A stretch of 64,000 nt of DNA from Anaerolineae bacterium (GTDB lineage: Bacteria > Chloroflexota > Anaerolineae > Aggregatilineales > UBA2796), in the NCBI GenBank assembly GCA_020851855.1, contig JADZBY010000435.1, positions 1,095 to 65,094 of the forward strand, given 5' to 3'. Of this stretch, positions 1 to 64,000 are shown one piece after another; position 1 is the first letter of the stretch; each line of letters starts with the position of its first letter. The notes under the pieces were generated by a model. That model searched no databases, was not told the DNA's origin, and worked only from the letters and a program-made list of their open reading frames with translations. A program made the translations under genes and the position numbers.

Positions 1-1101
1 ATTATGTACTCGCTTTCGCGACTCTGGAAACAGGCCGGCCTTGTCTGCAAGTTCGCAGAACCAGAAAGGTGCTGTCAACTCCTGGGAGCTTTGGTAATTC
101 AGGGCCACGCAGAAACCAAAGCACGTGTCTCGCAACACACAATCTCCGCATACCCGGTTCAACCTTCGTGGCAAGTCCTCGCGTAGGCGCAGCAGGGTTG
201 GGTGGTGAACCCAGATTTCAGCAACGCTTTCATGCCCGATCTGCCCATACAGGAGTTCGGGCACCTGAACTCCTATACCACACATTGACACTTGACCGGT
301 ATGAAGGATTCCCAAGATGTTAAATATGCTACAGCTCGTGCACCCACTATTACTGGTTAGTTGCCCCAGGCGGTCGAATGCCGGCGGCCAGCTGTAGTAT
401 ATTGGGATGCTCACCTTGGGCTGCAATGCACCTGTTACCCAACGCCCAATCTCGATGAGCCGGGAGATGTCCGTTATTCGTGAGCCCATCTTGCTTCCGC
501 GCCCAGTAGTCTGGATGATATTCAGCTTCAGTGATGAGCAGCCCACCGAAGAAGCCCACTCAGCAAGTGATCTGATTTCGTCAAGGTTGCCTTCGTGGAT
601 GCTCATGATCACTTGTGGCGCGAAGCCTACATCTACGAGAAATTGTACTCCTCTTCTCGCTGATTCGAAGCTGCCTTGAACACCACGCATTGAATCATGT
701 GTCAAGCTCGTTGCCCCATCCAAGCTAACGGACAAGGCTCGCACGTTGGTTTCTTCGCGCATGAAGCGCGCGAACGAGGCTGTTATGAGTGTCCCATTGG
801 TTTCAATGGTAATGCCGAGTTCACGCTCAGTGACATATAAGAGCATCTTTTCCAAGTCTGGATGCACTAATGGCTCACCGCCGGTGAACTTTACGTGCGT
901 TAGTCCCAGTGGTTCGCCCTCGCGAATGGCCTGGACAAACAGGTCATATGGTAAAGAGCGTTCTCCAGAAGATCGCTTGGACTGGATGAATGCTGGAGTG
1001 ATCCAACAATGCCGACAGGCGAGATTGCATTCGCCCGTGACATACATGTAGTAGGTGCGTAAAGGGGGAACACCCTCAGGCAACCCTGACTCAGAAGGCA
1101 A
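1..1101 (-). CDS. radical SAM/SPASM-domain maturase-like protein, partial (C-terminus lies beyond window start)
   Basis: Absent from the ORF track because there is no stop inside the window. I reverse-translated the frame with codons at 1-3, 4-6 and so on, and it is open from the stop at 1117-1119 down to nt 1. It reads ...YYMYVTGECNLACRHCWITP (CxxxCxxC, nt 1006-1029), VKFTGGEPLVHP (nt 859-894), GCTSCSIF (nt 325-345) and CGDCVLRDTCFGFC (nt 109-150). Candidate start is TTG 1099-1101 after GGGGAGGA; the alternative is ATG 1045-1047. Confidence 0.8.
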   Translation of the reverse strand, partial: MPSESGLPEGVPPLRTYYMYVTGECNLACRHCWITPAFIQSKRSSGERSLPYDLFVQAIREGEPLGLTHVKFTGGEPLVHPDLEKMLLYVTERELGITIETNGTLITASFARFMREETNVRALSVSLDGATSLTHDSMRGVQGSFESARRGVQFLVDVGFAPQVIMSIHEGNLDEIRSLAEWASSVGCSSLKLNIIQTTGRGSKMGSRITDISRLIEIGRWVTGALQPKVSIPIYYSWPPAFDRLGQLTSNSGCTSCSIFNILGILHTGQVSMCGIGVQVPELLYGQIGHESVAEIWVHHPTLLRLREDLPRRLNRVCGDCVLRDTCFGFCVALNYQSSQELTAPFWFCELADKAGLFPESRKRVHN

Positions 1102-2197
1102 ATTCTGGATCCTCCCCTACGTAGGCACGGTAACAATCTCGCGGATTAGCGAGATTCACGTTTCCGGTTATGGCATAGGCAACACCAGGGCATCCCCCCG
1201 TGCAGTACGACTGGTACCGGCAGGCAACGCAGCGTGGGTCAGTATTTAGCGGGATAGTACGTCTTTTTCGCAACGCTACCAAATCTGGAGCTCCAAGCCA
1301 GACATCGCGGAATGGCCTTTGTCCGATTCGTCCAAGATGGAGGTGCGGCAGTTGGTGACACGGTACGTAGGTTCCATCGTGAAGCACGGCCAAACGCTGC
1401 CACATGATTCCGCAACCTGTCAGGCATCCATCTGCAGGGCCGTCCGTGTACTCGCCAGCAGCATGCGCGCTCTTAACGCGCTCAATCATCTCAGCTATGA
1501 TTAGCGGTCCTGACAGCGCGCCACGCGCAACGCCGGGATGATTCTTGTCAAACTCCTGCATGACTCGGAATGCCAGGCGGCGCTCCTCACGGGTCATCTC
1601 CAAGTTCACGTGATTGCAGTGGCCGGCACCCATCGGGTACGCTTCGTTAACACCGAATTGCACTAAACCGAGGTCACCATGGAGCAGGTTGAGTGTTGCC
1701 TCCAAGTCGTCCACGTTCAACTTGCTGACCGTCACACGTACTGTCCAAGGCAGCGATAGCTTCTTCAGGGCATCAATACCGCGCATCGTCCGCTCGAAAG
1801 CACCCTTGCCACGAAGCGCATCATGCGTCTCTGGCCGCGAACCGTCAACGGAGACCTGAATGCTATCCAGTCGTTTCCGGTATGTGGCCAATCTAGATGC
1901 CACATTTTCAGTGATCAAGGTAGCGTTGGTCAGAATCTGAAATCGCATCTTATTCGCGACAACGCCATCAAGAAGTGCCCAGATATCGCGGCGCGTGAAG
2001 ATCTCACCTCCCGTCAGAATGACGCGCATTATTCCCGCATCGCGCAATTCTTCGAAGAAACTGAGCCAGGCATCCGTGGGAAGATCTGCCCGTCCGGTCA
2101 TCTCATCTGCATAGTAGCAGTGCTGGCAACGGAGATTGCATTGTCCGGTGAGTGCAATATCCACAGATTCTGGCATGGGAAGGAGTGATCGTGACAT
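1091..2197 (-). CDS. radical SAM/SPASM-domain peptide-maturase-like protein
   Basis: ORF 1091..2263. Contains LTGQCNLRCQHCYY (CxxxCxxC), ILTGGEIF, and a C-terminal Cys cluster CVACRYQSYCTGGCPG typical of SPASM domains. The probable start is ATG 2197 (AGGAA about 10 nt upstream). The 3-prime end overlaps the start region of the next rSAM gene. Confidence 0.85.
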   Translation of the reverse strand: MSRSLLPMPESVDIALTGQCNLRCQHCYYADEMTGRADLPTDAWLSFFEELRDAGIMRVILTGGEIFTRRDIWALLDGVVANKMRFQILTNATLITENVASRLATYRKRLDSIQVSVDGSRPETHDALRGKGAFERTMRGIDALKKLSLPWTVRVTVSKLNVDDLEATLNLLHGDLGLVQFGVNEAYPMGAGHCNHVNLEMTREERRLAFRVMQEFDKNHPGVARGALSGPLIIAEMIERVKSAHAAGEYTDGPADGCLTGCGIMWQRLAVLHDGTYVPCHQLPHLHLGRIGQRPFRDVWLGAPDLVALRKRRTIPLNTDPRCVACRYQSYCTGGCPGVAYAITGNVNLANPRDCYRAYVGEDPEFAF

Positions 2198-2219
2198 GAG
2201 AATGTTTCCTGGGGTATGG

Positions 2220-2834
2220 TCACAGGGAGGTCGCTTCCACAATACCAATGAACCCACTATCAACCATCAGATCCAGAAACTCTTCAGTATCTGCGCGCAT
2301 TTCAGCTTCAGACGCACCTTCGAATTCCTCAATCATTGCTGCAATGATACAGTCAGCAGTTTGGCTGTTGCTGCACAGCTTCCAGATAAAGAGGCCTGTG
2401 GAGTTCAGAAGTTGGACGCGGTCCGTGTCGGGATTGTATAGCAAGGCACCGTCTTCGTCCTCTTCACGGAGATTCACATCTGGGTTCTGTACGTAGCGCG
2501 AATTCATTGTATCTACCCCCGCAAGAGAGCCTTTGAGGATCTGCAGAAATCCCTGTTTCAGCAGTTCGGTGCACCAGCCATGGAATACGTGATCTAGCTC
2601 TCCGATCGAAGTCTCATGGTCCGCCCCATAACTCAACAACACCTCCGAGTAAAGGGTTGGCTCGCGCAGAGCCCGAACCAACCACGCTCCAGTTTCGTCG
2701 AGTTGTACAGCACTCCGTGTACGCAGGTTCAGGAGGATAGCCCCATCGTCAAAGTACTCGACTGCCACATGTGGGCACAATCCTAGTACCGCTCTGTACT
2801 CATCCATACTTGACACCGTGAGACACTCGCCCAA
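2220..2834 (-). CDS. PqqD-family (RRE-like) peptide chaperone with two tandem PqqD-like halves
   Basis: 204-aa ORF. Both halves fit the PqqD pattern: FDDGAILLNLRTRSAVQLDETGAWLVRAL...FHGWCTELLKQGFL and EDGALLYNPDTDRVQLLNSTGLFIWKLC...TEEFLDLMVDSGFI. It sits directly upstream of the two rSAM genes, with overlapping ends. Confidence 0.75.
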   Translation of the reverse strand: MGECLTVSSMDEYRAVLGLCPHVAVEYFDDGAILLNLRTRSAVQLDETGAWLVRALREPTLYSEVLLSYGADHETSIGELDHVFHGWCTELLKQGFLQILKGSLAGVDTMNSRYVQNPDVNLREEDEDGALLYNPDTDRVQLLNSTGLFIWKLCSNSQTADCIIAAMIEEFEGASEAEMRADTEEFLDLMVDSGFIGIVEATSL

Positions 2835-2919
2835 TGCTCCAAAGAGACCACGGAACGTCGTTCTTGCCTAGTGACAAAAGTCCTTTACATATCGGCGAAT
2901 CGTCACGCCAGCCCGGTCC

Positions 2920-3561
2920 TTACCCCCGCCACTCCTCATCCACCATTGTCGGATCGTACTTCAGCGCCAGCTTATGTCGAGCCAGCGCCTTGATGCGCTC
3001 CCGAGTCGCCTGTGGCAGGTCACCCCAGCGATACAACCCCAGACGGATGTTCTTCTGGACGCTCTCCAGCTGGACTGGTTTCGTGATCTGAAGCTGTGCA
3101 ATGAGCTCGTTGGCCATTTCTCGTAGCGCCTCTGGAAATGCCAGATCAAGCCCCGCCAACGGATTTCCCGGTGCTTCCCGCATTCCATGGATAGATACTT
3201 TACGAAGAATTCCCTCACTCAGGGCCTCAAGGACGCCCATCACTGCATCCTGCTTTTCTGGCGACAGCTCATCAAAGGCATCGGCAAGGAATTCGGCACG
3301 CGCGGAGTTCACGTTGGCTTTCGGGGGAATGTAGCCCGCCAGCCGGAACAGGTAGAGGGCATTGACCTCGAGGGCGTCGGCCACACGGCGTAGTGTGCTG
3401 GGATCAGGGTCCCTGGCTCGCTTGTCTATTCCGTGCTTGAGTAGATTGCGAATCACGGACTCCGACGTACTTGCCGCAGTAGCAAGGGTGCTGTTGTTGT
3501 ACCCACGTACTTCCATCAGGTCGGCAATGAAGCGACCAAGAGTGTCTGCTGAAGAAGCCAT
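2920..3561 (-). CDS. XRE-family helix-turn-helix transcriptional regulator (repressor-like)
   Basis: 213-aa ORF with an N-terminal HTH (GYNNSTLATAASTSESVIRNLLKHG). It is transcribed divergently from the plasmid-like genes across a promoter/operator region. Confidence 0.8.
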   Translation of the reverse strand: MASSADTLGRFIADLMEVRGYNNSTLATAASTSESVIRNLLKHGIDKRARDPDPSTLRRVADALEVNALYLFRLAGYIPPKANVNSARAEFLADAFDELSPEKQDAVMGVLEALSEGILRKVSIHGMREAPGNPLAGLDLAFPEALREMANELIAQLQITKPVQLESVQKNIRLGLYRWGDLPQATRERIKALARHKLALKYDPTMVDEEWRG

Positions 3562-3608
3562 GATCTGCGTATCTCTCGGATAACATGCCCGCCCAGAAAC
3601 CCACTCTG

Positions 3609-3689
3609 ATTATACAGCGCGAGCACGATCCGCTTGACCCCGAACCCGATCTTCCTGTATAATATCTCAGTGCGCGCAACTCGCGCACT
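3609..3689. promoter_or_regulatory. back-to-back divergent promoters with operator-like palindrome
   Basis: Plus strand: -35 TTGACC at 3634-3639, an 18-nt spacer, then extended -10 TGTATAAT at 3656-3663. Minus strand: extended -10 TGTATAAT, the reverse complement of 3609-3616. The palindrome AGTGCGCG-caact-CGCGCACT at 3669-3689 sits at the predicted plus-strand transcription start. Confidence 0.55.
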
Positions 3690-3782
3690 TGCGCGAATGA
3701 CATCGAGATGCTCCACGGCGTCTCATTTCTTGGTCCCTCAGTCGCGCAGAAAAGCGTAATCCGAGCAAACGAGCGAGCGGCT

Positions 3783-3995
3783 ATGCCTAAACCCGAATCA
3801 CCTCCCAAACGCGCGATTCTCCTTCAAACCGGCAGCGATCCCGAGCTGTGGGAGTACGACAGCCTGCAGGACGCAATTGCGGCGAACGTAGGCCTCCTGG
3901 GCCAACTGATGCTCCCACCTGAAAAGCGCCGTCAGCTGCACAAGCCGCAACTCGAAGACAAACCCGACTCGCCGCCCGGAGAAGTTGCCGCGTGA
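3783..3995 (+). CDS. hypothetical small protein
   Basis: This is the ATG-initiated part of ORF 3708..3995, downstream of the plus-strand promoter. No recognisable domain. Confidence 0.35.
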   Translation: MPKPESPPKRAILLQTGSDPELWEYDSLQDAIAANVGLLGQLMLPPEKRRQLHKPQLEDKPDSPPGEVAA

Positions 3996-4052
3996 GCTTC
4001 TCTCTTTTTTTCGCCCGCTTGCCCGTAGCCAGCCCGTATCGCGGGAGGTCTC

Positions 4053-4253
4053 ATGATTAAGCGTATTGAGTTCACCCTGAACCTGGCCGACCCACGCGAC
4101 GAGGCTATTTACCGCGCCCTCGTGCCGTCGCTGCGTTACCGTCGCGCCGGGGCGCTCATCCGGCAGGCGCTGGGCGTATTCCTCAGCAGCAACGCGCGGC
4201 CACCGGTCCAGCCGCATAGCCCGCAGGAGCGCAAGCTTCATGAGCAGTCCTAA
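4053..4253 (+). CDS. small ribbon-helix-helix-like DNA-binding protein
   Basis: 66 aa, with GGGAGG 5-6 nt before the ATG. It shows a beta-strand/helix pattern (IEFTLNL...DEAIYRAL...AGALIRQALGVFL) resembling the protein encoded after parM. It overlaps the parM start. Confidence 0.55.
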   Translation: MIKRIEFTLNLADPRDEAIYRALVPSLRYRRAGALIRQALGVFLSSNARPPVQPHSPQERKLHEQS

Positions 4254-5271
4254 GCGTAACGGCGCGCTGACCATCGGCCTGGACATCGGCTACGGCGTGG
4301 TCAAGGCCGTGACCTCGGACCAGGTCGTGATGTTCCCGTCTGTCATGGGCCACGCCCGCGAGGTGAAGTTCCAGCAAGAGGACATGTCACGGCGCTACCC
4401 CGGCGACCAGATCCGCGACGACGAGGGCGACTGGTTCGTGGGCGATCTGGCGCTGGCGCAACTGCCCACCGGCGAGCTGCTACGGCTGCGCGGACGCACC
4501 GCAAACGAGTCGACGATGGGCAATGCCTTCCGGCTGCGGTTGGCCAAAGTGGCTATCGGCAAGCTTCTGCAGGATGCGCACAACCGCGATCTAGCCCACA
4601 TCCGCATCGCCACCGGCTTGCCCGTCGATCATATGCGCGACGCCGATGAGCTGAAAGAGACCTTGTGCGGCCAGCACCTCATCCAGACCGACACTGCCGA
4701 GGTGGTCGCCAACGTGACGGACGTGATGGTCATGCCGCAGCCCTACGGCACCATCTTTTCCGCCACGCTGACCGAGTCGGGCGAGATCAACCGCAGGCAC
4801 AACTTCCGGCTCACCGGCGTGTGCGACGTCGGCACGTACACGGTTGATCTGGCGCTCGACGACGAGGGGCAGTTCCTGGACTCGGAGAGTGGCAGCGTCG
4901 AGAGTGGCGTGTACACGGCCCAGGAGCGCATCGCGTCGGCTCTGGAGCGCGATTACCGCGAGAAGATGCCTTTCCGCATCGTGGAAGAAGTACTACGTAC
5001 CGGGCTATTCCACGCCAACGGTCAGGCAGTAGATTACCGCGCCATCGTCGAGCAGGCCCTCGCGCCGCTGCGCAGCGCGACGCTCAACCTCATGTCTGAG
5101 AAGTGGCAGCGCGGCACGATCATCGAAGTGATCTACCTGTCCGGTGGCGGCGCTGACCTCGTGGCAGATGTGGTGTGTGAAGCGTATCCGCAGGCGCAGA
5201 TCATCCCCGAGGCGCAACTTGCCAATGCGCGCGGCTACCTGAACTATGCATACTTCATGGCGCGTCCGTGA
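4240..5271 (+). CDS. parM: ParM/StbA-type actin-like plasmid segregation ATPase
   Basis: Carries actin-fold signatures: LTIGLDIGYGVVKAV (phosphate 1), VCDVGTYTVDLA (phosphate 2) and IYLSGGGADL (adenosine). Confidence 0.85.
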   Translation: MSSPKRNGALTIGLDIGYGVVKAVTSDQVVMFPSVMGHAREVKFQQEDMSRRYPGDQIRDDEGDWFVGDLALAQLPTGELLRLRGRTANESTMGNAFRLRLAKVAIGKLLQDAHNRDLAHIRIATGLPVDHMRDADELKETLCGQHLIQTDTAEVVANVTDVMVMPQPYGTIFSATLTESGEINRRHNFRLTGVCDVGTYTVDLALDDEGQFLDSESGSVESGVYTAQERIASALERDYREKMPFRIVEEVLRTGLFHANGQAVDYRAIVEQALAPLRSATLNLMSEKWQRGTIIEVIYLSGGGADLVADVVCEAYPQAQIIPEAQLANARGYLNYAYFMARP

Positions 5272-5345
5272 ACGCGGCGCGGCGGTTTGACAAGTTTGAC
5301 ACGCCGGTTTTATCGGTCAAACCAGGGTGGCGACGCGAGGCGGCG

Positions 5346-5702
5346 ATGAAGCAGCGGAAACACCGGATGATCGCCTTCAAGGCCTATACCGACACCGACG
5401 CCGACTTGCTGGCGTGGTGGCAAAGCATCCCGGTTGGGGCGCGCAGCGGCGCGATACGCGAGTTGCTGCGCCTGGCGCTTGGCTACCAGCTGGAAACGAC
5501 TGTTTCCGACGCGGATATGGCCGCACTGCGGGCCGATGTCGCCTGGATTCGCGGAGTACTGGTCGAATTGCCCCGCCAGGTGAGCGCGATGGCACAGCCC
5601 GCGCCTGCACCACAGGTGAATGGGAATGAAACCGCCGTACAGGAGATGGACGACCGCAGCGCTAAGCTACGTGAGCAGCGTCTGCGAAAGCCCAAATGGT
5701 GA
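5346..5702 (+). CDS. ParR-like / RHH-like small DNA-binding protein
   Basis: From ORF 5268..5702. ATG 5346 is preceded by GAGG; an alternative GTG 5268 overlaps the parM stop. MIAFKAYTDTDADLLAWWQSIPVGARSGAIRELLRLAL aligns with the 4053 protein. Confidence 0.5.
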   Translation: MKQRKHRMIAFKAYTDTDADLLAWWQSIPVGARSGAIRELLRLALGYQLETTVSDADMAALRADVAWIRGVLVELPRQVSAMAQPAPAPQVNGNETAVQEMDDRSAKLREQRLRKPKW

Positions 5703-5744
5703 GATGTATGCTCAAAGGCTGGCTTTCTCTGCGACATGCTCCCT

Positions 5745-5970
5745 GGCAAAGCGCCAAGCACTTTGCCGGACGATGCGTCGAGGCGCATCGTCCCTCTCTG
5801 ACCCCCTGCCAGTGTCGTGGTGGCACAAGCTGGTCGCAGGGGGTCAGAAGCCAGCTAAATCTTAGCTGGTTCCTCAAACGCCGGAAGGGCTGGTGCAGCA
5901 CGCACGGCGTGCCGCACCTGTGCGACGGTGTAACCACCTGTCGCACGTGTGGGCAGGACCGGTCCCGCCC
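5745..5970. promoter_or_regulatory. inverted-repeat-dense non-coding region (candidate oriT or centromere)
   Basis: Seven inverted repeats lie within 226 bp: GGCAAAG/CTTTGCC (5745-5767), GGACGATGCG/CGCATCGTCC (5768-5793), TCTGACCCCCTGC/GCAGGGGGTCAGA (5797-5848), CCAGCTAA/TTAGCTGG (5851-5869), GCACG-G-CGTGC (5902-5912), GTGCGAC/GTCGCAC (5920-5946) and GGGCAGGACCGGTCCCGCCC (5951-5970). Confidence 0.45.
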
Positions 5971-6036
5971 ACGCAACACACTAACGGCGATTCTGCTCCG
6001 CAAGTCGCACCAGTCGGACGCAAGAGGATTCCACCC

Positions 6037-6360
6037 ATGAATCACCGGCAAAGTGTGCAGGCCATTGCCCGGCGGTTGCCCCACCTTGAGCGTTACGACG
6101 TGGCCGAAGTTCTGGAAGTCGCCGCCGAAGTCTGGGCAAAGGAACTGGCCCGACCCGGCGGCGTGGTGAAGATCGGCAACCTGGGCAAGCTGCATGTGGA
6201 AGTGCAGCACATGCGCGCCGGGGGCGCGATCCGTCAGCGACTCGACGATAAGTGTGGGACGACTGCTCCGCCCACGCTGCGCCGCCTGTACTTCCGTTTT
6301 CGTCCGGCCCTCTGGCTGAGGGCGAGTGTGGAACATGCCCTTGAAGCGCAAGAAGAGTGA
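6037..6360 (+). CDS. HU/IHF-family DNA-binding protein
   Basis: This is the ATG 6037 part of ORF 5893..6360. It has an HU-like arm region: VVKIGNLGKLHVEVQHMRAGG...LRRLYFRFRPALWLRASV. Confidence 0.65.
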   Translation: MNHRQSVQAIARRLPHLERYDVAEVLEVAAEVWAKELARPGGVVKIGNLGKLHVEVQHMRAGGAIRQRLDDKCGTTAPPTLRRLYFRFRPALWLRASVEHALEAQEE

Positions 6361-6649
6361 GCTGTACACGGAGCGCCAGACCGTCAGCCTGACCCCGGAG
6401 CAGATGCGCCGCTTAAGAGAGCTGCGCTCCGTGCGGGCGCGCAAGGATGGCAGCCTGGTACACACCACCGACCTGATCCGCGACGCGGTCAACTACTACC
6501 TGGCTGCCCAGGAAGACCTGCCCGGCTCGCGGCGCGCCATCGCCAAGGGCATCGAGGCGAAGGTTGACGCGCTCGACGGCAAAGTGGATGCCGTCGCGCA
6601 GATGCTGGCAGTCTTCATCGAGCGTGTCACACGGCGGCGGGAGCAGTAA
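6335..6649 (+). CDS. ribbon-helix-helix (CopG/MetJ-like) protein, possible relaxosome accessory factor
   Basis: Contains RQTVSLTPEQMRRLRELR...TTDLIRDAVNYYL. It lies immediately upstream of the HUH-nuclease-like gene, 3 nt from it. Confidence 0.6.
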   Translation: MPLKRKKSELYTERQTVSLTPEQMRRLRELRSVRARKDGSLVHTTDLIRDAVNYYLAAQEDLPGSRRAIAKGIEAKVDALDGKVDAVAQMLAVFIERVTRRREQ

Positions 6650-6652
6650 GCC

Positions 6653-7687
6653 ATGGATCGTAAACAGATGTGCGTGGCCAACGTGCGCTACAAACGCCCA
6701 ACCGCCGACGAAGCGAAGCGCATGAAGAACCTGCTCGGCTACCTGACCTACCGCGACAGCCGCGACCAGGGCGCAAAGATGGTGGTCGGGCAGGATCGCT
6801 GGGTCGATCGCGGCCTGGGCAAGTCCGTCGCGGACATCGCGCACCGCTGTGACGATCTGCGAAGCAAGCATGTGCTGGCTTTTTCGCTGGTCATCAATCC
6901 CAACCCGCAGCTCACGGCCATGATCGCGGCCCACCGGCGCGAGCAGTTCGTGCGCGAATTGACCGAGAAGACGGTCGCCGATTTCTTCGAGGCGCGCGGG
7001 CTGGATACCGGCTGCGAGATGAGCTACGTGCTGCACCACCGCCTCAGCGACGACCCGCAAGCCCCCGGCCTGACCGACCCGCACACGCATGTCGTACTGC
7101 CCGGCACCGTCTTCAGCGAAGAGCACGGCGAGCGCGTGCCGCTCTACTTCTCGCAGAATAAGAAGGTCGACCACATCGCCATGCTGCACGCCGCCACGGA
7201 AAAGAACATGGCGCACCTGCTGGAGCGCTACATCGGGCCGGACTGGGAGCAGCGTTTCGACCACCTGGAAGCCGTGCGCGAGCAGCAGCGCCGGATTGTC
7301 GAGCAACCGCCACACGGAAAGATGCCCCACGAGAAAGATGCAGAGACCGAATGGAACGTGTGGTGCGGCGTGCGTCGGACCGACGAGCGCCACACGGCCC
7401 TCGGCTACTACCGCGGCTACTCCGTCCCGACCGAAGACGACCCGGACGCGGTACGCCTCGAATTCCGCCCGCTGGTCTCCGGTCTGCGCCATGACGAGGC
7501 GGATGTGCTGGCGCGTTACTTTGCGCGCACGATGAACGGGGACGCAAGGATGCTCCATGCACTGGCGGAGCAACTGAAGGCATTGCGCGCAGGCGAACGC
7601 GCGGGGCTGGTAGCCGAGTTGCGTGAGCACGGCTGGGATAGGCCGACAACCCGGTCGCCGGAAATCTCGTTCGATATCGACTTCTGA
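6653..7687 (+). CDS. HUH-endonuclease superfamily protein (relaxase/mobilization or Rep-like)
   Basis: 344 aa. It has a His-rich metal motif HHRLSDDPQAPGLTDPHTHVVLPG and N-terminal Tyr candidates (LGYLTYRDSR). Its context is an RHH gene upstream and a primase-helicase downstream. Confidence 0.65.
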   Translation: MDRKQMCVANVRYKRPTADEAKRMKNLLGYLTYRDSRDQGAKMVVGQDRWVDRGLGKSVADIAHRCDDLRSKHVLAFSLVINPNPQLTAMIAAHRREQFVRELTEKTVADFFEARGLDTGCEMSYVLHHRLSDDPQAPGLTDPHTHVVLPGTVFSEEHGERVPLYFSQNKKVDHIAMLHAATEKNMAHLLERYIGPDWEQRFDHLEAVREQQRRIVEQPPHGKMPHEKDAETEWNVWCGVRRTDERHTALGYYRGYSVPTEDDPDAVRLEFRPLVSGLRHDEADVLARYFARTMNGDARMLHALAEQLKALRAGERAGLVAELREHGWDRPTTRSPEISFDIDF

Positions 7688-7704
7688 GCCGAAAGCGCCT
7701 GTCG

Positions 7705-10620
7705 ATGACGGAAAGCCAGACCATCTCCGCAGTGAACAACCCCCAGCCGGATCGCAGCGCCGAGCGGCGCGCATTCTTGCGTGCGCTCTACGGGACCAGC
7801 CCGGACGACCTGTACCTTGAGCTGCGCTGCATCCACCCTGAAACCGGCGAGGTCCAGCGGCTGTGGGGGCGACTCGGCGACAAGCGCGGTCTGGCCTCGG
7901 CGCTGCGTCAGGCGGATCGCCTCAATCGGGAGGGCTTCGGTGTCTATTTCGCCCCGTGCCTGCGCCGATCAAAACAGGGCACCGCTGACTCTGCGGCGCT
8001 GGCAACGGCCCTGTGGATCGATATGGACAGCGACTCGGTCCAGCGCCCGCGTGACCTGGAACGGCTGCGCAGCTTCAATCCGCCGCCCTCGTTCATCGTC
8101 GACAGCGGCGGCGGATTGCACGGCTACTGGCTTCTGGACGCGCCGATACCGCTTGATGAGGACAAAAAGCGTGAGCACTTTGCCAGTTTGCTCAATGGCC
8201 TGTTCGCCGCACTCGGCGGAGATGCCCGGTATGTGAAATCCGCCGCTTCCGTGATGCGTCTGCCGGGCAGCGTGAACACCAAGCCCGGACGCGATCAAGC
8301 GCGCGTGCGCATCGTGGAGAGCCACCCCGACCGCCGTCACGCCGTCAGTGCCTTCGCGTGGCTGGAAAGTCCGCCGAGCGAACCCAGCAAAGGCCCAACT
8401 CGCACAAAATCCAGCGACTCGGAAGAACATCCCCTTCCGGCCCGCACCGAGCATTATCTCGAATCGGGCGCGCCCAACGGCAGCCGCAACGCGGAGTTGT
8501 TCGCCGCCGCATGCCAGCTTCGCGACGCCGGACTCAGCCTGACTCACGCCGAGCAGGAGTTGGTCGCGCGCTATCTGGCCGATGGAACCGGTCGCGAGAG
8601 TGCGACAGCCCGTGAGCGTGAAGCGCGGGCGACCATCGCCAGTGCTTTTCGTCAGCCGCCTCGTGCGCCTATCCCACATAGCGCGACCGCGCAGGAGCAG
8701 GTGGCGGCGCTCGTGGAGCACGCCCATGCGCGTCCCAACTCGGCACAAATCGTCGAGGCGGTGAAGGCCTGCGCGGCACTGAATCCGGTCGAGTGGGCCG
8801 AGGAGCGCCAGCGGCTGAAGGCGCTGTGCGGCGACGGACTGAAGGTCGGCGACCTGGACCGGCTGTACCGCGACGAGCGAAAGCGTCTGGCGCGGTCCGA
8901 GGCGCAGGCCTTCCGCGAGAAGGAGCACTATGTCGAGGTGGATGGCAAGCTCGTCTACCAGCGGCAGACGGCGCGCGGCGTGATGGAGAAGGTGGTGACC
9001 GACTGGACCGCGAAGGTGGTGGAGCGCGTCACTCGCATGGATGACGATGGGCAAGTCGAGCATGTGGCTGTCGTCGAGCTTCGCCGCGACCAAGTCCAGG
9101 CACACATTGACGTGCCGAGTGAGCTTTTCGGTGACGATGCGGCCCTACGCCGCTTCATCGCCGGGCGCGCCGGCGAAGCGTTCACCGTGCGGGCGGGCAT
9201 GGCGAAGCACCTGACGCCCGCGATACTCAGCCTGTCGGGCACGTATGCCTCCCGGGCCAGTTACCGCTTCATGGGCTGGACACAGATCGACGGTCACTGG
9301 GCCTATATCACGCCGAAGCTGTGCGTCACTGCCAAGAGCATCCTCAAGGAGGCGCACGAGGTCGAGCTGGAGTCGCGCCTGCGTGATTATCACCTCGCCG
9401 AGTCCGACTGGGAAGCCAGTCTGAAGGCGTTCGCGGCGATGGCAGCCGTTTTTCCGCCAGAGCTTGCCCCTACGCTCATCGCTTTTGCCTGTCTGCCGCT
9501 CTTCCAACGCTTCTTTCCCAGTGCCGCGCCCAAGCCCGCCCTGCATCTCGTCGGCACCACTGGCAGTGGCAAGAGCGAGATCGCCTCCCTGATGACCAGC
9601 CTGTACGGCGATTTCTCCCGTGACACGCCGCCCGCACAGTGGGGCGATACGGTGAACACCGTCGAGGCGCTCGGCTACGCGCTGGCCGATGCGCTCTACT
9701 GGGTGGACGACTTCAAGCACATCTATGCCGACGAACGGACGTTTACGCGCTTCCTGCAGAGCTATTCGCGTGGCATGGGGCGCGGTCGCCTCACGCGCGA
9801 GGCGAAAGTGCGGCAAGAGCGCCCGTGCCGAGGGCATCTACTGTCGACCGGCGAGACAACGCTGACCGGCGAGGCCTCGGTGCTTGCCCGCATGATTGCC
9901 CTCGAGGTGCCGCCCTGGGAACAGCGCGATCCAGTTGGCCTTGAGCTTGCCCGCGCAGTCAGACTGCGTGGTTACTTACCCGGATTCACCGCGCACCTTG
10001 CACAATGGGTAGCTGCACAGGCCGATCAGGGCATTTTGACGAAGGACATGATGCGGCGCTTCGAGGCTAGGGTGGACGACTACCGCAAGCGCCTCGCTGC
10101 CACTGGCCTGAAGGCAAACAATACGGGACGCATCGTCGGCAACTGGGCTGTGCTGGCGACCGTGTACCAGATGCTCGGCGACCTCCTGGCGTCCCGTGGA
10201 AAGGCCGATGTGCTTCCCGCCTGGTACGACCTAGCGACCGAGACTGCGCAATCGATGCAGGAAGAGCGCGCTGGCCACACCTTCCTGAACGTACTTGGCC
10301 AGCTCGTCGCCTCAGGCCAATGCCTCATAGAATCGTCGCTGCGCCCGCAATACGAGCCATCGCCCGGCAAGACCGTGGTTGGTTACCGTGACGACGGCTT
10401 TGTGTACCTTCTACCCGATGTTGCCCTCAAGGAAGTGAACTACATCCAGCCGCTGCGCTTTACGGGTCAGGCAGTCGGCGTGCAACTGCGCGAAGATGGG
10501 CTGCTTGTTCCAGGGACAACGAATCTAACCGTGCAACGCAGCGTGCGCGGCAGCGTGATTAGTCTCTGGCGATTGAGAGCAGAAGCACTAGTCGGTGAAG
10601 CAGAGGCATCTGAGGACTGA
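7705..10620 (+). CDS. plasmid/phage-type replicative primase-helicase (prim-pol-like N-terminus, PriCT-like segment, P-loop C-terminus)
   Basis: 971 aa. It contains GFGVYFAP...ALWIDMDSD...FIVDSGGGLHGYWLL (primase-polymerase-like), NGSRNAELFAAACQLRDAG (PriCT-like) and the Walker A motif LVGTTGSGKSEIASL. Confidence 0.8.
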   Translation: MTESQTISAVNNPQPDRSAERRAFLRALYGTSPDDLYLELRCIHPETGEVQRLWGRLGDKRGLASALRQADRLNREGFGVYFAPCLRRSKQGTADSAALATALWIDMDSDSVQRPRDLERLRSFNPPPSFIVDSGGGLHGYWLLDAPIPLDEDKKREHFASLLNGLFAALGGDARYVKSAASVMRLPGSVNTKPGRDQARVRIVESHPDRRHAVSAFAWLESPPSEPSKGPTRTKSSDSEEHPLPARTEHYLESGAPNGSRNAELFAAACQLRDAGLSLTHAEQELVARYLADGTGRESATAREREARATIASAFRQPPRAPIPHSATAQEQVAALVEHAHARPNSAQIVEAVKACAALNPVEWAEERQRLKALCGDGLKVGDLDRLYRDERKRLARSEAQAFREKEHYVEVDGKLVYQRQTARGVMEKVVTDWTAKVVERVTRMDDDGQVEHVAVVELRRDQVQAHIDVPSELFGDDAALRRFIAGRAGEAFTVRAGMAKHLTPAILSLSGTYASRASYRFMGWTQIDGHWAYITPKLCVTAKSILKEAHEVELESRLRDYHLAESDWEASLKAFAAMAAVFPPELAPTLIAFACLPLFQRFFPSAAPKPALHLVGTTGSGKSEIASLMTSLYGDFSRDTPPAQWGDTVNTVEALGYALADALYWVDDFKHIYADERTFTRFLQSYSRGMGRGRLTREAKVRQERPCRGHLLSTGETTLTGEASVLARMIALEVPPWEQRDPVGLELARAVRLRGYLPGFTAHLAQWVAAQADQGILTKDMMRRFEARVDDYRKRLAATGLKANNTGRIVGNWAVLATVYQMLGDLLASRGKADVLPAWYDLATETAQSMQEERAGHTFLNVLGQLVASGQCLIESSLRPQYEPSPGKTVVGYRDDGFVYLLPDVALKEVNYIQPLRFTGQAVGVQLREDGLLVPGTTNLTVQRSVRGSVISLWRLRAEALVGEAEASED

Positions 10621-10647
10621 CACCTTTAGCCGCATTTCGACTGAGGA

Positions 10648-10677
10648 AGAGCCTGTCTGAGCAGGCTCTTTTTGTTT
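10648..10677 (+). terminator. rho-independent terminator after the primase-helicase gene
   Basis: Stem AGAGCCTG (10648-10655) pairs with CAGGCTCT (10662-10669), with a 6-nt loop, followed by TTTTGTTT. Confidence 0.7.
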
Positions 10678-10693
10678 GCTGAAGACGACGTAT

Positions 10694-10890
10694 TTCACAA
10701 CCTTCACAGGGTTCACAGGCTGAAAACATCATCTTCTGTATAAACTGCGAAAAATCTTGTGGATGTCAAAATGCGATCAAAGTGCTCACGTCTGGGGTTG
10801 TGAAGGTTGTGAATGCTGTGAAGCGCGCGCTTTTGTGTGTCAAAGATGTCGAATGAGGGTTGTGAAGGTTGTGAAACCTGTGAAGGTGAA
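10694..10890. repeat. iteron-like 9-bp repeats (consensus GGTTGTGAA), three clusters of three
   Basis: TTCACA occurs at 10694, 10703 and 10712 (inverted orientation). TGTGAA occurs at 10799, 10808 and 10817, and again at 10861, 10870 and 10879, plus GGTGAA at 10885. The period inside each cluster is exactly 9 bp. Confidence 0.7.
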
Positions 10891-11245
10891 CAATCCAGCC
10901 GGACTGCGTTCGGTAAGCGCCGCATTCGTTAAAGCGTTGTATTTGCGCCGCGTTTTGCCGCGTGGTATGGTAGGCGTCGTCCGAGGCAAGACTCCTTTCA
11001 ATAGTGCTATTCTCCACATCCACCGCCACCAAACGTCATGCCCCAGAGTGTGTCGTAATGGCGGAGCACACTCGGAAACCACGTGCAAACGACTGAGATC
11101 AACGCTTTTGACGGCAACGATAAGGCCACACTATCGCCACTTCAGTCAGCACCGGCGGTTAGGACAGGCATTCTGTTGTCCATCAGAGAGTCCCAGACTG
11201 TGGCAGTTAGCCAGATGGGTGAGTTGGTGAACCCAGTGACGATCT

Positions 11246-12793
11246 ATGCCTTCTAGGTCGCGAACCTACAACTACGTTGCAGGCATTATCACTGGCTATG
11301 CTTCGTCAATAGCCACTATCGTAGTAGGTCTATGGCTCACTCCCTTTACGTTCCGTTATTTGGACCGTGAGGCCTACGGAATTGCCTCGCTCGGAAGTAG
11401 CGTGATTGTCTGGCTCAGTCTCTTCGATATAGGCATTACGGCTGGGTTGAACGTACACTTGGCGCAGAGCTCGTCGAACATGAATATGGATGAGATTAAC
11501 CGTCTCACGAGTTCCACTTTCTTTGCACAGCTTGTCATCGCACTTCTGGCGCTTATAGTTGGCATCGCGATTGCATTCGGTTTTCCAGCGTTCTTTGAAG
11601 TTAGTCCCAATTTGCAGCATGACTCTGTCGTGATGGTCTGTCTACTAGCCGTTGGGATGGCTATCAACCTCAGTACAAGGACATTCTCCGCACTGCTTGT
11701 TGCTATGCAGCAGATGCACGTTGACAACCTGTTGAGCCTAGCACTGATTTTCATCCGCACAATACTTACTGTAGCAATGCTAACCGCTGGATGGGGAATT
11801 CTGTCAATCACCCTCGCAAACCTCGTCGCCACAGTGATTACAAGTTCACTGGCGGTGCTTCGCGCGTTTCGCGCAGTACCTGGACTGAAGATTCTCGCGC
11901 GTCTTGTGTCCCTAGAAGACTTCAAGAAGGTAGCCCGGGTGGGAGTATGGTTCGCTCTAGGTGGGCTTGCTGGAATTGTGATCCTCAACGTAGATCAGAT
12001 TGTGATTGCCAAGATTGTTTCCTTAGAGGCCGTGACTACTTTCGCAATTACCGGTCGGTTGTACAACTTGTCCCAAGGGTTCCTCAATCGCATAACTGAG
12101 ACGGCGCGGCCTGCCTTGGGTCAGATGATGGGACAGGGTAACATGGACACGGCTGTTCGCACGTACCGGCAGCTGTTCGCGCTCTCAACGGGTCTTTCCG
12201 TTGCAGTTGCATTTGCGATATGGGCGGGCAACCGAGCCTTTGTTACAGCTTGGGTAGGCGAAGCCAACTACGGTGGAGGGACACTGGACCTAGCGTTTGC
12301 ACTGAATCTACTGGCAAACACGTGGATACTTCCCAATCGAGCGGCGCTGTCAGCAGGACTTGTTGTGCGTCAACAGACTTTGAGTCGTCTGCTGGAAGCA
12401 ACTATCAACTTAGGTCTCTCTATTCTCCTTACGATGAGATTCGGTATTGTTGGCGCAGCTATCTCCACAGCATTCGCTGCCTTTGTTACTTCGTTCTTCT
12501 ACCTTCCGCTTCTGACAGCGCGTATGTTTCAACGTTCCTTCAAGGAATTCCTACTTCGAGACTCTGTGCCTCCGTTGTTGGCAGCACTATGCATATTTCC
12601 CGTTGCCGCACTGGCTAGGATCGGCGCAACTGCCGTGGGGGGAGTTGTTGGCTCTGCAGCCGCAGCTTTATTGACGATTGTAGCTGGGATCGCAATCGTG
12701 TGGGGCTTGGTCCTTGGGAACGATCTCCGGAGACGGTTTCGTAGTGCTATTCTGCAGACAGTCAGATCCTCAAATGTCGGTCCTGGACGATGA
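11246..12793 (+). CDS. wzx: Wzx-type oligosaccharide flippase (MOP superfamily polysaccharide biosynthesis protein)
   Basis: A 515-aa polytopic membrane protein with the flippase-like N-terminus ...LWLTPFTFRYLDREAYGIASL. It is the first gene of the glycan cluster. Confidence 0.7.
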   Translation: MPSRSRTYNYVAGIITGYASSIATIVVGLWLTPFTFRYLDREAYGIASLGSSVIVWLSLFDIGITAGLNVHLAQSSSNMNMDEINRLTSSTFFAQLVIALLALIVGIAIAFGFPAFFEVSPNLQHDSVVMVCLLAVGMAINLSTRTFSALLVAMQQMHVDNLLSLALIFIRTILTVAMLTAGWGILSITLANLVATVITSSLAVLRAFRAVPGLKILARLVSLEDFKKVARVGVWFALGGLAGIVILNVDQIVIAKIVSLEAVTTFAITGRLYNLSQGFLNRITETARPALGQMMGQGNMDTAVRTYRQLFALSTGLSVAVAFAIWAGNRAFVTAWVGEANYGGGTLDLAFALNLLANTWILPNRAALSAGLVVRQQTLSRLLEATINLGLSILLTMRFGIVGAAISTAFAAFVTSFFYLPLLTARMFQRSFKEFLLRDSVPPLLAALCIFPVAALARIGATAVGGVVGSAAAALLTIVAGIAIVWGLVLGNDLRRRFRSAILQTVRSSNVGPGR

Positions 12794-12830
12794 CGTTCGC
12801 AGACCTGCATAATGCAACCCTGGGTGGTTC

Positions 12831-13844
12831 TTGAATATGCGCTCGACGGAAGGCAAGAGGCTTGGCAAGGGCACGTGGCTTGACGCACCTGTGCACCGCT
12901 CCTGCCCACTCTGTGGTGGCATGAAGCACCAACCACTATCCGGTACAATGCAGCATCGCTTGGACTTGGCGACGGTAATCTGCCAGGAATGTAGCTTGGT
13001 CTTCACGAACCCGATGCCAACCGAGGAAGTGTATAGCCGCTTTTACACCGATGCTTACTCACACTATTATGGGCACATCACCTCTTGGCCTACTCGAGCG
13101 ATGGAGCCTCAGCATGTGCGCCAGTGGCTGGATGCACTCGAAACGATACGTCCTTTGAATGACCTTCGTCTGCTGGAGGTAGGTCCCGGAAGAGGGCAAT
13201 TTCTCTACTGGGCAAGGCAGCGAGGTGCGCAGGTGGTTGGAATAGAACCCTCCAGGGATTTCGCGAATGCTCTGGCTAAGGAGGGGCTACCGTGCTTCAA
13301 TGACTCGCTCGAGCACATTGGTTCAGACAGACTTGGGAGATTTGATGTCATCGCCATGTTCCATGTCTTTGAGCATTTCTATGATCCCCAAATTGCGTTG
13401 GCGCGAATTCGGAGTTTGCTATCAGCACGTGGTCTATTGATAATCGAAGTTCCGAACATCCTAAAACCCTACCGTTCGCTCGATCACTATTTTCTGCGCT
13501 ACGTACACCCCACCAATTTTTCACGGCAAACGCTTTGCGGTATGCTTGCAAAATAGGGGTTTCGTATCCTGGAACTGAATGAGGGTGTAGAGGATTGGCG
13601 ACGACCTCAGAATTTGTTGGTGCTCGCCGCTAGAGACGCGGAACCGCAGAAAGAACTCAGAGAACTGGCTCAGTCTTCGGATGACGTGCTTGCGGTATTG
13701 ACACACTATAGAACAAGGTGGATGTTGCTGCAAAGACAGCAGTTTCACTTGTGGCTCTTGAAAACACGGGTGAGGCGGCGTCTGAATCGCTTTTTGCGTT
13801 CCCTCAAGCAGATGCTCAAAAGGAGCGTAGTCACTAATGGCTAG
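12831..13844 (+). pseudogene. class I SAM-dependent methyltransferase with N-terminal Cys4 ribbon, interrupted by an in-frame TAG
   Basis: ORFs 12831..13556 and 13614..13844 share one frame. The only interruption is TAG at 13554-13556. The translation reads ...LCGMLAK*GFRILELNEGVEDWRRPQNLLVLAARD, which is the normal C-terminal sheet of the methyltransferase fold. The SAM motif LLEVGPGRG is present. Confidence 0.7.
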
Positions 13845-14580
13845 CATCGCTATCATTCCCGCTCGCCTTGGTTCAACTCGACTCCCGCGCAAGGTCCTGG
13901 CTGACATTCACGGTCATCCCCTCATTTGGCACGTGTGGTCTCGGGCGAAGCAGGCACGGCGATTCAATGAGGTCTACGTCGCCACCGATGCCGACGAGGT
14001 GCGCACTGCCGTTGAGAGCTGGGGTGGCAAGGTGCTAATGACCAGCATGGAATGCCGCTCCGGCACGGAACGCCTCGCGGAATGCCTGGATAGGGTGAGC
14101 GCAGACCTGATTGTCAATGTCCAGGGAGATGAACCTCTGATCGACCACAAGATGCTCGATGCGCTTGTGACGAAGTGGGAAGCGCAACCGTCGGACCTGA
14201 TCACGCCTGTGTTTCGAATAACGTCTCAGGAAGAGCTCACCGCATCGACGGTGGTCAAAGTAGCTCGTGCGCGAAGTGGCGAAGCGCTCTATTTCTCACG
14301 AAGTACGATCCCATTCATGCGCGATTGGCCTCAATCGGAATGGCTAGGAAAGGCGGAATTCTGGGGACATATCGGCGTCTACGGATATCGACGGGATGTG
14401 CTAGCTGCCTATCCGAATCTGCCAGTCAGCCCGCTGGAAACGAGTGAACAGCTTGAGCAACTGCGCTTCCTTGATGCAGGATATCGGTTCCAAACACTGG
14501 AAACGGACTATCGATCGATAGCCGTGGATATCGATTCCGATCTCGACCGAGTACGCATCCTCATCAGCCCACAGGCATGA
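13837..14580 (+). CDS. kdsB: 3-deoxy-manno-octulosonate cytidylyltransferase (CMP-Kdo synthetase)
   Basis: Contains IAIIPARLGSTRLPRKVL, SGTERLAE, VNVQGDEPLI, ALYFSRSTIPF, HIGVYGYR and EQLEQLRFL. All of these match the E. coli KdsB motifs in order. Confidence 0.9.
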   Translation: MASIAIIPARLGSTRLPRKVLADIHGHPLIWHVWSRAKQARRFNEVYVATDADEVRTAVESWGGKVLMTSMECRSGTERLAECLDRVSADLIVNVQGDEPLIDHKMLDALVTKWEAQPSDLITPVFRITSQEELTASTVVKVARARSGEALYFSRSTIPFMRDWPQSEWLGKAEFWGHIGVYGYRRDVLAAYPNLPVSPLETSEQLEQLRFLDAGYRFQTLETDYRSIAVDIDSDLDRVRILISPQA

Positions 14581-15605
14581 TCCCGCAAATCGACCCGCAG
14601 GCAACACACCTGCAAATCGCCCGTACGGTTATGGAGTCGGAAGCAGATGCTGTGCGTGACGCGGCGGCTCGACTTGGCACCGAGCTAGGTAGAGCTGTCG
14701 AGGTAATCATCAATCACCCCGGCAAGGTGGTCATCACCGGCGTCGGCAAGTCTGGCCACATCGGGCACAAAATCGCAGCCACGCTATGTAGCACCGGTAC
14801 GCCAGCCGTCTTCCTGCACCCTACCGAAGCAACGCACGGCGATCTGGGCATATATACGCCAGGTGATCCCACCATCATTCTCTCCCGTAGTGGCAGTACG
14901 CAAGAATTGATGCGCCTGGTGCCTCTACTGCGGCAGTTCAACTCTCCATTAATCGGAATTCTGGGTAAGCGGGACTCGTGGTTGGCGCATAACATGGACG
15001 TGGTCCTCGATGCATGGGTCGCGCGGGAAGCTGATCCGCACAATCTTGCGCCGACGACAAGCGCGACAGTTGCACTCGTGCTCGGTGACGCTCTTGCCGT
15101 GGCACTGATGCAGGCGCGGAACTTCGCCCCTGCGGACTACGCGAGATTTCACCCAGGTGGCCAGCTTGGCCGCAACCTGCACCTGCAGGTAGGCGATGTA
15201 ATGCACTCTGGCAGCAGTGTGCCGTGGATCGCCACGGGTATGTCGTTAAAAGAAGTCGTGATCAGTATGACAGAACGACCACTGGGGGCGGCACCGGTAG
15301 TAGATGATCACTTTCATTTGCGTGGGCTTGTGACCGATGGGGACCTGCGACGCGCTTTGCTTGCCAACGACGATATTCGATCACTTCATGCTTCAGACGT
15401 GATGACCACCAATCCCGTAACGGTATCGGCCTCAGCATCTCTCAAGGAAGCATTGCAGTTAATGGAGGATCGTCCACGGCAGATTTCGGTACTTCCGGTC
15501 GTAAGTGAGGACCAGGTCTGCGTTGGCGTAATACGTGTTCACGATATTTACCTCTCAGGAGCAGCGCACATCAATGGCTCAGATGGTCTGCAGACTGACC
15601 GATGA
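14577..15605 (+). CDS. kdsD: arabinose-5-phosphate isomerase (SIS domain plus two CBS domains)
   Basis: Contains GKVVITGVGKSGHIGHKIAATLCSTGTPAVFLHPTEATHGDLG followed by a CBS pair. Its start overlaps the kdsB stop in an ATGA. Confidence 0.85.
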   Translation: MIPQIDPQATHLQIARTVMESEADAVRDAAARLGTELGRAVEVIINHPGKVVITGVGKSGHIGHKIAATLCSTGTPAVFLHPTEATHGDLGIYTPGDPTIILSRSGSTQELMRLVPLLRQFNSPLIGILGKRDSWLAHNMDVVLDAWVAREADPHNLAPTTSATVALVLGDALAVALMQARNFAPADYARFHPGGQLGRNLHLQVGDVMHSGSSVPWIATGMSLKEVVISMTERPLGAAPVVDDHFHLRGLVTDGDLRRALLANDDIRSLHASDVMTTNPVTVSASASLKEALQLMEDRPRQISVLPVVSEDQVCVGVIRVHDIYLSGAAHINGSDGLQTDR

Positions 15606-16416
15606 CATTGTGTTGGGTGGAGACAATCCGGTTCTGATCGCCGGACCATGCGTTGTTGAGTCGTATGAGACGACGCAATATATCGCCCGACGCCTGAAAG
15701 AAATCGCACAAGAAACAGGCTTGCCATTCGTCTTCAAGGCCTCCTTTGATAAGGCAAATAGAACATCCATTTCCTCGTTTCGGTCCCTCGGCTTTGAACT
15801 TTCGCTCGAAATTCTTCGTCGTGTGCGTGCCGAAGTCCAGGTGCCGGTCCTGACCGATGTACATGAAACGGCGCAAGTTGATACGGTCGCGGCTGCGGTC
15901 GATGTTCTACAAATCCCCGCGTTTCTCTGTCGGCAAACCGATCTGTTGGGAGCTACTGGACGGACTGGACTGCCTGTCAACATCAAACGCGGGCAGTTCA
16001 TGGCCCCCGAAGACATGCAGTACGCAGTGGAGAAGGTGACCTCAACCGGCAATACTCGTGTGTTCCTGACTGAACGCGGTTCATCCTTCGGTTATCATAA
16101 CCTTGTCGTCGATATGCGGGCACTCCCTACGATGCGTCAGTATGCCCCCGTCGTGTTTGACGTCACGCACAGTGTGCAGCAGCCAGGGGGCGCTGGCGGC
16201 GCTTCCGGTGGGCAACGGCAGTTTGGTCCGTACTTGGCGCGCGCAGCAGCAGCCGTTGGCGTGGATGGCTTCTTCATCGAAACGCACCCTAACCCTGCGC
16301 AAGCTTTGAGTGATGGACCGAACATGATCCCACTGGATGAGCTGCCGGATTTGCTCACATCCATCCTTGTGGTTTGGCGGACTGCTCGCCCGTTTTTCAA
16401 GCCCCTAGGTGCATGA
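15574..16416 (+). CDS. kdsA: 3-deoxy-8-phosphooctulonate synthase (Kdo-8-P synthase)
   Basis: Contains PFVFKASFDKANRTS, LTDVHE, LQIPAFLCRQTDLL, FGYHNLVVDMR, VFDVTHSVQ and FIETHPNP, collinear with E. coli KdsA. The start is ATG 15574 or 15583 within ORF 15535..16416. Confidence 0.9.
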   Translation: MAQMVCRLTDDIVLGGDNPVLIAGPCVVESYETTQYIARRLKEIAQETGLPFVFKASFDKANRTSISSFRSLGFELSLEILRRVRAEVQVPVLTDVHETAQVDTVAAAVDVLQIPAFLCRQTDLLGATGRTGLPVNIKRGQFMAPEDMQYAVEKVTSTGNTRVFLTERGSSFGYHNLVVDMRALPTMRQYAPVVFDVTHSVQQPGGAGGASGGQRQFGPYLARAAAAVGVDGFFIETHPNPAQALSDGPNMIPLDELPDLLTSILVVWRTARPFFKPLGA

Positions 16417-16910
16417 ATCTAGACAATGTGCAGAGGGCACGGAGTATTAGGTTACTGGCACTTGACTGTGACGGCGTGTTGACGGACGGTAGTACGTACA
16501 TTGTGGAAGATGGACGCGAGTTTCGCCGGTTCAATGTTCATGACGGTCTGGGACTCAAGTTAGCTATGGAAGACGGTATTCATGTTGCCATTATATCTGG
16601 TGCGGACGGCTCATCGGTACTTCATAGGGCGAGGCAGTTGGGTATCGAGCATGTCCTTACTGGGGTGAGCGACAAGTTGGTGGCACTGACCGAACTGTGC
16701 ACACAGCTAGGCATCAAGCTCGAACACGTTGCATATATGGGCGATGATCTCCCAGACCTGCCAGTGATGCAACGCGTGGGGCTCGCTTGCGCGCCAGCCA
16801 ATGCCGTTCGTGCTGTAAAAGATTGCGCTACGCTAATCACTGAGCATGAGGGAGGCCACGGCGCAGTGCGAGAAGTATGTGATATCCTGATCACATCGCG
16901 TAGCTCATGA
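16413..16910 (+). CDS. kdsC: Kdo-8-phosphate phosphatase (HAD superfamily, YrbI/KdsC type)
   Basis: Contains LLALDCDGVLTDG, FNVHDGLGLK, YMGDDLPDLPVM and GGHGAVREVCD. Its start overlaps the kdsA stop in an ATGA. Confidence 0.85.
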   Translation: MNLDNVQRARSIRLLALDCDGVLTDGSTYIVEDGREFRRFNVHDGLGLKLAMEDGIHVAIISGADGSSVLHRARQLGIEHVLTGVSDKLVALTELCTQLGIKLEHVAYMGDDLPDLPVMQRVGLACAPANAVRAVKDCATLITEHEGGHGAVREVCDILITSRSS

Positions 16911-18127
16911 CCCAGCAACCAATTCGCGTCCTGGCTCTTTCGCGAAAGCAGGACCATCACTTCGCGCCGTTACGTTCTTCTTTCGAAGTAGTGTCCACCG
17001 AGAACTGGTCAGTTGACGCAGTGTCTCTACACTCACCGGATGTGCTACTTACACTCTCTGACGATTGGTACGAGGCCTATGCGGTCATCAACGAAGCGAA
17101 ACGACTGAATATTCCATCTCTGCTTATGATGGACGGAATCATCGAGTGGCGGCATCAATGGGAGGATCCAAACCTGGGGGCTGGCGGAAATATCGCCTAC
17201 TACCAACCAGTTGTCACGGATAAGGTCGCTTGCCTCGGCTGGCTAAACGCACGCACTCTGGAGGCATGGGGCAATGCAGGAAAGTGCGAGATTGTCGGCG
17301 CGCCACGATTTGATCATTACCTCGAACAGCCCGTCGCGCCGCCCGCTGTCCATGATGGCCCCAAACACCTGCTCGTGATGACCGCCAACACGCCTGGATT
17401 TACTCCGGGGCAGATTGCACAGGTCGAGCAGGCCCTCTGCGATGTGCGTGATTTTCTCACCAATCAGCGCGAGTGGCAGCCGATCTGGCGTGTGACCAAG
17501 GGGCTTGATGCGCGACTAAGTCTACATGATGACTTTCCCCATCTGCGAGGCCGGCCCCTGCGAGAGGTGCTGGCCGCGGCCGACGGAGTGTTAGCCACGC
17601 CGTCCACGGTATTGCTGGAGTCGATGCTTGCACACCGCCCCACCGCCCTGCTAGACTACTCGAACAGCCCTCCTTACGTCAGTGCAGCGTGGAGCATCAC
17701 AGCGAAAGCTCATATCGCCCCTACGCTGGAGTCGCTGTATTCACAGGATGCAAAGCGACTGTCGTATCAGGATGAGTTCTTGCATAACTACCTTGAGTGC
17801 CGCACCACAGCAACGCCACGGCTAGTTGCGCTAGTTCGGCAAATGGCCGAGATCGGGCGTGAGGCTCGTGCAAAGGGGGGATCTCCGGTATTCCCAACGC
17901 GGATGCTGCCTCTAGCCCTCGGAGGACACGCAGTACCATCAACACATTTCGACTGGGCACGCCTCTATCCCGGACACCCAGTCTTTTCGCAAACTGATCT
18001 CCGTGCTTTGCAAGTAGAGTTGATACACGCCAAAACAGAGATCAAAGAACTCTCGCGATTGCTACGCAGAGCTTACCAGAGAACAATTCTCTATGCACTA
18101 GCCAGACGGCTGCTCGGTAGACGATGA
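16907..18127 (+). CDS. uncharacterised 406-aa protein, GT-B-like C-terminal half (candidate Kdo transferase; inference only)
   Basis: It is translationally coupled (ATGA overlaps) to kdsC upstream and to a GT2 gene downstream. The C-terminal pattern ...LREVLAAADGVLATPSTVLLESMLAHRPTALLDY resembles nucleotide-sugar-binding GT-B domains. Confidence 0.6.
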   Translation: MTQQPIRVLALSRKQDHHFAPLRSSFEVVSTENWSVDAVSLHSPDVLLTLSDDWYEAYAVINEAKRLNIPSLLMMDGIIEWRHQWEDPNLGAGGNIAYYQPVVTDKVACLGWLNARTLEAWGNAGKCEIVGAPRFDHYLEQPVAPPAVHDGPKHLLVMTANTPGFTPGQIAQVEQALCDVRDFLTNQREWQPIWRVTKGLDARLSLHDDFPHLRGRPLREVLAAADGVLATPSTVLLESMLAHRPTALLDYSNSPPYVSAAWSITAKAHIAPTLESLYSQDAKRLSYQDEFLHNYLECRTTATPRLVALVRQMAEIGREARAKGGSPVFPTRMLPLALGGHAVPSTHFDWARLYPGHPVFSQTDLRALQVELIHAKTEIKELSRLLRRAYQRTILYALARRLLGRR

Positions 18128-19098
18128 CGACCAAAGCGTATCCGCTCGTTAGCGTGATTGTCCCATCATACAACTATGCCCATCTTATTGAGCGGTGCAT
18201 TGACAGTGTACTCGAACAGACGTACACCAATTGGGAGCTCATCGTGTGCGATGACTGCTCGGACGACGGCTCAGTGTCTCTCCTTCACCAACGGTATGGC
18301 CATGATACACGGGTGAGAATCTATAGCAACGAATGTCGGCTCGGCATATTCGGTAATATAGCACGCGCTATTGGGTACTCCTCTGGGCCATTCCTTAAGA
18401 TCTTGATGGCAGATGACTGGCTGCACGTCGATTACTTAACCGCAACATTGGATCTGTTCGACGCACATCCTAGTATTGGGTTGTGCTCGGTCCGCACGAC
18501 CGTCTTCAGCGAAGCAAGTCAACTCGTCGAGACCCGGTTTGAGCCAGACCGGGGGCAGGATTTCTATCCAAGTGAGCGGATTCTGTGGTGGACCACTCGT
18601 GAAGTTAACCCCATTGGTAATCCCAGCCGCCTGATCTTCCGACGATTGGCATATGAGGAAGTCGGTGGATTTGATCTGGGTATCGAATACTGTACTGATC
18701 TCGATCTATGGATTCGAATGCTGGAACACTGGGATATTGGCTTCGTCTGCCGCATCCTCAGTCATGAATCACTCCACAGCAGTAATGCGACCCTAAGCTA
18801 CGTCCGCAGAGCTCAGCATCTTAGGACAGGTGAGCAGATGTTCCTGAAGCTTTTCCAGAGGCACCGATACTACCAAGGACATTGGTGGGTACAGAAGAGC
18901 GTCTGGATATTTGGTTGGAGAGAATATTGGATCACGGCCATCAGACACCTAGTAGCTGGTAGCCCGGTGGAGTTTGAGACCTTGATAGGCATTATGTCGA
19001 GGCGAGTGCCCTTCGTCTTGTGGGCACCAGTACTGCTCTGGCGGTTGGGAGGGGTCGTAATGCAAAAGGTTGTGAACCGACTGCATCATCGTCATTGA
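18124..19098 (+). CDS. family 2 glycosyltransferase
   Basis: Contains VSVIVPSYNYAHLIERCIDSVLEQTYTNWELIVCDDCSDDGS. Confidence 0.85.
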   Translation: MTTKAYPLVSVIVPSYNYAHLIERCIDSVLEQTYTNWELIVCDDCSDDGSVSLLHQRYGHDTRVRIYSNECRLGIFGNIARAIGYSSGPFLKILMADDWLHVDYLTATLDLFDAHPSIGLCSVRTTVFSEASQLVETRFEPDRGQDFYPSERILWWTTREVNPIGNPSRLIFRRLAYEEVGGFDLGIEYCTDLDLWIRMLEHWDIGFVCRILSHESLHSSNATLSYVRRAQHLRTGEQMFLKLFQRHRYYQGHWWVQKSVWIFGWREYWITAIRHLVAGSPVEFETLIGIMSRRVPFVLWAPVLLWRLGGVVMQKVVNRLHHRH

Positions 19099-19118
19099 TC
19101 ATGACAATCGAACCTTGA

Positions 19119-19721
19119 ATGACAGAAGATATGGAACTGGTCAACGAGCTAAGGCCCTATAGACAATGGATCAATGGCAAAACGCTGAATGCTGGCTGTG
19201 GCAAGCGCTTCGTGAACCTGGGAACAGAGACAATTCGGCTTGATCTGAATCCACGATTCGCCTCTTCGGTGGACGTGGTTGCGGACGTACACAGACTGCC
19301 CTTCGCAGACAACACATTCGATACCGTCCTAAGTATTGCAGTCCTTGAGCACACGCGTTTTGCATGGGAGGTAGCTCGCGAGTTTCATCGAGTGCTACGT
19401 AGTGGTGGTACGGCAATAGTAGCGATCCCGTTCATGCAACCGCAACACGGTGCTCCTAACGATTTCGTTCGCTTCACAGGGGAAGGTATCCGCGCGCTGA
19501 TGGAGTGGGCGCATTTCGAAGTCGTGCTCGTGCGTGGTTGCCATTCCGTGGGGTACGTAACTGAGTGGTTCTTCCGAGAACTGACTCGCGAGAATGTCCT
19601 CCTGCGACGACTGATGCTGCCAATTCGGCGCACAGTGTTCCCCCTTATGCGCCAGGGAAAGCTAATGTCACATACAATTGAGAACCTCACGAGCGCATAC
19701 TACGTGGTAGCTCGCAAATGA
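19119..19721 (+). CDS. class I SAM-dependent methyltransferase (type 11-like)
   Basis: Contains LNAGCGKRF...DVHRLPFADNTFDTVLSIAVLEH. Confidence 0.8.
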   Translation: MTEDMELVNELRPYRQWINGKTLNAGCGKRFVNLGTETIRLDLNPRFASSVDVVADVHRLPFADNTFDTVLSIAVLEHTRFAWEVAREFHRVLRSGGTAIVAIPFMQPQHGAPNDFVRFTGEGIRALMEWAHFEVVLVRGCHSVGYVTEWFFRELTRENVLLRRLMLPIRRTVFPLMRQGKLMSHTIENLTSAYYVVARK

Positions 19722-20713
19722 TGGTGCAGCCAGCCGTCGATCCCTGGCCTCTCGTGTCCGTGATCCTGCCTGTTTTCAACGGTGAGCCATATTTGCGGGA
19801 TGCGATCGACAGCGTACTAATGCAGGACTATCCCAATTTCGAGCTTATCATCATTGATGATGGTTCGCATGACAACTCGTGGGCAACTATATGTAGCATA
19901 GATGACGGCCGTGTCCGCAGCTATCGGCAGCCGAATGCGGGTCTGCCAACAACATTGAACAGGGGAATTGAGCTTTCCGGAGGAGAGTTAGTTGCTCGGA
20001 TGGATCAGGATGATCATTGCCATCCAGAGCGGTTGCGGCAACAGGCTCGATTCCTGAACGGACATCCTGAGATAGGTGTTGTTGGGTGTTCATATCGTGT
20101 GATTGACACGCATGGAAGGCTGCTCGGCACGCGCTACCAACTATGCTCACCTGTGCAGGTAAGGCGCCACCTCTATTCGGGTAATCCATTCTGTCATGGT
20201 TCCGTTACTTACCGGAAGTCCACTGTATTGGCGGCGGGAAGCTATGATCCCACAGCACTGATAGAAGACTATGACTTATGGACTCGTGCTGCGTGCCTTA
20301 CGCAGATGGCAAATCTCCCGGATGCTCTCTACGATTACCGCGTGAATGTATCCACAAGTATGGTTGCAGTCAATCAGTCAAGGTACGCCGTGGAGACCGA
20401 GAGTATACGTCAACAAATGTGGGAGAGAAACGATCCACCTTTTCTGCAAGGCTTGATTGCGGAGAAGCGCCTACTGCGTAGCGGTCCGCTTGTTAGGCAT
20501 GGAAGTCATAATCGAACACGAAGGCAACTTAACGTCATGGTAGGTCTCTCGATTGCGAGCGTGTTCTTCAAACGCAGCAATAGTCGTCGAGCATCGCAGG
20601 AGTGGATCGGGTTGGCACTAATGAACTTGGACCGACCTGCACAGGTTACACGAGTATTGCGGCATGCGGCCGGGTTGCTGAGCCGCCAGTATGCGGGCGA
20701 GAGAAGCGGTTGA
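19718..20713 (+). CDS. family 2 glycosyltransferase
   Basis: Contains VSVILPVFNGEPYLRDAIDSVLMQDYPNFELIIIDDGSHDNS, plus RMDQDD. Confidence 0.85.
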   Translation: MMVQPAVDPWPLVSVILPVFNGEPYLRDAIDSVLMQDYPNFELIIIDDGSHDNSWATICSIDDGRVRSYRQPNAGLPTTLNRGIELSGGELVARMDQDDHCHPERLRQQARFLNGHPEIGVVGCSYRVIDTHGRLLGTRYQLCSPVQVRRHLYSGNPFCHGSVTYRKSTVLAAGSYDPTALIEDYDLWTRAACLTQMANLPDALYDYRVNVSTSMVAVNQSRYAVETESIRQQMWERNDPPFLQGLIAEKRLLRSGPLVRHGSHNRTRRQLNVMVGLSIASVFFKRSNSRRASQEWIGLALMNLDRPAQVTRVLRHAAGLLSRQYAGERSG

Positions 20714-20722
20714 AGGCAGATC

Positions 20723-21697
20723 GTGCCTGACCTTCAAGGTGCTCGGGTGCTGGTCTTTGGAGGGCTAGGCTTCATTGGCCTGAACCTAGTCAGGAGATTA
20801 CGTGAGCAGAACGTAAGCGTAGTTGTTGTCACTCGAACGATGCCGAGACTGGCATTGCAGTGGCTGAGCAGCGGGGTACAGAACGGACTACCTGAGTTGG
20901 TCCAGGCGGATTTATGCGCGCCGGAAAGCTATCAGCATCTTGTTCAAGCCTGTGATCTGATCTACAACTTAGCCGGGCACTCCGGCGCAGCTCAGAGCCT
21001 GCTTGAAGCCCATACTGATATGCAATCGAATGTGGAAGGCAATCTTGCTTTGCTCGAGGTTGCCCGTCGATCGGGCAAGAAGCCACACATAGTCTTCGCT
21101 TCTAGCCGCCTTGTGTACGGGTACACAGGAAGCATGCCGGCAACCGAGGACGCGCCGCTGTTGCCGACCAGTATCTATGGCCTACACAAACTGACAGTCG
21201 AGCACTACTACCGACTGTACGGTATGCATTACGGAGTACCCTATACGATCGTGCGCTTGACCAATCCTTATGGGCCGTATCAACTACCCGATAGTCGAGG
21301 CTATGGTATTGTCAACTCCTTTATAATGCGCGCATTAGGTAACGAGACCCTGCAGGTCTTTGGGGATGGTAATCAGTTACGTGACTATGTCTACATTGAA
21401 GATGTGATCGAAGCGCTGTTATGCATTGGATATTCTGCGGTTGTGCGAGGACAGATTCTGAACATTGGTCTTGGCCGCTCGATACGTCTGGCAGAGATGG
21501 CAGAGATGGTCGTACGTCTCGCGGGTAATGGTTCCATCGAGCACGTTCCTTGGCCCTCTGTCGACCGAAAAGTGGAGACAGGTGATTTCATCTGCAGCAT
21601 TGCGCGAGCACGCAAGCTCCTCGGCTGGCAACCCCAGACGGATTGGGAGCGCGGACTACGCCACACAATCCACCTCTACCAGCAGTTACTACCATGA
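20723..21697 (+). CDS. NAD-dependent sugar-nucleotide epimerase/dehydratase (extended SDR)
   Basis: Contains VLVFGGLGFIGLNLVRRL (Rossmann fold) and YGLHK (YxxxK). Confidence 0.8.
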   Translation: MPDLQGARVLVFGGLGFIGLNLVRRLREQNVSVVVVTRTMPRLALQWLSSGVQNGLPELVQADLCAPESYQHLVQACDLIYNLAGHSGAAQSLLEAHTDMQSNVEGNLALLEVARRSGKKPHIVFASSRLVYGYTGSMPATEDAPLLPTSIYGLHKLTVEHYYRLYGMHYGVPYTIVRLTNPYGPYQLPDSRGYGIVNSFIMRALGNETLQVFGDGNQLRDYVYIEDVIEALLCIGYSAVVRGQILNIGLGRSIRLAEMAEMVVRLAGNGSIEHVPWPSVDRKVETGDFICSIARARKLLGWQPQTDWERGLRHTIHLYQQLLP

Positions 21698-22878
21698 GCC
21701 GCCGTCACGTGCTGTTCCTGTGCAGTGAGTATCCGCCGTCTCCAGGTGGCGGTATTGGGACCTTCTACCAGACTTTGGCACGGGCGCTCGCCAACTGTGG
21801 ATGGCAGGTGAGCGTAGGGGGGATATTCGGCGATGTACGTACCCTTGATGTGAGTGTTGACAACGGTGTTACGGTTTGGCGCATTCCGCCAAGCCGCAAC
21901 ACCAGAGGCCGCTATCGGATAAACATGTTTCTGGACCGGTGGCGGTTGGGACGTTGGGTACGCCAGATGGTGCGGCAACACAACGCTTGCCTTGTGGATG
22001 CGGCCGATTATCAGGGATGGATGTGGGGCGTTACCGAGCCCATTCCACGCGTTACACGCCTACATGGGGCTGATATCATGTTTCAACCACTCATGGGGCG
22101 CAAACCAGAGCGGGTCAAGGCCTACCTGGAACGCTCGAGCTTACAGCACTCAACGGGCATAATCAGTTCAAGTCACTTCATGAGCATGACCGTGCAGCCC
22201 CATCTGCGAAAAAACCAGCGCGTCGATGCGACAATCTACAATATGGTTGATGTGCAACGCTTTGCTCCTAGCCTTGCCATTAGGCGTAATCCACTACTGG
22301 TGGCAAGTGTTGCCACTTTGACTCCAAAGAAAGGTGTATATCAACTTCTCAACGCATGGGAAGCTGTACATAAGCATGAGCCTCACGCACGACTGAGGTT
22401 CTATGGACGCGATACGCCTGATGGGGATCATTCAACCGCGGAGGTACTTCGTCGGCGCTGTAACGAACTGAATATCGCGGATAGCGTCGAGATAGTTGGT
22501 CCTGTGCCGTATCATCTCGTATGTCGTGTCTTTCAAGAGTCGGGAATCCTTGTTTTTCCATCTTACGTTGAAGCTCACCCTCGCGCATGGCTGGAGGGAA
22601 TGGCAACGGGAGCACCGGTCATTGGTAGTAATCGTGGACCCGGTCCAGAAGTAATCGAACATGGACGCACAGGCCTAATAGTAGATCCAGATGATACTGA
22701 AGAGCTCTCCAATGCCATACTAGACTTGCTTCGCGCTCCTGACAAAGCAACCCAACTAGGCGTAGCCGCTCGATCGTCTATGATTGCCCGTTATTCGATT
22801 GATGCGATCTTGCAGCAGAATGTGGATTTCTACATAGACCACATTCTGGCTGCACGTGTCTCGAAGAGATACAGTTGA
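21694..22878 (+). CDS. family 4 (GT-B) glycosyltransferase
   Basis: ATG 21694 overlaps the upstream stop. Contains LFLCSEYPPSPGGGIGTF and the C-terminal motif VFPSYVEAHPRAWLEGMATGAPVIGS. Confidence 0.8.
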   Translation: MSRRHVLFLCSEYPPSPGGGIGTFYQTLARALANCGWQVSVGGIFGDVRTLDVSVDNGVTVWRIPPSRNTRGRYRINMFLDRWRLGRWVRQMVRQHNACLVDAADYQGWMWGVTEPIPRVTRLHGADIMFQPLMGRKPERVKAYLERSSLQHSTGIISSSHFMSMTVQPHLRKNQRVDATIYNMVDVQRFAPSLAIRRNPLLVASVATLTPKKGVYQLLNAWEAVHKHEPHARLRFYGRDTPDGDHSTAEVLRRRCNELNIADSVEIVGPVPYHLVCRVFQESGILVFPSYVEAHPRAWLEGMATGAPVIGSNRGPGPEVIEHGRTGLIVDPDDTEELSNAILDLLRAPDKATQLGVAARSSMIARYSIDAILQQNVDFYIDHILAARVSKRYS

Positions 22879-24050
22879 ATCGTCTACAAAAGCGCGTGCT
22901 TGTCCATCACCACGCAGTCGCGCACATAGATAAGGGTGGCATCATTTGGCTACCGTCGTTCATTGGGCGCTGGATTGATGCACTCGCCCCGCTAGTCGGC
23001 GAAATTGGCCTCCTGCTTCATCAAAGTACGATCCGAACACCACGGCAGGATGAGCAAGTTCGCGCGTCGAACGTGAGGCTCTGGAGTCTGGGAGAGCCTG
23101 GTGGTTCGTCCCTGTTGTGGCTTGAGCGTATTAAGCGAATGAGGAGAGTCTGTCGCGCGGCATCCAGTGCAGCGGATGTGCTCCTGATCCGTGGTGTGAC
23201 ACCGCACCAGCAAATCGTGTGGAACGCGACACAAGTCAATCGCAAAGCGTATTTACTAGTTGGAAGCCTAAAGGGAAACCGCTTATTGCCGCAACTTTCT
23301 CCGATGGGAATCTACGGGTGGGTGAGGACCAAGCTTCGCCCTCGTCAGATAAGGTACATGGCCAAGCGCGACACACTTATGCTAGCGAATTCGCCGGTGT
23401 TGGCAACGGAACTCCGCCAGCTCACTGGAGGGCCGGCCACTTTCGTGCCCACAAATAGCATTCGAGCATCCGAGTTTGCACCATTTGATTGCCGTCCAAT
23501 CGGCGCAAAACCACACTTACTATATTGCGGACGTGTAACAGCTGAGAAAGGAATTCGGGAGTTAATCGAAGCGCTCGCACTGCCCGCAGCGCAGAACTAC
23601 GAACTCGAAATTGTGGGACCTGCCATTTCCCAGGAGCAGGCCTCCTTTGTTGCGCTGGCACACCAGCTAGGCGTGAGCAGTCGTGTGACTTGGCATGGCC
23701 CTGTCTCCTACGGTCATGCGCTGTTCAGGTTCTTCCAGCGTGCTGATATCTTCGTGCTCCCCAGCTATCACGAGGGTTTTCCACACGTGATATGGGAGGC
23801 GGCTGCCAATTGTTGTCCAGTGATTGCAACTAGGGTAGGCGGTATTCCTGGACTCTGGACACATGACACTCACGGCATGCTGATCGCCCCTAGGTCCGCC
23901 GAGGAAATCGTGCGCGCGGTGAATCGCCTCCAGGCGGACAGTGATTTGCACGAGAAGATAGTGAAGAACGCCTATCTTCATGCTCAGGAGTATGATGTAG
24001 AAGCCTGTGCAGAACGTTTGGTCGAAGTGTTGATTGAGACCTGGAACTAG
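22875..24050 (+). CDS. family 4 (GT-B) glycosyltransferase
   Basis: Contains FVLPSYHEGFPHVIWEAAANCCPVIATRVGG. Its start overlaps the upstream stop. Confidence 0.8.
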   Translation: MNRLQKRVLVHHHAVAHIDKGGIIWLPSFIGRWIDALAPLVGEIGLLLHQSTIRTPRQDEQVRASNVRLWSLGEPGGSSLLWLERIKRMRRVCRAASSAADVLLIRGVTPHQQIVWNATQVNRKAYLLVGSLKGNRLLPQLSPMGIYGWVRTKLRPRQIRYMAKRDTLMLANSPVLATELRQLTGGPATFVPTNSIRASEFAPFDCRPIGAKPHLLYCGRVTAEKGIRELIEALALPAAQNYELEIVGPAISQEQASFVALAHQLGVSSRVTWHGPVSYGHALFRFFQRADIFVLPSYHEGFPHVIWEAAANCCPVIATRVGGIPGLWTHDTHGMLIAPRSAEEIVRAVNRLQADSDLHEKIVKNAYLHAQEYDVEACAERLVEVLIETWN

Positions 24051-25356
24051 CCCCGTGCTCAACACCAGATATCGGGACAGCCGACTGGAGCTATCCAAAC
24101 GCCAATTTCGTTGGCTTCCAGTGATCTTGGTAGCGCTATACTTCATCGACATCTGGCACCCTGCTGGATTCGTTGGGATAGAATGGCGATGGTACACTGT
24201 ACTTGGTCTCGCTGGAATCACCTTTTTATTGCAGGGATCCCCAATCGATAGCGCGACTTCGCGATTGTATCTCACAACAAACGGCTTGATAATCGCGGGC
24301 GCAATACTGAGTCTGCCACGAGCAAATGATGGCCCAGAGGCGATGTACAATGCTGTAGGCTTAACAATCAGTGTCTTTACCTTCTTCTTGTTTTCACAGG
24401 TTCTGTTAAGCCTTCAAAGCCGTCGTGTGATTCTTTGTGCAATGTTCTTGCCTGCTTCTCTATGGGCATGGGACATCTTAAGACTCACCTCCGAACGTGG
24501 GGAACTGGCTAGATTTCTGTTTGTGGGGGAGAACTGGGACAAAAACTACCACATGCTCCTTTTCTCTCTGGCAGTCACAGCACTGATAACTTTTGCGGTA
24601 TTCTGGAAACCACCGGAGCATTCCAGCCGGACAGTTTTGATACGGTTGATGTCCGTTGCCTTGGCACTGTTCTTTGCTTTCGCAGGTTCACTCATGTATT
24701 CCCGTTCCGGGATGCTGGCGTTGAGCATTGGAGCGCTTGGCGCTGTGATGATTGGGATTGCGCAACTGAGATCGAGGGGCAGGCTCACGATCATTGTTGG
24801 GGCCATCGGCTTTGCGGTATTGATTGGCTTCCTTTTGGAAGGTTACCTGGCGATGTTTCCGTTTTGGAACACGGCGATCGAGCGGGTGACTAACCCCGAG
24901 CTAGTCGAGGAATTCAACCAGGGCCGACTCGCAGGCCTAACCAAGTCACAATCCATCATTGCAGAGAATCCGATAATAGGAGTTGGACTCGGGCAGTTCA
25001 AGGAGCTATTTGTTGAAACCGGCACCAAGCACAACACAGGCCTTCTTGCCCACAACACCTACCTAGCCACGTGGGCAGAAACGGGCATAGTTGGGCTAAT
25101 GGGGATACTCTATTGGCTCTTCGCCGTTGGGCGGCTATTACGCCGCGGCTTTGGCAGCCTACCTCTTGTTGACAAGTGCTGGATCCTTATGGGTATCCCC
25201 TACTTTCTCATGCTGGCCATGCTAGACCTGGGAACCAATATGCAATTCATGTTGATCGTTCACTCTGCAATATGCGCCGATGCCAAGAGAATCGAGGCAC
25301 ATGCGGATGCACCTCGGCTTTCATTACCACATACCTATCTATCACGACGATCTTGA
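24034..25356 (+). CDS. O-antigen polymerase/ligase-like (Wzy-type) polytopic membrane protein
   Basis: 440 aa with at least 10 hydrophobic segments. A large loop precedes the motif GVGLGQF...HNTYLATWAETGIVG, which is typical of the O-antigen ligase/polymerase family. Confidence 0.7.
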   Translation: MRPGTSPVLNTRYRDSRLELSKRQFRWLPVILVALYFIDIWHPAGFVGIEWRWYTVLGLAGITFLLQGSPIDSATSRLYLTTNGLIIAGAILSLPRANDGPEAMYNAVGLTISVFTFFLFSQVLLSLQSRRVILCAMFLPASLWAWDILRLTSERGELARFLFVGENWDKNYHMLLFSLAVTALITFAVFWKPPEHSSRTVLIRLMSVALALFFAFAGSLMYSRSGMLALSIGALGAVMIGIAQLRSRGRLTIIVGAIGFAVLIGFLLEGYLAMFPFWNTAIERVTNPELVEEFNQGRLAGLTKSQSIIAENPIIGVGLGQFKELFVETGTKHNTGLLAHNTYLATWAETGIVGLMGILYWLFAVGRLLRRGFGSLPLVDKCWILMGIPYFLMLAMLDLGTNMQFMLIVHSAICADAKRIEAHADAPRLSLPHTYLSRRS

Positions 25357-26491
25357 TAGACCGCGAGTTCCCGGCTACTTGGGTCGATTTCTTGACGAGC
25401 TTGCCTTGCACTGCAAGACGCTGGTCTGTTTCGCTCACTCTCCGCGCCCCGACGAAATCACACGTATGGACTATGTACTGAGTGCAGCAAATATAGAGTG
25501 CGTGGACATTGGTCCACATGTGTCCATACCTCAACGCATTATCGGTGCCCGGCGATTCACTCAGCCCTTGCGTAATCAGCGGCATCAACTAGACGCCATA
25601 CTGATACGCGGTCCTTCACCATTGCTACCGGCGATGGCGCGCGCAGCCGGTGATCTGCCCACAGCGCTGCTGCTTGTGGGTGATTATGTCGCAGCCACCG
25701 ATGACCTACGGCAACCTCGTTGGCGAAAAGAAGCTATCCGCCTGTGGTCAAGATGGAATCAATGGCAGGAACGGCAGATCGCACACCACGCTCTAACTTT
25801 CGTGAACAGCCGCAAGCTCTACGAGCAACTGCGGTCAACGGTCCCTAACTTGGTGGAAACGCGAACAACGACGCTGACCGCAAGTGACTTCTTCGAGCGT
25901 GAGGATACCTGCATTGCGAGGCCGATCCGGCTGCTTTACACAGGGCGCCTCGACCGTGGAAAGGGATTATTGCTCATTGTGCAAGCCGTTTCGGAGCTTG
26001 TTGCGCAGGGTGACGATATAGTATTCGACCTCGTCGGATGGGCAGAAAAAGGTGATGACGTTGAGGCCGAGATTCGTCAGCTTGCCGACCGGCTCGGTAT
26101 CGGTGGGCGGGTGTTACTGCACGGATTCAAGCCAGTTGGGCCAACTCTCTTTGCACACTATCGTCAGGCTGATATTTATGTGATCGCGTCAACTGGTAGT
26201 GAAGGCTTTCCACGCACCATTTGGGAAGCTATGGCGCACAGCCTGCCGGTTGTGGCGACGCGAGTAGGGTCAATTCCGCTCTATTTGGAGGACAGGGAAA
26301 ACGTAATGCTCGTGCAACCAGGTGCATCGGGTTCACTTGCATTAGCAATCCGGAAGCTAGTTGCCGAACCTGATTTGCGACGACGACTGATTGCTTCGGG
26401 TATCAAGACAGCTCGTGAAAACACTGTTGAACGCAGGGTTGAGGAGATGGCTCACTCCCTGCAAGATTGGCTTCGGCCGTGTCAAAACTGA
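25301..26491 (+). CDS. family 4 (GT-B) glycosyltransferase
   Basis: From ORF 25280..26491. Contains VIASTGSEGFPRTIWEAMAHSLPVVATRVGS. Confidence 0.8.
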   Translation: MRMHLGFHYHIPIYHDDLDRPRVPGYLGRFLDELALHCKTLVCFAHSPRPDEITRMDYVLSAANIECVDIGPHVSIPQRIIGARRFTQPLRNQRHQLDAILIRGPSPLLPAMARAAGDLPTALLLVGDYVAATDDLRQPRWRKEAIRLWSRWNQWQERQIAHHALTFVNSRKLYEQLRSTVPNLVETRTTTLTASDFFEREDTCIARPIRLLYTGRLDRGKGLLLIVQAVSELVAQGDDIVFDLVGWAEKGDDVEAEIRQLADRLGIGGRVLLHGFKPVGPTLFAHYRQADIYVIASTGSEGFPRTIWEAMAHSLPVVATRVGSIPLYLEDRENVMLVQPGASGSLALAIRKLVAEPDLRRRLIASGIKTARENTVERRVEEMAHSLQDWLRPCQN

Positions 26492-27000
26492 TCCGACTTC
26501 TCCGCCACGACTGGCCGCTCCATTTCGTGTTGTTTCTTACAAACTGGCTACCTGATAACACTCTGTTCTTGCGACTAAGGGGAGCGCTCGCACGCCCCTT
26601 CTTTGGCTCCGGCGGACGAAATATAAGGCTGGGACGTAACCTGACGTTCTACAACCCCTCGCAAATTCATATAGGGTCAGATACCTACATCGCCTACGGT
26701 TGTTGGTTCATGGCTCTGGATCCCATCGTAGTTGGAGAGGAAGTCCTGTTTGGTCCCTATTGTGTTGTAGTATCTTCCAGGCATACTCGCCAGGATGGCT
26801 CATTCCGTCACGGTGCACGTGCTCCGGCACCAATTCACATCAGGGACGGAGCCTGGATTGCCAGTCATGTTACGGTAACAGCCGGGTCGCTCATTGGCTG
26901 CGGGAGCGCCATCGCTGCCAATGCAGTGGTCATCGGTGAGGTCCCAGCTAACGTGCTTGCAGGGGGGCAACCAGCTAGGGTGCTGAAAACATTTGATTGA
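26467..27000 (+). CDS. hexapeptide-repeat (LbH) O-acetyltransferase
   Basis: Left-handed beta-helix repeats: IGSDTYIAYGCWF...IRDGAWIASHVTVTAGSLIGCGSAIAANAVVIGEVPANVLAGGQPARV. Confidence 0.8.
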   Translation: MASAVSKLIRLLRHDWPLHFVLFLTNWLPDNTLFLRLRGALARPFFGSGGRNIRLGRNLTFYNPSQIHIGSDTYIAYGCWFMALDPIVVGEEVLFGPYCVVVSSRHTRQDGSFRHGARAPAPIHIRDGAWIASHVTVTAGSLIGCGSAIAANAVVIGEVPANVLAGGQPARVLKTFD

Positions 27001-28054
27001 AAACCGACCCGAGCCAGCTGGTGTCCTACTCGTTGGCAATTTCCTGTCCTCGTATTACGGCACCAAAACTCAGTCAGAACTTCTGTCGTCCAAACTCGAA
27101 GCGATGGGTTGGAAAGTCACAGTCACGTCTGCGAAGCCCAACCGCGTCCGTAGACTGGTGGATATGCTGGCTACCGCCTGGAATCGTCGTGATCAATATC
27201 AAGTGGCCCAGATCGCAGTTTTCAGTGGTAGGGCATTCGCGTGGGCCGAAGCAGCATGCGTGATGCTGCAATTTCTACAGAAGCCGTTTGTGATTACTCT
27301 ACACGGCGGCAAACTGCCATCGTATGCCAGACGCCATCCTTGGCGGGTTAAGCACCTATTGTCCTCCGCAAGCTGTGTGACCACACCTTCATACTACCTC
27401 CGCGAGTCTCTCCGCGCGTTCCGCCCAGACATCCAAGTTATCCAGAACGGAGTGGACTTGTCCCAGTACCAGCCCCGCGTGCGCACTCAGCCACAGGCTC
27501 GCCTCGCTTGGCTAAGAGCCTTTCACAGTATTTATAGCCCTGCCATGGCTGTGGATACACTGGCGCTTCTATGGACCGAGTTCTCAGATATCTGCCTAAT
27601 CATGTTTGGACCGGACAAAGGTGATGGCGCATACAAGCGGGCCATGCAGCTTGCAGAGCGACTTGGCGTGACCAAGAACCTGAGCACGCCCGGCGCGATT
27701 CCAAAAGAGACAGTACCCGAGCGCCTCGCTGAATTCGACATATTCCTGAATACAGCCACCGCCGAGAGCTTCGGCGTTAGTGTTGTCGAGGCAGGAGCGC
27801 TTGGCATGTGCATTGTAACTACGAATGTTGGCGAACTACCTTACATTTGGACACATGACCACGATGCTTTGCTTGTCCCGCCAAACGATCACGAGGCGAT
27901 GGCGGCCGCAGTCCGACGTATTCTCACAGAACCGGGCCTGGCTCAGCGACTATCGCGTAATGCGCGCACTACCGCCGAGCAGTTCGACTGGGCGAACATC
28001 CTGCCGAGGTGGGAGAAATTGCTCTTGGATGTGGCGGAACAAGGAAGACGTTGA
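26993..28054 (+). CDS. family 4 (GT-B) glycosyltransferase
   Basis: Contains FLNTATAESFGVSVVEAGALGMCIVTTNVGELP. Confidence 0.8.
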   Translation: MIENRPEPAGVLLVGNFLSSYYGTKTQSELLSSKLEAMGWKVTVTSAKPNRVRRLVDMLATAWNRRDQYQVAQIAVFSGRAFAWAEAACVMLQFLQKPFVITLHGGKLPSYARRHPWRVKHLLSSASCVTTPSYYLRESLRAFRPDIQVIQNGVDLSQYQPRVRTQPQARLAWLRAFHSIYSPAMAVDTLALLWTEFSDICLIMFGPDKGDGAYKRAMQLAERLGVTKNLSTPGAIPKETVPERLAEFDIFLNTATAESFGVSVVEAGALGMCIVTTNVGELPYIWTHDHDALLVPPNDHEAMAAAVRRILTEPGLAQRLSRNARTTAEQFDWANILPRWEKLLLDVAEQGRR

Positions 28055-29478
28055 TGGCTCGCCTGGCTGATCAGGTCTACCGGCGGGTGCCGGTTCCAAT
28101 CCAAACCCTCATGGTATCGGCATATGGGTTTTGGTGGAAAAGGCTTCGCTTTGGTGGTGCGTTTGCAGAAGAATGCGTTGCCTTCCGAAGCCGAGAGCGC
28201 TTCACAACAGAGCAGTGGATGACCTACCAAGATGAACACCTGCGCGCCCTTCTCATCAGTGCCTTCGATCATGTTCCTTATTACAGCGCACTTTGGACGA
28301 GATTGGGTGTATCCCGCGCAGACCTCGACCGGCTCAGCACTGCCGAACTGAAAGCCCTGCCCCCGCTTGAAAAGAGCATTGCCCGAGACGCTCCCGAATC
28401 ACTCCTAAATGACGGGCACGCCACACGTTCTCATCTCGTATTTCACACAAGCGGGTCCACAGGCACGCCAGTTCGCACCTTTTGGCTGCCGCATGAAATC
28501 CAGCGTTCTTTGGCCATACGTGAGTCGCGCTCATGTGGCTTCGCAGGGGTGAGCTTCTCGATGCCCAGGGCCACCTTTAGTGGGCGAATTGTCGAACCAG
28601 ATCCAGAGAGCCACGGACCTTACTATCGCTTCAATCTCGCTGAACGACAAGTCTACTTCTCTGCATTCCATCTTCGTCCCGCAACAGCAGCAGCATACCT
28701 TCACGCGCTTAGGCGGCACCACGTGGAGTGGATCACGGGATATAGCAACTCAATTTTCCAGCTTGCATTGATGGTGCTGGACCAGAACTTGAAGGCTCCG
28801 TCGCTGAAAGCGGTAATCACGACGAGCGAGAAAGTCATACCCGAAATGCGAGAGGTGATTGAGAAAGCCTTCTCGACCCGGGTCTTCGAAGAATACGCCA
28901 CCGTTGAAGATCTGTTCTACGTGTGCGAATGCGAAGCCGGGCGCAAGCATGTCAATCCTGACGCTGGAATTCTCGAAGTCGTAGACGCCGACTTCCGTCC
29001 CGTACCACCTGGTACGCTGGGGGAAGTGCTCGCTACAGGATTCATTCGACCCGGTCAACCCATGATTCGTTATCGTGTGGGCGATCTCGCTGTACTGGAT
29101 GATCAGCCCTGTCCATGCGGTCGGGCGATGCCAGTGCTGAAGGAGGTTCTTGGGCGCGTCGAGGATACTGTTTATGGGCCTGACGGGAGGCGAATGCTTC
29201 GCTTCCACGGAATATTCGTGGGCCAGGCTCATGTGCAGGAAGGGCAGATCGTCCAGAAACGGCTCGATCATCTCGTGGTGCGGGTTGTTCCGAAGGTGGG
29301 TTTTGGTCCGGCGGACAAGGCGGATATCATTCAGCGTGTCCAGCAACGGTTGACGCAGAAGGTTAACGTCACGGTAGAGGCAGTCGAGCAGATCTCTCGT
29401 ACGAAGGCCGGGAAATTCCCGGCCGTGATTTGCGATTTGCCTCACGATGTACTGGAACGCGTGCGTGGAGTCCACTGA
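28054..29478 (+). CDS. CapK-like adenylate-forming enzyme (phenylacetate-CoA ligase / F390 synthetase-related family)
   Basis: From ORF 28009..29478, with ATG 28054 overlapping the upstream TGA. It has the AMP-binding motif FHTSGSTGTPVR and its length and order are typical of capsule CapK proteins. Confidence 0.7.
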   Translation: MARLADQVYRRVPVPIQTLMVSAYGFWWKRLRFGGAFAEECVAFRSRERFTTEQWMTYQDEHLRALLISAFDHVPYYSALWTRLGVSRADLDRLSTAELKALPPLEKSIARDAPESLLNDGHATRSHLVFHTSGSTGTPVRTFWLPHEIQRSLAIRESRSCGFAGVSFSMPRATFSGRIVEPDPESHGPYYRFNLAERQVYFSAFHLRPATAAAYLHALRRHHVEWITGYSNSIFQLALMVLDQNLKAPSLKAVITTSEKVIPEMREVIEKAFSTRVFEEYATVEDLFYVCECEAGRKHVNPDAGILEVVDADFRPVPPGTLGEVLATGFIRPGQPMIRYRVGDLAVLDDQPCPCGRAMPVLKEVLGRVEDTVYGPDGRRMLRFHGIFVGQAHVQEGQIVQKRLDHLVVRVVPKVGFGPADKADIIQRVQQRLTQKVNVTVEAVEQISRTKAGKFPAVICDLPHDVLERVRGVH

Positions 29479-30490
29479 TCTGCCTTTCGTTTCCGTCATC
29501 ATGCCTGTTCGTAACGAGGCGGCTTTCATCGCGCAGAGTCTCGGCGCGGTTCTTGCTCAAGACTATCCACACGACCAGTTAGAAGTCTTCATCGCGGATG
29601 GTATGTCCACAGACGCGACGCGAGTCGTTATTGCCGAGACGGCTGCACGGCACGAGACGATATCTGTGAAGGTCATTGACAACCCGCAACAAATAGTACC
29701 CACAGGGATGAATCTTGCCCTTGCCGAAGCACATGGTGAGGTGATTATTCGGGTCGATGGGCACACCATCATCGCTCCAGATTACGTGCAGCAGTGTGTT
29801 ATGGCGCTGCATCGGACGGGTGCCGACAACGTAGGCGGTCGAATGGATGCGAGAAGCACAACACCATTGGGGGAGGCTGCCGCTCTGGCGACTGGTTCTC
29901 CTTTTGGCGTTGGCGGCGCACGTTTTCACTACTCTCACCGGGAAGAATACGTCGATACCGTCTATATGGGGGCGTGGCGCAGGAGTATCTTTGCCAATGT
30001 TGGTCTATTTGATGAAGAACTAGTACGGAACCAGGATGACGAGTTCAACTATCGATTACGAGGTGCAGGCGGGAAGATTCTCTTGTTGCCTAATATCCGA
30101 TCCGAGTATTTTCCCCGCACGACTTGGAAAGGACTTTGGCGTCAGTACTTCCAGTACGGCTTCTACAAGGTGCGCGTGCTGCAGAAGCATCCGGCACAAA
30201 TGCAATTGCGCCAATTCGTGCCACCCGTATTCGTCTCTTTCTTGGTGGGCGGGGCCATACTCGGCCTAGGATCGCGATTGGTACGCAGACTGTGGGCGTT
30301 CATGGTACTCAGCTACGCGCTCGTCAATTTCATCGTATCCTGGCGTCTTGCTGCACAGCATGGCCTTCGTCACCTGAGGTTGCTACCCACCGTCTTCGCA
30401 TCTCTGCATCTCAGCTACGGTCTAGGCTTTCTTGCCGGACTGGTGAGATTCGCCAATCGCTGGCGCGACTCGGGAAACAATGCACACTGA
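29447..30490 (+). CDS. family 2 glycosyltransferase with C-terminal membrane segments
   Basis: Contains VSVIMPVRNEAAFIAQSLGAVLAQDYPHDQLEVFIADGMSTD and QDDEFNYR, with a hydrophobic C-terminus. Confidence 0.8.
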   Translation: MYWNACVESTDLPFVSVIMPVRNEAAFIAQSLGAVLAQDYPHDQLEVFIADGMSTDATRVVIAETAARHETISVKVIDNPQQIVPTGMNLALAEAHGEVIIRVDGHTIIAPDYVQQCVMALHRTGADNVGGRMDARSTTPLGEAAALATGSPFGVGGARFHYSHREEYVDTVYMGAWRRSIFANVGLFDEELVRNQDDEFNYRLRGAGGKILLLPNIRSEYFPRTTWKGLWRQYFQYGFYKVRVLQKHPAQMQLRQFVPPVFVSFLVGGAILGLGSRLVRRLWAFMVLSYALVNFIVSWRLAAQHGLRHLRLLPTVFASLHLSYGLGFLAGLVRFANRWRDSGNNAH

Positions 30491-31175
30491 TCTCGACCGT
30501 CTCCGCACCGAGTACGCCCGAAGACGCCAGAGCGAGAGCGACAAGGCGCTCTACTCCACCTTCAATCCCGCGTACCTGTTTGCTCTCCAGCAACGTCAGC
30601 GGGCGACTATACAGATGTTGCGCCGACGAGGGCTGGGCTCCCTCGCAGGCAAGCATATCTTGGAGATTGGTTGCGGCAGTGGCGGCGTGTTGTTGGAATA
30701 TCTGGGTTATGGGACGACTGCCGCGTCCCTTGCTGGAATTGACCTGTTACCCGCTCGGCTGATCGATGGCCACCACCGTCTGCCCGGTCTTGCTCTGGCA
30801 TGTGCTGATGGACAGAAGCTCCCGTTTCCATCGGGGCATTTCGACCTCGTGCTTCAGTACACGGCGTTTTCCTCAGTGCTCGACCTGCAGATCAAGGCAA
30901 ATATGGCTGCGGAGATGGTGCGTGTCGTGCGCAAGCCTGACGGCCTCATCCTATGGTATGACTTCTGGCTCAACCCCAACAATCCTCACACGAAGGGTAT
31001 CTGTCCCGAAGAAATAAAGCAGCTATTCTCGAGCTGCAACATCCACCTACGGCGAACGACACTAGCACCGCCAATCACCCGACGGCTGGTGCGAGTATCC
31101 TGGATTCTCTGTGAACTACTCGAGAATCTCCGTCTTCTAAACTCCCATTACCTCGCCATCATCCGTCCAAACTGA
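30480..31175 (+). CDS. class I SAM-dependent methyltransferase
   Basis: Contains ILEIGCGSGGVLLEYL...DGQKLPFPSGHFDLVLQYTAF. It is the last gene of the cluster. Confidence 0.8.
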   Translation: MHTDLDRLRTEYARRRQSESDKALYSTFNPAYLFALQQRQRATIQMLRRRGLGSLAGKHILEIGCGSGGVLLEYLGYGTTAASLAGIDLLPARLIDGHHRLPGLALACADGQKLPFPSGHFDLVLQYTAFSSVLDLQIKANMAAEMVRVVRKPDGLILWYDFWLNPNNPHTKGICPEEIKQLFSSCNIHLRRTTLAPPITRRLVRVSWILCELLENLRLLNSHYLAIIRPN

Positions 31176-31227
31176 CCTCGCACCGTCCTACCTGCCTCTC
31201 ATCACCCCCCTCTCCCCGCCCCTCCCT

Positions 31228-31262
31228 CCTCATGCTACAATCTCCCTGACCACTACATGAGG
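31228..31262 (+). promoter_or_regulatory. candidate recombinase promoter flanked by a 7-bp inverted repeat
   Basis: An extended -10-like TGCTACAAT lies at 31233-31241. CCTCATG (31228-31234) pairs with CATGAGG (31256-31262). GAGGA at 31259-31263 lies 7 nt before ATG 31271. Confidence 0.4.
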
Positions 31263-31270
31263 ACTCCCCC

Positions 31271-33226
31271 ATGTCTGACTCCCGCTACCTCCACCTGATC
31301 CGGCAGGATTGTCAGCTCCCGCCTGGAACGCACGTCGTGGCGTACTGCCGGGACAGCGGCGGAGAGGAGCAGGAACGCTCCACCCTGCAGCAGGTCGACG
31401 TCATCCGCGAGTACTGCGCCCACCACAACCTCATCCTCGACCAGTTCTACGTCGACGACGCGAAAGAGGCGGGCAGTACCGAGCACCGCACCCAGCTCCA
31501 GCAGATGCTCACCACCCTGCGCACCCAGTTCCGCCAGATCAACGACCGCACCAAACGCCGCAAACACAGCCAGAACGCGCCCTTCGGCGTCATCTTCTGG
31601 AAATCGAACCGCCTGGGTCGCGACAGCATCGAAACGCGCTTCATCAAGGCCGACCTTCGCCTGCGCACCATCACGATCATCGATCTGAACCGGACCAGCA
31701 CCGGCGACACCGGGGCGGATGCGGTGCTGGAGGCTTTCCACGAGTGGCAGGACGAGACGTTCCTCGACGACGCCGGCGAGAATGCCAGTCGCGGCCTGGC
31801 ATCCATCGTCGGTATGCGCGATAACGATGCCGAGTTTCGCCGCCACAACCCGGAGTGGCCGACCAACGACGGGCGCTACCTGGGCATCCGGCCCGGAATA
31901 CCGCCAAAGGGCTTTCACGGCGAGAGCATCAAGATCGGGATACGCGAGCGCAAGCGGCGGCGCGGCGTCGAATCCGAGGCGCACATTGTCCAGCGCATCG
32001 TGCCGGACAAAGAGAGCGGCCTGTGGGCGCGCTGCCGGCTGGCCTGGGAAATGCGTCGCGAGGGCAAAGGCATCGCCGAAATCATGAAGGTGACCCGCCT
32101 CTACGGCACGGCAACCGCGTTCACGGCGTTCTTCGGCAACCGCATCTACACCGGCGATTTCGCCTATGGCGGCAAGGTGTACGAGAACTTCGTCGAGCCG
32201 CTCATCCCGCGCGAGTGGTGGGAAGACGAGCAGAAGAAGATGACCGCGCGCAGCGAAAAACAGAGGCAGCAGAGGTTAAACCCCAAGCTTGAGCCGCGCC
32301 GTATTGCCAGCCGCCATCTGCTGACCGGTCTCGTGTTCTGCAACCATGTCGATGGCGAAGAGCACCCAATGCTGGGCGACACCATCACTGAGAACGACGT
32401 GCGCAAGCGCTGGGACTTCTACATCTGCTCGGTCAAGAAGAACTCGCGCGGCAAAAAATGCGACTCCAAGCGCATCAGTACCCAGGCGCTCAACAAGGCG
32501 GTCGTGGACAAGCTGATGAGCGAGGTCCTGACCCACGCTAATCTGCGCCCGCTGGCGGATAATCTGGCGCAGGCGATGGTCGAGCGCAATCTGGATGCCG
32601 AGGCGCGCATCACCGCGGCCCGGAGTCGTCTGGACGAGGTGCGCGCGTCCATTGCCCGCCTGATGGACGCCATTGAGAAGTCGGGCCATTCATTCAGCAT
32701 CCAGCAGCGCCTGGAAACACGCGAAGCCGAGCAACGCGAACTTCTGGCAGAAATCACGCGCATGAACAAGCTCATCGTCAAGCCGAGCGACATCCCGAAG
32801 ATCAGCGACGAGCAGCTCACAGCCTTTATCGACAACATGCGGGAGACGCTGATGAGTGATGACGTGATGCTCGCGCGGGCAGCGATTGCCCGATTCGTGG
32901 CCAAAGTCGTGGTAAACGGCAAAACGGGAACGTTGTATTATACGTTCCCGTTTCATGATATTACTAGGAATGAGACTTTGCCCCTATGGGGCTTACGCCG
33001 TCACCGAGTATACAGCCTTGAAAAGTGCGCGAAGAAGGTCATTCGTTGGCTCAGTGACACGCTTCCTGCGGCAACAGCTGACTATTACGGGCCTCATCCG
33101 AAAGCGCAACGCAACGAGCTGATCCGCCAACGTTACGCAAACGGCGAGAATATCCCCAAGCTGGCAATTGCCTTTGACCTCTCGCGTGCGCGCATCCACC
33201 AGATTTTACACGGGCAACGAAAATGA
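31271..33226 (+). CDS. large serine recombinase (resolvase catalytic domain, recombinase domain, Zn-ribbon, coiled coil) with extra C-terminal sigma-70-region-4-like HTH
   Basis: Catalytic region VVAYCRDSGGEEQERSTLQQQ... and SNRLGRD. Zn-ribbon-like segment FCNHVDGEEHP...FYICSVKKNSRGKKC. Coiled coil ...RSRLDEVRASIARLMDAIEK.... The canonical end is ...VVVNGKTGTLYYTFPF, which is followed by about 91 further residues ending in NIPKLAIAFDLSRARIHQILHGQRK. Confidence 0.85.
   Translation: MSDSRYLHLIRQDCQLPPGTHVVAYCRDSGGEEQERSTLQQVDVIREYCAHHNLILDQFYVDDAKEAGSTEHRTQLQQMLTTLRTQFRQINDRTKRRKHSQNAPFGVIFWKSNRLGRDSIETRFIKADLRLRTITIIDLNRTSTGDTGADAVLEAFHEWQDETFLDDAGENASRGLASIVGMRDNDAEFRRHNPEWPTNDGRYLGIRPGIPPKGFHGESIKIGIRERKRRRGVESEAHIVQRIVPDKESGLWARCRLAWEMRREGKGIAEIMKVTRLYGTATAFTAFFGNRIYTGDFAYGGKVYENFVEPLIPREWWEDEQKKMTARSEKQRQQRLNPKLEPRRIASRHLLTGLVFCNHVDGEEHPMLGDTITENDVRKRWDFYICSVKKNSRGKKCDSKRISTQALNKAVVDKLMSEVLTHANLRPLADNLAQAMVERNLDAEARITAARSRLDEVRASIARLMDAIEKSGHSFSIQQRLETREAEQRELLAEITRMNKLIVKPSDIPKISDEQLTAFIDNMRETLMSDDVMLARAAIARFVAKVVVNGKTGTLYYTFPFHDITRNETLPLWGLRRHRVYSLEKCAKKVIRWLSDTLPAATADYYGPHPKAQRNELIRQRYANGENIPKLAIAFDLSRARIHQILHGQRK
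32922..32953. repeat. perfect 12-bp inverted repeat with 8-bp spacer inside the recombinase ORF
   Basis: AAACGGGAACGT (32922-32933), spacer tgtattat, ACGTTCCCGTTT (32942-32953). It lies exactly where canonical large serine recombinases end. Confidence 0.8.
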
Positions 33227-33265
33227 GCCAATAGCCGTCCGCTCGAACCCCACAGCATCGAGTAC

Positions 33266-33307
33266 ACGCGCCGCGCCACCGTTATGGTGACGTGGCGCGT
33301 TCGTTTT
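33266..33307 (+). terminator. rho-independent terminator after the recombinase gene
   Basis: An imperfect GC-rich stem, ACGCGCCGCGCCAC (33266-33279) pairing with GTGACGTGGCGCGT (33287-33300), is followed by TCGTTTT. Confidence 0.55.
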
Positions 33308-33551
33308 CAGTTGTATGGCGCGGAAATCACATCCATGGCGAGATGTAGCGCTGCATGCCCTTCCTGCTGAGAAGCGGGGTAGAATGATCGTGGTTTCCGT
33401 CTCGCTACCAGGGTTAGTATGTTCTACACATTCCTTCCCCCTTCTCGTTCTGCTCACGATCCGAAGTGATACTAGTGGAAATCGTCGTCTGTCAGATTGG
33501 GAGTCCGCTGCCTTGAGAGACACATGGTCCCCGAAGGGTGAAGGTGTCTGC

Positions 33552-34496
33552 TCAGGGGATATCCCATCGCGAGATGAGGAATCCGGGTGTTCCTACGCCG
33601 TAGCGACGCCGAAAATCATCCACAGTGGCAGCGTTCGTCAGAGGCTTGACCATCAGCGTACCCCCGCCGCGAGGCTCGGTCAAGAAGCCTGCACGAGCGA
33701 AGACGGCGACATCCGTGCGGTGGTCTACCCTGACCTGAACGTAAGGGGCGTCCACTTCATGGGCGATTGCAGCCACCGAGCCGACAGGGTCGACTCCATC
33801 CAGCAAGAGCAGATTCGTGATCTTCAGGAAGGTATCAGAGGCAGAAACGACCGCGTAACCAACCGCAGAATCTCCTCCGCTCAGCAGCCACACATCCGGC
33901 ACACTCTGGGCTCCACATTGTGCGAGGAATGGAAAGAATGGGGAGTGCCGCCGCGCGAATCCCAGGTGACCCTTGGCGATTCGCTCAAACACCTGATCGG
34001 CAAGCGCGAGGCGTTCACCGTCGGCACGCTCGGCTATCAGCGCGACCGGATGAGGCAGTGCATTCTTTGCAGTGAAAACGCTGGCGCTGGAGTGAACGTC
34101 TTCATAGCCGAGTCTCTTGTAGAGCGCGTGTGCCACACGATGCACATCGGCGCTCACAGTCGAATAACGAAGGCCCGCTGCGCGCAGTTGCGTGTGGGCT
34201 TCTGCGATCAGCCGTGATGCGACTCCCCGGCGGGCGAAGGCCGGGTGCGTACATATGGCCCACAAGCCCCCGACCTCTTCGGCACCCTGCGTTGAGACCA
34301 CCGGCAGCCTCAATACGCCCACCTGCCCGGCGATGGCCTCACCCTCTTGAGCGTACAGGGCGAGGAAAGGGAAAGGGCGCGGATCCTGCTGGCGGATCAG
34401 GGTTACCCGTTCGGGGGTGAGCGCGACGTCGAGGCACATCAGGTTCAGGTGCAATACGGCAAGCGGATCGACTGCATCGTACTCATGGATCTGCAT
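33552..34496 (-). CDS. GNAT-family N-acetyltransferase (Eis-like two-domain architecture possible)
   Basis: From ORF 33552..34589; the probable start is ATG 34496. It has the acetyl-CoA motif ICTHPAFARRGVASRLIAEA. Confidence 0.7.
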   Translation of the reverse strand: MQIHEYDAVDPLAVLHLNLMCLDVALTPERVTLIRQQDPRPFPFLALYAQEGEAIAGQVGVLRLPVVSTQGAEEVGGLWAICTHPAFARRGVASRLIAEAHTQLRAAGLRYSTVSADVHRVAHALYKRLGYEDVHSSASVFTAKNALPHPVALIAERADGERLALADQVFERIAKGHLGFARRHSPFFPFLAQCGAQSVPDVWLLSGGDSAVGYAVVSASDTFLKITNLLLLDGVDPVGSVAAIAHEVDAPYVQVRVDHRTDVAVFARAGFLTEPRGGGTLMVKPLTNAATVDDFRRRYGVGTPGFLISRWDIP

Positions 34497-34613
34497 TTCG
34501 AGTAGTCCTGTTGGTGCAGCTAGAATCCGCGAGAACGTGTGATTCACTGCGAGGCGTTTTCCCCGCACCACTTCTTTTTCGGCCTTCACATCCTCGTCAG
34601 CTCCGCTGCCCGA

Positions 34614-35147
34614 TCAGGGCGGCCCGCTGGACACGAGCGGCGTGACGACTATTCTGCCTTCCATGCCTGCCTGGCGGTGACCGGCGACGGTGCAGAAGTA
34701 GCTGTGAGTCCCGACGTGGGCCACCTCGACGAGAAACCTCGCCTCAGACGTCGCGCCCGCGCCGCTGATCATCGGAAGCTGCACGCCCAGGTCAGGAACA
34801 GCCAGATCGTGAGGCATGCCATCCCCATTGATGACTGTCAGGTGCACGACACTGCCCGGCGGTACAACGAGATCGGGATTGACCACACCATCGATGGCTC
34901 CGCCAACACCCACAAAGGCCATGCGCCCGTCGACAATGCCGGTCTCAAGGCTGAACTCGACCAGGGTCACAGCGCGCGTGGTTACCGGCCCGGGCATGGG
35001 CGATACTGCCGCCAGCGATCTGCCTGTAGACATCGTGGACCCGTCCGTGGGCGTCGCCACAACATGGTTATCGTGGGGCGAGCCGCAGGCCGTCAATCCG
35101 AGGGTTAGCCCGATCAGAAGGACGAAGAAAGCTGTACCTTGTCTCAT
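34614..35147 (-). CDS. cupredoxin (blue copper) lipoprotein
   Basis: From ORF 34614..35246. The start at ATG 35147 follows GGGAGA. It has a lipobox (LGLTACGS). The type-1 Cu ligands are present: GMPHDLAV ... YFCTVAGHRQAGMEG (Cys, His, Met). Confidence 0.8.
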   Translation of the reverse strand: MRQGTAFFVLLIGLTLGLTACGSPHDNHVVATPTDGSTMSTGRSLAAVSPMPGPVTTRAVTLVEFSLETGIVDGRMAFVGVGGAIDGVVNPDLVVPPGSVVHLTVINGDGMPHDLAVPDLGVQLPMISGAGATSEARFLVEVAHVGTHSYFCTVAGHRQAGMEGRIVVTPLVSSGPP

Positions 35148-35242
35148 CACATGGTCTCCCTGGCCGGGGCCGGGAAAAAGGGCTTGCGCCCCCTTTCCGC
35201 CCCTTGTGTACACGACACGAAACCCGATTCGGACCTCTACGT

Positions 35243-35764
35243 TCACATACCCCAGTACCGTGCTGTGGCCATCGTCAGCAGCGAGACAATCATCAGGACC
35301 AGTTCCACACGTTCCAGAGCCATGATCTCATCGTCCAACACGTGCATTTCGGCTGCCAGCGTCGCAGGCGGAGGCCCACCCGCCATGGCGATCTCCTTGC
35401 CCAACTGACCCAATCGTTGGCCACGGGGTCGGATCAGGATGAAACCGAGCAGGTAGGCCAGGATGGCGGCCACCGAGCCGATGGTGAATCCAATGCCCGT
35501 CGGCGTCTGAATCCAGGCGGTTTGCAGCCCACCAGAGCTGTTCCAGTAGAGCAGAGCGCCGGCAAGGATGGTCACGGCGCTCGAGATGTTCATGAACATC
35601 GGATAACGCCGCCGCTCGATGAACCCCTGCAGGAACTGCGGCCTGGCGGGACCCAGGCCCTTCACGGAAGGGGCAACAAAGTAGAAGTACAGGATGGCGC
35701 TGCCCACCCAGAACACACCGCCGACGACATGCAGGATACGCAGAAGGAGAATGACCGTGTTCAC
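35243..35764 (-). CDS. integral membrane protein (four predicted TM helices), function unknown
   Basis: 173 aa and hydrophobic. Its stop region overlaps the maximal ORF of the cupredoxin gene. Confidence 0.65.
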   Translation of the reverse strand: MNTVILLLRILHVVGGVFWVGSAILYFYFVAPSVKGLGPARPQFLQGFIERRRYPMFMNISSAVTILAGALLYWNSSGGLQTAWIQTPTGIGFTIGSVAAILAYLLGFILIRPRGQRLGQLGKEIAMAGGPPPATLAAEMHVLDDEIMALERVELVLMIVSLLTMATARYWGM

Positions 35765-36084
35765 GTTGAGCCTCCTCGGTTGGATGTTGCCGATAAACCC
35801 ATCGGCCGTACCGATTGCAACATTGAACCTTCGATCCGGCCCGGTGTGGGGTGATTACTCACCCAGGAACTGACCCAAAATGTGCTACAATGCCGGTACC
35901 ACTGCTGGCGGAATGCCGAATCGGATGATCGCGACCCACGTCACAGCCACGGACAACGAAGGCGTTTCCGCGAGCGCGCGCATTGGTCGTTCCATCTGAT
36001 CCGGGGCCGCCGGAGCACATGGCTTCGTGACTGTCTATCCCCGGATGTCGCGTCGACCTTGAGTCTCTTTGACAGCGGCTGCCC

Positions 36085-38667
36085 ATGATGGACGAACCGG
36101 GCTGTCCTGACTTCTTCGGTGATTGGCTCAAGCAGCGGCGCAAAGCCCTGGACCTGACCCAGGCAGAGCTGGCGCAGCGCGCGGGATGCAGCGTATTTGC
36201 CTTGCGCAAGATCGAATCGGGGGAGCGCCGACCGTCCAAACAGCTCGCCCAACTTCTGGCTGCATCGCTCGGCGTGCCGCCTGAAGACCGGGATACTTTC
36301 GTTAGGGTGGCGCGCGGTGAAGCCGCATCCGATCGGTTGCAGCGCTTTTCGGTTGTCTCAAGCGCGCCGCTCAGGCCCCTTCCCCCGTCCGTTGTTGGCC
36401 TTCATTCCGGTCTCCCGCTGATGCTCACTCCGTTCATCGGGCGCGAGCCGGAGCTGGCCGCCCTTCAGCGCTTGCTGGATGATCCGCTGTGCCGCCTCAT
36501 CACGCTGATCGGCGCCGGCGGCATCGGGAAAACACGCCTGGCCATGGAAGTTGCCTCCCGCGAGCAGGCGCACTTCTCCGATGGCGTCTTCTTCGTTCCT
36601 CTCGCGTCGCTCGGCTCGTCGGCGTACCTCGTCCCGGCCATTGCCGACGCCCTGGATTTCGCATTTCAGGGCCAGACCGAGCCGCGCATTCAGCTTCTCA
36701 ACCACCTTTGTCACAAGCGATTGTTGCTTGTACTGGACAACGCCGAACATCTGCTGGACAGTGTGAGGCTGTTCGCGGAGGTCCTGCAACATGCACCCGG
36801 CGTGAAACTCCTGGTTACGTCTCGCGAGCGGCTGAATCTGCAGAGCGAGTGGGTGTACGTGGTCCAGGGTCTGGCCGTTCCGCCCACAAATCAGGCACAA
36901 GGTGCAGGAGAATACACGGCCATTCAGTTGTTCGTACAGAGTGCACGCAGGACCGATGCGGGCTTTGAGCTGACAGAAGACGAACGCTCTGCCGTCGTCC
37001 GCATTTGCCAGCTCGTGGAGGGAATGCCGCTGGGCATCGAGCTGGCAGCCACGTGGGTCTCAGCACTGAGCTGCCGTGAGATCGCGAAGCAGATCGCGCA
37101 AGGGCTGGATTTTCTGGCAACGTCGATGCGCGACGTGCCCGCTCGGCAGCGCAGCCTGCGGGCGGTTTTTGACCATTCCTGGAGCCTGCTCAGCGCCGAT
37201 GAGCAGAGCGTTTTGAGTCGGCTGGCGGTCTTTCGGGGCGGCTTCGCCAGGGACGCGGCAGAACAGGTAGCTGGCGCTTCGCTGACCACGCTCCTGGCGC
37301 TGCAATCCAAGTCCTTGTTGCGGCGCAAAGGGCCTGACCACCTCGAGCTGCATGAGGTGGTGCGCCAGTACGCTCTGTCGCATCTCGAACGCAGCTCGGA
37401 CCACGAGGCAACGTGTCAGAAGCAGTGCCAATTCTACCTGACTCTGCTCCGTGATCAGGAGATGCGACTCCAGGGCACGGCCCAGCTTGAGACGGTGCGT
37501 AGACTCAAGGCAGAGATCGAGAACATCCATGTGGCCTGGGGTTGGGCCGTCCGGCACGGTGAGTTCTCGCTCATCGATGGGGCATTGCGGAGCCTGGGCT
37601 GGCTATGCCATATCGGTGTGTTATATCAAGAGGGGATCGATGAGATCGAGCTGGTGGTGCAGACACTGCCCCGCAGTTCAGAAGACCAGATGCACCGGAA
37701 GATACTCGGCAAGGCCCTGACTCAGCAGGGTATGTTGTACTTCCGCCAGGGCAACTTCCACCGTGCGATCCCTATGCTTGAGGAGAGCATCACGATCCTG
37801 CGCCCGCTCGGCATGGCGGCGTTGATGCCAGATCCTCTGGTCCTTTCCGGGGTCATCATGCACCTGAATGGTGACTTCGAGCGTGCACAGCGCTTGATGG
37901 AAGAAGCCTATGACAAGGCTCAGGAAGTGGGGGATCAATTCTACGCCGCGTATGCTCTGTTCAATCTTGGCTTCATTGCCGGCTTGCGGGGACAGTGCGC
38001 GGAGGGCTATGAACAGATGCTTGCCGGCCTGGAGTTGTGGCGCCAACTTGGCGATTCGAGTTCTCTTGCGATGGGGCTGAATTTCCTCGGCCTGACAGCC
38101 GTCCGCATGGGCCGTCTGGAAGAGGCGCAGGCTTTTTTGCAGGAGAGCCTGGCCGTGCTAACGCCGCTGGGGGATCGTTGGGGCCTGGGCAATGCCTATC
38201 GATTTCTCGGCCTGGCAGCGTTGAGGCAAGGCTTTGTCGACGACGCCATTTTGTTAATCCGCCGGTCCCTGGATTTGTTCGAAGGCACCATCACAGGCTG
38301 GGATGTGGCCTGTTCTCTGATCTATCTGGGCGAGGCAATCGGCGCGGCTGGACAGCTGACAGAAGCCGAGGGATTGTTGCGCCATGGTCTACGTATGGCA
38401 ATCGACATACCGGCATTGCCGCTCGTGCAGGATGCGCTTGCGGGGCTGGCGCACCTCTCTCTGGAGGCGGGCGAGGTCGCAACTGCCTGGGAAATATCCG
38501 CGATAGTAGAAGCGCATCCTGCGGTCGTGCACTGGACGAAGCAGCGCACCCGCCGCATCCGTGCTGAAGTGGAGGCCATGGTAGTTGCAGACCCGACTCA
38601 CCCATTCAAGTTGCCTGCCGAGCCATGCTCACTTGGCGCGCTGATCGAGAAGATAATCGGCTGGTGA
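36085..38667 (+). CDS. STAND-type regulator: XRE HTH, NB-ARC-like P-loop ATPase, TPR repeats
   Basis: N-terminal HTH LTQAELAQRAGCSVFALRKIESGERRPS. P-loop DPLCRLITLIGAGGIGKTRLA. LLLVLDNAEHL (Walker B). VEGMPLGIELAA. The C-terminal part is TPR-like. Confidence 0.85.
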   Translation: MMDEPGCPDFFGDWLKQRRKALDLTQAELAQRAGCSVFALRKIESGERRPSKQLAQLLAASLGVPPEDRDTFVRVARGEAASDRLQRFSVVSSAPLRPLPPSVVGLHSGLPLMLTPFIGREPELAALQRLLDDPLCRLITLIGAGGIGKTRLAMEVASREQAHFSDGVFFVPLASLGSSAYLVPAIADALDFAFQGQTEPRIQLLNHLCHKRLLLVLDNAEHLLDSVRLFAEVLQHAPGVKLLVTSRERLNLQSEWVYVVQGLAVPPTNQAQGAGEYTAIQLFVQSARRTDAGFELTEDERSAVVRICQLVEGMPLGIELAATWVSALSCREIAKQIAQGLDFLATSMRDVPARQRSLRAVFDHSWSLLSADEQSVLSRLAVFRGGFARDAAEQVAGASLTTLLALQSKSLLRRKGPDHLELHEVVRQYALSHLERSSDHEATCQKQCQFYLTLLRDQEMRLQGTAQLETVRRLKAEIENIHVAWGWAVRHGEFSLIDGALRSLGWLCHIGVLYQEGIDEIELVVQTLPRSSEDQMHRKILGKALTQQGMLYFRQGNFHRAIPMLEESITILRPLGMAALMPDPLVLSGVIMHLNGDFERAQRLMEEAYDKAQEVGDQFYAAYALFNLGFIAGLRGQCAEGYEQMLAGLELWRQLGDSSSLAMGLNFLGLTAVRMGRLEEAQAFLQESLAVLTPLGDRWGLGNAYRFLGLAALRQGFVDDAILLIRRSLDLFEGTITGWDVACSLIYLGEAIGAAGQLTEAEGLLRHGLRMAIDIPALPLVQDALAGLAHLSLEAGEVATAWEISAIVEAHPAVVHWTKQRTRRIRAEVEAMVVADPTHPFKLPAEPCSLGALIEKIIGW

Positions 38668-38825
38668 GGCCTCTGGTGGGGCCGTATCAGAGGCCGGCAA
38701 CCGAGTGGGCGCCCGCAACAGGCCTGGTCGACAGAAAGCGCGAAATCGAACAGATCGGCACGTTGCTGAGGCAGCCATCAGTGCGCTTGCAAGCCGTGTG
38801 TAGCCCGCACCTCAACTTCTGTTAG
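38625..38825 (+). pseudogene. short fragment resembling the N-terminus of another NB-ARC regulator
   Basis: ...LVDRKREIEQIGTLLRQPSVRL... mimics the FIGREPELAALQRLLDDPLCRL segment of the paralogs and then breaks off. Confidence 0.3.
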
Positions 38826-39560
38826 TCTCTTTGCCCTTGCGCGCTGCCGGTTCTCCCGGTCTCAAACGGCTGGTCTGATCCTTACCCAGATGAAGCGCTA
38901 CGGTTTCAGTCAGGAGGGAACAGTGCAGCTTCTGAACAAGCTTAGTGGGGGACTGCCTGCCCAGGCATTCGCCGCGGGCACCGAGCACGGCTAGGCGCTG
39001 GAAACGATGGAGTGGCTAGAGCCAGCGATGGAATAGTGCTACGTTTCAATGCTGACGGCGTTGTGCTGGTTACTCACATCGTCCCCGATAAGTGCCGTTC
39101 TCATCGTGCCGGTTTGACGGCACTCGCAACGTCATAGAGGTGCTCATATAGGGACCTCTTCTGGACAGAACTCGGCACGATGTCAATGTTGGTTTCCATG
39201 ACCAATCATAGTAAACAGCACAATACAGCCGTGGTCAGGACCTCAGAATCTTGGGGGCATGGGTTCACACGTCCGCTCAGCCCGAGTGAGAAACCGGTCT
39301 GCTGGACAAGGGAGAGAGAATCCGCACGGACAGGGTCAATGAGAGGTACAATGGAATCAGCGATGCGGACGATGGCAGACATCGCCGTCTGCCAGGTTAG
39401 GCGTCGGTCGCCACAAGTGGTATATGGTACCAGAGGCGGCGAAGGCGAGCTGTCTTCGAGGGAATGTACGCACCCAGTCGGCTATGTAAGAGTATGCATG
39501 ACCACAGAGGTAGCTTGCGTTATGCACCCAATTAAGTATACTGTTTTGCCTCTATGGGGT

Positions 39561-40990
39561 TACTCCTACAGCCGCACATAGGGTGAGCTAGAATGGAAGA
39601 AAGCACACCCGGTGTGGAGTAGCCAGGCATGAGAGCGGGGCAGACGGTTCGGGAATGGGAAGAGGGGCTGCGAGAGCTGCACACGCGAATCGGCAGATGC
39701 TTCAAGCGAGCGGAGCCGCGTGAGCGCGCGTATCGTTACATCCAGGGCCTGCTGAGCAACGTGCCGCGCAAGAACGGATGGCAGATGGCCGAGGCAAGTG
39801 GGGAATATGGGCCGGATGGCATGCAGCGCCTGCTGAACCGAGCGGTGTGGGATGTGGATGGGGTGCGCAACGAGGTACAGGCGTATGTAGCGGAGCACTT
39901 GGGGATGCCGACAGGCGTGCTGGTCATAGACGAGACGGGCTTTTTGAAGAAGGGCAAGCACTCGGTCGGGGTAAAACGCCAGTACAGCGGGACAGCAGGC
40001 GGAATCGAGAATTGCCAGATTGGGGTCTTCCTGGCCTATGCCAGCGAACGCGGTTACGCCCTGGTGGACAGAGCGCTGTACTTGTCGAAAGAATGGGTGG
40101 AAGACCAAACACGCCGCCAAGAAACGCATATTCCTGAAGCGGTCGGCTTCGCCACCAAACCGCAACTGGCCCGAATGCTGCTAGAACGTGCCCTGGCAGC
40201 AGGTATTCCGCATCAGTGGGTCACGGGGGATTGCATCTACGGCGATGACTGGCGGTTGCGGACCTGGCTGGAGAGGCAACGCCAATGGTATGTGGTTGGG
40301 GTGACACGCGACCATCTGCTCTACTAGGATGGCGCTCGACAGCGCTACGATGACATCGCCGCCACGTTGCCGCCCCAAGCCTGGCAACAACTGAGTTGCG
40401 GCAGTGGGAGCAAAGGGGAGCGGCTCTATGAGTGGGCGCTGGTCCCGTGGCGAAACGTGGACTATCCGGACGACGAATTGCACGCGTTCCTCGTTCGACG
40501 CCACCCGACGGACCCCACGGAGGAGGCCTATTTCCGCGTCTTTGCGCCAGCGGGCACACCTCTCCACACGCTTGTGCAGGTCGCTGGACGGCGCTGGACG
40601 ATTGAAGAATGCTTCGAGTTGGGCAAAGGGGAGGTTGGTCTGGACGACTATGAGGTGCGCCACTGGCTGGCCTGGTATCGCCATATCACCCTGGGCATGC
40701 TCGCTCTGGCCTTTCTGGCTGTGATGCGTTATGAAACCAACTCACGGCTGACAAAAAAAGGCCACACGCCAGCCAGCCAGCACTCATCGCTTTGACCGTA
40801 CCCGAGCTGCGCCGTCTGCTCCACGCGCTACTCTGGCTCGTCCGACCGGCGGTTCATCACGTGCTTGCCTGGTCTCGTTGGCGCCGTCAACACCAGTATC
40901 GCGCCCAGCATGCTCATCGCCGTCGTCAACAGCGCTTCTTCGAACAGATGGCCGGATTGCCGTAACCAGCTATGTGCGGCTGTAGGACTA
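39561..40990 (+). mobile_element. IS701-family insertion sequence (1430 bp)
   Basis: It has 21-bp terminal inverted repeats with one mismatch: TACTCCTACAGCCGCACATAG (39561-39581) versus the reverse complement of CTATGTGCGGCTGTAGGACTA (40970-40990). Confidence 0.75.
39629..40965 (+). pseudogene. IS701-family DDE transposase, disrupted (in-frame TAG plus a frame change near the 3-prime end)
   Basis: ORFs 39629..40327 and 40367..40795 share one frame and are separated by TAG at 40325-40327. The conserved C-terminus LTVPELRRLLHALLW...LAWSRWRRQHQYRAQHAHRRR continues in another frame to TAA 40963-40965. The frame change lies near the A7 run at 40753-40759. Confidence 0.75.
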
Positions 40991-41002
40991 GTGCTGCGTT
41001 CC

Positions 41003-42168
41003 TCAAATACGATAAACAAAATGACGTCGGTACTGACGAGGTGGCGGCGTGGGCCGTTGCCAGATCCAGGGTTTGGCTCGCTGATTGAGTTGTCGCGTAG
41101 CACTGCGGATAGCGTGTTCAATTTCGAAATGGTCGGCAAAGGTTTGACCGGCAAGGGCATCGCGACGCAAGAGCCGCCACCAGCCTTCCTGCAAGTTGAG
41201 CCAACACGCCCGTTTGGGAATGGGTACCTGATGCACACGCGGATGGTCGTCGAGCCAGGCGCGAACGGGCGCGCTGGTGTGGCTGGACAGATTATCCATG
41301 ATGACATACAGATCGCCTTCCGGATTGGCCTGGTCAACAGCGTTTAGCAGGTGCAGATAGCCCTGCGTATTGCGAGCGGGGGCGGTCAGCGTCAGTTCCT
41401 GTCCGTCCCTGACCCGCAGCGCACCGTACACCCACACTTTATCGTCGCCTCGACTGTATTCCAGAGGGGCCTTAAGCCGATGGCCGTCACGCGACCAGCC
41501 CGGCGCGGGTGGAAAGGTCCGTGGGCTGATTGGGCCTAACTCATCCACACACACCACGCTGCTCTTCAGCGGGGGTGGGGTGTAGAGCGTGACGACCGCC
41601 GTCCTTTTGGGACGAAGTCGGGATCCGTGCTATCTGCCCAGGAATGGGCGCGTCGCCAAGGGATGCCTTCCTTGAGAAAGATCCGACGGATCTGGCTGCG
41701 TTTGACGCGAATACCACGTTCCTGTGCTACCCGAGCCAACGCATTCAGTGTCCAGTGTGCCTCACCGTGCTCCTCCTCGACATGCAGTTCCCCATCGCTT
41801 TCACGAACCAGTTGACCAGGCGGCGCTTGCCCGATGAGGCTGACAATGGTGCTGCGCTCCTGTTCGGTCAGCCGCGCTTTTCGTCCTCGTCCAGGAGCAT
41901 CCTGTAAGCCATCGAGGCCCAGCTCATTGAAGCGGCTGACACGCTCCCGAACCGTCTGGGGATGGCAAGCCAGGTCGCGCGCGATGACCTGCGTCGTTTT
42001 GCCCTCCCAACTGGCAACCACCATTTGTGCACGTCGAATCACATCCGCAGGCCCATGGCGGCTGCCTGCCAATTTGCGTACGCCTCGTTCTTCTCCTGCG
42101 TCTGCGGCTGCCCATGCATGGATGTATTTCGGCATGTCTGCCTCATCCTCCTCACCTACGCTGCTCAT
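41003..42168 (-). CDS. IS630-family transposase (orfA HTH part 41566..42168, orfB DDE part 41003..41557, joined by a -1 frameshift)
   Basis: The orfA frame ends ...STDPDFVPKGRRSSR*. The -1 frame continues ...PKRTAVVTLYTPPPLKSSVVCVDELGPIS into the DDE domain (VIMDNLSSHTS..., CWLNLQEGWW). Confidence 0.8.
41605..41611 (-). other. canonical -1 slippery heptamer C_CCA_AAA at the orfA/orfB junction of the IS630 transposase
   Basis: The plus strand reads TTTTGGG at 41605-41611, so the minus strand reads CCCAAAA, which fits the X_XXY_YYZ pattern. Slipping there gives the fused reading ...FVPKRTAVV.... Confidence 0.5.
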
Positions 42169-42198
42169 ATCTTACCGTATTTGAGGAACGCAGCATTA

Positions 42199-42432
42199 CG
42201 GGGGCGTGAAACGGTGCAAACGCTACCCAGCGTGGAAGACACTGTTCGCGGCCTCGTCCAGCGGCTCCACAGCACCTTCCTCAGTTCTCCCCCGTGCAGA
42301 CGTTCAACCGCCGAACGCGATGATGTCATCCGAGACAAGTACACTGGCGGCCTGAGCATCCCCAAGCTAGCGAGAGAGTATCGCCTCTCGCGGGCGCGTA
42401 TTCACCAGATTCTGCACCGACGACATCGATAG
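42199..42432 (+). pseudogene. 3-prime part of a small sigma-70-region-4-like HTH gene split by the IS701/IS630 pair (5-prime part at 39522-39560)
   Basis: Deleting 39561-42198 joins ATG 39522 ...MHPIKYTVLPLWG in frame to RGRETVQTLPSVEDTV...GGLSIPKLAREYRLSRARIHQILHRRHR. The restored ORF is 91 aa and aligns without gaps to residues HDITRNETLPLWGLRRHRV...IPKLAIAFDLSRARIHQILHGQRK of the recombinase. Confidence 0.6.
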
Positions 42433-42833
42433 GTAGAGTACCGAAGCCAAGAAGGCCGTCGCACATCCGTCTCGGTCGTACCGACTGACCGAACTCCTTC
42501 GTGAGAAGGCTCGCGACTCCCCACACGGCGCAGGCAGATTCAATGTTTGTCTGCGCCGATGATTCTGGCGTCAAGTGATGATTCCCGGGCAAGTTCTCCC
42601 GATCCCAACGTCAGACCTCAGGCACCCTTCTTCTGCGCAACGATCCGGTTACGCTCGCATCACACTCCGGGGGGAAATCTCCAAGCCAGCAGTGACTTCT
42701 GTCACATCTAGCCTGCACGTACTGACCTACACTGCATCAATGCCGTTTCGGAAGAGATGGTGTGGGTAAGGCTTGTCTCTCACACGACCAGGAGCCATGG
42801 CTACAGCCTGTTCGTTTTAAGGAGGTTATTCCG

Positions 42834-43232
42834 ATGGCCAAGACGTTCCAGGCAATGGCATCAGAAGCGCTTGCGCAGGTTCCGGTGATCAGCGCGGCAG
42901 AGGCAAAGCGACTCCTTGAACTAGATCCGAACACGCTCGTGATCGATGTTCGCGATGCAGAAGATGTACGGCAGACGGGGAGTATTCCAGGCGCAATGAA
43001 CATCTCGTATGGCAGCCTGACCTATAAGGCCGACAACGAGGTGCCTGAGGCCTGGCGGGAGCCACGGCTCAGCGACCGCACGCAGCCGATAATCACTACG
43101 TGCATTCTTGGCCCGCTAGGAGCACTCGCGGGGAAGCTGCTCAGCGACATGGGCTTCAGCGATGTCAGCATTCTGGAGGGTGGAGTCCAGGCTTGGGCAG
43201 ATGCGGGCTTCCCGGTCGAGGCGCCAAGATAG
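42834..43232 (+). CDS. single-domain rhodanese-like protein
   Basis: ATG 42834 follows AAGGAGG. It has a rhodanese fold pattern ...[23 protein letters not shown] ... [11 protein letters not shown] ... LEGGVQAW. The active-site loop is atypical, with no Arg after the Cys. Confidence 0.7.
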
Positions 43233-43260
43233 GAGGCGTGCTCGGGGTCACTCTCTCCGG

Positions 43261-43295
43261 CAAACCGGACACGGATGAGTCCGGTTTGTCCTATT
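43261..43295 (+). terminator. rho-independent terminator after the rhodanese gene
   Basis: A perfect 10-bp stem, CAAACCGGAC (43261-43270) pairing with GTCCGGTTTG (43279-43288), is followed by the T-rich tail TCCTATTCT. Confidence 0.6.
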
Positions 43296-43398
43296 CTGCG
43301 CCCAGTGGATTGCGAAGCCTATCCCATCACGGTAACGCCGGATCTCCTCGCACCGCTGTGTTTACGCTGCGAAGGCGGCGAGGTTATGGAGAGCCAGG

Positions 43399-44811
43399 AT
43401 GCGTATTCTGCTCGTCAATCCGCCCAGCGGTGAGCTGACCGTCGGCCTGAAACACCTGGCGAAGGTGGAGCCGCTCGGGCTGGAGATCATCGGTGGCGCC
43501 GTGCGAGACCATCAGGTCGAGCTGCTCGACATGGAGATCGATACCGATCTCGCCGCGACACTTCGGCGCTTCCAACCCGACATCGTCGGTGCGAGCGCGC
43601 AGGTGGTTCAGACCTATCAGGCTCATCGGGTATTCAAGGCGGCCAAGGAGTTTGATCCGAGCATATTGACCGTCGTGGGCGGCCACCATGCCTCACTATG
43701 CCCTCACGAGTTCAGTTCGCCACTTATTGACGTGGTGGTTATCGGTGAGGGCGTGCCCGCCTTTCGGGAGATCGTCGCGCGCTGGGAGAAACAACGGTCC
43801 GTCGATTTCGAGGACATACCGGGACTAGGGCTGTACGGAGACGGCAACTTTCACCTGACAGCGCCGCGTCCCTTTCCAGCCACGCTGGACCACCTGCCTC
43901 ATCCTGACCGCTCCCTGACGGCCCGGTATCGCTCGCGCTACTTCTACCTATTCGAGAATTCCGTCGCTTCCATCCAGACCTCATTGGGGTGCACGTTCCC
44001 CTGCAACTTCTGCTCTTGCCAACATTTCACAGGTCGGCGTTTCATCACGCGCTCACCGGAGCGCGTCGTGGAAGACCTGAAAACCATCAAGGAGGAGTTC
44101 GTCATGTTCTGTGATGACCATACCTTCATTGATGTGAAGCGCATGGAGCGTCTCCATGATCTCATCGTGGAGGCAGGGATTCGGAAACGCTACTTTGCAT
44201 ACACCCGCACGGACTGTGTGGTCAAGAACCCCGACGTCTTCGCAATGTGGGCAAAAATCGGCTTGGTACTGGTGATGACGGGCCTGGAGGCCATTGACGA
44301 CTCGCGTATCGTAGAAGTCAACAAGAAGACCAGCATCGAGATCAACGAAAGGGCCATCGAGATTCTGTCCCAAAATGGCATTGCCTTAAGCGCTGGTTTT
44401 CTGGTCATGCCCGATTACACCGAAGAGGACTTCAAACGCATCGACGCCTATATCCGGCAACACCCGAACATCGCCCTGGCCGAGCTGACGCCGCTCACGC
44501 CGCTTCCCGGGACCGGTTTTCACCAGGAGATGAAAGCGAAAGTCACCACGCACCATCGAGAGGTGTACGACCTGGCGCATTTCGTCGTCCCAACCGTGAA
44601 ATTGTCCGAAGCGGACATGTACCGCCTCATTCAGAAGTACTACACCAGGGTAGTGTTCCGGGCGATACGGCGGCTCAAGCTGTACCGCCCACGCTACATC
44701 CTGAAGCGCCACATGCCCAGGCTTATCGTCGGTACACTGCGCAACAGCCGCCTCATCGGGCACATGCATGTCAGCACGTCCATTCCAGCGCCAATGGAGG
44801 TGCCGCGGTGA
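43399..44811 (+). CDS. B12-binding-domain radical SAM protein (class B rSAM, methyltransferase-like)
   Basis: N-terminal MRILLVNPP...LGLEIIGGA...VGASAQV...TVVGGHHAS (cobalamin-binding-like Rossmann fold), followed by SLGCTFPCNFCSC (CxxxCxxC). Confidence 0.8.
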   Translation: MRILLVNPPSGELTVGLKHLAKVEPLGLEIIGGAVRDHQVELLDMEIDTDLAATLRRFQPDIVGASAQVVQTYQAHRVFKAAKEFDPSILTVVGGHHASLCPHEFSSPLIDVVVIGEGVPAFREIVARWEKQRSVDFEDIPGLGLYGDGNFHLTAPRPFPATLDHLPHPDRSLTARYRSRYFYLFENSVASIQTSLGCTFPCNFCSCQHFTGRRFITRSPERVVEDLKTIKEEFVMFCDDHTFIDVKRMERLHDLIVEAGIRKRYFAYTRTDCVVKNPDVFAMWAKIGLVLVMTGLEAIDDSRIVEVNKKTSIEINERAIEILSQNGIALSAGFLVMPDYTEEDFKRIDAYIRQHPNIALAELTPLTPLPGTGFHQEMKAKVTTHHREVYDLAHFVVPTVKLSEADMYRLIQKYYTRVVFRAIRRLKLYRPRYILKRHMPRLIVGTLRNSRLIGHMHVSTSIPAPMEVPR

Positions 44812-45620
44812 AAGTGAAATACTACAACTGGTCAGGTATCACCCTCGCGCATGGCGACACGCTGGTCGGCTTTGACCTGTTCGGCGACGCGGTGACATGG
44901 GAAACGCTCAAAGGCTATCAGACGATTATTCTGTGTCTGACTCACGGGCACCCTGAGCATGCCGGGTCGTTGCGCAGCTTGCTGGAATCGCCTGAGGCGC
45001 AGGGCTACCGCGAGCGCATTCACCTGGTCTCGTCACCAGCGGTGACGAAGCACGTCAACCGATCCGCATACGTGCCGACGCAAAATGTCCACAGCGTGCA
45101 AGACCGAGAATGCGTCACCGTAGCAGGCGCCACTATCACTGCGTTCACCTGGGTGCATATGCCACTTCTGCCGCCAGGCCTGCGGCCAAAGGTCTCCTAC
45201 GTCTTGCAGTTGTTGGCTCACCCGGTTAACCTCGCAAAAATCGCCGTGCAGGGTCTGCGCTTGCCGATGAATGCACCGCAGTTGGGCTTTCACATTGCCT
45301 TTCCCGACGGCGCGACGGCGTTGAACTACTCCGAGGGCGTTCACCGCCTGACGAAGGCAGCCGAGGTGGCCCGGGTTGCCAGGGATCTGCCAGCCGGTGC
45401 TCTCTTCTTTGCCGTCGAGCCGGATGATGTGGGGGCCATCCCACGCTGGGTAGAGACTCTTGGACCAAAGAGTGTGTATCTCTACGAGGCCCATCGACCG
45501 TGGCGCGACCTGTTTCACCTGCCGTTTGTGGATCTCACATCGTATGCCTGCGAGCTGGCAGAGCGCTTTCCCGACATCACCTTTACCGCGCTGACAGAGA
45601 TCGGCCAGGTGGCAGAGTAA
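44808..45620 (+). CDS. MBL-fold metallo-hydrolase
   Basis: Contains LCLTHGHPEHAGS (an HxHxxH-type motif). Its start overlaps the rSAM stop. Confidence 0.7.
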   Translation: MKVKYYNWSGITLAHGDTLVGFDLFGDAVTWETLKGYQTIILCLTHGHPEHAGSLRSLLESPEAQGYRERIHLVSSPAVTKHVNRSAYVPTQNVHSVQDRECVTVAGATITAFTWVHMPLLPPGLRPKVSYVLQLLAHPVNLAKIAVQGLRLPMNAPQLGFHIAFPDGATALNYSEGVHRLTKAAEVARVARDLPAGALFFAVEPDDVGAIPRWVETLGPKSVYLYEAHRPWRDLFHLPFVDLTSYACELAERFPDITFTALTEIGQVAE

Positions 45621-45717
45621 GCCAGGCACGGCCCTTGCTGTACACACCGTATGAGGACTTTCTACATTCCGTATCTTCGTTAGCGCCCGGGAGACCATGT
45701 AACAAGAGGGCGGCAGA

Positions 45718-47373
45718 ATGAAACATCCAACTCGCGCTATTTGTTGTGTGGCGCTAGCGCTGCTCCTGGCCGAGCCAGCTCTCTCGGCCCAGACGACAGA
45801 GCCTTCTGTCTACTTCGTGCGTCCTGATGGTGGTAGCGCCGAGCAATGTGCTGGACTGGCGGACGCAGCCTACCCGGGTGAGGGCACTGAGCAGCCCTGC
45901 GCCTGGAATCATCCCTTCGTTGCGCTGCCGCCGGGCGGCGCCCCTCGTATCGCAGGGGGCGATACGCTGCTCATCGCTAACGGCGACTACAAGATGGGCT
46001 ATGGCGCTCCCGGGACAGAGGCTTGTGACGAGGCGGGCTCCTTTGACTGTGTGATGCCGCCTATTCCGAGCGGCCCACGTCCTGATCAGCCGACACGCAT
46101 CCTTGGTTCTGGCTGGGACATTGGTTGCGCCGTGCCGCCCGAGTTGTGGGGGACCGGCCGCCCCTGGTTCATCCTTAACCTGACCGATTCATCGAACGTC
46201 GAGCTTGCCTGCCTGGAAATCACCGACCACTCTGAATGCGTAGAGAACCATAGCGGCGGGCTGGCCTGCGAGCGCGACACCCTGCCTTACGGCGACTGGG
46301 CCTCCTACGGCCTCTATGCAGAAGACTCGTCGAACGTGCACCTGTGGAACCTCAACATCCACGGCCTAGCTGCCGGCGGTGTGCACGCCGGGCGATTGTC
46401 AGATTGGACCGTTGAGGACGTGCGCATTGCGGGTAACGGCTCAGTCGGCTGGGATGGTGATCTCTGGGACGAGAGTGGGGATGCGAATACCGGCCAACTC
46501 ATCTTCCGGCACTGGATTGTCGAGTGGAACGGCTGCGGCGAGACCTACCCGGGCGGCGAGCCGGTTGGCTGCTGGGGTCAGGAAGCGGGCGGTTATGGCG
46601 ATGGTGTGGGCACCGGCGAGACCGGCGGCGATTGGATCATCGAGGATTCGGCTTTCCTCCACAACACCTCGGACGGCCTTGACCTCCTGTACCATTCGTT
46701 GGGAGGGACTATCAGGCTTGACCGGGTGCATGCCGAAGGCAACGCCGGAAATCAGGTCAAGGTGACAGGTCAGACGACCATCACCAACAGCCTTATGGTC
46801 GGCAACTGCGCCTTCTTCGAAGATCAGCCATTCACCTACTTGGTCGATCACTGCCGAGCACTCGGCAGCACGCTGCTGATGGCCTATACGGGTAGCGAGC
46901 AGATGACCATACTGAGCTCAACCTTCTACGGTCAAGGGGATGGCCTGATCGGCGCCGTCGCGCGTGAAGGCTTTCAGTGTAATGGCAGCGAAACCCTCCG
47001 CGCTCGCAACAGCATCTTCCTGGGTGATGCGGACTATTTTGATGCCTCCGACATCACCTTCTTCTTCTACCAGGAGGGCTGCGGGCAACTTAAGCTGGAC
47101 TCTGATTACAACATCGCTTCGGGCGTCAAGAACGTCGAGTGCTCAACCGACGGGGACTATACGCTGTCCGGCAGCCACGACCTGTGCCAGGACCCGTACT
47201 TCACCGGTCCGCTCTCCGGCTCGGCCTACGGGATGACCCTGGCGCCAGGTAGCCCTGGCATCGATTCCGCTGACGATAGGATTTGTCCGCCACTGGACCT
47301 GCTCGGCGATCCTCGCCCGGCAGACGGAGACGCTGACGGGGTTGTCGGCTGCGACCGAGGTGCATACGAGTGA
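45718..47373 (+). CDS. secreted right-handed parallel beta-helix repeat protein
   Basis: It has a signal peptide (AICCVALALLLAEPALSAQT). Repeated ...NV.L.N..I.G... beta-helix rungs follow. The C-terminus reads DGDADGVVGCDRGAYE. Confidence 0.75.
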   Translation: MKHPTRAICCVALALLLAEPALSAQTTEPSVYFVRPDGGSAEQCAGLADAAYPGEGTEQPCAWNHPFVALPPGGAPRIAGGDTLLIANGDYKMGYGAPGTEACDEAGSFDCVMPPIPSGPRPDQPTRILGSGWDIGCAVPPELWGTGRPWFILNLTDSSNVELACLEITDHSECVENHSGGLACERDTLPYGDWASYGLYAEDSSNVHLWNLNIHGLAAGGVHAGRLSDWTVEDVRIAGNGSVGWDGDLWDESGDANTGQLIFRHWIVEWNGCGETYPGGEPVGCWGQEAGGYGDGVGTGETGGDWIIEDSAFLHNTSDGLDLLYHSLGGTIRLDRVHAEGNAGNQVKVTGQTTITNSLMVGNCAFFEDQPFTYLVDHCRALGSTLLMAYTGSEQMTILSSTFYGQGDGLIGAVAREGFQCNGSETLRARNSIFLGDADYFDASDITFFFYQEGCGQLKLDSDYNIASGVKNVECSTDGDYTLSGSHDLCQDPYFTGPLSGSAYGMTLAPGSPGIDSADDRICPPLDLLGDPRPADGDADGVVGCDRGAYE

Positions 47374-47636
47374 CGTACAAGCGACCGAACATCAGGGCGG
47401 CGCCGGGCTAAGGTCCGAAGCCGGAGTCGTGAGTACGTCCAGGCGGACGAGTAGGTCGGAAGCGCAGCTCCTTTTGCTAGACTTGGCGGTTTGCTAAGCT
47501 TAGCCAAATCGGTGCAGGACTGCCAGACGCTTCGTTATCCGAAGGGCGCTCCGGATCGTGGCTAGATGAGACCGTATCTGTAAGCTAGTGCGGCTAAAAT
47601 CGGCCAGATGCCGTGAGATAAATAAGGCATAGCCTC

Positions 47637-50162
47637 ATGGTAGCTTATCCTGCGGCACAAACAACATGTTTCGTTGGCAGAAGCACTGAGCTAGACGATC
47701 TTGCTGGATTGATGAAGAATCCGCTCTGCCGCTTGCTCACGGTACTTGGCCCCGGCGGGATCGGCAAGACGCGAATTGTGCAGGAGTTCGCCGCTAAGCA
47801 TCATGCGCTGTTTTCGGATGGCGTATACATCGCCTATTTTCAGGCGGTGGCTTCCCCGGATTCCATTGTGCCAACTATCGCGGAAGCGCTCGATCTGCGA
47901 TTTCAGCCAGGCGAGGATCTGCAAGTGCAACTTGTTAGTTATCTCCGCGGCAGATCTTTACTACTGGTGCTCGACAATTTCGAACATTTGCTGGATGGCG
48001 TGTCGATTGTCGGCGACATCTTGGCGTCGACATGCGCGGTTAGGCTGCTGATAACCTCCCGCGAACGACTGAACTTGCGAGAAGAATGGGTCTATGAGAT
48101 ACACGGCTTGGATTATCCGATAAACGACACCGTCTCAGACATCGAACGCTTTGCCGCGGTGCAGCTATTCGTCCATAGTGCCCGTCGCATATATCCCGGT
48201 TTTCGCCTGACACAGCCTCATAAGTCGCCCATCGCGCGCATTTGTCGCATAGTGGGCGGGATACCTTTGGGGATTGAATTAGCCTCGGCTTGGACACGGA
48301 CGCTGCCCTGTGACGAGATCGCTCGTGAAATTGAACGCAGCCTCGACATCCTGGAATCATCGGCCCGCAATGTGCTGCCCCGCCACCGAAATATGCGTGC
48401 AGCATTTGAACCCACGTGGAATCGCCTGTCGGAAGATGAGCGCAGCGTGTTCACGAAACTGTCAGTATTTCGTGGTGGTTGTACTCGTGAGGCTGCCGAA
48501 TACGTAGCTGGGGCGACACTGCGCACCCTGTCGACGCTGGTAGATAAATCCCTGCTGCGGTTGGATGCAAATGGGCAACGTTATAGCATCCACGAACTGC
48601 TGCGGCAGTACGGCGAGGAGAGACTCTGTTCAGCCTCCAATGCCCAGAACGAGACGCTCGACCGACATTGCGCCTATTATATGCGCCTTCTTGGCGAACA
48701 AGAGAACCATATCATTTTTCTGGGACGGCAGAAAGAAGCCATCGAAAAGATCGACAACGATCTGGAAAACGTGCGTGTCGCCTGGCGGCGGGCAGTCACG
48801 CAGGGCCGCCTTGAGGAGATCTCCCAGGCCGCCGAGGGGCTGTGGAGTTTCTATTGAATGCGAGGGCTGCACCAGGAGGGTGTAGATTTTTTCCACTGGT
48901 CAGTGGAGTGCCTTCGCAAAAACGCTCCTGGAACCGAGGAAGATCGCCAGCGAGTCGTGGCCATATGCCTGGTGGCGCAGGGGCAGTGCTTGCTGTCTCT
49001 GTCTAGAAAGCGCGCACGCGTTCTCGCCGACGAAAGCCTCGCCATGCTACGTCCCCTACCGGCCGAGAGAGCAACCATCATAGCTCTCAAGCTGGCAGAG
49101 GCCTTTGCCACCGATGATTCGGAACGGATGCGGCTCGCGCGGGAAGCACTTGACATCGCTAGAACGAGTGAGTCCGGGTGGTGGCTTCCGAAGTGCCTCA
49201 TGGATCTGGGGTATCTGGCGATGGACCGCGGCGACTACGTCGACGTGAAGAACCTGGTGTGCGAGGCCCGCTCCCTCTATCAGACAACAGGCAACCCTGG
49301 GCTGGATGTACAGGCCCTGCTGATGCTGAGTGAGGCGGCGATGTTTCAAGGCAGCTACGATGAGGCGCGGCAAGTCGCGCAAGAGTGCCTGGCGGTCGCC
49401 CAAGACTTGGGTTATAGCGCCGCCGTATGGTGGTCGCACGAGCGGGCCGGCCACGCAGCGCTGCTACAGGGAGATTACCTTGCCGCGCAGACACATTATC
49501 AGACGGCACTGACTGTATGTGAAGATCTGGGTGACCAACAGGGCGTTGCCTTTCAACACAGCGGCCTGGGTTTCGCGGCCTGTGGCTTAAGGAATGACGC
49601 GGAGGCTCGTTCCCATTTCTTCGAAGCGCTCCAACTTGCCCAAAGGTTCGAAAACGTCGACCTGATTGCGGATATCATTGGTGGGATGGGTTGGCTTGTG
49701 GCAAACGTCGGCGACATGGAAGGCGCCCTGCGACACGCTGCCTTCGCGCTAAATCACCCTGCCAGCAATCGGTTCGCACGAATTCGTTTGACCAGTGTAT
49801 TCCAGATGGCAGAAAAGGCGCTTCCACCAGAAGCATTTGAAGCAGCAGTGGAACAGGGCAAAGCGTTTGATTTTGATCACGCAGTTCAGACGTTGCTCGC
49901 CGAATTGAGTCGACCATTGCTACATAACGCCGTCTCTGTCGCCGCCACCCATGCACCCCAGAACTTGTTTGACCCACTCACTGAACGCGAGTTGGAGGTG
50001 TTACGGCTGATTGCCGATGGGCTATCCAATTACGACGTCGCCATACAGCTCTTTGTCGGCATGAGCACAGTAAAGACGCATGTGAACCGAATCTTTAGCA
50101 AACTGAGTGTGAAGAACCGGACGCATGCCGTTGCACGCGCACGGGAATTGCGCTTGCTGTAA
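47637..50162 (+). pseudogene. NB-ARC/TPR regulator with C-terminal LuxR-type HTH, interrupted by a single in-frame TGA
   Basis: ORFs 47637..48857 and 48858..50162 share one frame and are separated only by TGA at 48855-48857. The junction AAEGLWSFY*MRGLHQEGVDFF aligns with ALRSLGWLCHIGVLYQEGIDEI of the 36085 paralog. It has the P-loop DPLCRLLTVLGPGGIGKTRI and the C-terminal HTH LTERELEVLRLIADGLSNYDVAIQLFVGMSTVKTHVNRIFSKL. Confidence 0.75.
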
Positions 50163-50197
50163 TCGCCTTGGGAGCAGCATTCGGCATCGTACAGCTG

Positions 50198-50221
50198 GGG
50201 GAGCATCGTCAGATGCTCCCC
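50198..50221. terminator. hairpin between convergent genes (possible bidirectional terminator)
   Basis: A perfect 10-bp stem, GGGGAGCATC (50198-50207) pairing with GATGCTCCCC (50212-50221), with a 4-nt loop. There is no clear T-run. Confidence 0.4.
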
Positions 50222-50246
50222 ACCTCGGTGTATCGTAGGGTGAGGA

Positions 50247-50573
50247 TCAGGCGCGGGTTCCTTCCCGAATGGGTCCGCGTGTTACGAGCGTAAGGGCTTC
50301 GATGGTATCGAACACCTTTACACTGACATCGGTCAAAGCCGGGTTGCTTCCTACCGAAGCCACGATTGGACCATCCAGAAACGCCTGCAATGATGCTTCG
50401 TCGTCGAAGAGATATACTCCGCCAGCTTCGTGCGCGGCTCCGTTCATGAGCCAGATTTTCCAGCGGAGGCCAGGCGTATCCGCAATGGGTTGAGCCGCAG
50501 GCGCGAATGCCTGTTCAAGCTCGGTCTGAGGTACATTGAACTTGAAATTGATCTGCAGGATTTTCAGGGACAT
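50247..50573 (-). CDS. YdhR-like dimeric alpha-beta-barrel (putative monooxygenase) protein
   Basis: ATG 50573 is preceded by AAGGAG. Contains MSLKILQINFKFNV...GLRWKIWLMN...GGVYLFDDEASLQAFLDGPI. Confidence 0.65.
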   Translation of the reverse strand: MSLKILQINFKFNVPQTELEQAFAPAAQPIADTPGLRWKIWLMNGAAHEAGGVYLFDDEASLQAFLDGPIVASVGSNPALTDVSVKVFDTIEALTLVTRGPIREGTRA

Positions 50574-50718
50574 GGTGGATTCTCCTTTCATCGGTTTGTG
50601 AGTGTCAGTGTAAGTAGGGATCGTCCCAAAAACGTTCCAAATGGTGTCTCGCGATTATCCTGCGCACTGTACATGGTCAGAGAATCCGGGCGTGCAGTTC
50701 TTTCGACGGTAGGAAACG

Positions 50719-53700
50719 TTGTCCCATCTCGAGCTGTTTGTACTTGGAACGCCCTATATTCAGCGCGACGGCCTTCCTGTGAAGTTCGAGCGCCGACACG
50801 CCATGGCGTTGTTCGTGTATCTGGCGGTTACAGGTACTCGGCACGGGCGCGATACGCTAGCCGCGCTGTTCTGGCCTGAAGATGATGAAGCACACGCCCG
50901 CGCCGCGCTACGGCGGATGGTGAGCTCCATCAATAAGTCCATTCCCAACGTGGTCAGCGCCAACCGGGAGACAATCGGTCTGGGTCGTGATGGCGATTCG
51001 ACGCTCTGGGTGGATGCCCATCACTTCCATAATTCCCTGGAAGCGTCTCGAAAACATGATCACCGCGAAACCGAAGTCTGTGCAGCCTGCCTGAAAACAC
51101 TGACTGAGACTATCGCGCTGTATCGGAGCGACTTCCTGGCTGGTTTTACGCTGCGTAATACGCCCACCTTCGACGAATGGCAACTCTTCCAAACAGAAAC
51201 GTTACGGCATGGGTTGGTCGGCGCGTTGGAGCGGTTGGTGCGTGGTCACAGCGACCGGCATGAGTTTGAACCGGCCATCAGTTATGCCCGTCGCTGGCTG
51301 GCGGTAGATCCACTCGATGAAGCAGCCCATCGCTCTCTGATAGCCTTGTACGCCGGGGTAGGCCAGCGTCAAGCGGCGCTGCGCCAGTATGCCGAATGCG
51401 TGCGACTCCTGGAACGTGAACTGGACATTCCTCCACAGCCAGCGACAATGCAACTTTTCGAGGACATTAAAGAAAACAAACACATGGTGCTGAGAGCACC
51501 AATTGGCCTTCCTTCACGGCCTGGCACAGATAGGCGAGAGTGGTCTCCCACCGGCACGATGGGTCCCACAGGAATGACGCATGCTGTCCTACCATTCGCA
51601 CTCCTTGACCGGATTATGCGCGGTCAACTCGTAGGCCGCGAACAAGAGGCAGCCGAGATAAACGTGCTCTGGGACCGTGCCGTCTCCGGCGCAGGACAGG
51701 TACTGCTCATCAGCGGTGAGGCGGGAATCGGCAAAACGCGGCTGGTTCGCGAAGTGGCGTCTCTGGCAGAAACTACACGCGCCCGAGTCCTGATCGGCCG
51801 GTGTGATCCTGAGGGAAGCGCCCCTTATGCTCCCATCTCTCAGGTGATTCGGGCTGACTTTGACCAAGGTGTTGATGGTGCACAGCTGCCGCCGGACTAC
51901 ATCCTGGCTGACCTTATCGCCTTTGCGCCCCAACTAGACCAACGCTTCCCGGAGATTCCGCCCAATCCACCGCTTGATCCGCATGTCGAGCGTGAGCGCA
52001 TGTTCGACAACTTCGTTTCCTGGTGCGAGTGGGCGACGGCGCATATACCAATGTTGTTAGTCATTGAGGATCTGCATTGGGCCGATGCCAGCACGTTATC
52101 GTTGTTACGCTACCTTGCTCGTCACGTGCATAACGTCAAGCTGCTCCTGGTCATGACGTATCGTGATACAGAGATCGAACTGATAGAGGCCCATCACCTG
52201 AAGAACGCTGTACTCGATCTTAACCGCGATCGGCTTGCCACGTTCATGAGCTTGCCGTGCCTTAGCCGAGAACAGACCCATGACCTGCTGGCGACCCTGT
52301 TAGGAACAGAAGTGGGTGTAACAATGGAATTGCTCGACCGCATCTATCATGAAACGGAGGGCAATCCATTCTTCACGGAGGAAGTCTGCAAATCCCTGAT
52401 TGAAGAGGGCAAGCTCTATTTTACGGGCGGTTATTGGCGACGATCTGACATCGAAGACATAGTGATTCCGCAAAGTGTCAGAGCAGCGATCCTATCTCGT
52501 GTGGAGAAACTACCCGCTGCTGTTCAGGATGTGCTGCGAATGGCAGCGATCCTTGGACGAGAGTTCGATTTTGCGACCTTACAGGCGATGAGCGAATGCG
52601 ACGAGGAGACGCTAACCGCGACACTTGAGCATGCTGAACGAGTGCAACTCCTTACTGAGACTCAGCAGGCGGGCCGTATCCAGCTTGTATTCGCTCATGG
52701 CCTGATCCCATTTGCCTTGCGGGAAAGCCTGAGCGGGCTTCGCCGCCAGCGCTTGCACCGGCGAGCTGCAATCGTCATTGAGCGTCAGCGCCCCGATGAT
52801 CTGGAAGTATTGGCCCATCACTTCTTGACAGCCGGCGAACGTGATAAAGCATTGGAATACTCCTACCGAGCCGCGCGGCGGGCTGAAGCCATCTACGCCT
52901 ATCAGGAAGCGCTATTCCATTTTCAGAATGCGCTGCGGCTGGTAGAAGATGGCATACGAGGCGGTCTGCCACGAGAAATCCTTGAGCGTTTGGGTGATGT
53001 ATATGCGCTGATGGGCGAGCATGTACAGGCAATTCCCATCTATCAGAAGGCGATGGAAGAAGGGGAAAGACCGGACGAGGCAGACCCGATGGCGCTTGTG
53101 CGACTGCATCGTAAGCTCATACAGACGTTTGCCGGGCTCAGAGACTACGCTGATGTACAGCGTAACAGGGCAGCGCGACAGTCCAGCGTGGATACCGGTT
53201 TGCAGCTCATCCAGAACACACCCCACCCGCAATCCGTGCTGTTCTTAGCGACATTGGCTCGCGAAGGCCGCTTCGCCGAGTCCGAACCGAACTGGCAAGC
53301 TATCGAGCACTACGCCCAAACCGCTATCACCATGGCAGAGAAACTGGATTCATCCACCATTCTGGCATCTGCGCTGGGGGCGCTCATGGATGTCTATCGT
53401 GAACGCGGCTTGTGGCGAGAGCGAGTAACGGTTGCACACCGTCGCCTGGCCCTGGTTGATGATCCGCGTTTCGACAACTTACGTGATCGCGCGGACATTC
53501 TGAATGAGACTGGTGAGGCGCTCTTGCGAGTCGGGGAGGCTGTTCAAGCCATATCTTTCTTGCTTGAGGCTGAGAGAATTGGCGAGCAAATTCGTTCTGT
53601 TCATCCCCAGTTCTACTCGTTGCAGCTCCAAGGAGAATGTTTCTTCGAGCTCGATCGTTGGGATGAGATGCTTCAGATCGAGGCAAGATGGGAAGCGCTT

Positions 53701-54387
53701 CAACAGCGCTATCCGCACCAGCAGATCGGCAGAATCTGTTTCTACTGTGGTGTAAGCAGTAGTGTTCATTCATTGCGCGGTGAGGTAGAGAAGGCAAGGG
53801 CGAAACGGGATGAAGCTGTGAACATGATGACTAGAGCCTCGGGAAAACCTGTCGAAGAATGGACCGCCGCACCCTACTACTACTGACTGAGCAAGATGCT
53901 GCAAGCAGAGGGCGAGTTCGCCCTTGTGACCCAATACATGGAGAAGGCTCTTCATTCTCCACTGTGGTTTTGGGGAAAGTTCAACCTCTATGCCTTACTG
54001 ATCGACACAGCCGCGCAGCAGCGCGACCTATTAGCGCTGCGCCAGTATATGGTGCCAGCAGAAGAAAGCGCGCTGCAAAACGATCACCACTTGTATATCG
54101 GCGTTGCCTACCGCGCCAAGGGCGTCATGTATCGGCTGATGAGCGACTATCGAGAGGCCGAATTGTGGCTGACGAAGGCACTCGAAGTCTTTGAGAAGTT
54201 GCAGACGCGCTGGCAAATTGGGCGCACTTTCTACGAGCTCGGCGAACTGGCTCATCTGCAGGACAATACACTTGCCGCATACGGTCACTATTCCAGGGCG
54301 CTGGCGAGTTTTGAGGCTCTTGGCGCAGTGCCAGACGCAAAGCGAACTCGAATCGCATTAGGCACGCTGAACATCACTGCTCAATGA
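50719..54387 (+). pseudogene. SARP/AfsR-type regulator (winged-helix DNA-binding domain + BTAD + AAA ATPase + TPR) interrupted by a single in-frame TGA
   Basis: ORFs 50719..53886 and 53896..54387 share one frame. The only stop is TGA at 53884-53886, giving ...EEWTAAPYYY*LSKMLQAEGEF.... The downstream part continues the TPR-like repeats. The BTAD region reads LYRSDFLAGF...DEAAHRSLIALYAGVGQRQAALRQY and the Walker A motif is ISGEAGIGKTRL. Confidence 0.75.
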
Positions 54388-54631
54388 TCAGGCGGTTCTC
54401 GACGCCGCTCGCCATAGATCGCAACCCCAACCTCCACCTCACCTCCACCCAAACATCAATCGAAAGTTTGACGACTGAGACTCAGTGTGTCTGTACTCTG
54501 AACAAGTAAGCTCTGCCGCACCTACCAAAACGGCATACGACCACAATGCTCCTTGGAACGATTATGGGACGGTCTTTTCCTAGACTGAATCTGCAGGGAG
54601 GCCTTTGTTCCCATATAGAAAGGACACAAAA

Positions 54632-55207
54632 GTGCTGTTGACTAGAGCCTCCAAGATCGTACTCATCTTAGTCGCCGTCGGCCTGGCAGTGCCGATTGTC
54701 ACTGCACAGGATGATCCGGCGACTCGAGCGAAGATTGAGAATGCCATGAGCGCGGCCCCTGCGGCTATCGCTCAAGACGCAACCATCCTGGATTGGGACT
54801 TCAACGACGATGGGAAATTCGTCGTCCTGCGCGAAGGCACGAATGGCTGGGCCTGCCTGCCGGATGATCCAGCCACACCGATCAACAACCCAATCTGCCT
54901 CGACGTGGTGTTCATGGAGTGGCTCTATGCGTTCCTTGGCGGAGTTGAGCCGAATGTGACTGCCCCAGGATTTGTCTATACGCTCCAGGGGGAACAAGTC
55001 TTCAGCAACAGTGATCCCTATGCAGCGGAGCCAGCGGCGGATCAATGGATGACTTCGGCCCCTTACATGTCGATTGTGCTGCCCGCAATGGTGGATCTGA
55101 GCGGCATCACGACGGACGAACACTCTGATGGCCCCTTCGTCATGTGGGCAGGTACACCATATCAGCACCTCATGGTGCCGGTGGGGGACGCGGAGGAAGA
55201 CCAATAA
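54632..55207 (+). CDS. secreted hypothetical protein
   Basis: From ORF 54605..55207. GTG 54632 follows AAAGGA. It has a signal peptide (LLTRASKIVLILVAVGLAVPIVTAQ). No recognisable domain. Confidence 0.6.
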   Translation: MLLTRASKIVLILVAVGLAVPIVTAQDDPATRAKIENAMSAAPAAIAQDATILDWDFNDDGKFVVLREGTNGWACLPDDPATPINNPICLDVVFMEWLYAFLGGVEPNVTAPGFVYTLQGEQVFSNSDPYAAEPAADQWMTSAPYMSIVLPAMVDLSGITTDEHSDGPFVMWAGTPYQHLMVPVGDAEEDQ

Positions 55208-55297
55208 GATACGCCAGAATGGCTCTGACACATAACTAACAGCCTAAGGCACCGGCAATGAGATGGGCAACAGGTAGATGAAACATAGGAGGTAACC

Positions 55298-56167
55298 ATG
55301 TCAGGCTACGCGCATCCCGAAATGCTTGTAAGTACACAGTGGGCTGCTGACCATCTGAACGACCCGAAGGTGCGCTTTGTCGAGGTCGGATTTAGCTCCG
55401 CCGCCTACGACTCCGGGCATATACCGGGGGCAGTGTATTGGGCCTGGAATGGGAACGTCTTGCAGGTAGGCAGCCGCGATATCCTGGATTCGGCAGGTCT
55501 GGAAACACAGCTTTCACGTGCTGGAATCGCTCAGAATACAGCAGTCGTATTGTACGATGGCTTCAGCAATCTGCTGGCGGCAATGGGATTGTGGATGCTC
55601 AAAATATACGGTCATCCAGACGTGCGCCTGTTGGATGGCGAACGAACCAAATGGGCAGACGAAGGTCGTCCGCTGACGGCGGATCTGCCAGCCGTTAGGC
55701 TAGTCGAATACAAAGCCAAAAAGCCGGACTGGACACTGCGAGCGCACCGTGACCTTGTTCTGGAGGGAATTGGTGACCCAAAGCGGGTGCTGGTGGATGC
55801 GCGCACTGCGGCGATGTACAGCGGCGAAGACTCGATGGGTGGAAGCGTTGGCGGTCATATCCCTGGCGCGATCAATGTGCCAGCGGTGATGGAAACGGAT
55901 AATGGTCAGTTTCGGCGCTGGGTTACGCCCACCACGAATGACGATGGGACTTTCAAGCCTGTCGACGAACTGCGTGCCTTATTTAGCGGCAAAGGCATTA
56001 CCCCCGACAAAGAAGTGCTCACTTACTGCGTGCGGGGTGGACTGTCCACTCATATGTGGTTCGTGCTGAAATTCCTGCTTGGCTATCCCATAGTGCGTGA
56101 ATATGATGGTTCCTGGTGCGAATGGGGAAATCTCATTGGTGTACCAGTCGAGCGAGTCGAAGTCTAG
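55298..56167 (+). CDS. two-domain rhodanese sulfurtransferase (thiosulfate/3-mercaptopyruvate sulfurtransferase-like)
   Basis: GGAGG precedes the ATG. The N-terminal inactive domain contains HIPGAVYW. The C-terminal catalytic loop reads YCVRGGLSTHMWF, followed by YDGSWCEWG. Confidence 0.8.
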   Translation: MSGYAHPEMLVSTQWAADHLNDPKVRFVEVGFSSAAYDSGHIPGAVYWAWNGNVLQVGSRDILDSAGLETQLSRAGIAQNTAVVLYDGFSNLLAAMGLWMLKIYGHPDVRLLDGERTKWADEGRPLTADLPAVRLVEYKAKKPDWTLRAHRDLVLEGIGDPKRVLVDARTAAMYSGEDSMGGSVGGHIPGAINVPAVMETDNGQFRRWVTPTTNDDGTFKPVDELRALFSGKGITPDKEVLTYCVRGGLSTHMWFVLKFLLGYPIVREYDGSWCEWGNLIGVPVERVEV

Positions 56168-56352
56168 TGCGTATGTGAGGGTTTGGCAGCAAGATAGTTG
56201 AGCAGACGGCGGATGTGGCCCAGGTAGACCAGCGCCACACTGCTGCCGTGCAGCGTACGATCACCCGGGGCGAGGCAGGAGCTGGAAGCGCGCGTCAGCA
56301 ATAAGGCCGACGCTCTCCCAGCCAACTCAAACTCTGCTCACACGGCACCTGG

Positions 56353-56562
56353 AATGAGCGCATGCTCGTTGAGACTGCCCTGTCCCTGGCCACCATGGTC
56401 TGTCACCTCAAGAAGGTCTTTCATTGCACCCATGCTCATGTTGAAGTGCGTCTAGCCTATCTGGCCGCCATGTTCAACATCCGGCTGGGACTCAACCGTG
56501 CGCTTCAGCCCGATGCTGCCCCCCACGTCCACCTTCTTCATCTCGCTCAATACGTCCTTTGA
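56353..56562 (+). pseudogene. C-terminal remnant of a DDE transposase (family uncertain)
   Basis: ...ERMLVETALSLATMVCHLKKVFHCTHAHVEVRLAYLAAMFNI... resembles the conserved tail of IS4/IS982-like transposases. No upstream catalytic part is present. Confidence 0.35.
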
Positions 56563-56934
56563 ACTAGCACCAATGGTTATATAGCGAAGACCTCCTAGGC
56601 AAGCCCTTGCTGTGCGACTCCGCTGGATTCTCCCTTCAACCAAGCTACTGAAAACGGTGTAACCAAGGGGGTGGGAAAAAGTACGGAAAGCCCACCTACC
56701 GCCGCGAAACGCCTGTATGATGCGATCACACAGCGGGCCACATCGCAGATGAAAAGCGTTCGACAGGTGCACCTGCTTCGGATGTGCAGCCGATATCTCG
56801 ATTTTACGGTAGGACCAGAATGCGCAACGCGCGAGAGGGTCTGCATATGTCGACTACTGGAGCGAAACCCAGCGCCGAATCCGCGGCTGCTCACTTGATC
56901 AGTAGCGTACACTAGTGAACACAGGAAATGTGCG

Positions 56935-58098
56935 ATGAAACGTATAACGATAGGCTCAAGCCTGCTATGTGGGGTGGCCCTGCTCCTCATCGCGCTGAAC
57001 GCTTCTTCATCTGCTGCAGTTGCAGCCTCATCAGATCCGACTCTGAACCTGGAGATCGTCTGGAAAGCTGAAACAGCCACTCACCCGATAGTGGGCGGCG
57101 GCAGCATCGCCGTCGATGGACAGGGCAATCTGTACGTCACGGACTATGGGGCGGACGGGTATACCTTTCAGATCGTCAAGTTTGATGTGGAAGGCAGATT
57201 TGTCACGGCGTGGGGCCAAACAGGCACCGCACCGGGCGAGTTCAACTGGCGTCCCGGAAACTCGGAGAACCCTCCCGATGCCGAAGGCGGTCCAGATGCT
57301 GGATTCATCGCTGCTGATGCGGACGGAAATCTATACGTCGCCGACGGCTATAACTTCCGGGTGCAGAAGTTCGACGCGATGGGCAGTTACGTCCTGGAGT
57401 GGGGCGGTCCAATCGAGGACCGTGGCCAGGAGCGGAGCTGTCGGTTGCGCTCACTCGGCCTATGCCTGGAGTGGGAGAGCGCCGGTGATGACTATGGCCA
57501 GAGGCGCCCGTGCCGGTTGCGGTCACTCGGCCTGTGCCTGGAGTGGGCGACTGCGGGTAAAAGTGATGGGCAGTTTGGCTTTCCCGGAGCAGGCCCAATC
57601 TCTATCGACTCACTCGGCAATGTGTATGTCTCCGACTTCGCCCATGTGCAAAGGTTCAACAAGGAGGGATTACTTCTCAGCGAGTTCGGCATCGCTGGAA
57701 CCGGAGATGGCGAGTTCAATGGGGCGGCACAGGTCGGGTGGGATAGCCAGGGTAACTTGTATGTCCCTGACCTGCTCAATGGTCGCTTCCAAAAGTTCGA
57801 TGCGGAGGGGAATTTCCTGCTTGCCGTCGGCAGTGCGGGCGATGCGGACGGCGAATTCGGCTTTCCGCTTCAGGTTGTGGTCGATAGCCAGGACCGCGTC
57901 TTCGTCACCGACAACACCAACCGCCTGCAGATGTTCGATACGTACGGCAATTTCCTCGCCAAGTGGACCGATCCAGGCAACGGAGAAGGTCCCTATGCAG
58001 TTCTGGGGGCCGTAGCTGTCGATGCGGAAGACAACCTATACATCGCCTACTACCGTGAGGAGGATGGAATCACGATCTACAAGTTCCGGCAGGAGTAG
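56935..58098 (+). CDS. secreted NHL-repeat beta-propeller protein with an internal tandem insertion
   Basis: It has a signal peptide. Repeated units of the form G.GDG.F..P..v..D..GN.YV.D..N.R.QKF recur, for example GTAPGEFNW, GKSDGQFGFP, GTGDGEFNGA and GDADGEFGFP. Confidence 0.8.
   Translation: MKRITIGSSLLCGVALLLIALNASSSAAVAASSDPTLNLEIVWKAETATHPIVGGGSIAVDGQGNLYVTDYGADGYTFQIVKFDVEGRFVTAWGQTGTAPGEFNWRPGNSENPPDAEGGPDAGFIAADADGNLYVADGYNFRVQKFDAMGSYVLEWGGPIEDRGQERSCRLRSLGLCLEWESAGDDYGQRRPCRLRSLGLCLEWATAGKSDGQFGFPGAGPISIDSLGNVYVSDFAHVQRFNKEGLLLSEFGIAGTGDGEFNGAAQVGWDSQGNLYVPDLLNGRFQKFDAEGNFLLAVGSAGDADGEFGFPLQVVVDSQDRVFVTDNTNRLQMFDTYGNFLAKWTDPGNGEGPYAVLGAVAVDAEDNLYIAYYREEDGITIYKFRQE
57424..57567 (+). 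repeat. two tandem 72-nt (24-codon) repeats inside the NHL gene
   Basis: Unit A is 57424-57495 and unit B is 57496-57567. They share the core CGGTTGCG(C/G)TCACTCGGCCT(A/G)TGCCTGGAGTGGG. They encode GQERSCRLRSLGLCLEWESAGDDY and GQRRPCRLRSLGLCLEWATAGKSD. Confidence 0.85.
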
Positions 58099-58197
58099 AT
58101 TGTAATCGAGGCATCGGCTGCGTGCGGTTGTCCTATCTCCAGACTCGAGTCTCTGCACGCAGCCCCTTCCGATAGTTATTAGGCGGAGGGCTCGGCC

Positions 58198-61100
58198 GTG
58201 GACGCCACTAATCAGGTTAGTGTGAAAGGATATGAGCTGAAAGAGCGCCTCGGTGAAGGCGGCTTCAGCGTGGTCTATCGAGCGACCCAGAAGGCAGTAG
58301 GCCGCGAGGTGGCAATCAAAATCATCCTGCCTGGGCTCGCCAACCAATCCGAGTTCATCCGCAGTTTTGATGGCGAAGCGCAGATCGTGGCGCGGCTTGA
58401 ACATCCCCACATCACACCGCTTTACGACTACTGGCGTGACCCGCAAGGTGCCCACCTCGTGATGCGCTGGCTGCGAGGAGGCAGTCTGCGCGACACGCTG
58501 AAGAAAGGGCGCTTTGAGCTCCGTGCCGCCGCGTTGCTGCTCGATCAGGTCGCAGGTGCCTTATCTCTTGCTCACCGCAATGGGGTGATTCACCGCGACG
58601 TCAAGCCTGGGAACATCCTGCTCGACGAGGATGGTAACGCCTATCTGACGGATTTTGGGATTGCGAAAGACGTGACGGTGGCTGGAATGGACGCGGCCAC
58701 CAGCGCCGTTGTCGGCTCACCAGACTACATTGCGCCGGAGCAAGCGCGGGGCGAACCGGTCACGCCGCGCACGGATATATATAGCCTCGGTGTAACCATG
58801 TATGAAGTCCTCACCGGCCAACATCCTTTCCAGGCTGTCTCGTCGGTGGAACGCCTGTACAAGCACATCAACGACCCATTGCCAGCGATCGATTTTCTCG
58901 AAGCCGGAGTGGCACCGGAGGTTAACCGCGTTATCCAAAAGGCGACATCGAAGAATCCGGAATACCGATACCCGGATGCGTTGGCCTTCGCTGCCGAATT
59001 CCGCGATGCGGTCGGATTCAACCGCACACCAACCGGTGTGTCGGAATTGCTGACGCCGCGCGAACACGAGATTCTTCATTTGATCATTGATGGGCTATCC
59101 AACAAGGAAATCGCGCAGCGGCTGACGGTGGCGCTCAGTACCGTAAAATGGTACGTCAACCAGATTTACGGCAAGCTGGGCGTTCGTAGCCGAGTGCAAG
59201 CTATAGTCCGGGGGCGCGAGCTGGCACTAATCGTGAGGCCTGGCCAGGTAACTACCCAAGCACCCGTCCCTACGGAGGATTTTTGCCCCAAGAACCCCTA
59301 CAAGGGCTTGCACGCCTTCCAATCTGCCGATCATCAGGACTTCTTCGGCAGAGAAAAGGTTACAGCGAAGCTGGTCAAGCGCCTGGCCGAAGGCGGCGAG
59401 TACAGCCGTTTCTTGGCCGTCGTCGGGCCTAGCGGCAGCGGCAAGTCGAGCCTGGTGAAGGCTGGGCTCATTCCAGCGCTCTGGCGGGGCGATTTACCGG
59501 GCTCGGAGAAGTGGTTCATCGTGGAGATGCTGCCGGGTGCGCGGCCGCTGGATGAGCTGGAAGTGGCCCTCAGCAGAGTCGCAGCCAACCAGGCCGGAAA
59601 TCTGCGAGAGCATCTGCAACGCGATAAATATGGACTACTGCGTGCCGCGAACCTGATATTGCCACATGATGGCAGCGATCTGCTGCTGGTCATCGACCAG
59701 TTTGAGGAAGTCTTCACGCAAGTTCAATTGGGGACGCATCGTGCCTTCTTTCTCGACCTGCTTTACGCGGCTGTCACCGCGTCGCGCAGCCGCGTTCGGG
59801 TGCTCGTGACGCTGCGGGCCGACTTCTATGATCAGCCGCTCCTTTACTCGCGTTTCGGGGAACTGGTGCGCAGCCGTCTGGAGACCATCATGCCTCTCTC
59901 CGCCGACGAACTGGAACGCGCCATTGCCAAGCCGACACAGGGCGTCGGGGTGGCATTTGAGCCTGGGCTAGTATCTTCCATCGTGGCGGACGTCAACTAT
60001 CAGCCTGGTGCTCTACCACTCCTCCAGTACGCGCTAACCGAGCTTTTCGAGCGGCGGGAAGGTCACCTGTTGACGCGCGAGGCATACCAGAGCATCGGCG
60101 GTACCGTCGGCGCATTGGCTCAGCGGGCCGATAAGTTCTACTCTAGCCTGAACGCTGCCGAACGGGATACGGTGAAGCAGATGTTCATGCGCCTGGTAAC
60201 GCTCGGCGAAGGGACAGAGGACACACGACGACGTACATCGCGCTCCGAGCTTCTGGCGATTGCTTCTGATCCCGACATGATGGATGAGATAATTGACAGC
60301 TACACGGCGTCGCGGCTGCTGTCCCTCGACACCGATGCGGCCACGCGTATCCCGATAGTTGAGATGGCTCACGAGGCGCTGCTCCGCGAATGGGAGCGGC
60401 TGCGGGCATGGCTGAACGAAGGCCGTGATGAGATCAGACTACAGCGACAGCTCGCAGCAATGGCCACGGACTGGCACAAAACGCAGGGCGATGCAAGTTA
60501 TCTGGCCCGCGGAGCTCGTCTCGAGCAGTTCGAAAAATGGGTCGAGGCGACCACGCTTTCTCTGTCGTTGGAGGAGCGGACTTATCTTGAGGCGAGCCTG
60601 GCCGAACGGAAACGGCAGAGCGAAGCCGAGAGCCAACGACAAGCGCGCGAAAGACTACTGGAACGCCGCTCGGTTCGTTTCTTGCGCGCGCTGGTCTTCG
60701 TCCTACTGCTCGCCATAGTCGGGGCGCTGGGCCTGACAGGCGCTGCTCTCAACGAGCGCAACAATGCCCAACGCAGCGCTGCAGAGTCGCAATTCGTAGC
60801 GCTTACCGCCGGCTCGCAGGCGGCGCTCGCCACTGGCAACACAGATCTGGCGATCGCCCTTGCCCTGGAGGCAGTCCGCCTTGATCCAGGATCAGCAGTA
60901 GCACAGGTCACGTTGAGTGAGGCAGCTTACGCCCCTGGAACGATTCGCCGCTTTGTCGGACATGACGGTGCCGTGCCAGCGTTCGCAATCAGCCCGGACG
61001 GCCTCACCGTGATGTCAGCGTCAGACGACACGACCATGATTCTGTGGGATATTCAGTCTGGGCAAATGCTGCGGCGCTTTGAAGGTCATACTGACAAGGT

Positions 61101-62919
61101 GATGAGTGTGGCGTTTAGCCCTGATGGCCGCACTGTCCTCTCTGGCTCTAACAACCGAGCCGGCTCAAAAGACACGACTGTGATCCTGTGGGATGTGCAG
61201 GCAGGCCACATCATTCGCCGCTATGAAGGCCACACTGGTGGTGTCTGGGCGGTCGCATTCACCCCGGACGGCAGGAGGGCCCTTTCTGCGGGCTCGGATG
61301 CGATACCGATACTTTGGGACGTGGAGACAGGCCGAATTCTCCACCGTCTCGGCGCAAACGGTGAAGGTCACACCGACCAGATCGAAAGCCTGGCGATCAG
61401 TCCGGATGGACGCACTGCACTCACCGGTTCCTGGGATAGCACACTCATCCTCTGGGACCTCGAGAGTGGCAACATAATCCGGCGTTACGGCGCTGATGGC
61501 GAGGGTCATCCTGCTCCTGTCCTGAAAGTCGCCTTTAGTCCAGATGGACGTTCAGCATTGTCTGGAGCGCAAGAGTCGATGTTCATCCTGTGGGATGTGG
61601 CTACAGGGGAAGTGATTCGTCGTTTCAGTGATGGCCAGTTCTGGGTCTTTGGCTTGGCGTTCAGCCCGGACGGGCGGCGAGCCCTTTCTGCCGGTGTGAT
61701 GGGGCCGATCACGTTGTGGAATGTCAATACTGGGGAGATCATCCATCGTCTCCGTGGGCATACCGGTCCTGTGGTGAGTGTGGCATTCATGCCCGATGGT
61801 CACACTGCCCTGTCCAGCGCAGGCGGCGATGACCCAACTCTGCGGCTGTGGGATCTCGAGGGCGGGCAGATCATCCGCCAGCTCGTCGGCCACAGCAAAT
61901 ACGTGGGGGGCGTTGTCAGCAGCCCTGATGGCCGTTACGTTTTTTCCACTGCCGATGACGGCCTGGGCATCCTTTGGGATACACAGACCTGGCAAGAGAT
62001 TCGACGGTTCGAGGTCGGAATTTGGGGGGTGGATTTTTCACCTGATGGCAAGACAGTTCTGCTCTCGACGGTGTCCGTCCCGTCAGGCGCGAAGGGAGAG
62101 CTTATCCTGGTCGACATCGAGACCGGGCGTGAACGACGCCGTTGGGACTCCACCAGCGGCGGCGCGTCGGTAGCCTTCAGCCCGGATGGTCGTACGGCCG
62201 TGTCCGGCGGGATGGGGCGCATCATCATCCTGTGGGATGTGGCAACGGGACAGGCCATTCGGCGCTTTTCGGGCTATGAAAACGGCATTCTTGATCAGTC
62301 ATCGGAGGGGGCGTTCAAGGCCGCCTTCAGCCCCGATGGCAGCCAGGTCTGGGCCACGTTCATCGACGGCACCATTGCCGTGTGGAACACTGCGACAGGA
62401 GAACGAGTGCGCGAACTGCCGGGAACCGGCGGTATCACCGGAACCTTTTCCGCCAACAACTTCGGTTTCCGCGGTAAGGAGGCGCTGGTGGGATTGGAGG
62501 ACGGCACAGCAGTCCTTTGGGACGTGGACACAGGCGTTGTCTTGCGCCAACTGACGAACCACAATATGCCCCTCATACTCGCACAGATCAGCCCGGACGG
62601 GCGCCACGGCATCCTCAGCTCAATAGACGAGACGACAACTCTCAACGACTTGCAGACCGGCGACGTGATCCGCCGCTGGAGCGGGGCGGGTCTGGGCCTG
62701 AGTACGCTTGCCTTCAATCCCGATGGACGGAACGCGGTGCTCGGTTTCCCAGACGGACGATTGGAGCTTTGGCGAATCGATGCCACCCTTGACGAGCTAA
62801 TCGCCTGGACGCGGGCTAACCGCTACGTGCCGGAGCTCACTTGTGAGCAGCGGGAATTCTATAGACTCGAGCCACTATGCCCCGCTACGACCCCCGGTAT
62901 TGGTGCGAATCATGGATGA
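58198..62919 (+). CDS. multidomain Ser/Thr protein kinase - LuxR HTH - P-loop NTPase - TM helix - WD40 repeat protein
   Basis: 1573 aa. Kinase motifs: GEGGFSVVY, VAIKII, HRDVKPGNILL, DFG, SPDYIAPE. LuxR HTH: LTPREHEILHLIIDGLSNKEIAQRLTVALSTVKWYVNQIYGKL. Walker A: VVGPSGSGKSSLV. TM helix: FLRALVFVLLLAIVGALGLTGAAL. At least 12 WD40-like units follow (...SPDGR...S.S.D.T..LWD...). Confidence 0.9.
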   Translation: MDATNQVSVKGYELKERLGEGGFSVVYRATQKAVGREVAIKIILPGLANQSEFIRSFDGEAQIVARLEHPHITPLYDYWRDPQGAHLVMRWLRGGSLRDTLKKGRFELRAAALLLDQVAGALSLAHRNGVIHRDVKPGNILLDEDGNAYLTDFGIAKDVTVAGMDAATSAVVGSPDYIAPEQARGEPVTPRTDIYSLGVTMYEVLTGQHPFQAVSSVERLYKHINDPLPAIDFLEAGVAPEVNRVIQKATSKNPEYRYPDALAFAAEFRDAVGFNRTPTGVSELLTPREHEILHLIIDGLSNKEIAQRLTVALSTVKWYVNQIYGKLGVRSRVQAIVRGRELALIVRPGQVTTQAPVPTEDFCPKNPYKGLHAFQSADHQDFFGREKVTAKLVKRLAEGGEYSRFLAVVGPSGSGKSSLVKAGLIPALWRGDLPGSEKWFIVEMLPGARPLDELEVALSRVAANQAGNLREHLQRDKYGLLRAANLILPHDGSDLLLVIDQFEEVFTQVQLGTHRAFFLDLLYAAVTASRSRVRVLVTLRADFYDQPLLYSRFGELVRSRLETIMPLSADELERAIAKPTQGVGVAFEPGLVSSIVADVNYQPGALPLLQYALTELFERREGHLLTREAYQSIGGTVGALAQRADKFYSSLNAAERDTVKQMFMRLVTLGEGTEDTRRRTSRSELLAIASDPDMMDEIIDSYTASRLLSLDTDAATRIPIVEMAHEALLREWERLRAWLNEGRDEIRLQRQLAAMATDWHKTQGDASYLARGARLEQFEKWVEATTLSLSLEERTYLEASLAERKRQSEAESQRQARERLLERRSVRFLRALVFVLLLAIVGALGLTGAALNERNNAQRSAAESQFVALTAGSQAALATGNTDLAIALALEAVRLDPGSAVAQVTLSEAAYAPGTIRRFVGHDGAVPAFAISPDGLTVMSASDDTTMILWDIQSGQMLRRFEGHTDKVMSVAFSPDGRTVLSGSNNRAGSKDTTVILWDVQAGHIIRRYEGHTGGVWAVAFTPDGRRALSAGSDAIPILWDVETGRILHRLGANGEGHTDQIESLAISPDGRTALTGSWDSTLILWDLESGNIIRRYGADGEGHPAPVLKVAFSPDGRSALSGAQESMFILWDVATGEVIRRFSDGQFWVFGLAFSPDGRRALSAGVMGPITLWNVNTGEIIHRLRGHTGPVVSVAFMPDGHTALSSAGGDDPTLRLWDLEGGQIIRQLVGHSKYVGGVVSSPDGRYVFSTADDGLGILWDTQTWQEIRRFEVGIWGVDFSPDGKTVLLSTVSVPSGAKGELILVDIETGRERRRWDSTSGGASVAFSPDGRTAVSGGMGRIIILWDVATGQAIRRFSGYENGILDQSSEGAFKAAFSPDGSQVWATFIDGTIAVWNTATGERVRELPGTGGITGTFSANNFGFRGKEALVGLEDGTAVLWDVDTGVVLRQLTNHNMPLILAQISPDGRHGILSSIDETTTLNDLQTGDVIRRWSGAGLGLSTLAFNPDGRNAVLGFPDGRLELWRIDATLDELIAWTRANRYVPELTCEQREFYRLEPLCPATTPGIGANHG

Positions 62920-62960
62920 TGACCCTGCGCGGCAGATAGTGCGAGTTGTAGGACCCGACA

Positions 62961-63785
62961 ATGGACGCCTATGGCCTTCTAGCTTTTGCCACGCCGTTTA
63001 TCGGCAGAACGGAGGAGTTGCGTCAGATTGAGGCGCTGCTCAGCGACCCATTGTGCCGCCTTCTCACATTGGTCGGCCCAGGCGGGATCGGGAAAACCCG
63101 CCTGGACGTCGAGGTGGCACGTCGCAAGTGGATGACGCCTAGTTGGGGATGCCTGGCGGTGCATCCGGGCAACCGCCAGTGTTTCCGACGGCGTCTGCTT
63201 CGTTCCTCTGCAACCGCTGACCGCACCCGATGTTGTCACCCCTGCCATCGCCGACGCGCTCCACCTCACGTTCTATGGCGAACAAGACCGCATACAGTAG
63301 CTTCTGGGTTACTTGCAGGGCAAACACCTGCTGCTCGTTTTGGACAATTTCGAGCACCTGACGGAGGGCGCAGATCTGCTGCCCGAGATGCTGCAAATCG
63401 CGCCCGATCCCAACTGGTAGTCACGTCGCGGGAGCGGCTGCATGAAGAATGCTTGATCGACGTAGGCGGGCTTACCTTCCCTGTGAGTCCCCACAAGTCG
63501 GGACAGGAAGACTTGGGCGCCGTGCAGCTTATCGTGCACAGCGCCCGCCGGGTCGGATATACACCCTTGGACGTCGACATCGTGGCAATTGTATATCAGC
63601 GATTCTCGATCGGGATGATCCCATAACGGGAACGTTACCGTCTTTGTCCCTCTCGTAATGCGGCGAAATCACGTTCGTAGCCGCAATAGTAGATCAACCA
63701 TCCTGTCAACCGCTGTATCTGTCAGGTCGTTGAAGGGATTCCGCTGGCGGTCGAACTCGCCTCCGCCTGGGTGCGGGTCATGCCC
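62961..63785 (+). pseudogene. decayed NB-ARC/TPR regulator paralog (frameshifts, in-frame TAG, about 114-bp insertion, truncated)
   Basis: It starts normally (FIGRTEELRQIEALLSDPLCRLLTLVGPGGIGKTRL). Homology then hops frames: FSDGVCFVPL...GEQDRIQ*LLGYLQGKHLLLVLDNFEHL with TAG at 63298-63300, then ...LVVTSRERL..., then CQVVEGIPLAVELASAWVRV at about 63721-63780. Confidence 0.7.
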
Positions 63786-64000
63786 TCATTTCGTTCCAGC
63801 CTGATCTACTCACGGTTCGAAAGAAGGCTCAGGGTGAACAGGACCTGGAAATCCTTGTGCTGCGCATTCTCCACACCTACTACCGTGAGGTCGCCTTGAC
63901 CCTGTACGCTCTGGATGGTCGAAAAACGTGCGGTTCACCTCAGACTCGTTCGCTGGAGCAGGTATCGTTATGTCCTCCCGTATGCTGTCATCAAGCTGCC

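Follow-up and report, generated by a model that had tools for sequence, protein, structure and literature searches.

The large serine recombinase LSR1, encoded in the window (the whole 64,000-nucleotide stretch of DNA that was analysed), probably carries its attachment site inside its own 3' end, with its HTH tail constituting the P' side, in such a way that integration would split the gene. From the sequence comparisons below, we assign this reading a probability of about 0.78. The joint between recombinase and tail is modular, its core mimics a tRNA end, HTH ORFs are positioned at the left ends of integrated elements, the arms form inverted repeats, and arrays of such joints occur in relatives. 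We infer that the site in the window is active, the exact position of strand exchange, and a role for the HTH; we would guess that the HTH is a DNA-binding domain with an accessory or regulatory function, with the consequence that the properties of the recombinase differ between the free and the integrated state.

The LSR1 recombinase and its genetic context

LSR1 is predicted to have, at its N-terminus, a catalytic domain of the resolvase type that carries the serine nucleophile motif. The Pfam Resolvase domain (PF00239) is matched at 38.1 bits, above its cut-off of 23.3, and R27-D28-S29, the nucleophile motif, is unchanged across 16 LSR1 homologs together with Q34. The Zn_ribbon_recom domain (PF13408; 23.8 bits, cut-off 25.3) and the recombinase domain (PF07508; 16.3 bits, cut-off 21.1) score below their Pfam cut-offs; precomputed PF13408 matches are found in most of the homologs. 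A PDB search with the single LSR1 sequence gave no match, and a PDB profile search with the recombinase returned 3G13 as the sole match (1.5e-5). The LSR1 family is very divergent among large serine recombinases.

Directly upstream of LSR1 lie a methyltransferase-like ORF and a glycosyltransferase-like ORF, and the element that bears the gene includes a plasmid-like module (Table 1), for which the homolog P0002 has an equivalent upstream pair, AAA_25 (964 aa) and ALP_N. A point against an intragenic attP is that the left end of the element was not located on the contig, where C438:1–32343 contains neither an HTH nor a core. The ends of C438 gave no link to contig C746. The downstream GNAT gene had no match in 30 relatives in an empty-site comparison.

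Table 1. Positions of the features described, in window coordinates
Feature	Position	Strand	Remarks
Plasmid-like module of the LSR1-bearing element	4240..10620	+	ParM-like actin (ALP_N) and 971-aa protein
LSR1 with in-frame HTH tail	31271..33226	+	Complete ORF, 651 aa; ORF list, Pfam
Perfect 12-8-12 palindrome	32922..32953		AAACGGGAACGT-N8-ACGTTCCCGTTT; codes KTGTLYYTFPF; inside LSR1 ORF
Recombinase-side arm (P arm)	32954..32978	+	Codes HDITRNET; sequence comparison with relatives
13-nt core	32979..32991		TGCCCCTATGGGG; reverse complement of the tRNA-Glu(ttc) 3' end
HTH body, subfamily HTH-1	32992..33226	+	Mor/resolvase type; read as P' side
Conserved 3' flank of HTH gene	33227..33307	+	GC-rich hairpin (~33266-33300), then TTCGTTTTC
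Pc	39251..39546	+	Repeated non-coding region of ~300 nt; precedes stand-alone HTH copies
Second joint in the window	39547..39559		Core variant TGCCTCTATGGGG, one mismatch; = C438:40641
Two adjoining IS elements	39561..42198		Inserted at TTAC directly behind the core; ORFs, terminal inverted repeats I8 and I2
IS-split HTH copy body, subfamily HTH-2	42199..42432	+	Pseudogene

Properties of the HTH tail

The tail follows the pattern RNxxIxxxYxxGxSxxxLAxxxxLSxxRxxQI. In isolation it matches HTH_7 (PF02796) marginally above the Pfam cut-off (24.0–24.4 versus 23.8 bits), the corresponding match in full-length LSR1, at residues 610–648, scoring 21.3 bits; Mor (PF08765) reaches 12.9–16.4 bits against a cut-off of 24.9. 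Among 12 members of the HTH family, Mor matches eight (E<0.01) and HTH_7 seven, and a PDB profile search with the tail ranked Mu C first (E 0.0016) and Tn552 Bin3 third (E 0.07). The tail pattern and these profile matches liken the tail to the Mu Mor and C activators and to the HTH_7 domain of resolvases, a resemblance at scores that lie at or below the curated cut-offs. The structure model of the tail has four helices (pLDDT 78.7), and a fold search with it returned generic three-helix HTH matches only (best E 0.33). Pfam gave no match to Xis-type domains in the LSR1 tail or the HTH family. Recombination directionality factors (RDFs) are small proteins defined by function, as those that turn an integrase to excision, and to our knowledge the RDFs of serine integrases have no defining sequence family. 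The hairpin downstream of the HTH gene, as read from the sequence, and the TTCGTTTTC behind it look like a terminator.

The palindrome and the 13-nt core

The palindrome noted earlier in this region is present and perfect, with its centre ~48 nt upstream of the joint and a predicted RNA fold of -18.7 kcal/mol (z -3.8). Over 41 loci, 78.8% of cells are paired versus 73.3% in shuffles (0/500), and double-change cells number 39 against 12.3 expected; slid controls gave 29–50%. The palindrome is thus kept family-wide as a paired element. It was rejected as the crossover site because both the DNA homology to the closest HTH copies (from 32977–32979) and the divergence of tails begin 24 nt beyond it.

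The comparisons place the recombination joint in the 13-nt core. The core spans the discriminator, acceptor strand and T-stem of tRNA-Glu(ttc), which in this genome is located at C746[14,86]. Exact copies in 5.1 Mb number five, with ~0.15 expected by chance, and every one of them is at a joint. With two further copies that contain one mismatch, the joints are LSR1/HTH-1, Pc/HTH-1 (twice), x/HTH-2, LSR2/tRNA-Glu, LSR2 fragment/HTH-2 and Pc/HTH-2, where LSR2 denotes a second recombinase family; three are on C438, the contig of the window. The original prediction correctly linked the recombinase/HTH boundary to recombination.

The P arm has its homolog, by position as well as by sequence, in the (T/A)TCTAGG arm (coding SDLSRNST) of relatives that target tRNA-Glu. 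It contains TACTAGG at 32962–32968, mirrored on the HTH side by CCGAGTA at 33004–33010, and the resulting geometry is TACTAGG-N10-core-N12-CCGAGTA. The dyad is weak when taken alone, with six of seven positions matching at homologous positions and p ~0.2 in a generic inverted-repeat test; this statistic was tried as a pointer to the window joint and did not single it out. LSR1 in the window carries the tRNA-Glu copy, yet adjoins an HTH and not a tRNA. Its joint may represent an intact attP or else the place where two tandem elements meet.

A separate observation concerns the centre of the site, where a TA or AT dinucleotide would be palindromic, which counts against the attP model; palindromic central dinucleotides are unusual among directional serine integrases.

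Other copies of the HTH module in the genome

The genome contains at least 13 members of the HTH family. The original prediction aligned the tail to an ORF spliced from 39522–39560 and 42199–42432. The homology was recovered over the last 90 residues (BLASTP 33/82, 40%, E 2e-16) but with six gap positions instead of without gaps, and the alignment begins at residue 8 (T/V-LPLWG) instead of one codon past the palindrome. This paralog, 6 kb away, is indeed related but belongs to a distant subfamily, and closer copies are found elsewhere in the genome. One closer stand-alone copy, C438:65734–65985, is just past the window end (87% aa, 84% DNA identity), and the copy at C362:9571–9816 shares 90% aa identity with the LSR1 tail. 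The HTH-1 body is 84% and 82% identical in DNA to the stand-alone copies, and homology to those at C438:65.7k and C362 extends ~80 nt beyond the stop, to 33307. The family probably does not start at the ATG at 39522, which is absent from C362. Three intact stand-alone copies (C438:65.7k, C362 and C498) instead have in common an ATG with its TG at the beginning of the 13-nt core, reading ATGCCCCTATGGGG.

The interrupting elements are IS701-like (39561–40990) and IS630-like (40989–42198). Joining 39560 to 42199 does not reproduce the true product of IS excision. The intact C498 relative reads MPLWGYGGRETV; the HTH-2 copy in the window is frameshifted because it has 5 G where C498 has 6.

The Pc region is 84% identical to C438:65446–65753 and 79% identical to a stretch of C423. 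The final 20 nt of the region (AAGTATACTGTTT) are similar to the LSR2 P arm (C746 arm GAGTATACTCCGT), and searches of Pc revealed no Rfam match, no sigma-70 promoter consensus and no terminator. A search for attL by means of this upstream region returned only other stand-alone copies, and C423, considered as an attL candidate, is instead a decayed copy adjoining C595. The ATG overlapping the core start and the conserved upstream region of ~300 nt in the stand-alone copies are features that the attP model does not predict.

Tail variation among recombinase homologs

A comparison of 120 homologs shows a common core up to YYTFP plus ~8–14 aa, after which the sequences diverge. The tails comprise ~34 antisense tRNA-Ala, ~10 tRNA-Glu and ~28 HTH sequences, the remainder being of other types. 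The homologs with varied tails after the equivalent core block are relatives from Anaerolineae/Aggregatilineales, in which ARAGORN identifies complete tRNAs that overlap the ends of recombinase ORFs. Three near-identical recombinases, L064 (HTH tail), L084 (tRNA-Ala) and L067 (other), share their DNA up to GACCTGAGGG and then diverge, and the type of tail does not follow the recombinase phylogeny. The tail behaves as the separable module that was predicted, near-identical recombinases carrying tRNA, HTH or other tails. Its description as atypical for the enzyme family is correct for characterised serine integrases and incorrect for the LSR1 clade, where the HTH extension (~28/120) is common, in a subfamily that is not itself well described. 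The presence of an HTH tail on about one-quarter of the database recombinases argues for selection on the fused product.

Integrated elements and arrays in relatives

In two relatives the HTH ORF constitutes the far left end of a tRNA-integrated element. It is found on the same strand as the LSR/tRNA-Ala joint and upstream of it, by 24.5 kb in genome G036 (profile E 1e-26) and by 35.5 kb in G040 (profile E 1e-25). The HTH 5' end carries AACTAGGCATAT, which repeats the recombinase arm ATATGCCTAGTT in inverted orientation. Because of these left-end HTH ORFs and of the inverted repeat of the recombinase-side arm, the HTH is read as the element's own P' side and not as a host gene. Inverted arms are clear in relatives, with L152 (9/9, p<0.003), a 16-nt inverted repeat in L153, and the joints of G031. 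A search for a duplicate of the tRNA-Ala end at the left ends found no exact 14-mer repeat; these ends were later located by the HTH profile.

Tandem islands, some of which lack an integration module, are found in G032, G031, G033 and G035. The array of G032 has the order LSR2-HTH, LSR2-HTH, LSR2 remnant-HTH and LSR1-tRNA-Glu, and every joint bears the tRNA-Glu core of that genome; the last HTH (J3) is in frame with the LSR1 on its right, not with the remnant directly upstream. Two LSR1-core-HTH joints are 53 kb apart in G035. The joints of G031 follow ATCTAGG-N11-core-N13-CCTAGAT, a geometry equal to that of the window joint, and their core also matches that genome's own tRNA-Glu sequence; no member of the HTH subfamily of the window was found in G031, whose arrays employ a different HTH subfamily together with a second left-arm type, and this counts against the attP model. 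G031 C11 and G033 C20 contain recombinase-less arrays of 10–11 cassettes, each headed by an HTH, with near-identical joints of 65 nt. In the genome of the window, LSR2 adjoins tRNA-Glu on C746, at the tRNA 3' end.

Proposed mechanism and alternative explanations

The proposed site would consist, in order, of the end of the recombinase core, the palindrome, the P arm, the 13-nt core and the P' arm, with which an 80-aa HTH module of the Mor/resolvase type would also begin. On a free circle or in tandem elements, recombinase and HTH would form a single open frame, as in the window. Upon recombination with tRNA-Glu, a crossover in the core would cut the gene in two: the recombinase would retain its catalytic and DNA-binding parts and terminate in a short stub encoded by the tRNA, the P arm would rebuild the tRNA 3' end, and the HTH ORF would land at the opposite end of the inserted element. 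Stand-alone HTH genes would then represent P' modules at other joints, beside recombinase remnants or recombinase-less arms.

The tail could instead be host-encoded (B'), if the element had inserted at an HTH regulator gene serving as a secondary attB, which presupposes that the 5' end of a chromosomal HTH gene resembles the tRNA site. For serine integrases the use of secondary sites and of repeated targets is known, the HTH family is present in multiple copies, its stand-alone copies have an ATG, an upstream region of their own and a putative terminator, and the window dyad is not significant alone. Such a capture, one of the two readings offered originally, is nevertheless quite unlikely, given that the HTH 5' end mirrors the recombinase arm at attP spacing, that HTH ORFs with this inverted-repeat partner mark the left ends of the recombinase's own tRNA-integrated elements (G036, G040), that fusions in frame are seen repeatedly, across three HTH subfamilies and two recombinase families, and that the frame of J3 in G032 fits the recombinase on its right and not the upstream fusion partner. 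The other original reading, a simple fusion in which a regulator joined the recombinase once and became a permanent C-terminal domain with no link to crossover, accommodates the 651-aa frame that is open throughout, the several homologs of 640–665 aa with an architecture like LSR1-HTH, and the fact that HTH_7 is the DNA-binding domain type of small serine recombinases. We consider it highly improbable, as near-identical recombinases part exactly at the joint and differ in the tail past it, the joint is a tRNA 3'-end copy that follows each host's own tRNA sequence, and an identical tail type is found behind unrelated left arms.

An explanation that overlaps the intragenic attP rather than excluding it treats the HTH joints as attC-like and as belonging to small cassettes without a recombinase, which the recombinases would move in trans; the fusion in the window would be incidental, from a cassette that landed beside LSR1, and the tail would have no role for the recombinase. 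The recombinase-less arrays of G031 and G033 fit this idea, as do the window segments 32992–39546 and 39560–65.7k, which are bounded by such joints, and the many cassette HTH ORFs that, as read from the sequences, have no obvious start codon. An incidental fusion is nonetheless unlikely in view of an HTH frame that is kept open and in phase with the kind of recombinase that its own element carries, and of the HTH tails annotated on about one-quarter of the database recombinases.

Implications of the proposed intragenic attachment site

Large serine integrases are prized for genome engineering, and their directionality normally needs a separate factor. An attP inside the integrase gene, with integration removing a DNA-binding domain, suggests that the dependence of the enzyme on its integration state is built in. 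A more tentative extension of the intragenic attP, which we hold to be possible and somewhat doubtful, is a switch that acts through the split recombinase-HTH gene, accompanied by integron-like cassette arrays built at the same sites. With such a switch, the full-length enzyme would be made only from the free element or from tandem joints, the integrated form would be HTH-less, and the presence of the HTH would set the direction or the level of recombination, perhaps with the HTH binding the conserved palindrome beside attP. Recombinase-less cassettes rich in STAND NTPases would be arrayed beside tRNA genes in Aggregatilineales/Anaerolineae.

The intragenic attP would also account for a multi-copy family of 'small regulators' as recombination-site modules and imply that serine integrases that target and restore tRNA genes are widespread in Chloroflexota. 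As a rule for annotation, the variable C-termini of these recombinases would depend on the joint. The comparisons supply ready-made candidate attP/attB pairs.

Comparison with known systems

By analogy, the LSR1 arrangement appears to be a variant of a kind with a precedent in Dehalococcoides, the DsiB/ssrA islands. There, the 3' end of dsiB always overlaps att and the C-terminus is variable (McMurdie et al. 2011; PMC3146451), and its authors suggested that dsiB is whole only in the circular form or with another island next to it (PMC3146451). Both systems are from Chloroflexota, in both the recombinase ORF runs at its 3' end into the att repeat, so that its C-terminus depends on what lies next to it, and islands occur in tandem, many without an integration module. 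Insertion is at the 3' end of a tRNA-like gene in Dehalococcoides and, here, for relatives of LSR1 and for the LSR2 of this genome. The likeness is one of gene and site layout. Unlike the ssrA target of DsiB, the targets here are tRNA-Glu and tRNA-Ala. The Dehalococcoides islands have an integration module of six genes that includes DsiA, a small partner recombinase; the genes directly upstream of LSR1 are the methyltransferase-like and glycosyltransferase-like ORFs, and no small partner of the DsiA type was seen beside LSR1. A further difference is that the 3' gene fragment is identified here, as a conserved in-frame HTH ORF with three subfamilies in two recombinase families; the identity of the missing recombinase fragment, a question left from the Dehalococcoides islands in 2011, would thereby be filled in.

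In SCCmec, the CcrAB serine recombinases insert the element at orfX (rlmH) beside a conserved half-site, the site is regenerated, and composite tandem arrays arise that include recombinase-less elements. The Dehalococcoides islands have been likened to SCCmec (PMC3146451), and the elements described here share with it the insertion at a regenerated half-site that leads to tandem arrays, some without a recombinase. In contrast, the SCCmec target is the 3' end of a protein gene, ccr does not span att, and there is no swappable domain.

Mycobacteriophage BPs and its relatives show integration-dependent immunity: their attP is placed within the repressor gene, and integration alters the C-terminus and the behaviour of the product (PMC4557955). 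Differences from LSR1 are a tyrosine integrase, a repressor as the split gene and an experimentally demonstrated loss of a degradation tag. LSR1 resembles BPs in having its putative attP in coding sequence.

The phiC31, Bxb1, A118/LI, TP901-1 and phiRv1 integrases contain resolvase, recombinase and zinc-ribbon domains and use an attP of ~50 bp with inverted outer motifs; the target of phiRv1 is a repeated chromosomal element. LSR1 differs from the characterised large serine integrases in its putative intragenic attP, in a probable tRNA target with 3'-end restoration and in the additional C-terminal HTH. Integrons employ the tyrosine recombinase IntI, attI and folded attC sites. Membership of the arrays in this class, to which they are functionally analogous, was rejected, the recombinases here being of the serine type and the joints being tRNA-end copies with inverted arms of the double-stranded type. 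Motifs in attB of serine integrases lie ~5 bp closer to the centre than those of attP; a shift on the attB side was noticed for tRNA-Ala, by eye only and on the sequences compared.

The recombinase gene and its HTH module

A domain search, as proposed in the original prediction, returned an HTH_7 match at the C-terminus of LSR1, the large serine recombinase of the window; the matches to the recombinase and zinc-ribbon domains are weak. The tail is modelled as a small domain of four helices (pLDDT 78.7) with a Mor/C- and resolvase-like sequence pattern, and a fold search with it gave generic matches only. Its homology to the spliced ORF interrupted by insertion sequences (39522-39560 plus 42199-42432) is real, since the last 90 residues align at 40% identity (E 2e-16) and the adjacent palindrome was confirmed. 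The alignment, predicted to be gapless and to start one codon after the palindrome, contains two gaps and begins at residue 8 in BLASTP; DNA homology to closer copies begins 24 nt 3' of the palindrome. The ORF 6 kb away is a homologue, but of a second HTH subfamily, and copies elsewhere are closer. These are stand-alone HTH copies at C438:65734-65985, 640 nt past the window end, and on contig C362, with 87–90% protein identity; DNA homology of the LSR1 tail to the better comparators extends from 32977-32979 to ~80 nt beyond the stop codon, across a terminator-like hairpin.

The intact form of the 39.5-kb HTH copy, on contig C498, reads MPLWGYGGRETV. In the window copy, an IS701-like and IS630-like pair occupies a TTAC target immediately past the att core (39559-39565, 42195-42204). 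With both removed, the copy has GGGGG where C498 has GGGGGG, and is therefore also frameshifted. Pc, the repeated region preceding stand-alone copies, has no Rfam family, promoter consensus or similarity to LSR1 or to the second recombinase family, LSR2. The final 130 nt of C595 are the reverse complement of the C423 end, so that these contigs adjoin; the pair carries two decayed HTH joints in tandem.

Features of the window and of the repeated region Pc
Feature	Position	Strand	Remarks
LSR1 ORF, 651 aa	31271-33226	+	N-terminal resolvase domain, C-terminal HTH_7 match
Perfect 12-8-12 palindrome	32922-32953	.	inside LSR1 3' end, ~48 nt from att core
First 13 shared nt (core)	32979-32991		
Right-hand segments, each ending at another joint	32992-39546; 39560 to 65.7-kb joint	.	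joint survey
Pc, ~300-nt repeated non-coding region	window 39251-39546; C438:65446-65740; C423; C595	.	79-84% identity; upstream of stand-alone HTH copies
STAND-type NTPase regulators	36085-38667; 48858-50162; 50719-53886; 58198-62919		in joint-bounded segments

The tRNA-Glu core and its joints

Read as the reverse complement, the first 13 shared nucleotides, TGCCCCTATGGGG, are identical to the 3' end of the genome's own tRNA-Glu(ttc) on contig C746, covering discriminator, acceptor strand and T-stem. Five exact copies occur in the 5.1-Mb assembly, against ~0.15 by chance, and two more have one mismatch; all are joints between a left arm (LSR1 3' end, LSR2 3' end or Pc) and a right arm (HTH subfamily 1, HTH subfamily 2 or the tRNA-Glu body). 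LSR2 is a large serine recombinase family unrelated to LSR1 (Pfam Resolvase 69 bits, Recombinase 22 bits). An LSR2 element occupies the tRNA-Glu on C746, where the LSR2 ORF ends ...EEYTPLPLWG|FEPQFQP within the tRNA. Several LSR2 copies lie outside the window (C746, C312, C454, C17, C602, C133, C94); the ends of those on C454 and C17 adjoin tRNA-Arg genes, and on C94 the LSR2 arm is joined to a ParA-gene flank with the dyad CTCC-N8-TA-N8-GGAG, possibly the free attP of an LSR2 element.

The window joint, TACTAGG-N10-core-N12-CCGAGTA, has the same layout as the joints ATCTAGG-N11-core-N13-CCTAGAT of a related genome, G031. Taken alone its dyad is not statistically significant, and its assignment consequently rests on homology.

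The palindrome was tried as the crossover site and rejected, as DNA shared with the comparators starts only 24 nt downstream. It is conserved over a 41-locus alignment through compensatory changes, including ones that replace an amino acid (T/F versus A/L; GGCAAAA/TTTTGCC in locus L079). Pairing is 78.8% versus 73.3% in shuffles (0/500) and double changes number 39 versus 12.3 expected over the 41 loci, although related sequences inflate both statistics. The RNA fold has -18.7 kcal/mol (z -3.8). Our guess is a putative accessory protein-binding site beside attP.

Alternative tails of the recombinase family

LSR1 homologues (42–58% identity), found in metagenome genomes of Anaerolineae/Aggregatilineales, are alike up to ...GTLYYTFP(F/L) plus 8–14 residues, beyond which their tails diverge. 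The proposed survey for the extension found a 60–90-residue HTH continuation, of one of three subfamilies, in ~28 of 120 homologues. Another ~34 end ...DLRGFEPLTSTVRL and ~10 end ...PTGLEPVSSP; ARAGORN places whole tRNA-Ala(cgc) and tRNA-Glu(ttc) genes, respectively, on the opposite strand of these ORF ends. The remainder carry short tails of other kinds or are cut short. At loci L064, L084 and L067, which encode nearly identical recombinases, the DNA is common up to GACCTGAGGG and then continues into an HTH ORF, tRNA-Ala or unrelated DNA, which places the break at the acceptor/T-stem border. A further recurrent tail after a tRNA-Ala-type core, ...(A/T)AATCGAACA... (protein ...LQSN...), occurs at loci L057, L050, L063 and L082 and in proteins P0021, P0041, P0048, P0051, P0061 and P0063. 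It is not HTH, ARAGORN found no tRNA in L057 and L082, the two of four loci scanned, and it may represent a third kind of partner site.

Origin of the HTH and the proposed split gene

Four lines of evidence say that the HTH is probably the element's own P' side, not the host's. G036 and G040 each have one strong HTH match, on the strand and contig of the recombinase|tRNA-Ala joint and 24.5 and 35.5 kb upstream of it, respectively; this is the expected place of the element's other end. After the core these left ends read TCTCAGTTCCGTT-AACTAGGCATAT. The last 12 nt (HTH codons L-T-R-H-M) repeat, in inverted orientation, the stretch ATATGCCTAGTT of the recombinase arm, where the codons read Y-M-P-S. 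This arm repeat scores 9/9 at L152 (p<0.003) and 8/9 at the G031 joints, and at L153 it is perfect over 16 nt. All HTH tails have a conserved (Y/L)-(P/T)-R-(Y/H) motif close to the N-terminus, which is explained if the motif is a half-site. In G032 (Candidatus Flexifilum breve), 140 kb carries on one strand, in this order, LSR2-HTH, LSR2-HTH, LSR2 remnant-HTH and LSR1-tRNA-Glu, with the genome's own tRNA-Glu core at every joint. The last internal HTH opens in the LSR1 frame (LTLT-FDITRLPS..., compare the tail of P0076), not that of the adjoining upstream LSR2 remnant, and thus belongs to the right-hand element, whose own enzyme is the tRNA-adjoining LSR1. G035 has two LSR1-core-HTH joints 53 kb apart.

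A recombinase gene split at attP is well supported by these comparisons. On this reading, fusions arise on the free element, where attP is intact, and where tandemly inserted elements meet, and integration into a tRNA splits the recombinase-HTH gene. The element-side arm holds a copy of the tRNA 3' end and so makes the tRNA whole again after insertion. Of the two readings first offered, a simple domain fusion does not fit near-identical recombinases with HTH, tRNA-Ala or other tails beyond one joint, and capture of a host gene is unlikely given an HTH that marks the left ends of elements, with the inverted arm repeat and in the element's frame. We infer recombination activity in this genome and a function for the HTH.

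For the window contig, a tandem array is favoured over a free plasmid with intact attP. The DNA to the left of LSR1 holds a glycan cluster and a plasmid-like pair, namely a ParM-like gene and a gene for a 971-aa protein; a pair of the same kind precedes the homologue P0002. To the right, the joint-bounded segments carry GNAT, STAND-type regulator, radical SAM and kinase-nSTAND-WD40 genes. A search of C438 found no left end for the LSR1 element, and the ends of this contig show no link to C746. The STAND architectures in the window (HTH_3-NB-ARC/NACHT-TPR, LuxR-TPR, BTAD-AAA16-TPR, kinase-nSTAND1-WD40) are of the kind found in cassette arrays of relatives.

Comparison with known islands

The observation is genuine and of more interest than a domain fusion, and its principle already has published precedent. 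In Dehalococcoides islands the recombinase gene dsiB always overlaps the att site at its 3' end and has a divergent C-terminus; it was proposed that the gene may reach full function solely on the circle or next to a neighbouring island that supplies the 3' fragment, and islands without integration modules were also noted (McMurdie et al., PMC3146451). Serine integrases with an intragenic attP and an HTH tail did not turn up in a literature search of incomplete coverage. The system described here is of the same kind, in other Chloroflexota, but targets tRNA-Glu and tRNA-Ala, has one site common to two recombinase families, uses as 3' fragment a conserved in-frame HTH module that is also the P' half-site, and includes large arrays of HTH-headed cassettes without recombinase.

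Two regions, G033:C20:1-88795 (L204-L208) and G031:C11:324000-418000 (L196-L200), hold 10–11 same-strand HTH-headed cassettes spaced 1.3–19 kb apart. A near-identical arm, ACTTTCAAATACAGTACAATATAATTGTTCGAACGGG, stands before each cassette, and TCGCCGCACGTATCCTAGATATTTC follows it. The cassette joint is the same in both genomes, and the cargo includes NB-ARC-TPR-LuxR, NACHT, WD40, FGE-sulfatase and cyclase-AAA16-TPR genes.
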